Part shown: positions 1 through 26,230 of the stretch, piece by piece | Layout: each line of letters starts with the position of its first letter | Numbering within the stretch: the first letter of the stretch is position 1 | Virus genome (UHGV): UHGV-0206901 | Reading direction: 5' to 3' (one strand) | From: a virus | Length of the DNA stretch: 26,230 nucleotides | Notes under the pieces: generated by a model | The model's input: the letters and a program-made list of their open reading frames with translations, nothing else | What the model was told of the DNA's origin: nothing | The model's database searches: none | Translations under genes and position numbers: made by a program

Positions 1-359
1 GTTCACTTCTCTGTGTGAAAGCGAACACAAGACCGTCGGCCCCTCTCGTGTGAAAAAACGCGAAATTGCAGGGCCCCCGGTCAACCGGGGCCCTGATAGA
101 AATTGAAATATGGAATGCACGGAAAAACGAATTTGCTGATTTATCGTGTTTTTCCAAATGCCGCTGCGGTTTTTGTAAACAGCGGTGTACATACGGCGTT
201 TCGTCACAAACCGCATCGTAAAATGGCGATTTTTCACGCAAAAAGATGTAAAAACAGCTTGGTTTTAGCATTTTACCGCATTTAGAGATTGCGGTCTTGG
301 CGAAACCCGTGTGGATACCGAAAACCGCAAAACTTCGGAAGATTTGAGGTGGCAAGCAG

Positions 360-659
360 ATGACGGATGCACAGAAAGAACAAGTGCGGGCAATGCGGAT
401 GCAGGGCATCGGATACCGGCTGATTGCAAAGTCACTGGGACTGAAGATCAATCAGGTGCAGTTATTCTGCAAGGCACATGGGCTTGCCGGAAACGGAGAA
501 CTTACACGGCTGAACTATCCGATTTGGTGTCAGCAGAACAACCGCTGTCCCATATGCGGTGCAAAAGTCACACAGCCGGAAACCGGCAGACGCAAACGAT
601 TCTGCTCCGGTCGATGCCGGACAAAACATTACCGAATGAAGAAAAACATGGAGGAATGA
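360..659 (+). CDS. Small DNA-binding protein with an N-terminal helix-turn-helix-like segment and a C-terminal Cys4 zinc ribbon
   Basis: 99-aa ORF with GAGGTGG Shine-Dalgarno about 7 nt upstream of the ATG; N-terminal IGYRLIAKSLGLKINQV resembles an HTH; C-terminus has CPICG...CSGRC cysteine pairs; first gene of the co-directional block. Confidence 0.5.
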   Translation: MTDAQKEQVRAMRMQGIGYRLIAKSLGLKINQVQLFCKAHGLAGNGELTRLNYPIWCQQNNRCPICGAKVTQPETGRRKRFCSGRCRTKHYRMKKNMEE

Positions 660-821
660 AAATGCTTGTAACAGTTTTATGCCTTACTTACATGATGATC
701 ATCATCCTGATCCATGCGATCTGGATATCTTCGATCATCAAGCATGACGGGAAATGCCACTACAACGACTGCGGTCACTGTCCGTATGATGCCTGGTGTC
801 CGATGCAGGAGGAGGAAAAAC

Positions 822-1307
822 ATGACACTGACAGAGAACTTCATTCGTGATGCGATACAGCTTGACAGCGGTGCAGAGGTCATGTACGGCAGCAATCAGA
901 TCTATGACACCTATCCCTGCCGCTTTCCGACTGTTGAATTTCAGCTCATGGCAACGGATACCCTTGTGGAGGTTGCAGACCGCATCCGCATGGAGAAGGG
1001 CTACTTTCCGATGCATCCGTGGGACGGACGCACGGATGATGTGGACTGCGATGGTTGGTACGACTTTTATATCGGGATCAGCAAGCTCCCCGGCGACCAT
1101 CAGCAGTGCCAGCTTGACAGCAGTATCAGCTTTGTTGTTGTCAATTCCGATTCGGATGACAACGAGGATATGTACAACATCGACCTGACGGAATCCGAAA
1201 AGGAATATGTGTATGAGATACTGAACCGACAGTGCCGGAGGTATCACGGCAAGGACTGCGCCGAACTTCTGGCAGAGTCTGAAAAGGAGCTGATGGATAC
1301 AGCATGA
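822..1307 (+). CDS. Hypothetical protein
   Basis: ORF track 714-1307; internal ATG at 822 is preceded by GGAGGAGG (808-815) with a 6-nt spacer; stop overlaps the nrdD start (ATGA at 1304-1307); no recognisable motif. Confidence 0.5.
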   Translation: MTLTENFIRDAIQLDSGAEVMYGSNQIYDTYPCRFPTVEFQLMATDTLVEVADRIRMEKGYFPMHPWDGRTDDVDCDGWYDFYIGISKLPGDHQQCQLDSSISFVVVNSDSDDNEDMYNIDLTESEKEYVYEILNRQCRRYHGKDCAELLAESEKELMDTA

Positions 1308-3451
1308 GAATTATCAAGCGAAACGGCGCAGAGGTGCCGTATGACTGTGAAAAGATCAGAGCCGCAATTACTGCGGCAAACGATGAGATGGATTCCGGCG
1401 ACAGGATCACAGATACAGTAATCGGCTTTATCGTCGGCAGAGTCGAGCAGCGGTGTGAGACGCTTGCAAGACCTGTCCATGTCGAAGAAGTCCAGGACAT
1501 GGTTCTAGATGAGCTTGACAAAGCCGAGGCTTACAAACTTGCACGGCACTACAGCGAATACAGACTCCTGCATGAACAGCAGCGCAGGATGAATACCACG
1601 GACGGAAAAATTCTCAGCTTGCTGGAACGCAATAACGAGGAGGCAAAGCAGGAGAATGCGAACAAGAACCCGATCATCAACAGCACGCTCCGGGACTATA
1701 TGGCAGGCGAAGTCAGCAAGGACATCTGCCGTCGCTTCCTGTTCCCAGCAGATGTGATCGCCGCCCACGATGACGGCATCATCCATGTACACGATCTGGA
1801 CTACATCGCAGAGCCGATGCACAACTGCTGTCTGGTCAATCTTGAAGATATGCTCCAGAACGGTACGGTCGTATCCGGTACAATGATCGAAAAGCCGCAC
1901 AGCTTTTCCACTGCGTGTAACATTGCTACACAGATCATTGCGCAGGTCGCGTCGAACCAGTACGGCGGGCAGACAATTTCTCTGGCACATCTTGCGACTT
2001 TTGTGGATGTCAGCAGACAAAAGATCAGAGCCGAGGTATCTGAGGATGTGAACTGCGACTGCGGCGCAAAGCTGTCGGCGGAAGAACTCGACCATATCGT
2101 TGAGAAGCGTGTGCGCCGGGAAGTCAAGCGTGGTGTACAGACCATCCAGTACCAGATAAACACACTGCTCACCACCAACGGGCAGACTCCGTTTGTGACG
2201 GTGTTTATGTATTTGGACGAGGTGTCGGAGGGACAGACCAGAGATGACCTTGCGCTCATTATCGAGGAAACGCTGCTTCAGCGTATCGAGGGTGTGAAAA
2301 ATGAGAAGGGCGTCTGGATCACCCCGGCATTCCCGAAGCTTATCTATGTTCTCGATAAGGGTAATATCACCGAGGACAGCCGCTATTGGTATCTTACGAA
2401 GCTTGCCGCAAAATGCACGGCAAAGCGTATGGTTCCTGACTATATCTCCGCCAAGATCATGAAGAAGCTGAAGGGTGATGTGTATGCCTGCATGGGCTGC
2501 CGCAGTTTCCTCACGCCTTCGGACGATCACAAGTATTACGGCAGATTCAATCAGGGTGTTGTCACGCTGAATCTGGTGGATGTGGCGTGTTCTTCCAACG
2601 GTGATATGGACAAATTCTGGCAGCTTCTGAATGAACGCTGCGACCTATGCTTCAAGGCTCTGATGTGCAGGCATGAGCGGCTGAAAGGTACGCCGTCTGA
2701 TGTTGCGCCGATCCTCTGGCAGAACGGTGCATTGGCACGACTCGGCAAGGGTGAAACAATCGACAAGCTGCTGTATAACAATTACAGCACCATTTCACTC
2801 GGCTATGCCGGCATCGCAGAAATGACCTACCGCATGACGGGCTGTTCGCATACGGAGCCGGACGGAAAAGTATTTGCACTTGCAGTGATGAAATTCCTGA
2901 ATGAGAAGTGTGCGGCATGGAGAGAGCAGACAGGGATTTCTTTCTCCCTGTACGGCACGCCGATGGAATCTGTGACCTACAAATTCTCTCAGTGCTTACA
3001 GCGCAGACACGGTATTATCCCTCATGTGACGGATAAAAACTACATCACAAATTCGTATCATGTTCACGTTACTGAGCCGATTGACGCATTCAGCAAGCTG
3101 ACATTCGAGTCCGAATTTCAGGAGCTTTCACCGGGCGGTGCGATCAGCTATGTGGAAGTGCCGAATATGCAGCACAATATTCCTGCGGTACTTGCACTGA
3201 TGCGGCATATCTACGAAACGATTTTGTACGCCGAACTGAACACCAAATCTGATTACTGTCAGGCTTGCGGCTATGACGGCGAAATACAGATCGTGGAGGA
3301 GGACGGCAAGCTGATCTGGGAATGCCCGAACTGCGGCAACCGCGATCAGCGGACACTGAATGTATGCCGCCGCACCTGCGGTTACCTCGGAACGCAGTTC
3401 TGGAATCAGGGGCGCACCGCTGAGATCAAAGACCGGGTGATGCACCTGTGA
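1304..3451 (+). CDS. nrdD: Anaerobic ribonucleoside-triphosphate reductase (class III RNR)
   Basis: 715 aa; N-terminal ATP-cone-like region (MRIIKRNGAEVPYDCEKIRAAI); C-terminal zinc ribbon CQACG...CPNCG; glycyl-radical motif RRTCGYLG close to the C-terminus; followed directly by the activase gene. Confidence 0.93.
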   Translation: MRIIKRNGAEVPYDCEKIRAAITAANDEMDSGDRITDTVIGFIVGRVEQRCETLARPVHVEEVQDMVLDELDKAEAYKLARHYSEYRLLHEQQRRMNTTDGKILSLLERNNEEAKQENANKNPIINSTLRDYMAGEVSKDICRRFLFPADVIAAHDDGIIHVHDLDYIAEPMHNCCLVNLEDMLQNGTVVSGTMIEKPHSFSTACNIATQIIAQVASNQYGGQTISLAHLATFVDVSRQKIRAEVSEDVNCDCGAKLSAEELDHIVEKRVRREVKRGVQTIQYQINTLLTTNGQTPFVTVFMYLDEVSEGQTRDDLALIIEETLLQRIEGVKNEKGVWITPAFPKLIYVLDKGNITEDSRYWYLTKLAAKCTAKRMVPDYISAKIMKKLKGDVYACMGCRSFLTPSDDHKYYGRFNQGVVTLNLVDVACSSNGDMDKFWQLLNERCDLCFKALMCRHERLKGTPSDVAPILWQNGALARLGKGETIDKLLYNNYSTISLGYAGIAEMTYRMTGCSHTEPDGKVFALAVMKFLNEKCAAWREQTGISFSLYGTPMESVTYKFSQCLQRRHGIIPHVTDKNYITNSYHVHVTEPIDAFSKLTFESEFQELSPGGAISYVEVPNMQHNIPAVLALMRHIYETILYAELNTKSDYCQACGYDGEIQIVEEDGKLIWECPNCGNRDQRTLNVCRRTCGYLGTQFWNQGRTAEIKDRVMHL

Positions 3452-3915
3452 ATTACTGCGGTCTGAATAAAAACGACATCGCCAACGGTGACGGTGTACG
3501 AGTTTCGCTGTTCGTATCCGGATGCCGGAATCACTGCAAGGGCTGTCACAACCCGGAGACATGGGATTTCAGCTATGGACAGCCTTTCACCAAGAAAACT
3601 GAAGATGAGATCATCGAAGCCCTGCGTCCCTCGTGGATACAGGGGCTTTCTGTTCTCGGCGGTGAACCCTGCGAGGAAGAAAACGAGCGTGTGCTGCTGC
3701 CGCTGCTGAAAAAGATCTGGTGGGAGATGCCGGAAAAAGATATTTGGCTGTATAGCGGGTACACCTATGAACAGTTGCAAGGCAGAGCGATACTTCGGTA
3801 TGTGGATGTACTTGTGGACGGTCCGTTTCTGCTGGAGCAGAAGGATATCTCGCTTCCGTTCCGCGGCAGCCGGAATCAACGGATCCTCCGATTAAGAAAT
3901 GGGGTACGGGTATGA
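3448..3915 (+). CDS. nrdG: Anaerobic ribonucleotide reductase activating protein (radical SAM)
   Basis: GTG start overlapping the nrdD stop (GTGA); N-terminus MNYCGLNKNDIANGDGVRVSLFVSGCRNHCKGCHN matches the canonical NrdG N-terminus, including the CxxxCxxC radical-SAM cluster. Confidence 0.9.
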   Translation: MNYCGLNKNDIANGDGVRVSLFVSGCRNHCKGCHNPETWDFSYGQPFTKKTEDEIIEALRPSWIQGLSVLGGEPCEEENERVLLPLLKKIWWEMPEKDIWLYSGYTYEQLQGRAILRYVDVLVDGPFLLEQKDISLPFRGSRNQRILRLRNGVRV

Positions 3916-4229
3916 GAGCCAGACTGAGACCGCCAGGAGATGCCGTTCGCTGCGATGCCTGCGGATGTGCATTTGTTCCGGAAACACTGACGCAGCGTGA
4001 GGGTGAGATCGAATACAGCTTCTTCCGCTGCGACTATTGCGGCAAGGCGTATCTCGTATCCGTTACGGATGCAGACCTCTGCAAGGATATCCGCAGATAC
4101 AGAACGCTTGCGGAAAAGCACAAGATCAAGCCCCTGAGTGAACAGTCGCTCCGCGAGATGGCTGCGCTGAAAGAGCAGAACTTAAAACGAGCCGCAAAGC
4201 TGCGGCAGTTGTACTATGTGGAGGGATGA
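3912..4229 (+). CDS. Zinc-ribbon protein, function unknown
   Basis: 105-aa ORF whose ATG overlaps the nrdG stop; two CxxC pairs (CDACGC, CDYCGK); basic C-terminal tail. Confidence 0.5.
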   Translation: MRARLRPPGDAVRCDACGCAFVPETLTQREGEIEYSFFRCDYCGKAYLVSVTDADLCKDIRRYRTLAEKHKIKPLSEQSLREMAALKEQNLKRAAKLRQLYYVEG

Positions 4230-4230
4230 G

Positions 4231-5514
4231 ATGAAGACAGCAGAACTTCGTGTGATCCCTGTCACGGAGCTGAAGCCTGCGGCATATAACCCGCGCAAAA
4301 AGCTGAAGCCCGGCGACAAGGAATACGAAAAGATCAAAAACAGCATCGAGGAATTCGGCTTTGCCGATCCGCTGGTAGTCAACGCCGACATGACCATCAT
4401 CGGCGGGCATCAGCGACTGACCGTAGCGATGGCGCTCGGATACACCGAGGTACCCTGTGCGGTGGTGGACATCGACAAGGTCAGAGAAAAGGCGCTGAAC
4501 ATTGCGCTCAACAAGATCACCGGCGCATGGGACGAGAGCCTTCTGGCTGAACTGTTGCAGGACATTCAGGACAGCGACTTCGACCTCGGAAAGACCGGCT
4601 TTGATCCGCCGGAGATCGAGCAGCTTTTCAATCAGGTACACAATAAAGACATCAAGGAAGATGACTTTGATATTGAAGAAGAGCTGAAACAGCCGACCTT
4701 CTCAAAACTCGGTGACCTGTGGATTCTGGGCAAGCACCGTATCGTCTGCGGTGACAGCACCAAGTCGGAAACCTACGAGCTGCTTATGAACGGTGAAAAA
4801 GCAAATCTCCTGCTGACCGATCCGCCGTACCTCGTAGCATACAGCAATACCTCCGGCAGCATCAAGAACGATGACCTTTCGGATAAGGAAGGCTATGAAT
4901 TCCTGAAAAGCGCATTTGCCTGTTTCAAAGAGAACCTTGCAGATGATTCTGCGGTGTATGTTTTCTACGCGACATCAAAATCGAGGGTGTTCTATGACGC
5001 TTTCGAGGATGCCGGATTCCGTGTTTCTTGCGGATTGGTCTGGCGCAAGGACAGGCTTGTGCTGTCGAGGACGGACTATCAGCAGAACTTCGAGCCTGTG
5101 ATCTACGGCTGGAAAAAGAACGGCAAGCACACATGGTACGGTGACCGTAAGCAGACCACCTGCTTTGACTTCGACCGTCCGAAAAGCTCCAAAGCCGAGG
5201 GTGAGGGACATCCGACTGCAAAGCCTGTACCGCTGATGGCATATCTCATCAAGCAGTCCACCATGACAAACGGCATTGTGCTGGACGGCTTCCACGGTTC
5301 CGGTTCTACCATGATCGCCTGTGAACAGCTCGACCGAAAATGCAGAGCTGTAGAATTGGATGAAAAGTTTGTGGACGTTCAAGTGAAGCGGTATATCAAA
5401 TTCCGCGAGGGCAAGTACGATGATGTGTATGTCATCCGTGACGGGCAGAAGCTTTCCTTCGATGAAGCGGTGGCAGCGATGCCGACAGCAGAGGGTGGTG
5501 ATACGAATGGGTGA
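4231..5514 (+). CDS. ParB-like nuclease domain fused to a DNA amino-methyltransferase (probably N6-adenine; beta-class motif order)
   Basis: ATG at 4231 preceded by GGAGGGA; N-terminal ParB/Srx-like region (ELKPAAYNPRK...IIGGHQRL); central LLLTDPPY (motif IV) precedes GFHGSGST (motif I), the beta-class order. Confidence 0.85.
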   Translation: MKTAELRVIPVTELKPAAYNPRKKLKPGDKEYEKIKNSIEEFGFADPLVVNADMTIIGGHQRLTVAMALGYTEVPCAVVDIDKVREKALNIALNKITGAWDESLLAELLQDIQDSDFDLGKTGFDPPEIEQLFNQVHNKDIKEDDFDIEEELKQPTFSKLGDLWILGKHRIVCGDSTKSETYELLMNGEKANLLLTDPPYLVAYSNTSGSIKNDDLSDKEGYEFLKSAFACFKENLADDSAVYVFYATSKSRVFYDAFEDAGFRVSCGLVWRKDRLVLSRTDYQQNFEPVIYGWKKNGKHTWYGDRKQTTCFDFDRPKSSKAEGEGHPTAKPVPLMAYLIKQSTMTNGIVLDGFHGSGSTMIACEQLDRKCRAVELDEKFVDVQVKRYIKFREGKYDDVYVIRDGQKLSFDEAVAAMPTAEGGDTNG

Positions 5515-6310
5515 ACTGAAACCTCTGCTTCATGTGGTCTCCTTCAGCGGCGGGAAAGACAGCACTGCGATGCTCCTGAAGATGTTAGAAATGGGAATGC
5601 AGGTTGATCTGGTGCTGTTTTGCGATACCGGATTAGAATTCCCGGCACTGTATGACCATGTACACAAAGTCGAACAGGATACCGGCGTGAAAATCACGAC
5701 TGTAAAGAGCGAAAACACATTTGAGTATCTCATGCTCCACAAGCCGATCAAGCGGAAGAAACCGGAACTGCGCGGCAAGACCGGTTACAGTTGGGCGGGA
5801 CCGCTGATGCGGTGGTGTACAAACCTTCTGAAAACGGTGCCTCGTGAGAAGTTTCTCAGCGAACTGCGGAAAAATTACGATGTGATCGAGTACATCGGCA
5901 TCGCCGCCGATGAAACGGAACGCATCACGCACAAATGCAGCTGCCGACCGAATGTCCGTCTGCCGCTTGTGGAGTGGGGCATGACCGAAGCTGACTGCCT
6001 GCAATACTGCAGGGAACGCGGCTATGACTGGGGCGGTCTGTATGAGAAATTCGGACGGGTATCCTGTTGGTGCTGTCCGCTGCAGCCGCTGAACGAGCTG
6101 CGTGTCCTCTACTACGATTTTCCCGACCTCTGGAAACAACTCAGGGAATGGGATGATGCAACATGGCGCACCTTCAAGCCCGGATGGTCAGTCCGGAAAC
6201 TGGAGGCGCGTTTTGATTTTGAGCTGGAATGGCAGACGGACGGCAATCAGCTCGGCACAAAGGAATTCCACAAAGCCCTGAAAAAGAGACTGGAGGATGT
6301 CGATGGCTGA
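5507..6310 (+). CDS. PAPS-reductase-like PP-loop protein (DndC-like fold family), possible DNA-modification accessory enzyme
   Basis: Internal ATG at 5507 with upstream GAGGGTGGTGA; PP-loop motif SFSGGKDS near the N-terminus; C-terminal cysteine cluster CWCCP; 8-nt overlap with the upstream methyltransferase gene and 8-nt overlap with the downstream one. Confidence 0.75.
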   Translation: MGELKPLLHVVSFSGGKDSTAMLLKMLEMGMQVDLVLFCDTGLEFPALYDHVHKVEQDTGVKITTVKSENTFEYLMLHKPIKRKKPELRGKTGYSWAGPLMRWCTNLLKTVPREKFLSELRKNYDVIEYIGIAADETERITHKCSCRPNVRLPLVEWGMTEADCLQYCRERGYDWGGLYEKFGRVSCWCCPLQPLNELRVLYYDFPDLWKQLREWDDATWRTFKPGWSVRKLEARFDFELEWQTDGNQLGTKEFHKALKKRLEDVDG

Positions 6311-7082
6311 TGTGAAATGTGAGCTGTATCACGATAACTTCCAGAACTTCAAATCCTACTGCATCCCAAAAGCACAGCTCGTCATTGCTGACATTCCGTA
6401 CAACATCGGCGGCGACTTTTATGCCAGCCGTCCCGACTGGTATGTGAACGGTGACAATCAGAACGGTGAAAGCAGCAAAGCGCACAAGGCTGCATTCCAC
6501 ACGGATTACACCTTCAACATCGCTGAATACTTCGCCTTCTGTAACCGGCTGCTCAAAAAGGAGCCGTCCAAAGGTGAGAAGGATGCTCCCTGCATGATTG
6601 TATTCTGTGCCTTTCAGCAGATACCCGAGGTCATCCGGCAGGCGGAGAAATACGGCTTCAAGAAGTATCAGTTTTTGTGCTTTATGAAGAATTACAGTCC
6701 GCAGGTGCTGAAGGCGAACATGAGGATCGTGGGCGCAACGGAGTTTGCTCTGGTGCTGTATCGGGGAAAGCTGCCGAAGTTCCGCAATACCGATGCATAC
6801 GGCAAGAGGCACATGATCTTCGACCATTTTGACTGGATGCGGGACGGCAAGGATATCCCGAAGATACATCCTTCGCAGAAGCCGGTAAATCTCCTGAAAC
6901 GGCTGATCGGGATATTTACCGACGAGGGTGATGTGGTCATCGATCCCTGCGCCGGTTCCGGCTCAACGCTGCGTGCGGCGAGGGAGCTTGGCAGACACAG
7001 CTACGGCTTTGAAGTCAGCCGAGATTTTTACAACAAAGCCTGTGAGCAGATGCTTGGGGAGGTGCAGGATGACAAAGTATGA
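6303..7082 (+). CDS. DNA amino-methyltransferase (N6-adenine or N4-cytosine), divergent motif IV
   Basis: ATG at 6303 is 6 nt after GGAGG; IADIPYN (variant DPPY-type motif IV) near the N-terminus and DPCAGSGST (motif I, AdoMet binding) near the C-terminus. Confidence 0.7.
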   Translation: MADVKCELYHDNFQNFKSYCIPKAQLVIADIPYNIGGDFYASRPDWYVNGDNQNGESSKAHKAAFHTDYTFNIAEYFAFCNRLLKKEPSKGEKDAPCMIVFCAFQQIPEVIRQAEKYGFKKYQFLCFMKNYSPQVLKANMRIVGATEFALVLYRGKLPKFRNTDAYGKRHMIFDHFDWMRDGKDIPKIHPSQKPVNLLKRLIGIFTDEGDVVIDPCAGSGSTLRAARELGRHSYGFEVSRDFYNKACEQMLGEVQDDKV

Positions 7083-7284
7083 GTGCGCCATTGTGACGGC
7101 ATACACAGATATCTCGATGCTGTGCGGCGATGATCTGAAATATCTGTATGACTATCTTTCCGGCTTTATCGGCAGACCGGTGTATACACACGAGATTCCT
7201 GCGGTGGCTGCGGCTTACAGAGACAAGATCAGAGAGGACTTCCTCGATCTGTGCAGGAACGCAAAGGAGGCGGATGATGGATAA
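7069..7284 (+). CDS. Small hypothetical protein
   Basis: 71-aa ORF starting at an internal ATG of ORF 6928-7284, overlapping the upstream methyltransferase stop; no recognisable motif; the 11-nt overlap with the next gene suggests translational coupling. Confidence 0.4.
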   Translation: MTKYECAIVTAYTDISMLCGDDLKYLYDYLSGFIGRPVYTHEIPAVAAAYRDKIREDFLDLCRNAKEADDG

Positions 7285-9487
7285 GAAACACTTGACCCTC
7301 GGCAGCCTGTTTGACGGCTCGGGGGGGTTTCCGCTTGGCGGCATCCTCGCAGGGATCGAGCCGAAGTGGAGCAGCGAAATTGAACCTTTTCCGGTGCTTG
7401 TCACGCACAAGCGACTGCCTGGGGTGAAGCACTACGGCGATGTATCCACACTGAACGGTGCAGAGCTTCCGCCGGTGGATATTATCACCTTCGGCAGCCC
7501 TTGTCAGGATCTGTCCATTGCTGGAAAGCGTGCCGGAATCCATGACGGTGATCGGTCGAACCTGTTCTTTCAGGCGATCCGTATCATCAAAGAAATGAGG
7601 GATGCAACAAATGGACAATACCCGCGATACTGCGTCTGGGAGAATGTCCCCGGCGCTTTCTCCTCCCACGGAGGAGACGATTTCAAAGCTGTCCTCGAAG
7701 CAGTTATCGGAATTAAAGAAGAAGGGATCGAGGTGCCTGCGCCTGAAAATCACAGATGGGCAAAATCAGACGTATATCTGGGAGACGGATGGAGCGTGGC
7801 TTACCGAGTTTTCGATGCTCAATACTGGGGTGTCCCCCAACGCAGAGCAAGAATCTACCTTGTCGCAGATTTTGCTGGCGGAAGTGCCGGAGAAATACTA
7901 TTTAAGTCCGAAGGCGTGTCTGGGTATACTCCGCAGGGCTTCCGTTCGTGGCAAGGAACTGCCGGAGGTGCTGAAGAAAGCACTGGAGCGACAGGCTGGC
8001 GGTCTGACGCTGGAGGTGGAACCCTCTGCGTAAACTGTCAGGGCACGGCAGGTGTCGGTATCACAGAAGATAAGGCACTGGCACTTGTCGCACAGGATCA
8101 CGGGAATCATCCAGCCGTTCTTGCCGCAGGTTTTTCCACAGAGCATAGTGCAAAAGCACGAAGCATCGGCTACGAAGAGGAAGTATCTCCTACACTGAGA
8201 GCTGGTGTTGTTCCGGCGGCAATGGAGCTTCAAAGCTATCCCGTTGAAAATCATCCTGCGGATTCGAGAGTCAGGGTGCGTGAGGACGGAAAGTGTCAGG
8301 GGCTTACAGGCAGAATGGGAACAGGCGGCGGAAACGTACCGCTTGTAGCAGAACCGATTACGCTAAAAATCCGCAGTGGTGGCGGAAATGGTGGTAAGGG
8401 CGCTATCTGGCAAACAGATAAATCCGCAACTCTTGCAACCAATAATGACCAGACGCTTTTTCAGCCGGAGGTCAAGGCTTTCGGTGTATGCAGCAAGCAC
8501 TCCAATGCGATGATGTCCGACAATCCGCACAGCGGATTCTATGAGGCGACCACAAGCAGAACGCTCGACCAAAGTGGTGGAAATTCTGTGACATCGAATC
8601 AGGGCGGCATCTGCGTGGTAGCACCTGCGCCTGAAACCTTCGATGTGCGTTTCACATCAGACGGTACAAAAAACGCTCGTGGGCATTGTTACCCGACAGA
8701 CATTTCCCGATGCCTTGATACGAGCGAGGCGAACCCGGACAGCAATCACGGAGGAGTTGCGGTGGTGGCTCTCGAACCGGGGGCGGCATCCCGTATCGGC
8801 GGTCATGTATACAGTGACGGCAAAAGCGGCACGCTCCGTGCAAATGCCGGAGACAATCAGCAGGCTGTTGTGGTAGCCGAGAAGGAGACCTATGCACTGC
8901 AAGGCTCGATGATCGGTCGCGCCGATCAGAACGGACCGCAGGGTGATGGTATCAATGAAGATGTGTGCTTTACGCTGAACACAACAGACAGGCATGCTGT
9001 CGCAGCACCGGATGCCGATCACTACAGCACAAGCAAGAATTCTCACCACACAGTCGCCGCACATGAACAGGCAAACACGCTGGTCGCATCCGACTGGAAG
9101 GATCCTCCGCTTGTGAACGACCTTCCGAATGACGAGCCGGTATATATCGTTCGTCGTCTGACTCCGGTGGAGTGCGCCAGATTGCAGGGATTCCCCGACT
9201 GGTGGTGTGCCGACCTTGCGATTCCCGATCCGACCGATGAGGAGATCACCTTCTGGATGGAAGTATGGGAAACTTGGAGACAGATCACAAATCCCAAGGG
9301 AAAGCCGAAAACGGAAAAGCAGATCCGCAAATGGTTGGCTGATCCGTACACGGACAGTGCCGAGTACAAGTTATGGGGCAACGGTGTCTCAGAGCCCGTT
9401 GTGTTCTTCGTGCTATCCGGCATTGCCTGGGCGGCACAGAATTCTGAAACTAATGCAGCAAATTGTGAACATTCTGATACTATGTAA
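7274..9487 (+). CDS. DNA cytosine-5 methyltransferase with an exceptionally long variable (target-recognition) region, possibly multispecific
   Basis: ATG at 7274 preceded by AAGGAGG (7264-7270); motif I LFDGSGG, motif IV GSPCQDLS, motif VI ENVPG, motif VIII QRRARIYLV, C-terminal RRLTPVECARLQGFPDWW; about 480 aa lie between motifs VIII and IX. Confidence 0.9.
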   Translation: MMDKKHLTLGSLFDGSGGFPLGGILAGIEPKWSSEIEPFPVLVTHKRLPGVKHYGDVSTLNGAELPPVDIITFGSPCQDLSIAGKRAGIHDGDRSNLFFQAIRIIKEMRDATNGQYPRYCVWENVPGAFSSHGGDDFKAVLEAVIGIKEEGIEVPAPENHRWAKSDVYLGDGWSVAYRVFDAQYWGVPQRRARIYLVADFAGGSAGEILFKSEGVSGYTPQGFRSWQGTAGGAEESTGATGWRSDAGGGTLCVNCQGTAGVGITEDKALALVAQDHGNHPAVLAAGFSTEHSAKARSIGYEEEVSPTLRAGVVPAAMELQSYPVENHPADSRVRVREDGKCQGLTGRMGTGGGNVPLVAEPITLKIRSGGGNGGKGAIWQTDKSATLATNNDQTLFQPEVKAFGVCSKHSNAMMSDNPHSGFYEATTSRTLDQSGGNSVTSNQGGICVVAPAPETFDVRFTSDGTKNARGHCYPTDISRCLDTSEANPDSNHGGVAVVALEPGAASRIGGHVYSDGKSGTLRANAGDNQQAVVVAEKETYALQGSMIGRADQNGPQGDGINEDVCFTLNTTDRHAVAAPDADHYSTSKNSHHTVAAHEQANTLVASDWKDPPLVNDLPNDEPVYIVRRLTPVECARLQGFPDWWCADLAIPDPTDEEITFWMEVWETWRQITNPKGKPKTEKQIRKWLADPYTDSAEYKLWGNGVSEPVVFFVLSGIAWAAQNSETNAANCEHSDTM

Positions 9488-9526
9488 GCTGTTCTGTATG
9501 GGCTTTCCGTGATATGCACAATCTCA

Positions 9527-9542
9527 GGGGCGTAAAAGCCCC
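9527..9542 (+). terminator. GC hairpin downstream of the C5-methyltransferase gene (possible operon terminator)
   Basis: GGGGC gtaaaa GCCCC stem-loop about 40 nt after the stop; the downstream T-tract is weak. Confidence 0.35.
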
Positions 9543-9564
9543 GTACATTCTACGATTTACAGTC

Positions 9565-9593
9565 TTGATATATCCGCCGTAATGGCGTAATAT
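9565..9593 (+). promoter_or_regulatory. Sigma-A-type promoter cassette 1 (TTGATA, 17 bp, TAATAT) with conserved leader
   Basis: -35 TTGATA at 9565-9570, 17-bp spacer, -10 TAATAT at 9588-9593; leader GTGACTACCGTAAGGGAAAACCGAGCGGAATCAAAAACGAAACGGAGGA precedes the ATG at 9650. Confidence 0.6.
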
Positions 9594-9649
9594 GTGACTA
9601 CCGTAAGGGAAAACCGAGCGGAATCAAAAACGAAACGGAGGATTCACAT

Positions 9650-10771
9650 ATGAAAACTTATGCAATGATCATTGGAAACCGCAAGGAACTCACAAAGAGA
9701 ATCGAGGCACTCACCGGAGAGCGCAGCGTATACACCTTCATGCCGAGATGCGCCTATGAGATCGGGGCATTCGCAGTCGAGAAGGACGGCACACTTACGG
9801 CACAGGACGATGCCAACCAGAGCGTGATCGACACCCTGAGAGCCGAGGGTATGATCGGTGATGAGATCATCGCAGAGAGCATCGAGGCAGTCGAGCCGGA
9901 GCAGACCGATGAGACCGCAGAGCCGGAACAGCCTGCACCGCCCGTAAGCACCGATGAATGGGACGATGATGAGGATGACGACGATGAGAACAGCGTCGAG
10001 GGCGAGAATGCGGAAGCGGAAGAGCCGGAGGAGTCCGAAGAAAATGCCGATAAGTCGGAGCCTGCCGCAGAGCCAGAAGCCGCACCTCCTGCGACCGAGG
10101 ATGCCTGGGATGATGAACCGGAGGATGAACCCGGCGACGAGCCGGAAGAAACCACCGAGCTTCCTGAACCGCTGACCGCAGAGATCAGCTTCCCGCTGAG
10201 CCATCACACGGTGCAGAGCCTTACGAACCTCATCTGCATGATCCACTCCCGCGGCGCACTTCTCAGCAAGGCGACCGGCGGAGAATTCTTCGCAGACAAG
10301 AGCCTCGCCGATGCGATCCTCGATGACAAGACCTTCCGCAGCATCCACGAGCTTATCGCCTACATCAGAGTATGGGAGGAAACGAATCCCGAACTGAAGG
10401 GCATCCGTTTCGCCGATGACAAGCTGATCTTTGACGGCTTCGGTGCAGCACAGGATGCCGAGACGGTGCAGACCTTCACCAAGCTCGCCGCAGCCATGAA
10501 CAGGATGGCGATCACGCAGAAACGTGTGCAAGCAAAGGATGTCGATGACAGCAACGAAAAGTACGCACTCCGCATCTGGCTGATCCGCCTTGGGCTGAAC
10601 GGTGCTGACTTCAAGGCTGACCGCAAGCGCCTCATGACTCCGCTTTCCGGACACACCGCATTCCGCAACGATGAGGAGCGTGAACGCTGGGAGGCAAAGC
10701 AAAAGGCAAAGCGTGATGCTGCCAGAACCGAACTGACCGAGGAGGATGAAAACGATGCAGTTTCCGAATGA
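9650..10771 (+). CDS. Amidoligase-like paralog, probably catalytically degenerate, with a ~95-aa acidic low-complexity insertion
   Basis: 373 aa; the C-terminal half aligns by eye with the downstream amidoligase-like ORF (TVQSLTNL vs TPQTLRNL; KYALRIWLIRLGLNGADF vs KFAMRTWLMRMGFIGDEF); the GVEIE and HCH motifs of the paralog are absent; residues ~80-172 are D/E/P-rich. Confidence 0.55.
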   Translation: MKTYAMIIGNRKELTKRIEALTGERSVYTFMPRCAYEIGAFAVEKDGTLTAQDDANQSVIDTLRAEGMIGDEIIAESIEAVEPEQTDETAEPEQPAPPVSTDEWDDDEDDDDENSVEGENAEAEEPEESEENADKSEPAAEPEAAPPATEDAWDDEPEDEPGDEPEETTELPEPLTAEISFPLSHHTVQSLTNLICMIHSRGALLSKATGGEFFADKSLADAILDDKTFRSIHELIAYIRVWEETNPELKGIRFADDKLIFDGFGAAQDAETVQTFTKLAAAMNRMAITQKRVQAKDVDDSNEKYALRIWLIRLGLNGADFKADRKRLMTPLSGHTAFRNDEERERWEAKQKAKRDAARTELTEEDENDAVSE

Positions 10772-11003
10772 ACGACAGCTCAAAGCCTTGCGGGAGCGTT
10801 ATCCCGAAGGCACCCTTATCCGACTGAAGCACATGGACGATCCCTACGCACCAGTGCCGCCCGGAACAATTGGCGAGGTTCAGATGGTCGATGACGGCGG
10901 CAACATACACATGGTCTGGCAGAACGGCAGAACGCTTTCTCTTATAGAAGGCGTGGATGATTTCCAGGTCATTTCTGACCGCAATGGGGGCCCCGGAAAA
11001 TAA
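10755..11003 (+). CDS. Small hypothetical protein
   Basis: ATG at 10755 is 8 nt after GGAGGA and overlaps the upstream gene end; 82 aa, glycine-rich beta-like sequence (GTIGEVQMVDDGGNIHMVWQNG). Confidence 0.5.
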   Translation: MQFPNERQLKALRERYPEGTLIRLKHMDDPYAPVPPGTIGEVQMVDDGGNIHMVWQNGRTLSLIEGVDDFQVISDRNGGPGK

Positions 11004-11116
11004 GAGATCCTATTCCATTGTATCCGAGTATACCATAGAATTTCAAGTATATCAAGTGTACACATACACCAGATATGAGCAATGTATTTTCCTCGATATT
11101 CTGTGGTTTTAGCGGC

Positions 11117-11145
11117 TTGCTATATCCTCCGAAAGACGGTAACAT
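11117..11145 (+). promoter_or_regulatory. Sigma-A-type promoter cassette 2 (TTGCTA, 17 bp, TAACAT) with conserved leader
   Basis: -35 at 11117-11122, -10 at 11140-11145; leader GTGACACAACGGAAGGGCAAATGCCCACCGAAAAACCGAATCGGAGGA; ATG at 11201. Confidence 0.6.
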
Positions 11146-11200
11146 GTGACACAACGGAAGGGCAAATGCCCACCGAAAAACCGAATCGGAGGATACCAAA

Positions 11201-12145
11201 ATGACTGAGAAAACCGCACAGCAGATCAACAGAATGAAGGAGCAGACCATCGGGGTTGAGATCGAGATGAACAACATCACCCGCAAGGCTGCCGCAAAGC
11301 TCGCCGCTGACTTCTTCGGCACGAACCGCTACGAGGACACGGCCTGCCGCAACGGCTACTACACTTGGAGCGCATGGGATGCACAGGGGCGCGAGTGGAA
11401 ATTCCAGCGGGACGTGAGCATCGCAGGCTCCGACAGCGAAAAGTGCGAACTGGTCACACCGATCCTGCACTACGCAGACATCGAAACCCTGCAGGAGCTT
11501 GTGAGAAAGCTCAGGAAGGCAGGAGCGCGCAGTGATTACACGCGGGGATGTGGAGTCCACTGCCATATTGGAGCCCAGGGACACACACCGCAGACCTTGA
11601 GAAACCTCGCAAACCTGATGGCAAGCCACGAAACCCTGATCGCCGAGGCAATCAGAGTAGACCAGAGCAGAATGCGCCGCTACTGCAGAACAGTTGACCC
11701 GAGATTCCTTGAACAGCTCAACCGCAAAAAGCCCACCACGATGGCACAGCTTGCGGACATCTGGTACGGCGCACAGGGCTGCGAATACGGCAGAACCCAC
11801 CACTACAACGACAGCCGCTATCACATGCTCAACCTCCACGCTACCTTCACCAAAGGCACGGTCGAGTTCAGACTTTTCCAGTTCGCACCGCCCTCAAACG
11901 GCAAGCAGAACGGGCTCCACGCAGGCAAGCTCAAGAGCTACATTCAGCTCTGCCTCGCAATGAGCCAGATGGCAAAGGACCTGCGGAGCGCCAGCCCCAA
12001 GGAGCAGCAGAAGGAAAACAAAAAGTTCGCCATGCGGACTTGGCTGATGAGAATGGGATTCATCGGGGATGAATTCGCAACGGCGAGAGAGGTCCTCACT
12101 GAGAACCTTACGGGCGACAACAGCTTCCGCTTCGGCAGATCTTAA
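11201..12145 (+). CDS. Putative amidoligase (glutamine-synthetase-like / gamma-glutamyl-cysteine-ligase-like ATP-dependent amide ligase family)
   Basis: 314 aa; N-terminal IGVEIEMNN strand with paired glutamates and a central GCGVHCHIG motif, both typical of Amidoligase_2-type enzymes as I recall them; own promoter cassette; followed by an AIG2-like gene. Confidence 0.65.
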   Translation: MTEKTAQQINRMKEQTIGVEIEMNNITRKAAAKLAADFFGTNRYEDTACRNGYYTWSAWDAQGREWKFQRDVSIAGSDSEKCELVTPILHYADIETLQELVRKLRKAGARSDYTRGCGVHCHIGAQGHTPQTLRNLANLMASHETLIAEAIRVDQSRMRRYCRTVDPRFLEQLNRKKPTTMAQLADIWYGAQGCEYGRTHHYNDSRYHMLNLHATFTKGTVEFRLFQFAPPSNGKQNGLHAGKLKSYIQLCLAMSQMAKDLRSASPKEQQKENKKFAMRTWLMRMGFIGDEFATAREVLTENLTGDNSFRFGRS

Positions 12146-12410
12146 AGGCCTGCCCTTCGGGGCGGAAGAACAAGCGGAACGGCACGGCGGCGCACACAGC
12201 CGCCACGGTCTCGGCTCTCGCCTCGGTCGGTGCTTCTGCTTCGCAGAGGTTGCCACTGGCAACCCGCACCCCCGTGTGGGGCGGAAAGGGTATCCTCCGA
12301 ATCGGTATCCCATCTCAGTCAACCGCGCCACACAGCGCAAATGTAGGCAAGGCATAAAATGCACAACATACGGCACAGAATCGCCCTCGATGATCTGTTC
12401 ATTTACTCGC

Positions 12411-12439
12411 TTGATAATGCCGCCGAAATGAGTTAACAT
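12411..12439 (+). promoter_or_regulatory. Sigma-A-type promoter cassette 3 (TTGATA, 17 bp, TAACAT)
   Basis: -35 at 12411-12416, -10 at 12434-12439; leader AGCACTACCGCAAGGAAAAAACGCAAAGGAG; ATG at 12479. Confidence 0.55.
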
Positions 12440-12478
12440 AGCACTACCGCAAGGAAAAAACGCAAAGGAGAACATAGC

Positions 12479-12940
12479 ATGAACAAGAAAAAATACTACA
12501 TAGCCTACGGCAGCAACCTCAACATCCGCCAGATGCGATTCCGCTGCCCAGGCGCAAAGCCTATCGGCATCACGGTGATTCCCGACTACGAACTGCTCTA
12601 CAAGGGCAGCAAGACCGGCGCGTACCTGACCATAGAACCGAAGAAGAACGGCATCGTTCCGATTGCGGTATGGGAGGTCACCGCAGCAGACGAGAAGCGG
12701 CTGGATGCCTACGAGGGCTGCCCGACCTTCTACTACAAGAAGAACGTCTGCCTGCCGGTGAAGCTGGCAAGCGGCAAGACCAAGCGCCTGACAGCATTCG
12801 TCTACATCATGCACGAGGAGCGCAGCCTCGGAATTCCGTCGCTTGCCTACATCCGCACCTGCGAGGAAGGCTATCGCAACTTCGGATTTGATTTGAAGTA
12901 CCTTGACAGGGCATACATGAGAAGCACAAAGGAGGACTGA
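12479..12940 (+). CDS. AIG2 / gamma-glutamyl cyclotransferase (GGCT)-like protein
   Basis: 153 aa; N-terminal YIAYGSNLN matches the Y-x-A-Y-G-S-N-L/M hallmark of the GGCT/AIG2 fold; a candidate catalytic Glu lies in LDAYEGCP. Confidence 0.7.
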   Translation: MNKKKYYIAYGSNLNIRQMRFRCPGAKPIGITVIPDYELLYKGSKTGAYLTIEPKKNGIVPIAVWEVTAADEKRLDAYEGCPTFYYKKNVCLPVKLASGKTKRLTAFVYIMHEERSLGIPSLAYIRTCEEGYRNFGFDLKYLDRAYMRSTKED

Positions 12941-12942
12941 AA

Positions 12943-13146
12943 ATGAAAGAACAAGTTTTTGAAAAGCGTACATGTCCGAAATGCGGACGCACCTACACCG
13001 AGCGCCCTGCCCTATCCCGCTACGACAACGACACGATCATCTGCCCGGACTGCGGCACGAGGGAGGCGCTTGAAAGCATCGGCGTCGGACGCGAGGAACA
13101 GGACAAGATTCTCGGCATTATCCACGAGAAGTACAACGGCGAATAA
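12943..13146 (+). CDS. Small zinc-ribbon protein
   Basis: 67 aa; GGAGG RBS; CPKCG...CPDCG cysteine pairs; the ATG is 2 nt after the upstream stop. Confidence 0.55.
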   Translation: MKEQVFEKRTCPKCGRTYTERPALSRYDNDTIICPDCGTREALESIGVGREEQDKILGIIHEKYNGE

Positions 13147-13154
13147 GGCGGCAC

Positions 13155-13178
13155 AAAGGGGCGTTACAGCCCCTTTCC
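13155..13178 (+). terminator. Putative intrinsic terminator
   Basis: AAAGGGGC gttaca GCCCCTTT hairpin followed by TCC; 8 nt after the stop of the zinc-ribbon gene. Confidence 0.5.
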
Positions 13179-13317
13179 GCATTCTCAGGGATAACTTATC
13201 CCCCACTTTCCGGGCGTGACACGGCGCGTTCTGGCGCAAACTGTGGGCTTGTGTATATGTACCTGTTCAGCTTGCTGAAAACGGCGATTCTTCTACGATT
13301 TATTTTGCACATAGGCG

Positions 13318-13346
13318 TGGACATATCGCCGGGATCATGGTAATAT
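13318..13346 (+). promoter_or_regulatory. Sigma-A-type promoter cassette 4 (TGGACA, 17 bp, TAATAT) with upstream A/T-rich element
   Basis: TTTATTTTGCACATAGGCG upstream; -35 at 13318-13323; TG-extended -10 at 13341-13346; leader CACAACGGCAGGGGCAGACAGCCCACC. Confidence 0.6.
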
Positions 13347-13404
13347 GCTACACAACGGCAGGGGCAGACAGCCCACCGGAATTCATAACATGGAGGATAC
13401 GAAT

Positions 13405-13875
13405 ATGAACGACAGCTACTTTGAGGAGATGACCTTCCAGTGCGCCGCCTATGAACGCGCCAAAAAGGAGCGCGCCGAGCGCAAGGCTCAGATTGCCGAA
13501 GCCCACGGCTACGACAGCCCGGAGATGGACGCTTGGTACGCTGAGGAGAAGGCGGCGGGTCCTTACCCCTACAGCGGCGGTGAGATGAAAGCCTACTGGG
13601 TGTACAAGATGCGCCGCGAGAACGACGGTGACGAGTTCGAGATGAGCGATTACTGCTGGGACAAGGAATTCCACGATTTCATCGAAACGCTCCGCAAGCT
13701 AGGCATCACCGAGTTCACGATCACCAATCAGAGCACGGCGCTGATGGAGAACATCTACGGATTTATTGCAGAAGGCTGCACGATGGTCGGAACGCACACC
13801 ATCACCAAGAAGAGCCTGCGCTGGGGCGAGGAAGAATACGAAACGGCACAGGGCATCCTTTTCAAGGTGAACTGA
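13405..13875 (+). CDS. Hypothetical protein
   Basis: ATG at 13405 is 8 nt after GGAGGA, the same position as in the other cassettes; 156 aa; no recognisable motif. Confidence 0.55.
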   Translation: MNDSYFEEMTFQCAAYERAKKERAERKAQIAEAHGYDSPEMDAWYAEEKAAGPYPYSGGEMKAYWVYKMRRENDGDEFEMSDYCWDKEFHDFIETLRKLGITEFTITNQSTALMENIYGFIAEGCTMVGTHTITKKSLRWGEEEYETAQGILFKVN

Positions 13876-13883
13876 TATCGACA

Positions 13884-13920
13884 GGAGCAGGGCTTCGGCT
13901 CTGCTCCCCCTCCCCCTTTT
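13884..13920 (+). terminator. UUCG-tetraloop hairpin, putative terminator
   Basis: GGAGCAGGGC ttcg GCTCTGCTCC (10 bp with one G-U pair) followed by CCCCTCCCCCTTTT; the same hairpin recurs at 15715-15738. Confidence 0.45.
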
Positions 13921-13993
13921 CCTCATGTGTAAATCCTACAATACGAAAGGCTGAGATCGGCGATTCTTCTACGTTTTATTTTGCACATAGGCG

Positions 13994-14022
13994 TGGACTT
14001 ATCAGCAGGATCATGGTAATAT
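13994..14022 (+). promoter_or_regulatory. Sigma-A-type promoter cassette 5 (TGGACT, 17 bp, TAATAT)
   Basis: Near-identical to cassette 4, including the upstream TTTATTTTGCACATAGGCG; leader GTGACACAACGGAAGGGCAGAACGCCTACCGAAAAACGAAACGGAGGA. Confidence 0.6.
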
Positions 14023-14077
14023 GTGACACAACGGAAGGGCAGAACGCCTACCGAAAAACGAAACGGAGGATAACACC

Positions 14078-14398
14078 ATGAACCCCTACACACTGAGAAA
14101 GAGCCTGAACCTGATTGATGCCAACACGGCGATCATCCGCGAGGACTTCGAGAGCCTCTTCTGCAAGACTGCAGAGCGTGTCACCTTTACCTTCAACGGT
14201 TGGGACGGCAAGAGCTATGATGGCGAGAGGCGCAGCGGTTACGTTTACCGCACCATCATCGAGGGCTACGAGAATGTGAGATTCTTTAAGGTCGGCAAGG
14301 GACTGCATTACATCGATGAGGACAGCAGCATTACCGAGAAGGCTACGGGCATCGCCCACAAGGAAGCAGAGTGGCTGGTCGATGTGAAGAGAGCATAA
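14078..14398 (+). CDS. Hypothetical protein
   Basis: 106 aa; GGAGGA 7 nt upstream of the ATG. Confidence 0.55.
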   Translation: MNPYTLRKSLNLIDANTAIIREDFESLFCKTAERVTFTFNGWDGKSYDGERRSGYVYRTIIEGYENVRFFKVGKGLHYIDEDSSITEKATGIAHKEAEWLVDVKRA

Positions 14399-14463
14399 GC
14401 AAAACAGCGGAGCCCTTCCTGCGGGGAGGGCTTACCGCAGAAAAAACATGGAGGTTTACGAAC

Positions 14464-14847
14464 ATGAGTACGAATTCAAGAGTCGGAATCCTGCATCAGG
14501 ACGGCGCCACGGAGACAATCTACTGCCATTGGGACGGCTACCCCGAACACCAGATGCCCATCCTCACCGAGCATTATAACACCGCCGAGAAGGTCAAGGC
14601 ACTGCTTGCCCTTGGAGACATCAGCATCCTCGGCGAGCGCCTTGCTCCCGATGCGGATGAGCCGCACAGCTTTGAAAAGCCTGCCGATGGTGTGACGGTT
14701 GCTTACCACCGCGACCGCAAAGAGCCGATGCAGCCTGCGGTCACCCACAAGAGCGTTGTTTCCCTGATGAGCGATGACTGGGGCATTCCGTATTACTACC
14801 TTTTCGATGAGGAAAAAGGAGCATGGCTTCCGCCGACCGAGGACTGA
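14464..14847 (+). CDS. Hypothetical protein
   Basis: Internal ATG at 14464 is 9 nt after GGAGG; 127 aa; probably co-transcribed with the preceding gene (no promoter cassette in between, only a hairpin). Confidence 0.5.
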   Translation: MSTNSRVGILHQDGATETIYCHWDGYPEHQMPILTEHYNTAEKVKALLALGDISILGERLAPDADEPHSFEKPADGVTVAYHRDRKEPMQPAVTHKSVVSLMSDDWGIPYYYLFDEEKGAWLPPTED

Positions 14848-15276
14848 TAGGTTCAGCCCTGCGGGGCTGACTTGCCCCACGTTGTCCTTTGTGAGGTTTT
14901 CCTGCGATAAGCTTGCCCCTGCGGAAAGCCGCCTCACACGGCGCGTTTGTGTGCTGACCGCAGTCATCGCAAACCTGTCGGCCACGGGAACATGGACGGA
15001 GCGAGAAGTGATGGAAACGCTGCTGGATGTCTTTGAACCGAAGGAGCTTGAACAGCTCGGCTACGGCGACTGCGTGAACGCATACTTGGAAGAGTACGGC
15101 GGATGGCGACGACACACGCACCACGTTGCCTCGTGTGGGGCGGTGCCGGGGAGATGCGTACAGCTTGCCCCTGCGAAAAGCCGCCTTACACGGCGCGTTC
15201 TGGCGCGTCCTATACGATGTACAATTCCGCCCGACTTCCCGCCTCATGTTTGTCACATTTATTTTGCAGACAGACG

Positions 15277-15305
15277 TGGACTTTTCTGCGAAAAGACGGT
15301 AATAT
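15277..15305 (+). promoter_or_regulatory. Sigma-A-type promoter cassette 6 (TGGACT, 17 bp, TAATAT)
   Basis: Upstream TTTATTTTGCAGACAGACG; leader GTGACTACCGCAAGAGAAGCGGAATCAATCAAAAGGAG; ATG at 15353. Confidence 0.6.
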
Positions 15306-15352
15306 GTGACTACCGCAAGAGAAGCGGAATCAATCAAAAGGAGCGAATCTAC

Positions 15353-15706
15353 ATGAAAATTCTGGTATGCGAACCCGGCAAGCACCCCTACGTCAAGGAC
15401 ATCGAGTCGGGGCTGGAGAACCTTCAGCACGAGGTGGACGGACTGATTCAGGCCCTCTACCCATTTTCCGAAGAGGCGGCTGTTGTGTGCAACGAAGAAG
15501 GGCTGTTCCGCGATGACCTCGAATGGAACAGAACGGTCGATCCCTATGGTCCGATCAAGGGAACATTCTTCATTTGTGGGCTCGGCTTTGAAGATTTTAC
15601 AGGACTGACCGATGAACAGATCGAAAAGTACACTAAGCTCTTCTGGCCTCCTGAGCTTTTCATCCCGACACCGAACGGCATGGTGGTGCTTCACATTGTG
15701 GAATGA
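15353..15706 (+). CDS. Hypothetical protein
   Basis: 117 aa, starting at the ATG placed like the other cassette-driven genes; the longer ORF-track frame (14774-15706) reads through repeat and promoter sequence and is probably not all coding. Confidence 0.55.
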   Translation: MKILVCEPGKHPYVKDIESGLENLQHEVDGLIQALYPFSEEAAVVCNEEGLFRDDLEWNRTVDPYGPIKGTFFICGLGFEDFTGLTDEQIEKYTKLFWPPELFIPTPNGMVVLHIVE

Positions 15707-15809
15707 CCGCAACAGGGGCAGGGCTTCGGCTCTGCTCCGCACCATTCCCCGGTCATAATGTACACAACTGAACGCCGAAAAATTCAGAAATGATCGTGAT
15801 TACTCACGC

Positions 15810-15838
15810 TTGATAATGTAGGCAAGAAGAGTTATACT
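15810..15838 (+). promoter_or_regulatory. Sigma-A-type promoter cassette 7 (TTGATA, 17 bp, TATACT)
   Basis: Leader GTGTACAACGGAAGGGCGGAAAGCCCAGCCGAAAACGAAAATGCGGAGG; ATG at 15896. Confidence 0.6.
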
Positions 15839-15895
15839 GTGTACAACGGAAGGGCGGAAAGCCCAGCCGAAAACGAAAATGCGGAGGTACACACC

Positions 15896-16075
15896 ATGAA
15901 AACGAAGCAGGAACTGATCGAGAAGGCAAAGAAAGAGTGGGGCGAGACTTGGAACGAGGGCATGATCGAGTACGATGCCGAGTACAACGAGTACATCGTC
16001 TGGGTAGGCAAGCCGGACATCTACAAAGCCTTCTTCGATGCCGACACCCTCAGATGCATTGGCACGAAGTGCTGA
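15896..16075 (+). CDS. Small hypothetical protein
   Basis: 59 aa; GGAGG 7 nt upstream; lysine/glutamate-rich. Confidence 0.45.
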   Translation: MKTKQELIEKAKKEWGETWNEGMIEYDAEYNEYIVWVGKPDIYKAFFDADTLRCIGTKC

Positions 16076-16130
16076 GAACAACCGCCGCCCTTCGGGGCGG
16101 CACAACACCAATACTAAGGAGGACATTTAC

Positions 16131-16403
16131 ATGAGCGAGAACACAGAAAAGCGCGATGCAGCCGAAGAACTAGAACTTACCGATGCACAGGCAGACCGCA
16201 ACGATGACATCTACGAGGCAGCTTTTGAATTCTGCAAGGTGCTGACCGAGAACCCCGACCTCGAATGGGACATGGCGTTCCTCGGTGAGATCGCCGACCT
16301 TGCCGCTGGCATCATGACCGAGCAGGGACACAAGGTGCGGTTCCCCAGTGTGGTCACCGAGCAGGACGGCACGCAGTACATTGAAGAATACTACGGCGGC
16401 TGA
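16131..16403 (+). CDS. Small acidic hypothetical protein
   Basis: 90 aa; AAGGAGG 7 nt upstream; preceded by the GCCGCCC ttcg GGGCGGC hairpin (16083-16100); ends ...YIEEYYGG. Confidence 0.5.
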   Translation: MSENTEKRDAAEELELTDAQADRNDDIYEAAFEFCKVLTENPDLEWDMAFLGEIADLAAGIMTEQGHKVRFPSVVTEQDGTQYIEEYYGG

Positions 16404-16604
16404 TCGGCAAAACGGAGCAGTCCTTCTGCGGAGGGGCTGTTCCACGCCACGTTCGCTTGTGTGGGGGGCTTACGGCTTTCTGCGGATATCTTGCCCCGCG
16501 ATAAAAGCCGCCCACACGGCGCATTTGTGTGCCTCCTGCGGCAAGGCATAATATGTACAACAACCGACAAAAAATCGCCTTGCACATTCTGGTAGTTTAG
16601 CCGC

Positions 16605-16633
16605 TTGATATATCTGCCGAAAAGAGTTATAGT
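16605..16633 (+). promoter_or_regulatory. Sigma-A-type promoter cassette 8 (TTGATA, 17 bp, TATAGT)
   Basis: Leader GTGTACAACGGAACGGGAAACCGAGCCGAAAACTACGAAAGAACGAGG; ATG at 16690. Confidence 0.55.
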
Positions 16634-16689
16634 GTGTACAACGGAACGGGAAACCGAGCCGAAAACTACGAAAGAACGAGGTAAACACT

Positions 16690-16926
16690 ATGTGGCACGA
16701 AGGCACGATTCTGGCACCGACCAAGGAAGGCAAGACGGTGGTTCACTACTGGGCAAAGGTCTACGACGAGGGCAGCCAGTACGGCATCAACGAGGGCAGA
16801 ATCAGTAAACTAACACTCAAGGAGAATGGCAAGGTCATCTACAACTACGACAGAGGCGAGGATGTACCCGAGCAGAACGAGGCTGCGAAGATTGCCCTTG
16901 CGATCCTGATGTACGAGTACAAGTAA
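16690..16926 (+). CDS. Small hypothetical protein
   Basis: 78 aa ORF downstream of cassette 8. Confidence 0.5.
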   Translation: MWHEGTILAPTKEGKTVVHYWAKVYDEGSQYGINEGRISKLTLKENGKVIYNYDRGEDVPEQNEAAKIALAILMYEYK

Positions 16927-17014
16927 ATAGAACGGTCGGTGGGCGGTAGCATTAAGCCGCCCATCCAAACCAAGACGGACACACATATAAATTCAAGGTG
17001 GATATACATAGGAG

Positions 17015-17044
17015 AGGCTTGCAGCACGCAGGCCTTTTCTTTAT
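17015..17044 (+). terminator. Intrinsic terminator between the accessory island and the packaging genes
   Basis: AGGCTTGC agcac GCAGGCCT (8 bp, one G-U) followed by TTTTCTTTAT; ends about 30 nt before the terS start. Confidence 0.6.
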
Positions 17045-17074
17045 GCAGATTTTTTGAGAAAAGGAGTGATGCGG

Positions 17075-17548
17075 ATGGCTCAGAGAGGCAGAAAACCGAC
17101 GCCGACAGCAATCAAGGAACTGGAAGGCAATCCGGGCAAGCGTCCGCTGAATGATGCAGAGCCGAAGCCGGAACGCAAGGCACCGCCCTGTCCGAAATGG
17201 CTGGAGCCCGAAGCAAAAAAGGAATGGCGCAGGCTGTCAAAGCAACTGGAGCAGATTGGTGTGCTGACCGAGGTCGATCAGGCGGCATTCGCATCCTACT
17301 GTCAGGCATACGCACGATGGAAAGAAGCCGAGGAATTCATGACACAGCACGGCACGATCGTGAAAACAAAATCAGGTTACTGGCAGCAGGTGCCGCAGGT
17401 ATCCATTGCACAGACCTATCTGAAGATCATGAATAAGATCGCAGAACAGTTCGGTCTGACTCCTGCCGCAAGAAGCAGGATCACCGCAGGTGCGGATATG
17501 AAGGACGCTGCCGTTGACGATATGGATGAACTTCTCGGAGGTGACTGA
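17075..17548 (+). CDS. terS: Terminase small subunit
   Basis: AAGGAG 8 nt upstream of the ATG at 17075; 157 aa; basic N-terminus (RGRKPTPTAIKELEGNPGKRP) and overall pattern typical of P27-family small terminases; sits directly upstream of, and overlaps, the large terminase. Confidence 0.8.
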   Translation: MAQRGRKPTPTAIKELEGNPGKRPLNDAEPKPERKAPPCPKWLEPEAKKEWRRLSKQLEQIGVLTEVDQAAFASYCQAYARWKEAEEFMTQHGTIVKTKSGYWQQVPQVSIAQTYLKIMNKIAEQFGLTPAARSRITAGADMKDAAVDDMDELLGGD

Positions 17549-20214
17549 TGGCGAGAACGGCAAAGGCAAGAGAAAGACCTGCCAACTATCCGAAACTGAA
17601 GGATTATAAACCGACACGCTTTATGCTGCCGGAATCGCACTACGATGCGGCAAAGGCTGACCGAGCTGTGCGGTTCATCGAGAATCTCTGCCATACCAAA
17701 GGACGCTGGGCAGGAAAGCCGTTCTGGTTGCTGCCGTGGCAGGAACAGATCATCCGGGATATTTTCGGCATCGTCAAAGAGGATGATACCCGCCAATTCC
17801 GCACAGCTTATGTCGAAATTCCAAAGAAAAATGGGAAGCAGCTTGCACTGGATACACCGATCCCGACTCCGCAGGGATTCACCAATATGGGAGATCTGAA
17901 GGTCGGAGATACAGTATTCGATGAAAACGGCATTCCGTGCCATGTGGTTGCGAAAAGTCCTGTGGATGATACAGAGCAAGCCTACAAGCTGACCTTCAAG
18001 GACGGCAGCTCGATCATCGCCGGAGAACGGCATCTGTGGAACTGTCAGTATATTTACGGCAAACGCAAGGATGTTCTCTGGACGACCGGCGAGATCTATC
18101 GCAGGACTTCAGAATACAGACGGCGATTCTCAGACCGACCGCAGTCAAAGCGGGATTCTCTGATCCGAATTCCGGTGTGCGGTGTCCTTCAGACAGAAGC
18201 GGCAGTTTTACCGATTGATCCGTATCTGTACGGCTACTGGCTCGGAAACGGTAATGTGACCATGCCGGAGATCACTGTTCGGACGGAGGATGTCGAGGAT
18301 ATCATCTCGAATATTCCGTATAAGGTACACAACCGTTATCCGCAGAAATGCGGCGGCAGTGAGATCATAAAGTACAATGAACTGAAAGCAGTACTACTTG
18401 ACAGCTTCCGTGAAAAGAAGATCCGACCAGAATATCTGAGGGCATCCGCAGAGCAGAGATGGGCATTACTGCAAGGGCTTATGGATTCGGACGGCTGTAT
18501 CGGTGAACGCAAAGGGCAAAGTGTGTATGTCACAACGCTGCGAGAGCTGGCGCTTTCCGTCAGAGAACTGCTGTGGTCGCTCGGTATCAAAAATGCAGTG
18601 AAATGTGAGCCTTCTACTCGGCATGGGTGGCCGACTGGAGAGATTTTGTATATCGTCCGGTTTACTACCTTTGACGATCAGCCGACATCAAGACTGAAAC
18701 GAAAGTACACACGCACACGGGCGCGGGTGAAAGAAACTCGCTCCTGTTTTCATTATTTACTGGACATTCAGCCTGTGGATCATCCTGTGAAAATGCAGTG
18801 TATTCAGGTGGATAGTCCTAGCCACCAATATCTTGCTGGAACATCGTTTGTGCCTACGCACAACAGTGAGCTTGCAGCCGCAATTGCGCTGTATCTGCTC
18901 TACGCTGACAACGAGCCATCCGCCGAGGTCTACGGTGCTGCCGCCGACCGACAGCAGGCATCCATTGTATTCGATGTCGCCAAAAGAATGGTTGAGATGA
19001 CACTGGCACTTCTGAAACGCTCAAAAATCATGGCGGCGACAAAGCGTCTGGTGAATTACAGCAATGTCGGTTTCTATCAGGTGCTTTCGGCGGAGGTCGG
19101 AACAAAACACGGTCTGAATGTATCTGGGCTTGTGCTTGACGAGCTTCATGTTCAGCCGAACCGTAATCTTGTGGACGTTCTCACAAAGGGATCCGGTGAT
19201 GCCCGTACTCAGCCGCTGTACTTCCTGATCACCACAGCCGGCACTGACCGAAACAGCATCTGCTATGAATACCACACCAAGGCAAAAGACATCCTCGAAG
19301 GGCGGCGTATCGATCCGTCATTCTATCCTGTCATTTACGGTCTGGATGACGGCGACGACTGGAATTCAGAGGAATCGTGGTACAAGGCAAATCCGTCTCT
19401 CGAATACACAATTACCATAGACCGTGTGCGGGATGCCCATCGTGAAGCACTGACAAATCCTGCGGAAGAAAATGTATTCCGTCAGCTTCGTCTTGATCAG
19501 TGGGTTGGCAGTGCGGTTGCATGGGTGCCGGAGCATATCTACGACAAAGGCAATATACCAATCAATCCGGAGTCTCTGTACGGACGCGAGTGCTATGCAG
19601 GACTGGACCTTTCCAGTACATCTGATATCACGGCATTTGTTCTGGTATTCCCACCGTTGTATGAGGGTGATAAATACATCGTTGTACCCCACTTCTGGCT
19701 GCCGAGGGAAACACTTGACCTGCGTGTACGGCGAGACCATGTTCCCTACGATGTATGGGAGCGCATGGGGCTATTTCATATCACCGAGGGCAATGTGGTG
19801 GACTACAACTTCGTGCGGAAAACGATCAATGAGCTGCACACGATGTATAACATCAAGGAAATTGCAGCAGACCGCTGGAATGCCACACAGCTTATCACCG
19901 ACCTGCAGGGTGACGGTTTTACCGTTGTCCCGATGGGCATGGGCTTCAAGGATATGTCGCCACCGATGAAGGAGCTTTACAAGCTGCTGCTTGAGGGCAA
20001 GTTTATCCATGGCGGAAATCCTGTCCTGCGATGGATGGCAGGAAATGTGGTCGCTGAAATTGACGCGGCGGAAAATATCAAGCCGTCCAAGAAAAAGTCT
20101 ACAGAGAAAATTGACGGCATCGTAGCATGGATCATGGCACTTGACCGCTGCATCCGCCACGAAATGCAGGGCAGTGTCTATGACGAACCCGGCCACGATC
20201 TTGTGGTCATCTGA
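17548..20214 (+). CDS. terL: Terminase large subunit, interrupted by an in-frame intein at the Walker A (P-loop) site
   Basis: 888-aa ORF; N-extein ends ...EIPKKNGK and C-extein begins SELAAAIALYLLYADNEPSAEVYGAAADRQQ, which together rebuild a canonical PKKNGKS P-loop; C-terminal nuclease-domain-like region; followed by the portal gene. Confidence 0.92.
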   Translation: MARTAKARERPANYPKLKDYKPTRFMLPESHYDAAKADRAVRFIENLCHTKGRWAGKPFWLLPWQEQIIRDIFGIVKEDDTRQFRTAYVEIPKKNGKQLALDTPIPTPQGFTNMGDLKVGDTVFDENGIPCHVVAKSPVDDTEQAYKLTFKDGSSIIAGERHLWNCQYIYGKRKDVLWTTGEIYRRTSEYRRRFSDRPQSKRDSLIRIPVCGVLQTEAAVLPIDPYLYGYWLGNGNVTMPEITVRTEDVEDIISNIPYKVHNRYPQKCGGSEIIKYNELKAVLLDSFREKKIRPEYLRASAEQRWALLQGLMDSDGCIGERKGQSVYVTTLRELALSVRELLWSLGIKNAVKCEPSTRHGWPTGEILYIVRFTTFDDQPTSRLKRKYTRTRARVKETRSCFHYLLDIQPVDHPVKMQCIQVDSPSHQYLAGTSFVPTHNSELAAAIALYLLYADNEPSAEVYGAAADRQQASIVFDVAKRMVEMTLALLKRSKIMAATKRLVNYSNVGFYQVLSAEVGTKHGLNVSGLVLDELHVQPNRNLVDVLTKGSGDARTQPLYFLITTAGTDRNSICYEYHTKAKDILEGRRIDPSFYPVIYGLDDGDDWNSEESWYKANPSLEYTITIDRVRDAHREALTNPAEENVFRQLRLDQWVGSAVAWVPEHIYDKGNIPINPESLYGRECYAGLDLSSTSDITAFVLVFPPLYEGDKYIVVPHFWLPRETLDLRVRRDHVPYDVWERMGLFHITEGNVVDYNFVRKTINELHTMYNIKEIAADRWNATQLITDLQGDGFTVVPMGMGFKDMSPPMKELYKLLLEGKFIHGGNPVLRWMAGNVVAEIDAAENIKPSKKKSTEKIDGIVAWIMALDRCIRHEMQGSVYDEPGHDLVVI
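17839..18864 (+). mobile_element. Intein (~342 aa) with an embedded double-motif LAGLIDADG homing endonuclease, inside terL
   Basis: Block A-like LALDTPIPT...GDLKVGDTVF; block B GERHLW; two LAGLIDADG motifs (LYGYWLGNGNV and LLQGLMDSDGCI); terminal ...FVPTHN followed by Ser +1. Confidence 0.8.
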
Positions 20215-20229
20215 CAGGAGGTAATGTTT

Positions 20230-21612
20230 ATGAGCTTTTTAAGCTGGCTCGGCATCAGCAAGCCGAGAGATGCGCCGATGCTGCCTGATATTCAGGACAA
20301 TGTCCGTGATTCTGGAAATCTGTTCGTATTCGGCATGACGCACAGCGGTGAACGTGTCGATGAGCGCACGGCGATGCAGATCGTGACTGTTTACGCCTGT
20401 GTTCGACTGCTCTCCAACACCATCGCAGGACTGCCGCTGCACCTATACAGATACACCGGCAAGGGCGATGATAAGGAATTAGCCATTGACCATCCGCTGT
20501 ACAAAATACTCTATCGGCAGCCGAATCCCGAAATGAGTTCATTCTCGTTCTGGGAAGCACTGATGTGCCACCTTTTACTATGGGGCAACGCCTATGCACA
20601 GATTGTCCGGGACGGCAAAAACGGCATCCTCGGTCTCTATCCCCTGCTTCCCGAAAATGTCGAGATCGACCGTGATCCGAAATCCGGCGACCTGATCTAC
20701 ACTTACCACGCCTACACCGACGAAAAGCCCGGTGAGCATGACAAGGATATTATCTTCCGCAGGGATGAAATCTTACACATCCCCGGTCTGGGATTCAATG
20801 GACTGGTCGGTTTCTCACCGATAGCGATGATGAAAAATGCACTCGGTGCGGTCATGGCAGTAGAGCGATACGGCAGCGCCTTCTTCAAAAACGGAGCGCA
20901 GCCTGCCGGAGTTCTCGAACATCCGGGCGTGCTGAAGGATCCGCAGAAGATCCGCGACAACTGGACAAAGGCATACGGCGGCGCACGGAACGCACACCGC
21001 ATCGCAGTCCTCGAAGAAGGTATGCAGTATAAGCCAATCTCCCTGCCGCCGGAGGATTCGCAGTTTCTGTCCACAAGAGAATTCGATGTGGAGGAAATCT
21101 GCCGGATGTTTCAGGTTCCGCCGCATCTGGTACAAGACCTCAAACGCAGTACCTTCAATAACATCGAGCATCAGGGTATTGCATTTGTGCAGTATTCTCT
21201 TATGCCGTGGATCATTCGCATCGAAAAGGGCATCATGAAAGACCTTCTTCTGGAGGAAGAACAGAATGTATATTTCCCGAAATTCAATGTGGACGGTCTG
21301 ATGCGCGGCGACTACCAGAGCCGAATGAACGCCTACGCTATCGGTGTCGGCAACGGCTTTATGTCGCCCAATGATGTGCGCCGTCTTGAAAATATGGACT
21401 TGATCCCTGACGATCAGGGCGGCAACGACTACTACCTGAACGGCTCGTATAACAAGCTGGAGGATGCAGGTGCGGCATATGCTCTGAATCAGCCGCAGGA
21501 ACAGCCGGATACCGAGGAACAGGATGAGCCGGACGAGAATCCGGGCGAAGAAACCGATGACAGATTCCTGCGAAAAAAGCGCAGGAAGAAATACAAGAAT
21601 GGGGGTATGTAA
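20230..21612 (+). CDS. Portal protein (HK97-like family)
   Basis: AGGAGG 8 nt upstream of the ATG at 20230; ~460 aa; position immediately after terL; sequence features typical of HK97-type portals; acidic C-terminus. Confidence 0.88.
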   Translation: MSFLSWLGISKPRDAPMLPDIQDNVRDSGNLFVFGMTHSGERVDERTAMQIVTVYACVRLLSNTIAGLPLHLYRYTGKGDDKELAIDHPLYKILYRQPNPEMSSFSFWEALMCHLLLWGNAYAQIVRDGKNGILGLYPLLPENVEIDRDPKSGDLIYTYHAYTDEKPGEHDKDIIFRRDEILHIPGLGFNGLVGFSPIAMMKNALGAVMAVERYGSAFFKNGAQPAGVLEHPGVLKDPQKIRDNWTKAYGGARNAHRIAVLEEGMQYKPISLPPEDSQFLSTREFDVEEICRMFQVPPHLVQDLKRSTFNNIEHQGIAFVQYSLMPWIIRIEKGIMKDLLLEEEQNVYFPKFNVDGLMRGDYQSRMNAYAIGVGNGFMSPNDVRRLENMDLIPDDQGGNDYYLNGSYNKLEDAGAAYALNQPQEQPDTEEQDEPDENPGEETDDRFLRKKRRKKYKNGGM

Positions 21613-22545
21613 ATGGAAAAGTTCTGGAATTGGATCCACGATGACAGCAGCGGCAGAGTTCTTCGTCTCGAAGGTCCTATCGACTCGGAGAGCTTCTGGG
21701 GTGATGAAATTACGCCGCAATCTTTCCGCGATGAACTGTATGCCGAGGAGGGTGACATTACACTTTGGCTGAATAGTCCAGGCGGCAATGTGTTCGCAGC
21801 AGCAGAAATTTACACGATGATACGTGATTATCCGCACAGGGTAACGATAAAAATCGCAAGCATTGCAGCATCGGCGGCGAGCGTGATTGCTATGGCAGGA
21901 AATACTGTGCAGATGTCTCCGACCGCACTCCTGTTCGTGCATGATCCGTCCACAATTGCGATGGGAAACGCCAAGGACATGGAAAAAGCCATCGCAACAC
22001 TGAATGAGGTCAAAGAGAGCATCATCAACGCATATGCCGCAAAAACCGGACTCAGCAGAAACCGCATCAGCAAGCTCATGTCGGACGAGACATGGATCAA
22101 TGCGAAAAAGGCAGTTGAGCTGGGCTTTGCAGATGAGATTCTGTTCGATGAAAAGTCCAAACCGGACAAGAAGGATGAGCCTGACGATCCGGAGGAGGAT
22201 AAGCCCGAAAAGCCCGACGAGGAAGGCGGTGACGAGGACGGGGATGAAAAGAAGGAAACAGAAAAGAAGCCGTTCAAACTAGAATCCGGCGATGCCCTTT
22301 GGCAGTACAGTACCCGTATCATGGGGCAGACCATCTTGGGAAAGATCACCGCTTCCGCAGCACACGAAGGCACAGAGCCGCCCGATGACGGCAAGGCAGA
22401 TGATGCCCAGAAACCTTCCGAGGAATGGCTGACCGCACCGACAGTTACAGTGCCGGATATGCCTGTGATCGGCATGGACGGTAAAACCGCAGACGGCGCA
22501 ATGCCGTATGAAATTCTGAAACAGCAGCTTGCATTTTTGAGATAA
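21613..22545 (+). CDS. ClpP-family prohead (head maturation) protease with a C-terminal extension
   Basis: LWLNSPGGNVFAAAEIY and IASIAASAASVIAMAG (Ser nucleophile region) plus LLFVHDPS (His) match the ClpP/S14 fold; positioned between portal and capsid; ~130-aa acidic C-terminal extension. Confidence 0.85.
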   Translation: MEKFWNWIHDDSSGRVLRLEGPIDSESFWGDEITPQSFRDELYAEEGDITLWLNSPGGNVFAAAEIYTMIRDYPHRVTIKIASIAASAASVIAMAGNTVQMSPTALLFVHDPSTIAMGNAKDMEKAIATLNEVKESIINAYAAKTGLSRNRISKLMSDETWINAKKAVELGFADEILFDEKSKPDKKDEPDDPEEDKPEKPDEEGGDEDGDEKKETEKKPFKLESGDALWQYSTRIMGQTILGKITASAAHEGTEPPDDGKADDAQKPSEEWLTAPTVTVPDMPVIGMDGKTADGAMPYEILKQQLAFLR

Positions 22546-22601
22546 GGCTGGCTGTATTTTTATGCGACACCGGATTTTATCCGGAGAAATGGAGAAAAGA
22601 T

Positions 22602-23855
22602 ATGAGCAAGATCATGGAACTTCGCAGTAAACGTAATACCCTGTGGGAGCAGACAAAGGCATTCCTCGAAAAGCACCGTGGTGAGAACGATCTCGTGGAG
22701 GCATCCGCAGTTGAGCAGTACAACAAAATGGCCGGTGAGGTGCAGGCTCTCGGTGCAGAGATCGAGCGTCTGGAACAGCAGGCAGCCGTGGATGCGGCAC
22801 TTTCCGCACCGACCTCCAAGCCCGTCACCAACGCTCCCGGCGCAAAGAACACGCCGCCCACTAACCCGACCGCAACGGACGAGTACAAGTGTGCGTTCTG
22901 GGATATGATCCGCAACAAGGGCGATCAGCTTGTAGTCCGCAACGCACTCTCTGTCGGTGAGGACACCGAGGGCGGCTACACTGTGCCCGACGAGTTCGAG
23001 CGCCGTCTGATTCAGGCGCTTGAGGAAAACAACATCTTCCGCCAGATGGCAACGGTCATCAAGACCAATTCCGGTACCCGCAAGATCCCGATCGCCAATG
23101 ACACGATGGAAGCACAGTGGATCGATGAGGGTGAGGAGATCCCGGAGACCGATACTCGTTTCGGTCAGACCACGCTCTCCGCATACAAGCTCGGCACAAT
23201 GATCAAGATCAGCAACGAGCTTCTGCACGATTCCGCCTTCGACCTCGCAAGCTATATCGCTGCACGTTTCGGTGTGGCAATGGGCAACGCCGAGGAAAGA
23301 GCGTTCTTCACCGGTGACGGTGACAAGAAGCCCCTCGGTATTCTCGATGAGACCGGCGGCGCTGAGCTTGGTGTCACTGCGGCATCTCAGACTGCGATCA
23401 CTTTCGATGAGATCTTCAACCTCTACTACAGCCTGAAGTCTCCCTACCGCCGCAACGCACAGTTCGTCTGCAACGAGACCATTCTCCTTCAGCTCATGAA
23501 GCTGAAAGACAAGAACGACAACTACCTCTGGAAGCCGAGCCTTGATATCGCAAAGCCGGATACACTTCTCGGCAGACCGATCCGCACCTCTTCCTTCATG
23601 CCCGCAATCGCCAAGGGTGAGCGTGTGCTGCTCTTCGGCGACATGAAGAACTACTGGGTGGCTGACCGTCAGAACCGCACCTTCCGCCGTCTGAATGAGC
23701 TGTATGCCCGCACCGATCAGGTCGGCTTCCTCACCACGCAGCGTGTGGACGGCCGTCTGATCCTGCCGGAATCCGTCAAGGTTCTCAAGATGGCTGGAAC
23801 AAAGGCTACTACGACTGGCGGTAACACCGGCGGCGGTGCAGGCGGCAACGGCTGA
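22602..23855 (+). CDS. Major capsid protein, HK97-like fold with N-terminal delta/scaffold-like coiled coil
   Basis: 417 aa; GGAG 7 nt upstream; coiled-coil-like N-terminus (EVQALGAEIERLEQQAAVDAA); capsid-family-like core; position after the protease. Confidence 0.9.
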   Translation: MSKIMELRSKRNTLWEQTKAFLEKHRGENDLVEASAVEQYNKMAGEVQALGAEIERLEQQAAVDAALSAPTSKPVTNAPGAKNTPPTNPTATDEYKCAFWDMIRNKGDQLVVRNALSVGEDTEGGYTVPDEFERRLIQALEENNIFRQMATVIKTNSGTRKIPIANDTMEAQWIDEGEEIPETDTRFGQTTLSAYKLGTMIKISNELLHDSAFDLASYIAARFGVAMGNAEERAFFTGDGDKKPLGILDETGGAELGVTAASQTAITFDEIFNLYYSLKSPYRRNAQFVCNETILLQLMKLKDKNDNYLWKPSLDIAKPDTLLGRPIRTSSFMPAIAKGERVLLFGDMKNYWVADRQNRTFRRLNELYARTDQVGFLTTQRVDGRLILPESVKVLKMAGTKATTTGGNTGGGAGGNG

Positions 23856-23873
23856 TGAACGGAGGGCAGATAA

Positions 23874-24152
23874 GTGACTCTGATCTCACTGCCTGAAACA
23901 AAAAACTATCTCCGTGTAGATCATTGCGAGGATGACAAGCTCATCCTCACTCTGATCGATACGGCACAGCGGCTCGTGATGGATGTGGGGCGCATGAATG
24001 AAAAGCAGCTCGCGGAAAATGAGGAGACCTCCCGGCAGGCTATGCTGTATACTGTTTCGTACCTCTATGAAAACCGCAATACTGCTGATTATCATGCGCT
24101 GACGCTGACACTCAGGGCACTGTTATTCGCACAGAGGGCGGGCATCGTCTGA
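23874..24152 (+). CDS. Head-tail connector protein (gp6-like)
   Basis: GTG start 7 nt after GGAGGG; 92 aa; N-terminus LPETKNYLRVDHCEDDKLILTLIDTAQ resembles gp6-like connectors. Confidence 0.7.
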   Translation: MTLISLPETKNYLRVDHCEDDKLILTLIDTAQRLVMDVGRMNEKQLAENEETSRQAMLYTVSYLYENRNTADYHALTLTLRALLFAQRAGIV

Positions 24153-24511
24153 TGGAGATCGGAAAACTGAATCAGCGCATCGCCGTCCTTGAAAATCACG
24201 TCAAAAAAGATGCGATCGGCAATCACAAGGCTCAGTGGGAGGAGGTGTTCTCACTCTGGGCATCTGTGACTGTATCCAATAACGGTGCTTCTGAGGAGAC
24301 GGATACCGGCGTGACCAGAGCGATTCAGAAGATTGAGGTCATCATCCGGCAAACTCCGCAGACAAAAAGAATGTCCTCAACGCTTTATCGCATCCGCTTT
24401 GACGGTCTGGACTACGACATCAAAGGCATTGTGCCGAATTACCAGACGCAGGACTATATGAAGCTGATCTGCGAATCCAGAAAGGCAGGTGCGAAGGATG
24501 ACATCTATTGA
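24152..24511 (+). CDS. Head closure / head-tail adaptor protein
   Basis: 119 aa; start overlaps the previous stop (ATGA-type); pattern LNQRIAV...W..V...WASV...IRQ typical of head-tail joining proteins. Confidence 0.7.
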   Translation: MEIGKLNQRIAVLENHVKKDAIGNHKAQWEEVFSLWASVTVSNNGASEETDTGVTRAIQKIEVIIRQTPQTKRMSSTLYRIRFDGLDYDIKGIVPNYQTQDYMKLICESRKAGAKDDIY

Positions 24512-24866
24512 CGATCTGGCATCGGAGGTCATGAAAGGGCTGACGGAATACGCAGAGCTTGCCGATACAGCCATGAAAAAGGCTGTGAAAAAGACAGCGA
24601 CCGCAGTCAAGAACGAAATTTCCGCCAATGCTCCGAAAAAGTCCGGCAGATACAAAAAGAGCTGGGCTACAAAAAAGGTCAAGGAAAACAGCCACAGCCT
24701 TGAAATGACCGTTCACAGCAAGAACCGCTATCAGATCGCACATCTGCTGGAACACGGTCATGCGAAAAGGGGCGGCGGCAGAGTTGCGGCTATCCCGCAT
24801 ATCGCTCCTGCCGAAGCAAACGGTGCAGATATGCTCGAAACGCTCATCAAGAAGGAGTTATCGTGA
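24498..24866 (+). CDS. HK97 gp10-like phage protein (neck / tail-attachment component)
   Basis: ATG at 24498 (GTG alternative at 24489); motifs SGRYKKSW and IAHLLEHGHA...GGRVAAIPH resemble the HK97 gp10 family. Confidence 0.65.
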   Translation: MTSIDDLASEVMKGLTEYAELADTAMKKAVKKTATAVKNEISANAPKKSGRYKKSWATKKVKENSHSLEMTVHSKNRYQIAHLLEHGHAKRGGGRVAAIPHIAPAEANGADMLETLIKKELS

Positions 24867-25180
24867 GCTACGAAGAGATCAATGAGATGATGCAGGAGAT
24901 CGGGCTGCCCTTTGCGTATCATCACTTCGCAGAGGGTGAAAGCCCCGATCCGCCCTTCACATTGTTTCTGTCTCCCGGCGAGGATACCTTTTCCGCAGAT
25001 AATTTCATGTACCACAGCTTCAAAGAGCTGCGCATCGAGCTTTATACGGATGAAAAATCGCCGGATACGGAACAGCGTGTGGAGGAAGTGCTGACACAGC
25101 ACAACATCTATTACACAAAATCTGAGGTATGGATAGAGTCTGAAAAGCTCTACGAAGTCCTCTATATCATGGAGGTATGA
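24863..25180 (+). CDS. Hypothetical protein, probably a tail completion or tail terminator component by position
   Basis: GTG start 5 nt after GAAGGAG; 105 aa; located between the gp10-like gene and the major tail protein. Confidence 0.45.
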   Translation: MSYEEINEMMQEIGLPFAYHHFAEGESPDPPFTLFLSPGEDTFSADNFMYHSFKELRIELYTDEKSPDTEQRVEEVLTQHNIYYTKSEVWIESEKLYEVLYIMEV

Positions 25181-25184
25181 AAAA

Positions 25185-25832
25185 ATGGCACTTCAGAAAA
25201 ACAAAGTCAAGTTCGGTCTGAACAAGGTCCACTACGCGAAGATCACCGCATGGAGCGATGAGGGTGTGCCCACCTTTGCAACTCCGGTGCGCCTGCCTGG
25301 TGCGGTGTCGCTTTCTATCGATGCCAACGGCGAGAACGAGAACTTTTTTGCCGATAACGGCGTGTACTACGTCATCAACAACAATGCTGGCTACGAGGGT
25401 GACCTTGAGGTGGCGCTCATCACCACCGATTTCGCCACTACGATCCTCGGTGAGCAGCTCGACAGCAAGGGTGTTCTTGTGGAGCGTAACGATGCCGAGA
25501 CCTCGCAGTTTGCACTGCTCTTCGAGTTCAACGGCGACAAGAACCACATCCGTCATGTGCTGTACTGCTGCTCGGCATCCCGTCCCTCGACCGAGAGTTC
25601 CACTACGGAGGAGTCCACTGAGGTCAAGACGGAGACTCTCTCGATGAAGGCAACGGCACTTCCTGACGGTCTGGTGAAGTCCAAGACCTGTGAAAGCACC
25701 GACCAGACCACCTATGACAACTGGTATAATGCGGTGTATATCCCGACCGCTGCGACCACAAACAACAGCACCGGCACACGCTCTGCATCTTCCACCAAGA
25801 GCAGCACTGCCGCATCCACTACAACTGACTGA
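25185..25832 (+). CDS. Major tail protein with Ser/Thr-rich C-terminal region
   Basis: 215 aa; position before the tail chaperone; N-terminal two-thirds look like siphovirus major tail proteins; the C-terminal ~85 aa are S/T-rich. Confidence 0.7.
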   Translation: MALQKNKVKFGLNKVHYAKITAWSDEGVPTFATPVRLPGAVSLSIDANGENENFFADNGVYYVINNNAGYEGDLEVALITTDFATTILGEQLDSKGVLVERNDAETSQFALLFEFNGDKNHIRHVLYCCSASRPSTESSTTEESTEVKTETLSMKATALPDGLVKSKTCESTDQTTYDNWYNAVYIPTAATTNNSTGTRSASSTKSSTAASTTTD

Positions 25833-25849
25833 TTCGGAGGGTAAAGAAT

Positions 25850-26230
25850 ATGGCTATCAAGAAAATCATCACTGTTGACGGCATCGAGGTTCCTTTCAAG
25901 GCGAGCGCAACCCTGCCTCGCCTGTACCGCGCCAAGTTCCGCAAGGACATCTTCAAGGATTTCGCCGCACTGAAGGACTCTGTGGACGAGAGCGATGAGC
26001 AGGATTCCGGTCTCGGCATCGAGAGCCTTGAGGTCTTCGAGAATATCGCATGGACGATGGCGAAGCACGCCGATCCGGAGAACGTTCCCGACAGCCCGGA
26101 CGACTGGCTCGAACAGTTCAACTGCTTCTCGATCTATGAGGTGCTGCCGCAGCTTTTCGAGCTGTGGGGCATGAATCTGGAGACACAGGCAGAGTCAAAA
26201 AAAAATCTCGCCCAGTTGACCGCGAGATGA
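25850..26230 (+). CDS. Tail assembly chaperone (G-like), with a slippery site for a probable -1 frameshift
   Basis: 126 aa, acidic; position between the major tail protein and where the tape measure gene is expected; a 9-A run sits 8 codons before the stop. Confidence 0.65.
   Translation: MAIKKIITVDGIEVPFKASATLPRLYRAKFRKDIFKDFAALKDSVDESDEQDSGLGIESLEVFENIAWTMAKHADPENVPDSPDDWLEQFNCFSIYEVLPQLFELWGMNLETQAESKKNLAQLTAR
26197..26203 (+). other. Candidate -1 programmed ribosomal frameshift heptamer A_AAA_AAA
   Basis: In the zero frame the codons are tcA AAA AAA aat (X_XXY_YYZ pattern); the -1 frame stays open to the window end, while the 0 frame stops at 26228-26230. Confidence 0.5.

Follow-up and report, generated by a model that had tools for sequence, protein, structure and literature searches.

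The 26,230-nt viral stretch UHGV-0206901 (referred to here as the window) contains a family of noncoding repeats that we interpret, at a probability of roughly 0.55, as cassettes that combine a terminator- or insulator-type stem-loop with a promoter and that also drive modular shuffling, i.e., as a Firmicute-phage counterpart of the promoter-early stem-loops (PeSLs) of T4; within this reading, we infer an RNA function for the stem-loop. The repeat would supply the stem-loop of a composite cassette that closes one transcription unit and opens the next, and such cassettes would punctuate the accessory-gene region from the amidoligase genes to the terminase. Transcription of the upstream gene or gene pair would continue into the repeat, giving the mRNA a 3' untranslated tail, and the gene-strand transcript would fold into one long irregular hairpin whose most likely effect is to stop or attenuate read-through, to protect the 3' end of the mRNA, or both. 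Every cassette would be expressed from its own sigma-70-type promoter 83 to 85 nt further on. Because each boundary has the same 100 to 250 nt, always in direct orientation, copies would recombine homologously and so delete, insert, or swap entire cassettes.

The window contains five copies (A to E) across 12.2 to 16.6 kb, amid DUF-type genes (Table 1). An earlier note on this DNA had proposed the family from motifs and coordinates that were correct when checked on the sequence, and the family is real. Copies A, B, and C find one another by BLASTN within the window (E = 3e-10 to 6e-9), and the motif counts exceed expectation: CCACGTTN5GTGTGRGG (≤2 mismatches) occurs 3 times (0.07 expected) and CACACGGCGCR (≤1 mismatch) 7 times (1.28 expected), with five of the seven inside repeats. 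Of the three copies that had been listed as full, C is the complete element, and A lacks its 3' end because of a 612-nt deletion (junction, 14952-14954; 3-nt overlap in comparison with L013, L022, and L046). The supposedly partial copy at 12270-12340 is a family member (nhmmer E = 1e-5 over 12270-12385) but is in fact a full, divergent copy (copy D) with its head 62 nt upstream, split by an insertion at 12208-12269 that is absent from L007 and L048; the uninterrupted orthologue in L007 (7110-6965) aligned end to end. The other supposed partial, at 13216-13238, is indeed partial and extends further, as a 3' half-copy (copy E; nhmmer match, 13218-13251; BLASTN E = 8e-4) of a kind also found in L012, L015, L059, and L082. 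A second block, GGCAAGGCATAAnATG.ACAACA, is shared as had been described; in most relatives it follows on directly at the 3' side as part of the same element. Copy C is orthologous to the L012 copy, and the same DUF7678 gene lies downstream of both.

TABLE 1 Repeat copies, predicted promoters, and neighboring features in the window (P1, long hairpin; P2, small second hairpin; the Z-block sequence is also given as ATGTACAAC)
Feature	Positions	Strand	Details
Copy D, divergent but full	12200-12368	+	Head CCGCCACG 12200-12207; P1 hairpin ~12272-12335; Z block GGCAAGGCATAAAATGCACAACA 12346-12368
Predicted promoter after copy D	12411-12439	+	TTGATA-17-TAACAT; promoter scan; inside the conserved module
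Copy E, 3' half-copy	~13186-13250	+	Apical GGATAACTT motif through GACACGGCGCG and P2 hairpin; without 5' arm
GC-rich tetraloop hairpin	14854-14869	+	CAGCCC-TGCG-GGGCTG; between stop of gene 14464-14847 and copy A; sequence and fold
Copy A	14870-14954	+	CCACGTT 14877-14883; short-type 55-nt P1 hairpin 14887-14941; P2 cut off at 14954
Small-gene 3'-end remnant	14955-15106	+	...METLLDVFEPKELEQLGYGDCVNAYLEEYGG; left behind by the 612-nt deletion
Copy B	15117-15224	+	CCACGTT 15121-15127; 63-nt P1 hairpin 15131-15193, 13-bp basal helix including two G·U pairs; P2 hairpin 15192-15208; 3' end with -10-like TATACG, then ATGTACAA, 15211-15224
Three-gene cassette block	15212-16489	+	Bounded by copies B and C; missing from near-identical relatives
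Predicted promoter after copy B	15277-15305	+	TGGACT-17-TAATAT; sequence, repeat family D2; -35 at 83 nt past P1
Cassette gene, DUF3846	15353-15706	+	Gene-family search
Cassette gene, 59 aa	15896-16075	+	Gene-family search
Cassette gene, 90 aa	16131-16403	+	Gene-family search
GC-rich tetraloop hairpin	16418-16439	+	Between stop of gene 16131-16403 and copy C; sequence and fold
Copy C, complete element	16443-16563	+	CCACGTT 16447-16453; 63-nt P1 hairpin 16457-16519; P2 hairpin GGCGCA-TTTG-TGTGCC 16518-16533; Z block GGCAAGGCATAATATGTACAACA 16540-16563
Predicted promoter after copy C	16605-16633	+	TTGATA-17-TATAGT; promoter scan; -35 at 85 nt past P1

Conservation is at the nucleotide level and not coding, as had been proposed: copies differ in length by 1 nt and 8 nt, which changes the frame, yet the nucleotides are kept. 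We therefore rejected a protein-coding repeat; one frame runs open through many copies but is displaced by indels, and the copies lie past the stops of family-assigned genes. Relatives do not conserve the mini-ORFs of 15 and 25 aa that begin in the Z block. The ORF at 14774-15706, which reads through copies A and B, is an artifact of the gene remnant and of a change in its stop codon, which is TAG in relatives and TGG in the window (15104-15106). Indels between the copies and their noncoding nature also led us to reject template/variable repeats of a DGR.

Wider searches yielded 266 matches in 137 phage, prophage, and metagenome stretches (164 unique sequences) from rumen and gut Oscillospiraceae/Ruminococcus; prophage copies are present in cultured R. 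flavefaciens ND2009 and Ruminococcus sp. XPD3002. All copies within any one stretch have the same orientation (no mixed locus), and their density reaches 8 per 8 kb in relatives, where one to three small genes followed by a repeat recur up to eight times in a series ending at terS/terL. This accessory region lies between the amidoligase genes and the terminase and is rich in anti-restriction-type genes (methylases and amidoligases). In 55 of 61 distinct contexts, the upstream stop codon stands 4 to 76 nt before the repeat (3 nt in L012). The INPHARED phage collection contained no close relatives, with matches (60 to 80% identity) only to the GGCT and amidoligase genes, and literature searches found no description of this repeat element.

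A sigma-70-like promoter, predicted by consensus match only, follows 124 of the 129 unique full copies (96%), at a median distance of 84.5 nt between the end of P1 and the -35 box (interquartile range, 83 to 85). A Shine-Dalgarno sequence and a start codon then follow in 122 of these 124 copies. The repeat and the promoter make up one larger conserved module of ~250 nt, which the earlier note had overlooked; the sequence between the hairpin and the -35 box is not AT-rich. The 3' half-copies without a 5' arm also stand upstream of working-looking promoters, so the hairpin would be dispensable there, a point against our preferred reading.

The P1 segment, an imperfect hairpin, is 62 to 64 nt long in 121 of 138 copies. 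Its parts, from base to tip, are a basal helix (YYGUGUGGGG/CCCCACACRG), a middle helix that varies, and an apical GCGG-AUAAC-UUGC hairpin. The structure is completed either by P2, a second and smaller hairpin, or, as many copies have it, by pairing of CCACG with UGUG into an outer extension; the two are mutually exclusive, as they use the same bases, and class II copies have no outer helix at all. RNAalifold on 75 thinned sequences returned a single long hairpin, while MAFFT plus RNAalifold on 49 sequences retained only the basal 6 bp because the middle-helix registers differ between types. Hairpin length and pairing are kept at ~65 to 70% identity and across several middle-helix sequence types, and 79% of cells pair in register versus 35 to 65% with the partner slid.

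Folding energies did not distinguish the strands across the family: among 57 unique copies, P1 had a mean z of -3.5 relative to dinucleotide shuffles, and the minus strand folded equally well (z = -3.4), which counts against an RNA hairpin. For copy B (-53.5 kcal/mol), z was -2.5 on the plus strand versus -0.2 on the minus strand. Non-Watson-Crick cells were G·U on the plus strand far more often than A·C in P1 (152 versus 19), P2 (116 versus 17), and the apical hairpin (111 versus 11), a 7- to 10-fold excess in the stems, and at the basal pair 53-113 we counted 75 CG, 53 UG, 18 UA, and 2 CA (Fisher P = 5e-5). Because the non-Watson-Crick positions of the stem are mostly G·U and not A·C, the pattern points to an RNA hairpin on the gene strand, in the 3' untranslated region of the upstream gene. 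Counting against our preferred reading, covariation was weak (score, 0.130 versus 0.117 in shuffles, with 26 of 500 shuffles reaching 0.130), the difference between own and swapped duplex energies was just 0.8 kcal/mol, and most of the stem reflects plain sequence conservation.

The strict promoter spacing fits a role at the DNA level at least as well. The element could act as the upstream regulatory region of the next promoter: a phage or host regulator would bind its inverted and direct repeats, which are phased ~8 helical turns from the -35 box, and the hairpin potential would be a by-product of palindromic sites. The earlier note had also suggested binding sites for a phage regulator, and the fixed 83- to 85-nt spacing and the conserved apical loop may leave room for a protein partner. 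The near-fixed 83- to 85-nt spacing, the equal folding of both strands, the conserved motifs (CCACGTT, two CTTGCSCC direct repeats, and GGATAAC), and the TGTACA-type boxes recurring at about -95, -45, and +1 of the module all agree with such a platform. However, a double-stranded palindrome leaves the G·T excess over A·C unexplained, promoters with only a 3' half-copy or no copy look intact (13876-14077 and 15707-15896 in the window; 868-1060 in L012), and the core also precedes unrelated downstream sequence (L077_5960 and L069_11895). We consider this explanation quite improbable. Two known types of binding sites were also rejected: TGCGGATAA is one base off the DnaA box TGTGGATAA and is not conserved across the family, and a parS half-site, TGTTCCACG, occurs in copy C only and is not family-wide.

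If the element works as RNA, it is not through canonical Rho-independent termination, for which a GC-rich stem with an adjoining U-rich tract is required: the terminator scan flagged no element on the plus strand, and the U run after P1 begins 5 to 6 nt away. P2 was rejected as a terminator, being too weak (-6 to -11 kcal/mol) and having an inconsistent tail (at least four U residues in the 8 nt after P2 in only 16 of 65 copies). By inspection, an extension of P1 that would bring the U run against the stem had no supporting covariation, and the variants of a putative pseudoknot between CCACGUU and the apical loop did not covary. We infer that the hairpin terminates, attenuates, or stabilizes RNA and that it is read by a protein (RNA polymerase, RNase III, or another).

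RNase III is the basis of another explanation, in which the long hairpin is not a terminator but a site for double-strand-specific processing that cuts read-through polycistronic RNA into hairpin-capped messages. Sites of this kind lie between the early genes of T7/T3 (R sites) and of Bacillus phage SP82, and the T7 and SP82 sites share sequence. Like the present element, they are intergenic, sense-strand irregular hairpins of ~50 to 70 nt that are alike within a genome. The irregular stem here spans about two helical turns (11 basal, 4 to 8 middle, and 4 apical bp, to which class I copies add an outer extension of up to 9 bp), its length is tightly kept, and the element is intergenic, in sense orientation, and without a U tract. 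The T7/T3 and SP82 sites, however, stand in a long polycistronic transcript without intervening promoters, and their cleavage has been demonstrated, whereas the present hairpin is read from sequence. Every unit here already has its own promoter, so processing would be unnecessary for separating messages, the features seen would fit termination just as well, and we regard this explanation as unlikely, if the foremost of the alternatives.

The copies might instead yield a functional RNA themselves: a 3'-untranslated-region-derived small RNA, a put-like polymerase modifier, a decoy for host RNA-binding defense, or a switch between the outer helix (CCACG/UGUG) and P2 that sets read-through. The gene-strand structure with its conserved AUAAC apical loop and conserved unpaired motifs, the mutually exclusive pairings, and the presence of several copies per genome among anti-restriction-type genes speak for such RNAs. 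Rfam 15 covariance models gave no match in the repeats at E values up to 10, so a functional RNA would be new; the sole Rfam match in the window (PhotoRC-I; 15846-15869, minus strand; E = 2.4) was judged to be due to chance, and a tRNA/tmRNA scan of the window found none. Against these RNAs, the element lacks a promoter of its own, a location upstream of promoters and not downstream is wrong for a put-like element, and class II copies do not have the outer helix; taken together, we find them very unlikely. The suggestion in the earlier note of independent small RNA genes is not supported, for the same lack of an upstream promoter: the repeats start a few bases past a stop codon (mostly 4 to 76 nt), with no space for one. 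They appear to act as RNA because the wobble asymmetry favors the gene strand, and that RNA would be the 3' part of the upstream mRNA. A bolder version of an RNA role, which we consider a long shot, is that the ~95-nt hairpin is a new, specifically recognized cis-regulatory RNA of Oscillospiraceae phages. As a terminator/antiterminator switch dependent on a factor, it would set when transcription reads through the accessory cassettes into the terminase and late genes, or it would double as a decoy for host RNA-targeting defense. Its constant length, AUAAC apical loop, CCACGUU flank, and two mutually exclusive 3' pairings would fit this role.

The earlier proposal that the repeats are recombination hotspots marking cassette boundaries is borne out by relatives 94 to 99% identical to the window, which differ from it by cassette-sized indels with junctions inside the repeats. 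Seven of these (L007, L048, L013, L024, L037, L042, and L058) jump from window position ~15196-15211 to ~16481-16490, with overlaps of 40 to 47 nt, while L022, L046, and L051 retain the block. Genome comparison shows recombination between the copies because the relatives lack exactly 15212-16489 and carry B/C hybrid repeats with two crossover points, one in ACACGGCGC (L007) and one in AAAGCCGCC (L024).

The element might also have no function of its own and be a linker, MITE-like or left as a recombination scar, that is selfish or copied passively and kept only by hitchhiking with promoters. Truncated, hybrid, interrupted, and half copies are common, and the inverted-repeat ends are MITE-like. 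However, hairpin length and pairing persist in diverged copies, the wobble bias implies selection on RNA pairing, orientation is uniform, and neither target-site duplications nor clean empty sites were seen, which makes a functionless linker the least probable of the explanations considered, with only a very slim chance. A MITE- or REP-like mobile repeat was likewise rejected, as the absences are explained by homologous or microhomology deletions.

Integron attC sites also follow gene cassettes at their 3' ends as imperfect hairpins of a similar length, and they too are involved in cassette gain and loss. The R''/R' boxes (RYYYAAC/GTTRRRY) of attC are absent here, and an attC site is not conserved across the family. 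Furthermore, the present cassettes have their own predicted promoters whereas attC cassettes are promoterless, the junctions here are homologous crossovers at variable points and not site-specific cuts, and a gene-family search found no IntI/integrase gene in the window. Lambdoid boundary/linker sequences and the stoperators and start-associated sequences of actinobacteriophages are similarly short conserved intergenic sequences that border modules in mosaic phage genomes; they are 13 to 40 bp long, mostly protein binding or translation linked, and without long hairpins.

The closest parallel is the PeSL cassettes of T4-type myoviruses (Arbiol et al. 2010, PMC2839356; Comeau et al. 2014, PMC4122927). 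In reporter assays, PeSL stem-loops lacking canonical U tracts terminated efficiently (PMC2839356), and PeSLs mediate indels between close relatives (PMC4122927). Both systems are composite motifs repeated within a hyperplastic region, between small genes whose function is unknown, with the same order of upstream stop codon, stem-loop, sigma-70-like promoter, and Shine-Dalgarno sequence plus start codon. Both have G·T pairs in the stem-loops, and in both, indels of closely related phages end inside the motifs. In contrast, PeSLs have so far been documented in T4-type phages of Gram-negative hosts, whereas the present phage is a Firmicute phage (Ruminococcus/Oscillospiraceae) with a siphovirus-type terS/terL/portal module, and the two elements have no sequence similarity. 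The hairpin here is irregular, 62 to 64 nt long, and conserved in sequence, with extra conserved flanks; it stands ~85 nt upstream of the -35 box, whereas the PeSL stem-loop lies within or next to the promoter boxes. The AT-rich tract upstream of the -35 box in PeSLs is absent here, and the module is larger (~250 versus ~70 nt). Terminator activity and minicircles have been demonstrated for PeSLs, whereas terminator activity of the present element is a prediction from sequence.

The cassette would provide a sequence-level mechanism for shuffling accessory genes (probably for antidefense and host takeover) in abundant, little-studied rumen and gut Firmicute phages, with one punctuation cassette at all unit boundaries serving as both regulatory insulator and portable homology. 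It would extend the PeSL idea from T4-type phages to an unrelated lineage with a different, much larger stem-loop, and it defines a candidate structured RNA motif with no Rfam counterpart. Because the motif marks cassette borders, variable genes in phage contigs from metagenomes can be delimited and mined with its help.

The window is of phage origin and carries three good repeat copies (A, B, and C), together with a divergent, split copy (D) and a 3' half-copy (E). The three good copies lie where an earlier note had placed them and are far above chance: reciprocal BLASTN within the window gave E values of 3e-10 to 6e-9, and the motifs CCACGTTN5GTGTGRGG (3 occurrences; 0.07 expected) and CACACGGCGCR (7 occurrences; 1.28 expected) were both enriched. 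A profile made from the copies detected a fourth at 12270-12385. The match at 12270-12340, previously read as partial, is real, but comparison with the related stretches L007 and L048 showed a full divergent copy, whose CCGCCACG head (12200-12207) is parted from the remainder by a 62-nt insertion. This insertion (12208-12269; GTCTCGGCTCTCGCC...GGCAACCCGCA) has no counterpart in the two relatives, which are elsewhere here 97 to 99% identical. The short match at 13216-13238 is also genuine, as part of copy E.

Features of the window
Feature	Position	Strand	Remarks
NrdD/NrdG	1304-3915	+	
Three DNA methylases and PAPS-reductase-like gene	4216-9487	+	
Two amidoligase-type genes	9650-12145	+	
Copy D	12200-12368		divergent, split
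Gamma-glutamyl cyclotransferase (GGCT)	12479-12940	+	3' of the two amidoligase-type genes
Small-gene run after GGCT		+	Zn-ribbon gene, DUF7698, two unassigned, DUF3846, 59-aa gene, 90-aa gene, DUF7678
Copy E	about 13186-13250		3' half-copy
Copy A	14870-14954		
Copy B	15117-15224		
Copy C	16443-16563		
terS	17075-17548	+	then terL, portal

All genes of the window are on the plus strand, and no close relative was found in the GenBank phage collection. The cassette region is preceded by a dense block of DNA modification genes (a ParB-N-fused N6/N4 methylase, a DndC-like PAPS-reductase, a second N6/N4 methylase, and a 779-aa C5 methylase). Within the queried 12000-17100, only the GGCT gene had widespread DNA matches (60 to 80%) in phages of gut Clostridia (Dorea, Ruminococcus, Agathobacter, and Coprococcus).

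Pattern scans of IMG/VR (two scans), GTDB genomes (one), and JGI/ENA metagenomes (one), followed by a sequence-only profile search (E < 1e-8), together yielded 266 matches in 137 stretches (164 unique sequences). None of the 137 stretches had copies on both strands. Hosts in the genome-collection scan were rumen and gut Clostridia only (Ruminococcus flavefaciens ND2009, Ruminococcus sp. XPD3002, and Oscillospiraceae and Clostridia MAGs); pattern matches in other phyla failed the profile, except for one marginal, chance-level match (L132; E = 2e-4). Some stretches (e.g., L088, L096, and L127) were strictly periodic, with one to three small genes and then a repeat, for up to 8 rounds per 8 kb, ending just 5' of terS/terL. 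The motif is clear, well populated, and apparently undescribed.

On the gene strand, the preceding gene stopped 4 to 76 nt short of the element (55 of 61 distinct contexts), often with a plain GC-rich tetraloop hairpin in between. A near-invariant CCACGTT(C/G) motif precedes a long hairpin segment (P1; YYGTGT to ACACRG), whose length was 62 to 64 nt for 121 of 138 copies; A-type copies have a 55-nt P1. P1 is followed by a small second hairpin (P2; GGCGCR-N4-YGYGCC, or CGCG-N6-CGCG then TTTTAC) and by the Z block (CAAGGCATAATATGTACAACA ... AAAAATCGCC). The "second block" of the earlier note is indeed shared, but in most relatives it is the 3' continuation of the repeat unit. Of 129 unique full copies, 124 had a sigma-70-like promoter 3' of the element, and 122 of these also had a Shine-Dalgarno sequence and start codon after it. 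The 90-nt repeat, real in itself, thus makes up the 5' half of a larger conserved unit between genes, about 250 nt long. The distance from the P1 end to the -35 box had a median of 84.5 nt (IQR, 83 to 85); such fixed spacing favors a possible alternative, namely, that the element acts at the DNA level on the next promoter.

Between repeat and -35, the sequence is likewise conserved and does not vary in length (16540-16633 and 12346-12439 in the window; relatives' loci compared). It holds a TCTGTACATTTAGCCGC box adjoining the -35, a small hairpin (GGCG-N6-CGCC) that ends in a U-rich tail, and a -10-like box with (T)GTACAAC after it; since this motif also follows the real -10, the sequence may include a second weak promoter. 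Around -95, -45, and +1 are TGTACA-like boxes, which could serve as operators. Cassette genes have in common, in their 5' leaders (11151-11193, 14028-14070, 15843-15885, and 16640-16680), the sequence ACAACGGAAGGGC-N4-GCCC..CCGAAAAC, a small GC hairpin immediately 3' of the start site (repeat families D7/D8). Unlike unit boundaries, spacers within one transcription unit (14399-14463 and 16076-16130) have neither repeat nor promoter, only a plain GC-rich tetraloop hairpin (e.g., GAGCCCTTCC-TGCG-GGGAGGGCTT).

The elements are noncoding, as the earlier note claimed, and lie downstream of the stop codons of upstream genes. The repeats matched no Rfam family even at E values up to 10, and the window had no tRNA genes; its sole Rfam match (PhotoRC-I; E = 2.4; minus strand of one 5' leader) was due to chance. 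An attC site, a MITE with target duplications, and a DGR repeat were rejected, and DnaA-box and parS half-site look-alikes were not conserved across the family. A canonical intrinsic terminator was also rejected, with P2 being weak and a U-rich tail present in only 16 of 65 copies.

P1 folded much more stably than dinucleotide shuffles (mean z = -3.5; 57 unique copies), as did its reverse complement (z = -3.4); thus, energy alone does not choose the strand. In an alignment made without structure information, 79% of cells paired in register vs 35 to 65% with the partner slid. Compensatory covariation was weak (score, 0.130 vs 0.117; 26 of 500 shuffles as high). The register of the middle helix varied by sequence type (GGGGCUUU/AAAGCCCC, GCGGUUUU/AAAACCGC, and GGGGCGG/CCGCCUU), with a slight advantage for each copy's own partner (-12.07 vs -11.29 kcal/mol with other copies' partners; 35 of 5,000 permutations as low). 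RNAalifold (75 thinned sequences) predicted a single long hairpin with an outer helix between the CCACG flank and UGUG 3' of P1, on bases otherwise used by P2. This helix was 85% paired in 44 class I copies (...UGUG...) and poor in 22 class II copies (...CUGG...), where P2 and UUUU occur instead.

More informative was the type of non-Watson-Crick cell, which was mostly G·U rather than A·C in P1 (152 vs 19), P2 (116 vs 17), and the apical GCGG-AUAAC-UUGC hairpin (111 vs 11). The basal pair formed the series CG (75), UG (53), UA (18), and CA (2), and of the 20 cells with A on the 3' side, 18 had U as the partner (Fisher p = 5e-5). On one arm, C-to-T changes thus outnumber the G-to-A changes of the other 7- to 10-fold, an asymmetry for which a double-stranded DNA palindrome has no reason and a gene-strand RNA has one. 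This is good evidence that the hairpin acts as RNA read from the gene strand, although not conclusive, because the counts come from phylogenetically nonindependent copies. Such an RNA might also be an RNase III-type processing site or a more specific regulatory RNA, both of which are possible.

The suggestion that the repeats are recombination hotspots was borne out by contigs 94 to 99% identical to the window, in which cassette-sized indels end inside repeats. Seven relatives (L007, L048, L013, L024, L037, L042, and L058) jump from ~15196-15211 to ~16481-16490 of the window with a 40- to 47-nt overlap, so that the three genes flanked by copies B and C are missing; L022, L046, and L051 retain them. 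Repeats at the junctions are hybrids of B and C, with the crossover at two distinct points (inside ACACGGCGC in L007 and inside AAAGCCGCC in L024), indicating at least two independent events. L015, L062, and L065 lack 14083-16490 and retain a 3' half-repeat alone. Both the existence of the family and the loss of cassettes through its repeats are almost certain.

The window, L007, L048, and L161 share a 612-nt loss at 14952-14954 via 3-nt microhomology, which removed the 3' portion of copy A together with its promoter, as well as a 121-aa gene and the beginning of a small gene. In the remnant (14955-15106), the stop codon TAG has become TGG (15104-15106), which created a spurious open frame at 14774-15706. 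This frame reads through copies A and B, the remnant between them, and the promoter and joins the DUF3846 gene (15353-15706) in phase; it is probably meaningless, and a gene caller could list it as a 310-aa protein. A different deletion, in L049 relative to 15034-16340 of the window, ends within two coding regions; these encode a similar C-terminal motif (YLEEYGG and YIEEYYGG), and short coding homology thus also serves cassette loss.

Among described systems, PeSL of T4-type phages comes closest; it is a composite of a stem-loop and an early promoter and lies between ORFans in hyperplastic regions (PMC2839356, PMC4122927). Its stem-loop, often without a U tract, was an efficient terminator in reporter assays (PMC2839356), and pairwise PeSL recombination explains indels between close relatives (PMC4122927). 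The repeat element has the same logic and the same evolutionary consequence. However, it occurs in another phage lineage, differs in size, sequence, and degree of conservation, and has its stem-loop 85 nt upstream of the promoter rather than within the promoter boxes; we therefore consider it akin to PeSL and not a member of that family. By position and analogy, the repeat would be an RNA hairpin that closes each transcription unit and terminates, attenuates, or stabilizes the RNA. We give this composite explanation, a terminator or insulator plus a promoter, a probability of roughly 0.55 as a whole. The evolutionary role of the repeat is demonstrated, and its mechanism is of an already known kind.

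Follow-up and report, generated by a model that had tools for sequence, protein, structure and literature searches.

A conserved intrinsic terminator abuts the small terminase gene in a lineage of Firmicutes temperate phages and may insulate the late operon

Results

The DNA directly upstream of the small terminase gene (terS) of the virus genome UHGV-0206901 carries an element that, judged by its structure, statistics, conservation and covariation, is a strongly conserved intrinsic (Rho-independent) terminator. With moderate confidence, we propose that this terminator insulates the late operon and that late expression proceeds by read-through, probably through factor-dependent antitermination. 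As an object, the element is an ordinary intrinsic terminator; its arrangement is mildly interesting, as it abuts terS, has no promoter downstream of it, and occurs where no known late regulator was detected. The phage must probably read through it to make virions. Should the terminator act in this way, it would be the point at which middle or accessory gene expression switches to late (virion) gene expression in a lineage that is abundant in Firmicutes of the human gut and rumen and that, through Phi1207.3, brings macrolide resistance to streptococci. No known Gram-positive late activator was detected among the scanned proteins. The terminator offers a precise handle for finding the factor that licenses virion production, and it also serves as an annotation landmark for the start of the packaging module.

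The window, by which we mean the whole stretch of 26,230 nucleotides that was analysed, is a one-directional run of a temperate siphovirus-type genome, coded on the + strand and taken from a metagenome scaffold of 29.9 kb. Its genes 5′ of terS encode NrdD/NrdG, three DNA methylases (one fused to ParB-N), two amidoligase-related proteins, and GGACT, DUF7698, DUF3846 and DUF7678 proteins; from terS on, the window holds terS, terL, the portal gene, a likely protease gene and the capsid gene. The features on which the argument turns are these:

16605–16633, + strand: nearest upstream sigma-70-like promoter (TTGATA-17-TATAGT), before the DUF7678 gene; one copy of a repeated promoter-leader module.
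16690–16926, + strand: upstream co-directional gene, encoding a DUF7678 protein of 78 aa (DUF7678, 1.2e-28; phrog_4709).
16938–16965, + strand: GC-rich hairpin without a T tract, within the DUF7678 cassette; it contains the ops-like GGCGGTAG and is not conserved.
17004–17011, + strand: ATACATAG motif adjoining the terminator hairpin; kept in the close clade and resembling TATATAGAT of Lachnospiraceae relatives.
17010–17040, + strand: predicted terminator hairpin (fold z = −4.74; covariation in 71 distinct hairpins; found in 87% of relatives versus 0–2% in controls).
17035–17044, + strand: T tract TTTTCTTTAT, the predicted U tract of the terminator; a T run is kept in nearly all relatives.
17045–17074, + strand: terS 5′ leader, made up of the spacer GCAGATTTTTTGAG and the RBS GGAG (17063–66); it has no promoter-like site and is too short for a promoter.
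17075–17548, + strand: terS, P27-family small terminase (Terminase_4, 2.8e-31), first gene of the packaging and structural operon.
17548–20214, + strand: terL (TerL match), late operon.
20224–21612, + strand: portal gene, late operon.

The hairpin before terS has the form of an intrinsic terminator

The core of the element is a stem of 8 bp with one U.G pair, formed on the + strand by AGGCTTGC (17015–17022) and GCAGGCCT (17028–17035) around the loop AGCAC (17023–17027). The T tract shares the last base of the stem and ends at 17044, leaving 30 nt to the terS ATG and about 17 nt to the RBS. ViennaRNA widened the helix to 13 bp (17010–17022 with 17028–17040) by pairing the purine run GGAGA with the first U residues. 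This extended fold was calculated at −20.1 kcal/mol, and 0 of 200 shuffles were equally stable. The core hairpin alone gave −12.3 kcal/mol as + strand RNA versus −8.4 for its reverse complement, and the T tract is present on the + strand only, with none on the reverse strand. The element thereby unites a stable GC-containing stem-loop, a U-rich tract placed directly 3′ on the transcribed strand only, and a structure that is kept over sequence. An earlier note, made from the letters of the window alone, had described a good intrinsic terminator with an 8-bp stem and a T tract, ending about 30 nt before the terS start; its description of the element is borne out by the fold, the conservation and the covariation, and its placement by the 17044 end and the ATG at 17075. 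That transcription terminates at this hairpin in vivo is what we infer from these properties.

A custom scan of the 26 kb window returned the hairpin before terS as the sole regular-stem intergenic terminator on the + strand. The built-in terminator scanner made no report of the 17010–17044 site, because the stem runs into the T tract, and its silence is no evidence against a terminator. Rfam found nothing at gathering thresholds and only chance-level matches at E-value thresholds.

The hairpin travels with terS and is conserved as a structure

Relatives were drawn from IMG/VR (L001–L080, TerS identity 87–99%), from GTDB (L164–L243, TerS identity 71–98%, from Oscillospiraceae, Ruminococcus flavefaciens 007c, Blautia, Dorea, Clostridium, Bacillaceae and Negativicutes) and from GenBank phages (‘Ca. 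Heliusvirales’ NatCom phages, Streptococcus Javan phages and the Phi1207.3-like phi29862). Overall, they span Oscillospiraceae, Lachnospiraceae, Bacillaceae, Negativicutes and Phi1207.3-like phages of Streptococcus. A clean hairpin with a T tract lay at −90 to −10 before terS in 94 of the 108 distinct relatives (87%), against 0–2% in six control windows at the same loci. The T tract begins 33–43 nt before the start codon in most relatives, and the hairpin is also present in the Streptococcus phages Javan57 and phi29862 and in the Heliusvirales phage PV036432.

The gene that precedes terS is far less constant. Among phages with TerS 87–99% identical it is DUF7678, DUF6809 or one of at least four other unrelated ORFs, so that the DUF7678 cassette is itself variable, with other genes taking its place in relatives. 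Bacillaceae, Streptococcus and Heliusvirales relatives carry small Zn-ribbon genes, DUF4314, Nmad4 or DUF7698 at this position. Where the DUF7678 cassette is absent, the stop codon of the upstream gene is often only about 15–30 nt before the stem. By this comparison the hairpin is inherited with terS, whatever gene stands upstream, and is a fixed part of the terS module. In two relatives with TerS 95–97% identical (L038 and L064), the hairpin is replaced by two unrelated hairpin and T-tract units; therefore, function appears to follow how the element folds and where it lies, not its sequence. Conservation across families is unusually high from the 3′ arm to the RBS, and the leader pattern ATGCCCATTTTTGAGGAAGGAGG is common to the window and to Bacillaceae and Lachnospiraceae relatives. 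The terS start keeps the same position in relatives, where the codon is ATG, GTG or TTG.

Covariation was assessed in alignment A3, an N-padded structural layout of 71 distinct homologous hairpins in consistent register, which was adopted because plain MAFFT alignments of the hairpin region (A1 and A2) lacked such a register. Paired bases occupied 92.3% of cells, both sides had changed in eight of the ten stem pairs, and 115 cells were compensatory; none of 500 shuffles scored as high, and slid registers paired at 28–60%. In 65 of 69 hairpins, RNA of the + strand had the greater stability (mean −13.4 kcal/mol, versus −8.4 for the − strand). These pair counts and the strand comparison lean towards structure, because A3 was laid out from predicted hairpins that had been selected on the + strand; the positional comparison of −90 to −10 with the six control windows is free of that selection.

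Two small motifs were seen near terS in individual relatives. An operator-like palindrome, TGTGATTATCACA, lies between the terminator and terS in L066 (about 2930–2985), and the motif TTAATGACATT recurs 5′ of terS in three unrelated loci (L164, L193 and L231).

Late transcripts probably start upstream and cross the terminator

The DUF7678 stop codon lies 85 nt from the hairpin, and transcripts of this gene are predicted to run into the terminator; the predicted promoter at 16605–16633 is the likely driver of the DUF7678 cassette. No sigma-70-like site was found between 17044 and 17075, and relatives have no conserved hexamers there. With about 17 nt from the T tract to the RBS, the earlier remark that no sigma-A-like promoter is obvious between the terminator and terS stands.

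Further upstream, sigma-A-like sites within 250 nt were not enriched (16 of 119 relatives observed, about 13 expected). The interval from 16927 to about 16990, including the hairpin at 16938–16965, belongs to the DUF7678 cassette and is missing in relatives with TerS 95–99% identical, and within the close clade only about 25 nt (..GGTGGATATACATAG) are shared upstream of the stem. The earlier note had left a choice between antitermination and a late promoter in 16930–17015. Comparison with relatives favours read-through, whereas a hidden promoter in 16930–17015 seems unlikely, that interval being mostly nonconserved cassette DNA. Since the terminator abuts the terS RBS and the DNA upstream is variable, transcripts of the late operon probably start upstream and cross the terminator.

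The exception to this lack of enrichment is a single clade (L026, L069, L070, L072, L075, L165 and L173), in which a strong TG-extended promoter, for example TTGACT-17-TGgTATCAT, is predicted about 85 nt upstream of the terminator. In L026, L069, L072, L165 and L173 no substantial ORF lies between this promoter and the terminator, only a possible frame of 6–21 codons. RNA made from this promoter can reach terS only by crossing the terminator; the gene upstream in L072 is divergent, which leaves this promoter as the only visible source of terS transcripts there. The promoter-leader-terminator layout is confined to this one clade. L072 (1–280) shows the divergent gene and back-to-back promoters directly before the terS leader. 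We considered and rejected a leader peptide or ribosome occlusion as the means of control: the small ATG-started frames of the L026-type leader vary in length, and the stop codon in the window is 85 nt off.

Terminator-like hairpins strewn along a one-directional gene array, including its late operon, are typical of processively antiterminated operons. The complete relative PV036432 (L082, Heliusvirales) has about ten clean terminator-like hairpins on the coding strand of its one-directional 40 kb array, among them hairpins that follow a MazF-like gene and the endolysin gene, that lie around the HNH gene, and that precede terS, the tape-measure gene and the lysis genes.

According to the mechanism that we favour, the terminator would stop RNA polymerase arriving from the co-directional accessory and DNA-modification genes upstream, several of which appear to have near-consensus promoters of their own, and the packaging and structural operon would thereby be kept insulated. 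The regulated step would be read-through, most plausibly by way of a phage-induced antitermination factor or RNA, with a logic akin to that of lambda Q at tR′. It is on this comparative evidence that we infer late expression to depend on antitermination and not on a leaky terminator or a promoter that escaped recognition.

Known late regulators were not recognised in the scanned proteins

The earlier note had proposed a search for a late activator or antiterminator elsewhere in the prophage. Pfam recognised no Q families, RinA/ArpU/LtrC, sigma-70 region 4, NusG-like or ConAn1 (PF17362) domains in the scanned window ORFs or in 36 otherwise unannotated PV036432 proteins; Pfam and PHROGs together returned no Ltr, sigma, Q, NusG-like or ConAn1 match among the window ORFs and the upstream ORFs of relatives. 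The PV036432 regulator scan covers the 25 of 28 families that were listed, and distant or novel regulators, as well as genes left of the window start, would escape it. That no promoter downstream of the terminator and no known late regulator are detectable points to an uncharacterised read-through mechanism.

Clustering of the ORFs within 6 kb upstream of terS gave only GGACT, amidoligase, Zn-ribbon, HNH and YacG-like families. The families that recur near terS across lineages are GGACT, amidoligase, a 68-aa Zn ribbon, HNH, and a YacG-like zinc-finger protein of about 140 aa, all of which are candidates only. An HNH endonuclease is expected beside a P27-type terS, and one was found 4–13 kb upstream of terS (in L140 1–10000, a relative from IMG genome 2571042740, and in 52 genome loci). 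The genes between HNH and terS encode a methylase, NrdDG, amidoligase, GGACT, Nmad4 and DUF7698 proteins and resemble a DNA-modification module, and the YacG-like protein stands alongside HNH in 22 loci.

A more specific form of the read-through proposal, which we hold only tentatively, is that the hairpin is the target of an undescribed late antitermination system common to a very widespread lineage of temperate phages in Firmicutes, one that takes in Phi1207.3-like phages of Streptococcus, ‘Ca. Heliusvirales’ of the gut, prophages of rumen Oscillospiraceae and those of Bacillaceae; the agent of this system would be an unrecognised protein or a cis-acting leader RNA. The block from terminator to RBS, together in some members with the promoter-leader-terminator unit, would act as PR′-tR′ does in lambda, and the conserved small zinc-finger proteins would be candidates for the antiterminator.

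The arrangement differs from known late-control systems

The staphylococcal and enterococcal phages 80alpha, phi11, phi55 and phiFL2A have the order ltr gene (rinA, arpU or ltrC), terminator, Ltr-dependent promoter and terS (Ferrer 2011, PMC3152322; Quiles-Puchalt 2013, PMC3753634). The present phages resemble them in that an intrinsic terminator just before terS would block co-directional read-through, with the late operon controlled separately. They differ in that the terminator touches the terS leader, so that a promoter would not fit, in that an Ltr-family gene neither lies next to terS nor was detected, and in that the upstream gene is variable. The ltr-terminator-promoter-terS order is impossible here, since the T tract ends only about 17 nt short of the RBS; directly upstream stand DUF7678, DUF6809, DUF4314, DUF7698, Nmad4 and other genes and not an ltr gene, and no hexamers follow the terminator.

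Late control in lambda depends on the antiterminator Q at PR′-tR′ (summarised in PMC8191782), in the arrangement PR′-6S RNA-tR′. As at PR′-tR′, the late genes here lie behind a terminator that needs to be read through, and the clade of L026, L069, L072 and L165 comes close to PR′-6S RNA-tR′, with a strong constitutive-looking promoter, about 85 nt, a terminator and then the late genes. Unlike in lambda, no Q-family protein was detected, the hosts are Firmicutes, and in the window a gene separates the nearest promoter from the terminator; a promoter directly before the terminator with no gene between them was found only in L026, L069, L072, L165 and L173.

Temperate phages with HK97- or lambda-type genomes also carry moron-style cassettes of promoter, gene and terminator. 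The DUF7678 gene resembles one, with its own near-consensus promoter (16605–16633) and a terminator after it, but the terminator here is inherited with terS and is present whatever gene precedes it.

The bipartite processive antitermination system conAn of Gram-positive conjugative plasmids consists of a ConAn1 domain (PF17362) and then a conAn2 region, 260–600 nt (PMC8191782). The resemblance lies in long one-directional operons of Firmicutes mobile elements dotted with intrinsic terminators, as in PV036432, and in accessory genes of the kind that Firmicutes mobile elements carry; Phi1207.3 was first described as a conjugative element. Unlike conAn, the present system gave no PF17362 match in the scanned proteins, and no conAn2-like region of 260–600 nt was identified.

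Alternative explanations for the hairpin

The best-surviving alternative to regulated read-through is an unrecognised late promoter, dependent on an activator or an alternative sigma factor, that overlaps or abuts the hairpin, with ATACATAG or TATATAGAT perhaps acting as a −10-like element. In that case, upstream transcription would stop at the hairpin, and late transcripts would start inside or just before it and either escape termination or carry the stem-loop as a 5′ stabilising structure. An AT-rich motif does lie directly 5′ of the hairpin in many lineages (ATACATAG, or TATATAGAT in Lachnospiraceae relatives), and the terS promoters of the best-studied Gram-positive phages are activator-dependent, with a poor −35 and a terminator upstream (PMC3152322, PMC3753634). 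The motif is missing, however, in Bacillaceae, L069-type and L074-type relatives that nonetheless have the hairpin, and where it is present its distance from the hairpin ranges from 0 to about 14 nt. By itself, the ATACATAG motif is no sigma-A promoter, and no −35 is conserved, because the DNA upstream consists of variable genes. No Ltr-family gene was found beside terS or among the scanned proteins, and a start a few nucleotides before the stem would leave the whole terminator in the transcript. Taken together, we consider a promoter at the hairpin unlikely.

A passive, partly leaky terminator, serving as an attenuator or insulator that dampens read-through from the strong accessory-gene promoters, would need no dedicated factor, and late proteins would rise after induction through template copy number and upstream transcription. 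Consistent with leakiness, the core stem, with one U.G pair, is of moderate stability (−12.3 kcal/mol), the U tract is not continuous (UUUUCUUUAU), and the tandem terminators of L038 and of the Lachnospiraceae group suggest that single copies leak; that no regulator was found in the scanned proteins is also as expected. Yet the structural genes, which are needed in bulk, lie behind a terminator that has long been conserved, further terminator-like sites stand inside the late operon of PV036432, and the clade in which the terminator comes straight after a strong promoter is difficult to account for without regulated read-through. We regard simple leakiness as unlikely too, and regulated read-through remains the reading that we prefer.

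The earlier note had suggested that this region could hold the packaging site, but it is very improbable that the inverted repeat is, or overlaps, such a signal, whether pac, the site of cos cleavage or a site bound by terminase. In favour of a packaging role, the terminase is of HK97/P27 type and the genome lineage also has an HNH gene, most listed records of cultured cos phages with P27-type TerS start about 20–70 nt upstream of terS, which mapped to the window would land on or near the hairpin, and the stretch between the 3′ arm and the RBS shows the unusual conservation across families noted above. Against it, stem and loop vary freely, with compensation, among phages with TerS 95–99% identical, L038 and L064 carry two unrelated hairpins in their place, a good hairpin forms only as + strand RNA owing to the U.G pairs, and the ends of BtCS33 and NIIg3.2 have no comparable hairpin. 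Nor do nearby contig ends coincide: four fall within about 100 nt of terS (L003, L008, L025 and L050), each at a different base, and a pattern scan added no contigs.

Other features of the window and its relatives

Within the DUF7678 cassette, we considered whether the hairpin at 16938–16965 belongs to an RfaH-type ops/JUMPstart antitermination signal at 16915–16953, since the ops-like GGCGGTAG occurs at 16942–16949. The Rfam JUMPstart model (RF01707) scored 16.7 bits at 16915–16953 against a gathering score of 35, and the 8-mer was present in 7 of 119 distinct relatives, all near-identical. The low score and this confinement led us to reject the signal, and the resemblance is probably a coincidence.

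Between 9560 and 16690, the window has a repeated module of about 150–200 nt before each accessory gene, with copies at about 9564, 11123, 12346/12410, 13274, 13950, 15258, 15807 and 16540/16604. Each copy combines GC-rich hairpins with a single or double near-consensus promoter (TTGATA/TTGCAC-17-TATAGT/TAATAT) and with a leader that is conserved (..GTGTACAACGGAAGGGC..CCGAAAAC..GGAGG..ATG). In L026-type relatives, a similar module with two promoters stands before the terS leader.

TerL of the window owes its length of 888 aa to an insertion placed exactly in the Walker A loop (about 17839–18861), a segment of 341 aa that includes a LAGLIDADG_3 domain, with the junctions ..KKNGK / QLALDTPIPT ... 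VPTHN / SELAAA... The same insertion is found in L069 and L165, and TerL is uninterrupted in L026 and L072 (547 and 546 aa), that of L026 being about 90% identical on both sides of the insertion. The segment looks like an intein, judging by its end (HN/S), but its first residue is Gln, not Cys or Ser.

Further into the late operon, at 22521–22563, the junction of the protease and capsid genes has a weak, large-looped hairpin with ATTTTTAT after it, which may serve ahead of the major capsid gene as a partial terminator or as a site of processing.

Follow-up and report, generated by a model that had tools for sequence, protein, structure and literature searches.

A probable bifunctional class 3 intein in the large terminase P-loop of a gut Bacillota phage

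How can a large terminase subunit be made from a gene in which the Walker A motif is interrupted? The question is raised by terL in the window, that is, the whole 26,230-nt stretch of DNA analysed here (UHGV virus genome UHGV-0206901), where ORF calling gives an unbroken reading frame and where the translation shows Walker A split by a 342-aa insert (Table 1). A sequence-only reading had described this arrangement and proposed an intein resembling those of class 3; the continuous frame and the split motif are present just where it had placed them. The start codon of terL overlaps the end of terS, and the same terL is housed in complete morphogenesis modules. The phage is temperate and belongs to gut or rumen Bacillota (Oscillospiraceae/Ruminococcus-type). 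It has no close deposited genome, since a megablast search of deposited phages with the window returned short patches only, in terS and in a hypothetical gene. These patches belong to Coprococcus, Ruminococcus and Christensenellales phages. An Rfam search of the window found nothing. No Pfam match was obtained for two antisense ORFs overlying the insert (17416-18033 and 18336-18590, minus strand), which are treated as spurious. A 479-aa product in the related locus L005 had raised the suspicion of another insertion, in the capsid gene; this was dropped, since the capsid ORF of the window has 417 aa, like the PF05065-matching capsid gene of L003.

Table 1. Coordinates of the terL locus and of the predicted intein elements within the window
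Feature	Position	Strand	Remarks
terS (Terminase_4)	17054..17548	+	directly upstream of terL
terL precursor ORF	17548..20214	+	888 aa, about 101.5 kDa; N-extein, intein and C-extein
N-extein	17548..17838	+	97 aa; K97 invariant in alignment A1
Putative intein	17839..18864	+	342 aa, 39.2 kDa, Gln1 to Asn342
Block A (QLALDTPIPTPQG)	17839..17877	+	xLALDTPxPT motif conserved among relatives
Block B (GSSIIAGERHLWNC)	18004..18045	+	Gly62 (B:7), His65 (B:10), Trp67 (B:12, the 'W' of WCT)
LAGLIDADG homing-endonuclease (HEN) domain	18151..18738 (approximate)	+	intein residues about 105-300
LAGLIDADG motif 1 (YLYGYWLGNG)	18223..18252	+	Asn137 (AAC 18247-49) replaces the expected catalytic Asp
LAGLIDADG motif 2 (LLQGLMDSDG)	18466..18495	+	canonical Asp218; D in 142/146
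Block F (KMQCIQVDSPSHQYLAG)	18790..18840	+	Cys321 (F:4); Tyr331, conserved aromatic residue
Block G and +1 residue (SFVPTHN/S)	18844..18867	+	Thr340 (G:5), His341, Asn342, Ser440
C-extein	18865..20214	+	449 aa and stop; opens with the Walker A Ser
Portal gene	20224..21612	+	directly downstream of terL; Phage_portal in syntenic loci L005, L008

The insert comprises 1026 nt, i.e., 342 in-frame codons without a stop; its translation starts with QLALDTPIPT and ends with FVPTHN, SELAAAIALY coming next. [quoted passage not shown] The insertion point lies between Lys97 and Ser440 of TerL. In this terminase_1-type TerL the site reads PKKNGK/intein/S (a slash marks a junction here and below), the insert coming directly after the invariant Lys of Walker A. 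Comparison with intein-free TerL proteins bears out this position: in two alleles of 546 aa (P0004, P0009; 94-95% identity) EIPKKNGK and SELAAAIALY are contiguous, the junction falling exactly at K97/S440, and the insert is no native domain. The Lactonifactor protein P0087 is likewise contiguous at K/S. At the DNA level, AAG/TCT (Lys/Ser) of the intein-free alleles is opposed to AAG/CAG...AAC/AGT in the window, and the empty site of L002 and L030 reads GAAATACCCAAGAAAAATGGAAAG directly followed by TCTGAGCTTGCGGCAGCG. The junction is unambiguous at both the protein and the DNA level. The insert is real, and its boundaries, exact as first described, are confirmed.

The exteins themselves appear intact, because the TerL_ATPase domain is complete only once the insert is removed in silico. 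The unspliced precursor matches Pfam TerL_ATPase from profile position 37 only and TerL_nuclease in full; after in-silico splicing, TerL_ATPase (PF03354) is matched over positions 1-177 of 178 and TerL_nuclease over 4-286 of 286. The C-extein carries Walker B (LVLDE, 19129-19143) as well as the nuclease domain.

Sequence comparisons place the insert among inteins. A blastp alignment to the Bethlehem 'DnaB' intein, the prototype of class 3, covers the full length with 30% identity (E 1e-37), and phmmer against the PDB retrieves MsmDnaB1 (6bs8, E 6e-20) and MchDnaB1 (6rix, E 2.9e-18), two class 3 inteins of solved structure (PMC6195587, PMC7664689). At E<=1e-30 the insert matches 2,619 cluster representatives, and it has homology to proven inteins located in unrelated host proteins, such as DnaB, Cas4/RecB and other P-loop proteins. 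Judged by these alignments, the intein match is far above chance. Generic Pfam and NCBIfam searches (E limits 0.1 and 0.01) gave no splicing-domain family for the TerL precursor, so that the class assignment rests on direct alignment; what they matched was LAGLIDADG_3, a weak Hom_end and rSAM_Tes_intein, far below threshold. The AlphaFold (AF2) model (pLDDT 94.3, pTM 0.92) finds its best whole-length Foldseek match in PI-SceI (1ef0, E 9e-19, TMq 0.71). The HINT part matches MchDnaB1 and MsmDnaB1 with a TMt of 0.80-0.85, and hedgehog HINT domains are matched more weakly (E 2e-3 to 4e-3). The predicted fold thus matches a HINT domain with an inserted LAGLIDADG domain.

What class of intein is suggested by the splicing blocks? 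The residues singled out in the sequence-only reading (Gln in first position, the GERHLW stretch, the Cys of KMQCIQV, Thr-His-Asn followed by Ser) are each verified in the translation, and alignment with the prototype and the solved structures puts Trp, Cys and Thr at B:12, F:4 and G:5, i.e., in the blocks B, F and G where the WCT signature had been supposed to lie. Conservation was counted in 146 sequences, namely 145 extracted homologues and the window. As residue 1 is Gln (CAG 17839-41), the insert has no N-terminal nucleophile; this position is Ala in 93 sequences, Pro in 16, Leu in 10, Gln, Met and Gly in five each, and Ser in one, the others being scattered. Within GERHLW, His65-Leu66-Trp67 line up with the His65/Trp67 pair of MP-Be, MsmDnaB1 and MchDnaB1, the His being found in 146/146 and the Trp in 143/146 sequences. 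Position B:7 is Gly62 here and mostly Asp in relatives (D 102, G 19 of 146). Work on MsmDnaB1 suggested a helper role for an Asp at B:7 (PMC6195587), and the prototype residue at this position, Ser62, is dispensable (PMC2807308).

In block F, Cys321 (TGT 18799-801, within KMQCIQVD) is the counterpart, in the alignment, of Cys320 in MP-Be (VKCIGID) and of the block F Cys in 6bs8 and 6rix (VRCVEVD). It is invariant (146/146), and we predict from the alignment that it is the initiating nucleophile. Block G is conserved to a similar degree (T 143/146, H 141/146, N 146/146). The +1 residue, Ser440 of TerL (AGT 18865-67), is the P-loop Ser; among the 146 sequences it is Ser in 77, Thr in 63 and Cys in 6, that is, Ser or Thr in 140, the +1 residue of class 3 inteins being Ser or Thr and seldom Cys (PMC2807308). 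The sequence and predicted-fold features expected of an intein are all there: blocks A, B, F and G, a HINT fold and, after Asn at G:7, a nucleophile as the +1 residue. So are the sequence-level features of class 3 laid down by Tori et al. 2010 (PMC2807308): a non-nucleophilic residue 1, Trp B:12, Cys F:4, Thr G:5 and Ser +1.

The two halves of the splicing domain are separated by a HEN domain, recognised by PF14528 (LAGLIDADG_3, E 1.9e-7, 31.6 bits for a curated cut-off of 22.5) and, in Foldseek, by the folds of PI-SceI, TliVMA, PI-PfuI and I-DmoI. Neither this domain nor the commonness of the element had been remarked upon in the sequence-only reading. Two LAGLIDADG helices and an alpha-beta-beta-alpha-beta-beta-alpha double-domain fold are present. 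An acidic metal-binding residue is found in motif 2 and is replaced by Asn137 in motif 1, which renders double-strand cleavage uncertain. This motif 1 position is Asp in 130 and Asn in 12 of the 146 sequences, and GNG is fixed in every full-length allele of this clade. A search of the literature for naturally occurring LAGLIDADG enzymes in which Asn takes the catalytic place returned nothing useful. It is conceivable, though rather unlikely, that the HEN is a naturally asymmetric enzyme, i.e., a strand-specific nickase or a one-and-a-half-site enzyme, still driving homing; the setting of such an enzyme would be an Asn in motif 1, a canonical motif 2, purifying selection and recent movement of the intein among diverged terL genes.

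Class 3 inteins do reside in phage terminases, as the sequence-only reading had it: they are already documented there (PMC5050341; bioRxiv 10.1101/2025.01.02.630785), and experiments have demonstrated splicing of TerL inteins and DNA cutting by their endonucleases (PMC5050341). The 'MP-Be DnaB' intein itself lies in the TerL-type gp11 of Bethlehem, where it can be placed because the flanks VSQDQ/P...HN/TKNTF match those given in PMC2807308; this site is TerL1-c of Kelley et al. 2016 (PMC5050341). The two inteins resemble each other in size (341 aa in Bethlehem, 342 aa here), in having a LAGLIDADG HEN inserted into a splicing domain of class 3, in the identical positions of His65 and Trp67, in the block F Cys (320 and 321) and in the aligned Thr-His-Asn; both host proteins are large terminases, and both +1 residues bear a hydroxyl. 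However, the Bethlehem insertion (VSQDQ/P...N/TKNTF) lies outside the P-loop, its residue 1 is Pro instead of Gln, its +1 residue Thr instead of Ser and its B:7 residue Ser instead of Gly. Moreover, its motif 1 is a canonical GDG, its endonuclease was shown to cut, and Bethlehem is an actinobacteriophage, whereas a Bacillota phage is concerned here.

Closer in position are the class 3 inteins of deposited phages that interrupt the TerL P-loop between GK and Ser or Thr, i.e., those of Gordonia phage Zipp, Vibrio phage 489E54-1, Acidovorax phage ACF1 and Rhodobacter phage RcTiptonus. They share with the window the insertion site, 33-36% intein identity over the full length, HxW, a terminal THN and two LAGLIDADG motifs, the GNG of motif 1 being shared with ACF1. 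They differ by residue 1 (Leu, Ala, Cys or Arg, against Gln here), by their TerL exteins and by their actinobacterial or proteobacterial hosts. Matching tblastn coordinates lead us to infer that the intein of Gordonia phage APunk, assigned to class 3 (bioRxiv 10.1101/2025.01.02.630785), occupies the same site as that of Zipp. The insertion site is also that of TerL1-a of Kelley et al. 2016 (PMC5050341), a group of class 1 or 3. A literature search for TerL P-loop inteins of prophages returned none. Outside terminases, Mycobacterium smegmatis DnaBi1 (MsmDnaB1, 6bs8) and M. chimaera DnaB1 (MchDnaB1, 6rix/6riy) show the same WCT/His set and are likewise inserted in a P-loop before a Ser that serves as +1 residue, but they are mini-inteins without endonuclease, in a replicative helicase, with Ala as residue 1 and DxxH in block B where the window has GxxH. 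PI-SceI, TliVMA and PI-PfuI, the best whole-length fold matches, have the same two-domain architecture and a homing lifestyle; unlike the terL intein, they are class 1 inteins with a Cys1 nucleophile and Asp at F:4, they reside in different host proteins, they keep both catalytic acidic residues, and identity to them is only ~15%.

In related Bacillota phages and prophages, the site holds the full intein, a 157-aa mini-intein or nothing, and all three states are found among exteins at least 87% identical; within the 120 best clusters, 53 are empty, 36 have the mini-intein and 29 the full intein. Dozens of alleles, with intein identities as low as 53%, keep the ORF unbroken. In the HEN, dN/dS between the window and L008 is 0.12; it is 0.02-0.04 in the splicing blocks and 0.005-0.04 in the exteins. 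For the window and the more distant alleles L006 and L007, pN is well below pS, synonymous sites being saturated. Strong purifying selection acts on the exteins and the splicing blocks, whose dN/dS does not exceed 0.04. Synonymous differences were counted among codons for identical amino acids, in the intein and in the extein. L019 and L020 show 0/331 such differences in the intein against 22% in the extein (p 1e-27), and the window compared with L008 and L010 shows 15-16% against 31-33% (p 1e-7 to 2e-8). Synonymous differences being fewer in the inteins than in the exteins, recent horizontal spread is indicated; intein and extein identities are also discordant across alleles. At the DNA level, the pattern is that of a mobile homing element, of which occupied, HEN-deleted (mini-intein) and empty alleles coexist. 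Part of the spread of the intein could result from ordinary recombination between co-infecting phages.

Taken together, the insert is very probably a bifunctional class 3 intein, made of a HINT splicing domain and a LAGLIDADG HEN and lodged in the TerL P-loop, for which splicing, the use of Cys321 and endonuclease activity are predicted. The following scheme can be envisaged. Translation would yield a 101.5-kDa precursor, in which the ATPase cannot assemble because the P-loop is split. As residue 1 is Gln, the class 3 route is predicted: Cys321 (F:4), which His65 would activate together with Thr340 and against which Trp67 would pack, would attack the Lys97-Gln1 peptide bond. The N-extein would then be held on Cys321 as a thioester branch until the side chain of the P-loop serine, Ser+1, takes it over. 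Cyclisation of Asn342 would free the 39-kDa intein, and an O-to-N shift would rebuild the ...KKNGKSELAA... P-loop in TerL. The predicted masses are 62.3 kDa for TerL and 39.2 kDa for the intein.

Could a genuine intein at this site follow another route? In class 2 (KlbA-like) splicing, Ser+1 would itself attack the N-terminal junction directly and Cys321 would have only a structural or assisting role. Residue 1 is non-nucleophilic in that class too, and inteins with the class 3 signature could splice via the class 2 route, the two being told apart only by mutation of Cys F:4 (PMC5222942). However, KlbA inteins do not belong to the group with the WCT triplet, their F:4 residue being Asp (Asp147 in Mja KlbA; PMC2807308), whereas the window intein has the full triplet together with Ser+1. 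Its homology to MP-Be, MsmDnaB1 and Mle DnaB extends, moreover, over the full length; in these inteins the F:4 Cys was shown to be essential (PMC2807308, PMC5222942, PMC6195587), and this Cys is kept throughout the family, so that class 2 splicing appears very unlikely. We give just as little credence to a decayed, splicing-dead intein in a defective prophage, with a pseudogene-like terL that would supply no functional terminase. A precedent is offered by the class-3-like intein of Arth_1007 from Arthrobacter FB24, which is a pseudogene (PMC3196547), and Asn137 in the HEN motif and Gly62 at B:7 both depart from the family consensus. Nevertheless, the catalytic splicing residues are all intact, and decay is at odds with the purifying selection on exteins and splicing blocks, with the unbroken ORF of the diverged alleles and with the complete morphogenesis modules around the same terL. 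Furthermore, identical or near-identical inteins occur in diverged exteins, which implies recent transfer.

The continuity of the ORF and the silence of the generic Pfam/NCBIfam searches on splicing-domain families would also suit an accessory domain native to the present lineage of TerL, such as a nuclease fused to it and kept in the mature protein. This reading is effectively refuted, and barely conceivable, in view of the near-identical alleles that precisely lack the insert; the split of Walker A between Lys and Ser, the homology to proven inteins in unrelated proteins and the predicted HINT and LAGLIDADG folds also argue against it. If the class 3 route is indeed used, a possibility weaker than that of an asymmetric HEN is that its dependence on Cys321 makes terminase maturation redox-conditional in hosts that are strict anaerobes, by analogy with MsmDnaB1.

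A class 3 intein in the TerL P-loop is of an already known kind, and the present understanding of inteins is left unchanged by this one, which is new and belongs to gut Oscillospiraceae/Ruminococcus-type phages. It offers a clean and fully specified example in the P-loop of a packaging ATPase outside the actinobacteriophages, the group from which most such inteins have been catalogued. Across prophages of Clostridia, Negativicutes and Bacilli the same element is widespread, its first residue being Gln or Glu, and public records name these intein-bearing proteins 'terminase large subunit' only. The coexistence of full, mini and empty alleles in near-identical phages provides a natural system for studying the homing cycle, and it could also be used to ask whether splicing gates DNA packaging. 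Finally, the 157-aa mini-inteins, being compact splicing modules of class 3, may prove useful in practice.

Translation of the unbroken terL ORF confirms exactly what the sequence-only reading had proposed, namely an insert that splits the Walker A motif of a continuous gene. The insert comprises 342 sense codons (QLALDTPIPT ... FVPTHN), with EIPKKNGK before and SELAAAIALY after it. The residues singled out in that reading are all in the expected places: Gln1, His65-Leu66-Trp67 (GERHLW), Cys321 (KMQCIQV), Thr340-His341-Asn342 and Ser at +1, the first C-extein residue. In the unspliced protein, Pfam finds a complete TerL_nuclease domain and TerL_ATPase from profile position 37 onward only; after in-silico removal of the 342 residues, the TerL_ATPase match covers 1-177 of 178 positions. 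LAGLIDADG_3 is the sole Pfam family above its cut-off within the insert, and no splicing-domain family came up for it in Pfam and NCBIfam searches at E-value limits of 0.1 and 0.01.

Intein-free relatives were sought with the in-silico spliced TerL as query, and the matches were aligned (alignment A1). Two 546-aa homologues (P0004 and P0009, 94-95% identical) and a 541-aa protein from Lactonifactor longoviformis (P0087) read EIPKKNGK/SELAAAIALY without a gap, the slash marking the junction. At the DNA level, the intein-free locus L002 reads ...AATGGAAAG/TCTGAGCTT..., and the window ...AATGGGAAG/CAG...(1026 nt)...AAC/AGTGAGCTT.... The boundaries are unambiguous because Lys(-1) is not Asn342 and Gln1 is not Ser+1. 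This comparison identifies the element as an insertion rather than a native TerL domain.

Coordinates of annotated features in the window (MTase, methyltransferase)
Feature	Position	Strand	Remark
Anaerobic ribonucleotide reductase NrdD	1304-3451
ParB_N + N6_N4 MTase	4216-5514
PAPS-reductase-like gene	5420-6310		between MTases
N6_N4 MTase	6297-7082
C5 MTase	7148-9487		unusually long, 779 aa
Amidoligase_2 gene	11201-12145
Gene after Amidoligase_2	12479-12940		corresponds by synteny to a 153-aa GGACT/AIG2-like (gamma-glutamyl cyclotransferase) gene
terS, Terminase_4 small subunit	17054-17548		directly upstream of terL
terL	17548-20214	+	unbroken ORF, 888 aa
Intein	17839-18864	+	within terL
Portal gene	20224-21612		downstream of terL

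Among PDB sequences, the best phmmer matches are MsmDnaB1 (6bs8, E 6e-20) and MchDnaB1 (6rix/6riy, E 2.9e-18 and 1e-17), followed by gp41-1. MsmDnaB1 and MchDnaB1 are class 3 inteins of solved structure for which splicing was shown experimentally (PMC6195587, PMC7664689). In the alignments with these DnaB inteins, HLW falls on HQW, KMQCIQVDSPSH on VRCVEVDNPEH and VPTHN on VPTHN. Bethlehem gp11 was translated from AY500153 (7260-9971). The 341-aa MP-Be DnaB intein makes up residues 141-481 of the product, since Pro1, His65, Trp67, Cys320, Thr339-His340-Asn341 and the flanks VSQDQ/ and /TKNTF agree with Tori et al. 2010 (PMC2807308); therefore, the class 3 prototype itself resides in a terminase-type gene. 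A blastp alignment of the window intein with this prototype spans the full length at 30% identity (E 1e-37) and pairs every catalytic position. The Trp, Cys and Thr are thus placed in blocks B, F and G by alignment with MP-Be DnaB, 6bs8 and 6rix/6riy. An AlphaFold2 model built on a 46-sequence alignment (pLDDT 94.3, pTM 0.92) matches PI-SceI (1ef0, E 9e-19, TMq 0.71), TliVMA and PI-PfuI over its whole length in Foldseek searches of the PDB; the splicing domain matches the class 3 mini-inteins 6rix, 6riy and 6bs8 (TMt 0.80-0.85), and the central domain I-DmoI. The element thus combines a HINT splicing domain with a LAGLIDADG endonuclease domain inserted into it.

As Gln1 is incapable of an N-S/N-O acyl shift, a class 3 route is predicted, modelled here on published mechanisms (PMC2807308, PMC5222942, PMC7664689). 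Cys321 (F:4) would act from a triad with His65 and Thr340, packed by Trp67, and attack the Lys97-Gln1 bond to form a block-F thioester branch. Then, Ser440 (+1) would receive the N-extein, cyclisation of Asn342 would free the intein, and an O-N shift would remake the Walker A motif KKNGK-SELAA. The calculated masses are 101.5 kDa for the precursor, 62.3 kDa for TerL and 39.2 kDa for the intein. Class 3 and class 2 routes can be separated only by mutating Cys F:4 (PMC5222942). The complete class 3 signature and the homology to proven class 3 inteins argue for the class 3 route, and the WCT interpretation, for an element that is real and precisely delimited, is correct. It had also been proposed that splicing is required for a functional packaging ATPase. 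The P-loop Lys and Ser are indeed split in the precursor; because 342 residues part them, ATPase activity should depend on splicing, which stands as a prediction. The same argument was made for P-loop inteins of TerL and DnaB (PMC5050341, PMC6195587).

With E<=1e-3 as the limit, an exhaustive phmmer search of 1.84 billion cluster representatives gave 15,065 relatives, of which 2,619 reach E<=1e-30. From the best 150, 145 inteins with flanks were extracted and aligned with that of the window (n=146). Residue 1 is A in 93, P in 16, L in 10, Q, M and G in 5 each, R in 4, D in 3, E in 2 and Ser in 1. His B:10, Cys F:4 and Asn G:7 are invariant (146/146), Trp B:12 and Thr G:5 are each found in 143/146, and +1 is S (77), T (63) or C (6). 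Gly at -2 (95/146) and Lys at -1 (109/146) show that the P-loop GK/S or GK/T is the preferred insertion site of the family. At B:7, the window has Gly62 (18022-18024), and most relatives Asp (D in 102, G in 19), which is a caveat to the predicted route. In MsmDnaB1, a role in placing the scissile bond was proposed for the Asp at this position (PMC6195587); the Ser of the prototype MP-Be DnaB, however, is dispensable (PMC2807308).

Since their definition in 2010 (PMC2807308), class 3 inteins have proved abundant in terminases and Cas4/RecB nucleases of actinobacteriophages (PMC5050341; bioRxiv 10.1101/2025.01.02.630785), the latter study reporting 287 of them; together with Bethlehem gp11, this bears out the earlier statement that such inteins occur in phage terminases. 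The name TerL1-a stands for a TerL insertion that parts the Walker A Lys from the Thr, a "classic" P-loop insertion (PMC5050341). By tblastn, the family is present in 608 deposited phage records, and four junctions of class-3-type members were read at exactly the TerL P-loop site: Gordonia phage Zipp (SQVGK/L...PTHN/S), Vibrio phage 489E54-1 (RKYGK/A...PTHN/T), Acidovorax phage ACF1 (ARTGK/C...PTHN/T) and Rhodobacter phage RcTiptonus (GGGK/R...VTHN/T). The window element therefore belongs to a kind already known. What characterises it are a Bacillota gut-phage host range, a Gln/Glu first residue, the Gly at B:7 and the GNG endonuclease motif. In public records, the 888-aa proteins are named only "terminase large subunit".

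Among the best 120 TerL clusters (90% identity), the site is empty in 53 and holds a 157-aa mini-intein in 36 and a full intein in 29, residue 1 being Q or E throughout; one cluster has a different intein at another location. Comparison of 88 DNA loci from IMG/VR and metagenomes shows that full (334-348 aa), mini (157-159 aa, endonuclease-less) and empty alleles coexist in exteins of 87% identity or more. At the window site 17838/17839, loci L003, L004, L023, L026-L028, L046, L085, L139 and L168 carry mini-inteins of 146-159 aa. Their endonuclease is deleted and their blocks A, B, F and G are nearly unaltered (Q1, HLW, MQCIQV, THN/S); they are predicted to be compact natural class 3 mini-inteins.

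Intein and extein identities to the window are discordant: loci L018 and L040 have 54-55% extein and 69% intein identity, and L019-L024 63-64% and 53-54%. Synonymous divergence was taken as synonymously differing codons among codons with identical amino acids (Fisher test). It is 22% in the extein and 0/331 in the intein for L019 versus L020 (p 1e-27), 31-33% and 15-16% for the window versus L008 and L010 (p 1e-7 to 2e-8), and 20% and 5% for L008 versus L009 (p 2e-11). The intein is significantly younger than the extein (p<1e-4) in 10 of 210 pairs, and the opposite holds in one. Between the window and L008, dN/dS is 0.12 in the linker and endonuclease, 0.02-0.04 in the splicing blocks and 0.005-0.04 in the exteins; in more distant pairs, synonymous sites are saturated and pN stays at 0.2. 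Taken together, these data point to an endonuclease domain kept by selection and to a recent horizontal spread of the element, as fits a homing intein.

Between the window and the mini-intein allele L003, 110 nt of N-extein beside the intein are identical and the remaining extein is ~87% identical, which looks like a co-conversion tract. Across 85 alleles, the +1 Ser codon (18865-18867) is AGY in 28/32 occupied versus 13/53 empty alleles, counts that are not phylogenetically independent; 40/53 empty alleles have TCN, two nucleotides off AGY. This split could reflect co-conversion with the intein, or else target-site preference or immunity.

LAGLIDADG motif 1 reads YWLGNG, with Asn137 (18247-18249) at the place of the acidic residue that generally binds the catalytic metal (PMC3943268). 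The Bethlehem TerL intein, whose endonuclease cuts DNA (PMC5050341), has GDG instead. GNG occurs in every full-length allele of the clade (L006-L029, L040, L096-L122), even at 53% intein identity and in different host classes, and in 12/146 scattered relatives including ACF1; the motif 2 Asp is kept in 142/146. The GNG-bearing endonuclease may tolerate the change and cut both strands, act as a nickase or have no activity.

The window terL is identical to that of ENA metagenome scaffold L005. At the capsid position, L005 has a 479-aa ORF (15055-16494) without Pfam match, and the window a 417-aa ORF (22602-23855), matching in size the capsid genes (PF05065) in L003 and L008; therefore, the two are different genomes downstream of the protease gene. 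In L008, a terL of 94% extein identity lies beside other phage genes in a 2.66-Mb contig, which places this allele in a prophage. Genome matches are Bacillota or gut/rumen MAGs throughout, the closest being an Oscillospiraceae MAG (94%), Candidatus Ruminococcus hominiciens (96%, partial) and Ruminococcus flavefaciens 007c (91%, empty site). Of 80 species-representative loci among the matches listed, 27 read as occupied and 46 as empty. The same signature (Q/E at position 1, HxW, MQCIQV, THN/SEL, WLGNG) is found in Ruminococcus callidus MSK.21.81, Acidaminococcus sp. LBK-2, Pseudolactococcus insecticola and many MAGs. The locus of Megasphaera hutchinsoni also appears occupied, on a reading that leaves aside residue 1 and HxW.

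A close TerL homologue (P0115, 900 aa) has an empty P-loop site and a different, class 1-type intein (Cys1...THN/T) with canonical LAGLIDADG motifs (GDG and DTDG). It lies at SAEVG/TKHGL, ~10 residues upstream of Walker B (window equivalent Gly518/Thr519, nt 19101/19102), which gives this TerL lineage a second intein site. Elsewhere in the window, three DNA methyltransferases cluster within 1304-9487, and the Amidoligase_2 and GGACT/AIG2-like pair is kept in all related phage loci (L003, L005, L007, L008). Two long ORFs on opposite strands overlap almost perfectly (9650-10771, +, 373 aa; 9644-10783, -, 379 aa), and neither matches a Pfam family; gene calling in syntenic loci picked the + strand ORF. 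Comparably long antisense ORFs are seen across 14774-15706 and, on the minus strand at 20815-21942, across the portal gene.

Follow-up and report, generated by a model that had tools for sequence, protein, structure and literature searches.

In canonical two-motif LAGLIDADG enzymes both LAGLIDADG helices end C-terminally in an Asp or Glu, and the enzymes of the family use Mg2+ to cleave a long, asymmetric target, giving 4-nt 3' overhangs. In the textbook view both acidic residues are indispensable, and their absence is routinely taken as decay. The closest intein-borne LAGLIDADG enzymes to the one considered here are PI-SceI (from the yeast VMA1 intein), PI-PfuI, PI-PkoII and TliVMA. We take D218, D326, K301 and K403 to be the active-site residues of PI-SceI; Gimble and Stephens reportedly found in 1995 that Asp-to-Asn substitution at the PI-SceI catalytic position gives a catalytically dead enzyme.

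With a single Asp-to-Asn substitution in either of their halves, the single-chain forms of I-CreI and I-MsoI lose double-strand cutting: single-chain mMsoI with one D22N substitution still nicks without making double-strand breaks, single-chain mCreI with one D20N substitution has no activity whatever, and the Asp-to-Asn form of I-CreI serves as a catalytically dead control (PMC2655683). Monomeric LAGLIDADG enzymes naturally cut their two strands at unequal rates, the lysine mutants I-AniI K227M and I-SceI K122I/K223I are efficient nickases, and the phage enzymes I-HmuI and I-BasI are natural nicking homing endonucleases, a single-strand nick being enough to start homing (PMC3017599). Non-catalytic LAGLIDADG proteins, i.e. 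maturases and WhiA, have lost both the acidic and the flanking basic residues (WhiA criteria, PMC3384342).

The mycobacteriophage TerL inteins BAKA TerL1-b and Bethlehem TerL1-c, among which are class 3 members, lie in or near the ATPase P-loop and possess the LAGLIDADG blocks (C, D, E and H); experiments have shown splicing, and cleavage of the allele without an intein in a partner phage (PMC5050341). The intein described here, from the window (the whole 26,230-nt stretch of viral genome UHGV-0206901 that was analysed), resembles them in all these aspects of location, class and block content, and is ~33-36% identical to them; however, the BAKA and Bethlehem enzymes are Asp/Asp (GLWLGDG, GYWLGDG), whereas that of the window is Asn/Asp.

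A class 3 intein in the Walker-A loop of TerL

The interrupted terL gene has as its neighbours terS (Terminase_4) and the genes for a portal, a ClpP-like protease and an HK97-type capsid protein, and its intein is inserted in the Walker-A loop of TerL (Table 1), with the same N-extein/intein junction in 80/80 related viral loci. A megablast search with terL against phage GenBank gave no match at the DNA level, relatives being found at the protein level only, with identities of <=36%. A separate search for homologous proteins gave only matches of <=403 aa, being fragments or truncated gene calls, which were not counted as decay; DNA loci were compared instead.

Table 1. Features of the intein-containing terL gene, in positions of the window; a slash marks the insertion point.
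Feature	Position	Strand	Basis or remark
terL precursor ORF, 888 aa, intein-interrupted terminase large subunit (TerL)	17548..20214	+	Pfam TerL_ATPase 4.8e-19, TerL_nuclease 1.9e-47
N-extein, 97 aa, C-terminal end formed by Walker-A residues ...PKKNGK	17548..17838	+	
Presumed homing site, upstream half AAGAAAAATGGGAAG; third base of Asn codon AAT is -7 from the junction	17824..17838	+	AAT in all intein-plus alleles with readable upstream flank
Intein, 342 aa, QLALDTPIP...FVPTHN, class 3 signature Gln1, Trp67, Cys321, Thr340-His341-Asn342	17839..18864	+	
LAGLIDADG homing-endonuclease domain, two-motif, intein aa 100-310	18136..18768	+	
LAGLIDADG motif 1 (block C), LYGYWLGNGNV; Asn137 codon AAC at 18247-18249 in place of catalytic Asp	18226..18258	+	column of PI-SceI Asp218 (profile alignment)
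Block D, FREKKI; Glu192 (18412-18414), Lys193 (18415-18417)	18406..18423	+	Lys193 in column of PI-SceI Lys301 (profile alignment)
LAGLIDADG motif 2 (block E), LLQGLMDSDGCI; catalytic Asp218 codon GAC at 18490-18492	18466..18501	+	column of PI-SceI Asp326 (profile alignment)
Block H, L-x-R-K: Leu286, Arg288, Lys289 (18703-18705)	18694..18705	+	Lys289 is presumed pseudo-symmetric partner of Lys193
C-extein, 449 aa plus stop, first residue is +1 Ser of GK/S	18865..20214	+	
Presumed homing site, downstream half AGTGAGCTTGCAGCC; Ser codon AGT at +1..+3	18865..18879	+	AGY in all 40 intein-plus alleles, TCN in most intein-less alleles

Class 3 inteins are characterised by a Trp (block B:12), a Cys (block F:4) and a Thr (block G:5), together with a C-terminal His-Asn and a +1 nucleophile (PMC5050341). 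In the intein of the window these are present as GERHLW67, MQC321IQ and PT340-H341-N342 followed by Ser, the +1 nucleophile; position 1, which is Gln (Gln or Glu in relatives), lacks a Cys, Ser or Thr. The signature is conserved among relatives, with Cys321, Thr340, His341 and Asn342 all kept in 50/50 prophage loci. The best PDB sequence matches are with the class 3 DnaB inteins (6bs8/6rix, E 6e-20), homology with which suggests that splicing probably proceeds via a block-F thioester branch. The crystallised forms of those inteins (M. smegmatis DnaB1, 6bs8; MchDnaB1, 6rix/6riy) differ in being mini-inteins without an endonuclease and in having a helicase as the host protein, while PI-SceI is part of a class 1 intein, with Cys1.

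Active-site residues of the endonuclease domain

The fold of the endonuclease domain matches LAGLIDADG. Pfam finds the second half of the domain only, the first half alone giving no match; we considered this as a possible sign of decay and dropped it after the profile alignment to PI-SceI and the fold match. The alignment, at a sequence identity of only ~18%, confirms the asymmetry of the motifs that an earlier note had reported, i.e. Asn137 and Asp218 occupy the PI-SceI Asp218 and Asp326 columns, such that an acidic residue is present at the end of the second LAGLIDADG helix and an Asn at that of the first. The basic residues of blocks D and H are in place, as Lys193 and Arg288-Lys289; the equivalence of Lys289 with PI-SceI Lys403 is likely from pseudo-symmetry, the sequence alignment stopping short of Lys403. 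With Asp218, Lys193 and Lys289 all retained, the domain does not have the residue losses that mark the maturases and WhiA, and it is a structural LAGLIDADG member with a non-canonical first centre.

Two candidate positions for an acidic substitute close to Asn137 were rejected. Within motif 1, the relatives have N, C, S, T or V at position 139, without a single acidic residue, and the column of PI-SceI Asp229 is occupied by Arg148.

Conservation and selection

Asn137 is conserved throughout the clade. It is present in 61/61 distinct viral-contig inteins (66-97% identical to that of the window), encoded by AAC in 40 and AAT in 21; reversion to Asp, one transition away, is seen in 0/61. It is also present in all 50 prophage loci covering the position, which come from Bacillota and a few other phyla with identities down to 47-55%. 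Cultured hosts with prophages that carry such inteins include Faecalicatena contorta JCM 6483, Acidaminococcus intestini DSM 21505, Megasphaera elsdenii and Fonticella tunisiensis DSM 24455. The other presumed catalytic residues are similarly constant: Asp218 occurs in 61/61 viral and 49/50 prophage sequences, Lys193 is invariant among both, and Leu286, Arg288 and Lys289 are found in 61/61 viral and 49/49 prophage sequences. Position 192, beside Lys193, is acidic in 61/61 viral inteins (Asp 32, Glu 29) and in 45/48 prophage sequences.

The endonuclease domain is under purifying selection: its dN/dS is 0.078, compared with 0.042 in the splicing parts and 0.033 in the C-extein of the same genome pairs, and the reading frame is intact in 80/80 viral intein copies. 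Loss of function, where it does occur, is visible: lineages L205, L215, L216, L218 and L219-L221 have stops, frameshifts or deletion to mini-inteins of 157-159 aa. None of these signs of a degenerate endonuclease or mini-intein, nor relaxed selection, is found in the intein of the window.

These results bear on the proposal of the earlier note that the endonuclease might be degenerating. In the form of a recent inactivating mutation that has set the enzyme on course for a mini-intein, we regard this as scarcely credible, the sequence data, as far as they go, refuting it. The substitution does hit a catalytic position, and the Pfam match to the second half only and the slightly higher dN/dS of the first half of the domain (0.09 vs 0.05) point in the same direction; however, the Asn is common to over 100 diverged inteins, among which its codon has turned over synonymously, dN/dS is 0.08, the 80 viral frames are all open, and genuine decay products look quite different. 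The Asn137 clade appears, from these comparisons, to be one of gut and rumen phage inteins in which the Asn state is conserved and selected, rather than a product of decay. It should be noted that part of this purifying selection could come from a folding requirement for TerL splicing.

The Asn state in the wider family

The wider family comprises 7,986 matches, of which the best 150 representatives were used for residue tallies. In these the motif-1 column has D 166, N 21, E 2, G 2 and S 1 (N 21/192), whereas the motif-2 column has D 203, A 2, V 1, T 1 and E 1 (N 0/208). The Asn-state domains occur in three terminase families, in RecT and in one AAA+ ATPase, several having Asp-state nearest neighbours. 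The restriction of Asn to motif 1, together with its spread over host families, implies a recurrent, position-specific state rather than random loss. We found no description of a natural Asn variant of a LAGLIDADG endonuclease in the literature searched, which does not prove that there is none.

Residue 192 is acidic in 12/18 Asn-state and 30/131 Asp-state representatives (Fisher p 3e-4, the sequences being phylogenetically non-independent). Block D of the Asp-state relatives is mostly N-K-H, with Asn at 192 in 72/131, and His194 co-varies with the motif-1 Asn/Asp state too (79% vs 28%). The enzyme might be a full double-strand cutter in which Asp/Glu192, beside Lys193, supplies the missing carboxylate, Asn137 plus Asp/Glu192 replacing the usual Asp137 plus Asn192 as a charge swap within one centre. 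Asp/Glu192 is a concrete candidate for the neighbouring acidic residue that the earlier note named as evidence against its reading. The near-constancy of the acidic residue in the clade, the covariation at 192 and 194 and the invariance of both lysines are consistent with this proposal, as is the signature of homing described below, which fits with efficient cleavage. Nonetheless we consider it unlikely. The covariation, measured on non-independent sequences, is loose: among the Asn-state domains P0167 and P0201 keep N-N-K-H and another four carry Y, M, R or A at 192, and an acidic residue is already present at 192 in 23% of the Asp-state domains.

Another, very improbable, explanation is that the domain is a pro-enzyme in which Asn137-Gly138 slowly deamidates to Asp or isoAsp after splicing, so giving a delayed switch-on. 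Of all dipeptides Asn-Gly deamidates most readily and, since an invariant Gly follows the catalytic residue, Asn137 makes an N-G pair in every member; only Asn can become Asp, which would account for Asn being the sole replacement, and the intein C terminus already employs Asn-succinimide chemistry. However, the Asn-Gly half-times said by Robinson and Robinson to be about a day even in free peptides are long relative to a lytic cycle, isoAsp is the main product and would distort the helix end, and we know of no precedent for a deamidation-armed nuclease.

Population signature of probable homing

The closest scorable TerL alleles (n=78, 86-96% amino-acid identity) comprise 39 with the intein and 39 with a precise empty site, KKNGK/SELAAA, and the C-extein tree requires at least 11 changes of intein gain or loss. 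This presence/absence polymorphism is tied to the target codons: Asn=AAT together with Ser=AGY is found in every intein-plus allele with a readable flank vs 1/39 intein-less alleles (Fisher p 8e-22, the alleles not being phylogenetically independent). Only three positions are associated with intein presence, -7 (r2 0.58), +1 and +2 (both 0.47); all are synonymous and lie in the two codons on either side of the junction, and further than ~15 nt away r2 is at background. Because the flank signal fades within this distance, we read it as target-site specificity rather than as extended co-conversion tracts. Such a junction-codon association is the pattern that would be expected once a sequence-specific endonuclease has converted the cleavable alleles.

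For the same pairs, dS is 0.43-0.55 for the intein and 0.93 for the C-extein, the former being about half of the latter, which implies a later common ancestor for the inteins than for the genes that host them. Sequence identity in the intein broadly follows that in the extein, implying that a good part of the inheritance is vertical.

The same data can be set against the view that the domain is catalytically dead and kept as a folded DNA-binding domain, for folding/splicing or for regulatory binding to terL DNA, the patchy distribution arising via phage recombination or a related endonuclease acting in trans. In principle a signature of homing could indeed come from general recombination or a trans-acting endonuclease. 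An Asp-to-Asn change at the equivalent position kills I-CreI and I-MsoI, the covariation of intein and extein identities indicates much vertical inheritance, and purifying selection is by itself no proof of catalysis. Against this, a dead site needs no specific Asn, yet Asn is invariant and recurrent, with other substitutions being rare, and the lysines and acidic residue 192 are conserved. Moreover, the mini-inteins at the same site (L219-L221) reveal that an intein can stay in frame without the endonuclease domain, an association limited to three synonymous junction positions is not predicted by recombination alone, and no free-standing endonuclease gene adjoins terL in the window. We judge a dead domain to be improbable; the suggestion in the earlier note that the domain is retained mainly for structural reasons likewise sits poorly with the invariant active-site lysines and the population signature of site-specific homing.

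Proposed mechanism and its implications

On balance we lean towards a functional homing endonuclease, in which the first catalytic centre is remodelled rather than lost, that keeps the intein mobile and cuts the two DNA strands non-equivalently. The first centre would have Asn137 at the foot of its LAGLIDADG helix instead of the canonical Asp, with the second retaining Asp218, and selection would hold Lys193, Lys289 and the acidic residue 192, which may have a role in catalysis, fixed. The enzyme is proposed to recognise and break the Walker-A coding site of an intein-less terL, at about ...AAGAAAAATGGRAAR/AGYGAGCTT..., and repair of the break from an intein-containing co-infecting or resident phage would copy the intein in. 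Since a metal-binding carboxylate is changed to a carboxamide at Asn137, we infer a difference in how the two strands are cut, which could mean a nick alone, or fast cutting of one strand with slow cutting of the other thereafter; a nick would be sufficient to launch homing in replicating phage DNA.

Impaired cleavage of one strand is a fair expectation from the experiments on other enzymes. As with the engineered one-site LAGLIDADG variants, one centre is altered and the other intact in the window's enzyme; those variants are, however, laboratory mutants, whereas the asymmetry here is natural, ancient and selected, with both lysines present. The retention of both lysines argues for two working centres, and a pure nickase, the remaining option of the earlier note, is therefore not favoured over a double-strand cutter. 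If the enzyme does nick, its likeness to I-HmuI and I-BasI is mechanistic only, because those are HNH (beta-beta-alpha-metal) enzymes in group I introns and that of the window is a LAGLIDADG enzyme in an intein. We found no cleavage assay on any Asn/Asp member in the literature.

A broader proposal, possible though rather doubtful, is that the Asn/Asp LAGLIDADG domains are natural and widespread strand-specific nicking meganucleases, which would have evolved on several occasions, in the phage inteins of terminases, RecT and AAA+ proteins, from Asp/Asp ancestors and home from a nick rather than a double-strand break. In a rarer and speculative variant of this proposal, deamidation of Asn137-Gly138 would be a timer that arms the enzyme. 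Were nicking to hold true, the Asn/Asp enzymes would be the first natural LAGLIDADG nickases, would offer ready-made scaffolds for nick-induced gene conversion and would be evidence for phage intein homing driven by nicks; if both strands are cut, they would represent an alternative build of a LAGLIDADG centre. The one-sided Asn state, being fixed by selection across a large clade, independently recurrent in motif 1 only, accompanied by covariation beside the block-D lysine and found alongside clear signs of continuing homing, argues against decay, and cautions that the motif alone is no basis for scoring homing endonucleases as dead.

The presumed empty target site is written ...GAAATTCCAAAGAAAAATGGGAAG/AGTGAGCTTGCAGCGGCAATT..., the slash again marking the insertion point.

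The TerL intein and its asymmetric motifs

The terL gene lies in a usual head-packaging module (terS, terL, portal, ClpP-like protease, HK97-type capsid), and excision of amino acids 98-439 from its product fuses ...PKKNGK to SELAAA..., restoring the Walker-A GKS; the insert is thus a 342-residue intein interrupting a phage TerL within its P-loop. It is of class 3 (Gln1, Trp67, Cys321, Thr340; intein numbering) and is placed between the Lys and Ser of GKS. Since the +1 Ser is both a P-loop residue and the splicing nucleophile, unspliced TerL would be unable to bind ATP.

A profile of the endonuclease domain matches PI-SceI (E 8e-12), aligning Asn137 with PI-SceI Asp218, the intein's own Asp218 with Asp326, and Lys193 with Lys301. 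In an AlphaFold model (110 homologues; pLDDT 96.5) the two long helices terminate exactly at Asn137 and Asp218. The alignment and helix ends confirm the earlier note's observation that Asn replaces the acidic residue in motif 1, and motif 2 is, as also noted there, canonical in retaining Asp.

Coordinates of the features discussed (L numbers, DNA loci of related phages and prophages)
Feature	Location	Coordinates	Strand	Remarks
terL precursor ORF, 888 aa	window	17548..20214	+	ends match Pfam TerL_ATPase and TerL_nuclease; middle matches LAGLIDADG_3
Intein	window	17839..18864
Motif 1, LYGYWLGNGNV	window	18226..18258	+	Asn137 codon AAC, 18247-18249
Motif 2, LLQGLMDSDGCI	window	18466..18501	+	Asp218 codon GAC, 18490-18492
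Flanking codons	window	Asn 17830..17832; Ser 18865..18867		compared across L082-L161
Mini-inteins, 157-159 aa	L219; L220; L221	2804..3280; 901..1371; 3001..3471		in frame, same site; short linker in place of endonuclease domain
283-aa intein form	L213 (Propionispora)	3001..3849		most of first endonuclease subdomain deleted; GNG and DKRIP retained
Free-standing endonuclease ORF and intron-split terL	L162	4001..7110		also in L163, L164, L165
ORF-less group I intron splitting terL at same P-loop site	L162	5324..5707		exon 1 ends ...IEIPKKN; Rfam RF00028, 86 bits, E 5e-22
Direct repeats, 43-48 nt, 67-89% identical	window	14903..14947, 15155..15199, 16481..16525; 15807..15854 / 16602..16649; 14028..14070 / 15843..15885		short-ORF region upstream of terS
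NrdD (anaerobic ribonucleotide reductase) with ATP-cone	window	1304..3451
ParB-N-fused N6/N4 DNA methylase	window	4216..5514
ORF, 779 aa	window	7148..9487		Pfam C-5 DNA methylase match in two separated stretches; about twice usual family length
Amidoligase_2 protein	window	11201..12145

Conservation of the Asn/Asp state

In all 80 loci recovered by an IMG/VR scan (inteins 66-97% identical to that of the window) the intein is in frame and uninterrupted, at the site K-[KQ]-[NQ]-G-K/S-E-L-A-A. Every one of their 61 distinct intein proteins has Asn137 (codons AAC 40, AAT 21) and Asp218 (GAC 37, GAT 24), and among these 61 we observed no reversion of Asn137 to Asp, which is one transition away. A prophage scan, with one genome per bacterial species, added 54 loci from hosts including Oscillospiraceae, Lachnospiraceae, Faecalicatena, Acidaminococcus, Megasphaera, Selenomonas and Fonticella; Asn137 is present in all 50 that cover the position, to as low as 47-55% identity. 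The second lysine motif, L286-x-R288-K289 (block H), is likewise invariant. Activation of the enzyme through deamidation of the motif 1 Asn-Gly step seems to us very improbable. Over shared genome pairs, Nei-Gojobori dN/dS is lowest in the C-extein (0.033), slightly higher in the splicing parts (0.042) and 0.078 in the endonuclease domain.

Genuine decay occurs in a minority of prophages, as a stop (L205), reading-frame shifts in L215 and L218, a badly damaged copy (L216), and the deleted and mini-intein forms, of which L220 has a splicing domain near-identical to that of the window intein. Where selection lapses the domain is thus broken or excised, implying that the intact Asn/Asp form is under maintenance. 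The suggestion in the earlier note of a degenerating endonuclease is at odds with an Asn137 invariant through both of its codons, with the low dN/dS and with the intact frames, and we regard plain decay as scarcely credible.

A word-indexed protein search (relatives P0001-P0120) gave only matches of at most 403 residues, compared with ~890 for full TerL-intein precursors, so this list is enriched in fragments and truncated gene calls; the call for P0003, on a 138-kb contig, stops within the intein. Frequent intein truncation was accordingly rejected as a reading of a list biased to short proteins.

Recurrence in the wider family and block-D covariation

Exhaustive HMMER searching, for which the endonuclease domain was the query, gave 7,986 relatives and reached proteins of up to 3,664 residues. 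When columns were counted in the best 150 representatives of these, motif 1 had Asp 166, Asn 21, Glu 2, Gly 2 and Ser 1, and motif 2 had Asp 203, Ala 2, Val 1, Thr 1, Glu 1 and no Asn, making Asn commoner in motif 1 (p 1e-7). Asn-state domains are found in PF03354-type, T4-type and GpA-type terminases, RecT and an AAA+ ATPase. Several have Asp-state nearest neighbours, implying that the change probably had multiple origins, although the tree is a crude one and the event count uncertain. Random loss is expected to affect both motifs and to bring in many different residues; a repeated change to Asn limited to motif 1 suggests instead a functional state that is tolerated or even favoured.

Comparison of 20 Asn-state with 154 Asp-state domains placed the top co-varying positions near the active site on either side of the block-D lysine. 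Asp-state domains mostly have N-K-H here (Asn192 in 72/131, His194 in 104/132), whereas in the window clade Lys193 is invariant, His194 is substituted and position 192 is acidic in all 61 viral sequences (Asp 32, Glu 29) and in 45 of 48 prophage loci. Among representatives, position 192 is acidic in 12/18 Asn-state and 30/131 Asp-state domains (p 3e-4, for phylogenetically non-independent sequences). As a lead, this looks like a carboxylate/carboxamide swap between positions 137 and 192. The earlier note held that an acidic residue supplied from nearby would refute inactivation; Asp/Glu192 is a candidate by alignment for such a residue, but the Asn-state relatives P0167 and P0201 retain N-N-K-H. 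Full double-strand activity by way of a relocated carboxylate would suit the acidic residue throughout the viral clade and its enrichment in Asn-state domains; we consider it unlikely.

Mobility and the presumed target site

The 80 closest TerL alleles were taken by C-extein (86-96% amino acid identity); of 78 that could be scored, the intein is present in 39, and the other 39 have a precisely empty site. The two kinds are interspersed on a neighbour-joining C-extein tree, made with the first 150 nt left out, requiring at least 11 changes. All intein-containing alleles with a readable flank have Asn as AAT at -9..-7 and Ser as AGY at +1..+3, a combination present in 1/39 intein-less alleles (L147, with the 'susceptible' AAT+AGT), the others having AAC and/or TCN (Fisher p 8e-22, the alleles being related). 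Linkage with intein presence is confined to these positions (r2 0.58 at -7, 0.47 at +1/+2) and falls to the gene-wide background of ~0.05 within 15 nt of the junction. As these changes are synonymous the constraint must be on DNA, and, because single synonymous steps cannot interconvert AGY and TCN, the Ser-codon dimorphism must travel by recombination. On the simplest reading, bases -7, +1 and +2 would be part of the endonuclease target, with cleavable alleles converted and the remaining empty sites resistant. Across 79 close terL alleles, the states AAT/AAC and AGY/TCN are almost perfectly predictive of intein presence.

In shared genome pairs dS comes to 0.43-0.55 for the intein, roughly half the C-extein value (0.93), which fits spread of inteins among terL genes that had already diverged. 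The spread is, we infer, driven by this very endonuclease, although general recombination or an enzyme acting in trans may be responsible instead. That the endonuclease domain is dead yet kept for DNA binding we think decidedly improbable, with these signs of active homing.

Proposed mechanism

LAGLIDADG helices each give one carboxylate to closely spaced paired centres with a shared metal ion, monomeric enzymes cleave the two strands at unequal rates, and nickases can be obtained by a change to one centre (PMC3017599, PMC3384342). With one D22N change single-chain I-MsoI nicks without making double-strand breaks, and with one D20N change single-chain I-CreI is inactive (PMC2655683); homing by the natural phage endonucleases I-HmuI and I-BasI starts at a nick (PMC3017599). 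From these precedents and the evolutionary evidence, we propose, with slight preference, that the endonuclease is functional, its first centre being remodelled as Asn137, Asp/Glu192 and Lys193; that its break is probably strand-asymmetric; and that homing would proceed by recombinational repair with an intein-containing phage genome as template. Within this asymmetric scheme, the Asp-to-Asn precedents lean towards nicking only, and retention of both lysines, suggesting two working centres, leans towards slow double-strand cutting. Among phage relatives, assays exist only for the TerL inteins of BAKA and Bethlehem, which cleave linear DNA in two (PMC5050341); unlike the window intein both are Asp/Asp, and they therefore do not settle the activity of an Asn/Asp enzyme.

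A plausible selective advantage would be that, with one molecule of endonuclease made for each molecule of an abundant late protein, a weakened or nick-only form is safer for the replicating DNA of the phage itself. The class 3 intein, the P-loop site of a phage terminase and the PI-SceI-like LAGLIDADG domain are known components; in the literature searched we found no description of a conserved, recurrent, motif 1-specific Asn state with block-D covariation and signs of active homing.

A free-standing relative and other features

The closest Asp-state relative of the window intein, P0012 (~50% identical), is a free-standing 346-residue ORF between terS and terL. Its start lies four codons ahead of the first intein residue and its C-terminus reads ...THDD, the terminal Asn being replaced, so it has no exteins. 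P0012 looks like an intein-derived endonuclease turned free-standing and paired with an intron interrupting its target ('collaborative homing'); if so, one homing site is held by an intein or an intron in sister phages.

Elsewhere in the window, the 779-residue methylase ORF may contain an insertion or fused domain. The 43-48-nt repeats resemble intergenic regulatory elements present in several copies, and give rise to peptide segments common to spurious long ORFs on both strands.

What the first reader, a model, noticed from the sequence alone, without database searches (positions are those of the whole stretch)
26190..26230. Slippery A-run near the 3-prime end of the tail chaperone gene
A run of nine A residues (26197-26205) gives an A_AAA_AAA heptamer in the zero frame, 8 codons before the stop. 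The -1 frame stays open to the end of the window. This fits the conserved programmed frameshift that yields the G and G-T chaperone products in tailed phages; the extended product would continue beyond the window.
Basis: partly seen in the sequence, partly recalled or inferred. Interest (0 to 1): 0.5.

Follow-up and report, generated by a model that had tools for sequence, protein, structure and literature searches.

The report
Tail chaperone G/G-T frameshift site
The run of nine A's near the end of this Ruminococcus-type prophage gene is a real, strongly conserved recoding site of the ordinary kind that lets tailed phages make a short and a long tail-assembly chaperone from one gene. It is a correct but unsurprising finding.

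Summary
A9 lies at 26197-26205 and gives an in-phase A_AAA_AAA. Eight sense codons follow before the stop at 26228-26230. The -1 frame is open from 26140 to the window end.

In 14 relatives that carry the identical 126-aa protein, the -1 frame runs 161 nt past the window end and then stops. This predicts a 180-aa fusion: residues 1-118 plus a 62-aa 'T' extension.

Across 141 distinct junction sequences from 173 related phage and prophage loci, 132 keep an A7-A9 run at the same two Lys codons, with the T ORF in the -1 frame. Neither Lys codon is AAG in any of 140 distinct junctions, although AAG is the commoner Lys codon in these genes. A T-frame Arg codon upstream of T's ATG is conserved with a free wobble base.

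The gene lies between the major tail protein and the tape measure gene. Its predicted fold matches proteins annotated as tail assembly chaperones.

- No conserved stimulatory RNA structure was found.
- Ribosomal slippage and RNA-polymerase slippage on the A-run cannot be told apart from sequence.
- T has a conserved ATG in an ATGA overlap but no Shine-Dalgarno, so some independent T cannot be excluded.

This is a new member of a known kind, and interest is low.

The parts
25185..25832 (+). Major tail protein gene (215 aa), immediately upstream of the chaperone gene
   Evidence: phrog_88 'major tail protein', E=3.9e-62; ORF.
25850..26230 (+). Gene G: 126-aa tail assembly chaperone candidate (phrog_709, unannotated). 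It has its own strong Shine-Dalgarno (GGAGGG).
   Evidence: ORF; phrog_709 E=1.5e-38, with no Pfam or NCBIfam hit. AF2 model pLDDT 83, pTM 0.77. The top three BFVD fold matches are 'Tail assembly chaperone protein', E 2.5e-6 to 7e-5. Shine-Dalgarno.
26197..26205 (+). A9 slippery run. It contains the in-phase heptamers A_AAA_AAA (26197-26203) and A_AAA_AAT (26200-26206).
   Evidence: Both Lys codons (six bases) are invariant in 140 distinct junction sequences, and the run as a whole is nearly so. An A7-A9 run is present in 132 of 141 junctions.
26203..26229 (+). First nine codons of the -1-frame 'T' extension (K S R P V D R E M), overlapping the last codons of G. The rest of T (53 codons plus stop) lies beyond the window.
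   Evidence: phrog_3033 E=2.6e-19 for the downstream 54 aa. The T-frame Arg codon upstream of the ATG is conserved with a free wobble base.
26227..26230 (+). ATGA overlap: an ATG in the -1 (T) frame overlapping G's TGA stop. No Shine-Dalgarno precedes it.
   Evidence: ATG is present in 137 of 140 distinct junctions; the others have ATA twice and CTG once. It is absent in the R. gnavus phage phiRgPS_6.
26205..26228 (+). Lineage-specific 7-bp hairpin (AUCUCGC ... GCGAGAU) directly after the run. It is probably not a conserved stimulator.
   Evidence: The MFE fold of the 103-nt stretch has z = -2.24. RNAalifold finds no consensus structure in 14 homologues. 64.3% of cells are paired against 63.8% in shuffles.

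Best explanation
Gene 25850-26230 encodes the 'G' tail assembly chaperone of a siphovirus-type prophage from a Ruminococcus/Oscillospiraceae host, related to the Candidatus Heliusvirales gut phages.

Most ribosomes read through the A-run and terminate at 26228-26230, giving the 126-aa G protein. A minority slip back one base on A_AAA_AAA(AA), with tRNA-Lys re-pairing on AAA codons. They then read K-S-R-P-V-D-R-E-M-T-T-P-L-F... in the -1 frame and terminate 161 nt beyond the window. The result is a 180-aa G-T fusion: G residues 1-118 plus a 62-aa T domain.

By analogy with lambda gpG/gpGT, G and the G part of G-T would coat the tape measure protein, and the T part would recruit the major tail protein, so the slippage rate would set the G:G-T ratio.

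What is shown: the site, its phase, the downstream ORF in close relatives, the nucleotide-level conservation of the run, the conservation of the -1 arrangement, and the synteny. What is inferred: that slippage actually occurs, its efficiency, that it is ribosomal rather than transcriptional, and the protein-protein roles.
For: - Site and phase.
- Downstream T ORF in the -1 frame in all 14 loci carrying the identical G protein. The closest, L002, is 95.65% identical to the last 10.4 kb of the window.
- The fused G-T query matches 59 phage records, 45 of them over at least 80% of its length. All 40 listed records match as two pieces, meaning a frame change.
- Fifteen annotated phage genomes show the order major tail protein, then G, then T, then (inserted genes), then tape measure. 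The tape measure protein is confirmed in L002.
- 132 of 141 distinct junctions have an A7-A9 run at the same codons with T in -1.
- Both Lys codons are AAA in all 140 distinct sequences, with entropy 0 at their wobble positions. Other third positions of G carry 0.8-1.8 bits. AAG outnumbers AAA 115:69 in the window's structural genes.
- In most relatives a TAA closes the -1 frame immediately 5' of the run (TC TAA AAA AAA C), so the -1 ORF opens exactly at the slip site.
- In the 24-nt overlap, the most variable column (1.66 bits) is the wobble base of an invariant T-frame Arg codon, which is position 2 of a G-frame codon. The T frame is therefore under selection upstream of its ATG.
- Relatives lack that ATG: ATA in L020 and L163, CTG in L103, and no start at all in phiRgPS_6. 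No Shine-Dalgarno precedes T's ATG, whereas most of the neighbouring structural genes have one.
- The direction of the shift is conserved, which is the Antonov et al. 2013 criterion for ribosomal frameshifting (PMC3711429).
- A_AAA_AAC, the form in most relatives, is a reported g-t shift site in the haloarchaeal virus HCTV-2 (PMC5009743).
- The G fold matches annotated tail assembly chaperones.
Against: - No experiment or proteomic data exists, and the window itself stops at G's stop codon. The extension is therefore read from relatives of 87-100% identity, not from this contig.
- No conserved downstream stimulatory structure was found, and I saw no conserved upstream Shine-Dalgarno-like element in the junction sequences. 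That point rests on inspection only, with no formal test.
- The ATGA overlap with an ATG in the T frame is conserved in 137 of 140 junctions, so T could also be made on its own.
- A8-A9 runs are long enough for RNA-polymerase slippage, which would give the same protein.
- The T extension (62 aa) is shorter than lambda's.
Confidence: 0.8

Rival explanations
1. The product is the same but the machine differs. The G-T mRNA arises by transcriptional slippage (programmed transcriptional realignment). RNA polymerase stutters on the A9/T9 tract and adds one A, so standard translation of the A10 transcripts yields G-T. Ribosomal slippage would be minor or absent.
For: The run is 9 A here and 8 A in most relatives. 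These lengths lie in the range reported for transcriptional realignment: An with n>7, the Thermus dnaX A9, and IS elements (PMC3711429). In E. coli reporters, total frameshifting rose with run length: 10% for A7, 40% for A9 and 63% for A11 (same paper). No conserved ribosome-stimulating structure was found. A few relatives have T in the +1 frame or in frame, differing only in run length (L039, L164, L166, L023, L038, L135), and polymerase slippage could tolerate that.
Against: The shift direction is -1 in about 94% of distinct junctions, and Antonov et al. take a conserved direction as a sign of ribosomal frameshifting. Every run, including the A7 ones (L021, L024, L113), is in a phase that gives a valid X_XXY_YYZ heptamer. 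A7 is short for efficient polymerase slippage. The rare off-frame cases may simply be homopolymer assembly errors.
Confidence: 0.2
2. There is no recoding. T is a separate 54-aa protein made by termination-reinitiation at the ATGA overlap, and the A-run is simply how a conserved Lys-Lys happens to be encoded.
For: ATGA is conserved in 137 of 140 distinct junctions. Gene callers and GenBank annotators list T as its own CDS. Non-frameshift routes to chaperone pairs have been proposed for T4-like phages (Vladimirov et al. 2022, known to me only from its title in the reference list of PMC10274946).
Against: - Neither Lys codon is AAG in any of 140 sequences, against a 62% AAG background. This needs nucleotide-level selection.
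- The T-frame Arg codon upstream of the ATG is conserved with a free wobble base.
- The ATG is replaced by ATA or CTG in three lineages and is absent in phiRgPS_6, where T still follows in -1 directly after an A9 run.
- No Shine-Dalgarno precedes the ATG.
- Conservation of ATGA is also explained by a conserved Met-Thr in T.
Confidence: 0.07
3. The run is a DNA-level mutable homopolymer (phase variation or decay), or an incidental feature with no programmed role.
For: Assemblies of near-identical phages carry different run lengths:
- A7: P0066/L186, an in-frame 179-aa fusion, seen in two JGI samples.
- A8: P0014/L188 and L039.
- A10: L038.

Against: A9 is overwhelmingly dominant, since the exact 126-aa protein is indexed in 924 blocks. 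The variants are rare and sit mostly on short contigs, as expected for homopolymer errors. The arrangement is stable from Ruminococcus to Streptococcus and Gardnerella phages.
Confidence: 0.03

Closest known systems
Phage lambda gpG / gpGT and the conserved tail-chaperone frameshift of long-tailed dsDNA phages (Levin, Hendrix & Casjens 1993; Xu, Hendrix & Duda 2004, 2013, 2014; summarised in PMC5009743)
   Same: There are two overlapping ORFs between the major tail and tape measure genes, with the second in the -1 frame. A slippery heptamer lies a few codons before the stop of the first ORF. The arrangement is conserved despite low sequence similarity. No strong stimulatory structure is evident.
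   Different: The slippery site is a homopolymeric A8/A9 run (A_AAA_AAA here, A_AAA_AAC in most relatives) rather than G_GGA_AAG. T is only 62 aa. T carries a conserved ATG in an ATGA overlap. In this lineage cargo genes separate T from the tape measure gene. There is no detectable sequence similarity to lambda G or T.
g-t frameshift of haloarchaeal siphovirus HCTV-2 (A_AAA_AAC; Sencilo et al. 2013, as cited in PMC5009743)
   Same: It has the same heptamer as the majority form of this family (TCT AAA AAA AAC) in the same gene context.
   Different: It has an archaeal host and unrelated proteins. It was not compared at the sequence level here.
Lactococcus phage p2 ORF12 (PDB 3d8l) and B. subtilis prophage YqbN (PDB 3klu). 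I know these as tail assembly chaperones from memory; the search output does not name their function.
   Different: The scores lie within the noise of helical bundles, so homology is not established.
Thermus thermophilus dnaX A9 tract and IS-element A-runs (transcriptional slippage; Larsen et al. 2000 and Baranov et al. 2005, as discussed in PMC3711429)
   Same: A run of 8-9 A inside a coding region gives a second, frame-shifted product.
   Different: In those systems the RNA heterogeneity has been shown, and the shift direction varies among orthologues. Here the direction is conserved and no RNA data exist.

Membership tests
G/G-T tail assembly chaperone recoding cassette (lambda-type) | Two consecutive ORFs located between the major tail protein gene and the tape measure gene | tested here: met
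   The major tail protein gene (phrog_88) ends 17 nt before G. In relatives G and T are followed by the tape measure gene. In the window's lineage a YczE-like gene is inserted between T and the tape measure gene.
G/G-T tail assembly chaperone recoding cassette (lambda-type) | Second ORF overlaps the 3' end of the first and lies in the -1 frame | tested here: met
   T is in the -1 frame in 133 of 141 distinct junctions, 132 of them with an intact run. In all 14 loci with the identical G protein, the -1 frame continues for 64 codons from the first A of the run.
G/G-T tail assembly chaperone recoding cassette (lambda-type) | In-phase slippery sequence within the overlap, conserved among relatives | tested here: met
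   A_AAA_AAA lies at 26197-26203. The form A_AAA_AAN occurs at the same codons in 132 of 141 junctions. Both Lys codons are invariant in 140 distinct sequences.
G/G-T tail assembly chaperone recoding cassette (lambda-type) | Second ORF has no translation start of its own | tested here: inconclusive
   An ATG is present in an ATGA overlap in 137 of 140 junctions. It has no Shine-Dalgarno, it is replaced by ATA or CTG in three lineages, and it is absent in phiRgPS_6. The T-frame codons upstream of it are under selection.
G/G-T tail assembly chaperone recoding cassette (lambda-type) | A G-T fusion protein is made at a low, fixed ratio to G and is needed for tail assembly; neither protein is in the virion | not testable with these tools
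   This needs reporter assays, proteomics or genetics.
G/G-T tail assembly chaperone recoding cassette (lambda-type) | G binds the tape measure protein and T binds the major tail protein | not testable with these tools
   No interaction data exist, and complex prediction was not attempted.
Tail assembly chaperone protein families (Pfam Phage_TAC_*, Phage_p2_ORF12; PHROG 'tail assembly chaperone') | Significant sequence or fold similarity of G to a recognised chaperone | tested here: inconclusive
Canonical -1 programmed ribosomal frameshift signal | X_XXY_YYZ heptamer in the zero frame | tested here: met
Canonical -1 programmed ribosomal frameshift signal | Stimulatory element: a downstream hairpin or pseudoknot 5-9 nt after the heptamer, or an upstream Shine-Dalgarno-like sequence | tested here: not met
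   There is no consensus structure and no covariation for the local hairpin. That hairpin starts only 2 nt after the heptamer and is specific to the window's lineage. Upstream third-codon positions vary freely. Pseudoknots were not searched.
Programmed transcriptional realignment (RNA polymerase slippage) | Homopolymeric A/T run of about 8 or more bases | tested here: met
   The run is A9 here, A8 in most relatives and A7 in a few.
Programmed transcriptional realignment (RNA polymerase slippage) | Orthologues use both shift directions (criterion of Antonov et al. 2013) | tested here: not met
   About 94% of distinct junctions need -1. The few +1 or in-frame cases differ by a single A and may be errors.
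Programmed transcriptional realignment (RNA polymerase slippage) | Transcripts heterogeneous in run length | not testable with these tools
   No RNA data are available here.

The most novel reading that the evidence does not exclude
The chaperone pair of this very widespread gut-prophage family may be expressed mainly by RNA-polymerase slippage on the A8/A9 tract rather than by ribosomal frameshifting. The conserved ATGA start may add a third product, free T, so the family would make G, G-T and T. That would be a new expression mode for the otherwise textbook G/G-T system.
Probability: 0.2. Interest if true: 0.45.

Novelty: new member of a known kind. Interest (0 to 1): 0.2.

Why it matters
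The practical value is mainly in annotation. Two PHROG families listed as 'unknown function' (phrog_709 and phrog_3033) can be read as the G and T parts of a frameshifted tail assembly chaperone. The G family has more than 8000 members in public data, across prophages of Ruminococcus, Oscillospiraceae, Lachnospiraceae, Streptococcus and Gardnerella, including Candidatus Heliusvirales gut phages. None of the 15 GenBank phage records inspected annotates the joined product.

Conceptually it adds one more family to a long-known rule. The only open point of some interest is whether an A8/A9 tract without any stimulatory structure works through the ribosome or through RNA polymerase.

Tried and rejected
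- Pfam, NCBIfam and PDB sequence searches for G, T and G-T found nothing significant.
- RNAalifold on 14 divergent junctions gave no consensus structure. An explicit test of the window's 7-bp hairpin showed no covariation, with 64.3% of cells paired against 63.8% in shuffles. I therefore rejected it as a conserved stimulator.
- Rfam and tRNA scans of the window found nothing.
- The Heliusvirales paper (PMC11283538) does not mention frameshift, chaperone or tape measure.
I redid it with database proteins.
- I considered a second frameshift from T into the overlapping YczE-like ORF (53-nt overlap, frame 0). I rejected it because that gene is a variable cargo insert. It is absent from most relatives, where T is followed directly by the tape measure gene or by other small genes.
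- I considered the in-frame 179-aa proteins (A7) as evidence for natural fusions. They are too rare to weigh, and sequencing error cannot be excluded.

Full report
**1. The observation**

The last 40 bases of the window read GAG TCA AAA AAA AAT CTC GCC CAG TTG ACC GCG AGA TGA in the frame of ORF 25850-26230 (126 aa). The A-run is 26197-26205, nine bases long. Position 26197 is a third codon position, so A_AAA_AAA (26197-26203) is in phase. Eight sense codons follow before the TGA, which is the final triplet of the window. The -1 frame is open from 26140 to the end and reads ...GRVKKKSRPVDREM.

This run is the only homopolymer of 8 or more bases on either strand of the window, and the only A or T run of 7 or more. 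A single A9 in 26 kb is not improbable on its own, since 18 of 100 shuffles contain one. The case for function therefore rests on context and conservation.

**2. Context**

The window is a phage or prophage. Its left part carries NrdD, several DNA methyltransferases and an amidoligase. Then comes a standard HK97-like morphogenesis module: TerS, TerL, portal, ClpP-type protease, major capsid, head-tail adaptor, head closure, neck and tail-terminator proteins, and the major tail protein at 25185-25832. The 126-aa gene follows the major tail protein gene after 17 nt and has a strong Shine-Dalgarno. It matches only phrog_709 ('unknown function', E=1.5e-38). It has no Pfam, NCBIfam or PDB sequence match.

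**3. What lies beyond the window**

The exact 126-aa protein is indexed in 924 blocks of public assemblies. Ten long contigs (L001-L010) were fetched. The closest, L002, is 95.65% identical to the last 10.4 kb of the window and colinear with it. In all ten, and in four IMG/VR contigs with the identical G protein, the -1 frame counted from the first A reads as follows and then stops:

KKKSRPVDREMTTPLFLLRCVQIGL(T/S)L(S/T)DLDLLTIGMVNE...

That is 64 codons, and the stop lies 161 nt past the window end. A tandem slip on A_AAA_AAA would therefore give a 180-aa product: G residues 1-118 plus 62 residues. The downstream 54 aa match phrog_3033, also listed as 'unknown function' (E=2.6e-19).

A variable slot then follows. 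It holds a YczE-like membrane-protein gene (NF052291, E=4.5e-35), sometimes split and sometimes accompanied by HNH or NrdD-fragment genes. After it comes a 1485-1519-aa tape measure gene, then Dit (the distal tail protein) and the other tail-tip genes.

**4. Conservation**

tblastn with the fused 180-aa sequence against 50,697 phage genomes hit 59 records. Forty-five were covered over at least 80% of the query. Every one of the 40 listed records matched as two pieces, meaning a frame change.

Fifteen records were inspected. They are Ca. Heliusvirales gut phages of Ruminococcus, Coprococcus, Clostridium, Agathobacter-type hosts, Faecalimonas and Oscillospiraceae; a Terrisporobacter phage; Streptococcus Javan prophages; Gardnerella phage vB_Gva_AB1; and R. 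gnavus phage phiRgPS_6. All show major tail protein, G, T, (inserted genes), tape measure. None annotates a joined CDS. phiRgPS_6 calls the G homologue 'tail assembly chaperone protein'.

Adding 80 IMG/VR loci and 80 GTDB genome loci, mostly Ruminococcus and Oscillospiraceae genomes, gave 173 usable loci and 141 distinct junction sequences.

| Class | Distinct junctions |
|---|---|
| A7-A9 run at the same two Lys codons, T in the -1 frame | 132 |
| Interrupted run (AAAATAAAC, L097) | 1 |
| In-frame fusions with one extra A (L038, L135) | 2 |
| One A fewer, T in +1 (L039, L164, L166, L023) | 4 |
| Rearranged (L176, L184) | 2 |

The majority form is TCT AAA AAA AAC. There the -1 frame is closed by TAA immediately before the run, so the -1 ORF opens exactly at the slip site. 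The window's form, TCA AAA AAA AAT, differs by the two flanking substitutions. These lengthen the run to A9 and make a perfect A_AAA_AAA.

**5. Nucleotide-level selection**

I computed column entropies over 140 distinct junctions. Upstream of the run, variation peaks at third positions of the G frame (0.8-1.8 bits). Downstream of the overlap, it peaks at third positions of the T frame.

The two Lys codons are AAA in every sequence, with 0 bits at both wobble positions. This is despite AAG being the commoner Lys codon in the window's structural genes (115 AAG to 69 AAA).

Within the 24-nt overlap, the most variable column (1.66 bits) is the wobble base of a T-frame Arg codon (CGN/AGG). The first two bases of that codon are nearly invariant. 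The same column is the second position of a G-frame codon, which varies between Ala, Asp, Val and Gly. The T frame is therefore under purifying selection upstream of its ATG. That is expected if ribosomes enter it at the A-run, and not if they start at the ATG.

**6. The ATG question**

T's first Met codon overlaps G's stop (ATGA) in 137 of 140 junctions, and annotators call T a separate gene. Four points weigh against the ATG as the main entry.
- It has no Shine-Dalgarno, unlike most of the neighbouring structural genes.
- It is ATA in L020 and L163 and CTG in L103.
- In phiRgPS_6, G stops directly after an A9 run, and T has no start codon at all.
- A conserved Met-Thr in T would by itself fix the ATGA.

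Some reinitiation cannot be excluded.

**7. Stimulatory elements**

The window's lineage has a 7-bp hairpin, 26205-26211 paired with 26222-26228, directly after the run (z = -2.24 for the 103-nt stretch). It starts only 2 nt after the heptamer. It is not found by RNAalifold in 14 homologues and shows no covariation. Upstream wobble positions vary freely, and I saw no conserved Shine-Dalgarno-like stimulator there by eye. The signal therefore seems to be the A-run alone. To my knowledge this matches the modest context dependence of lambda G-T (Levin et al. 1993, not re-read here).

**8. Is G a tail assembly chaperone?**

**9. Mechanism and rivals**

- Best reading (0.8): recoding at the A-run yields G (126 aa) and G-T (180 aa). 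Within that, I favour ribosomal -1 slippage, because the direction is conserved (the criterion of Antonov et al. 2013) and every run, including the A7 ones, is in a valid phase.
- RNA-polymerase slippage on A8/A9 (about 0.2 as the main route) would give the same protein. It is compatible with the lack of a stimulator and with reported run-length effects of 10%, 40% and 63% for A7, A9 and A11 in E. coli reporters.
- Independent T with no recoding: about 0.07.
- DNA-level phase variation or no function: about 0.03. The rare A7, A8 and A10 assemblies are most simply homopolymer errors.

**10. Comparison with what is known, and novelty**

This is the conserved G/G-T tail-chaperone frameshift of long-tailed phages (Xu et al. 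2004; review PMC5009743). The majority heptamer, A_AAA_AAC, has been reported for the g-t site of haloarchaeal virus HCTV-2.

The differences are minor:
- a homopolymeric site;
- a short T;
- a conserved ATGA;
- cargo genes between T and the tape measure gene;
- no similarity to curated chaperone families.

The finding is a new member of a known kind. Its value is annotation of phrog_709 and phrog_3033 in a very abundant gut and rumen prophage group. I score interest at 0.2.

Noticed in passing
window 17548-20214: The terminase large subunit is 888 aa, with a LAGLIDADG_3 domain (residues 303-370) inserted in the ATPase region. Close relatives (L004, L009) have a 546-aa TerL without it, which suggests an intein with a homing endonuclease.
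   Followed up: partly
L003 2541-4334 and 7504-9360; L004 4154-5956; L010 4047-5837: In relatives that carry the identical G protein, group II intron reverse-transcriptase/maturase ORFs (RVT_1, Intron_maturas2, GIIM) interrupt the major capsid, prohead protease and major tail protein genes.
   Followed up: no
L001-L010, about 10490-11250 (just beyond the window end): There is a variable cargo slot between the T ORF and the tape measure gene. It holds a YczE-like membrane protein (DUF6198; NF052291, E=4.5e-35) that is intact in some relatives and split by a stop in L002, L003 and L010. L001 also has a NUMOD4/HNH_3 endonuclease gene, and L001 and L010 have an NrdD fragment. Its start overlaps the end of T by 53 nt.
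   Followed up: partly
L186 1848-1854; L188 560-567; L038 and L039 at about 1848: Near-identical phages are assembled with A7 (an in-frame 179-aa G-T, seen in two JGI samples), A8 (a 122-aa product with T in +1) or A10 (an in-frame 180-aa G-T) instead of A9. These are either homopolymer sequencing errors or real length polymorphism.
   Followed up: partly
window 4216-9487: A cluster of three DNA methyltransferase genes: ParB-N plus N6/N4 (432 aa), N6/N4 (261 aa) and a 779-aa C5 enzyme. A PAPS-reductase-like gene lies between them, and NrdD (1304-3451) is upstream.
   Followed up: no
L023 (Streptococcus phage Javan105 and three near-identical records): The run is A7 and T lies in the +1 frame. 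G ends early at a TAG, 11 nt before the position corresponding to T's first Thr codon. This is either an indel in a decaying prophage or an assembly error shared by four records.
   Followed up: no
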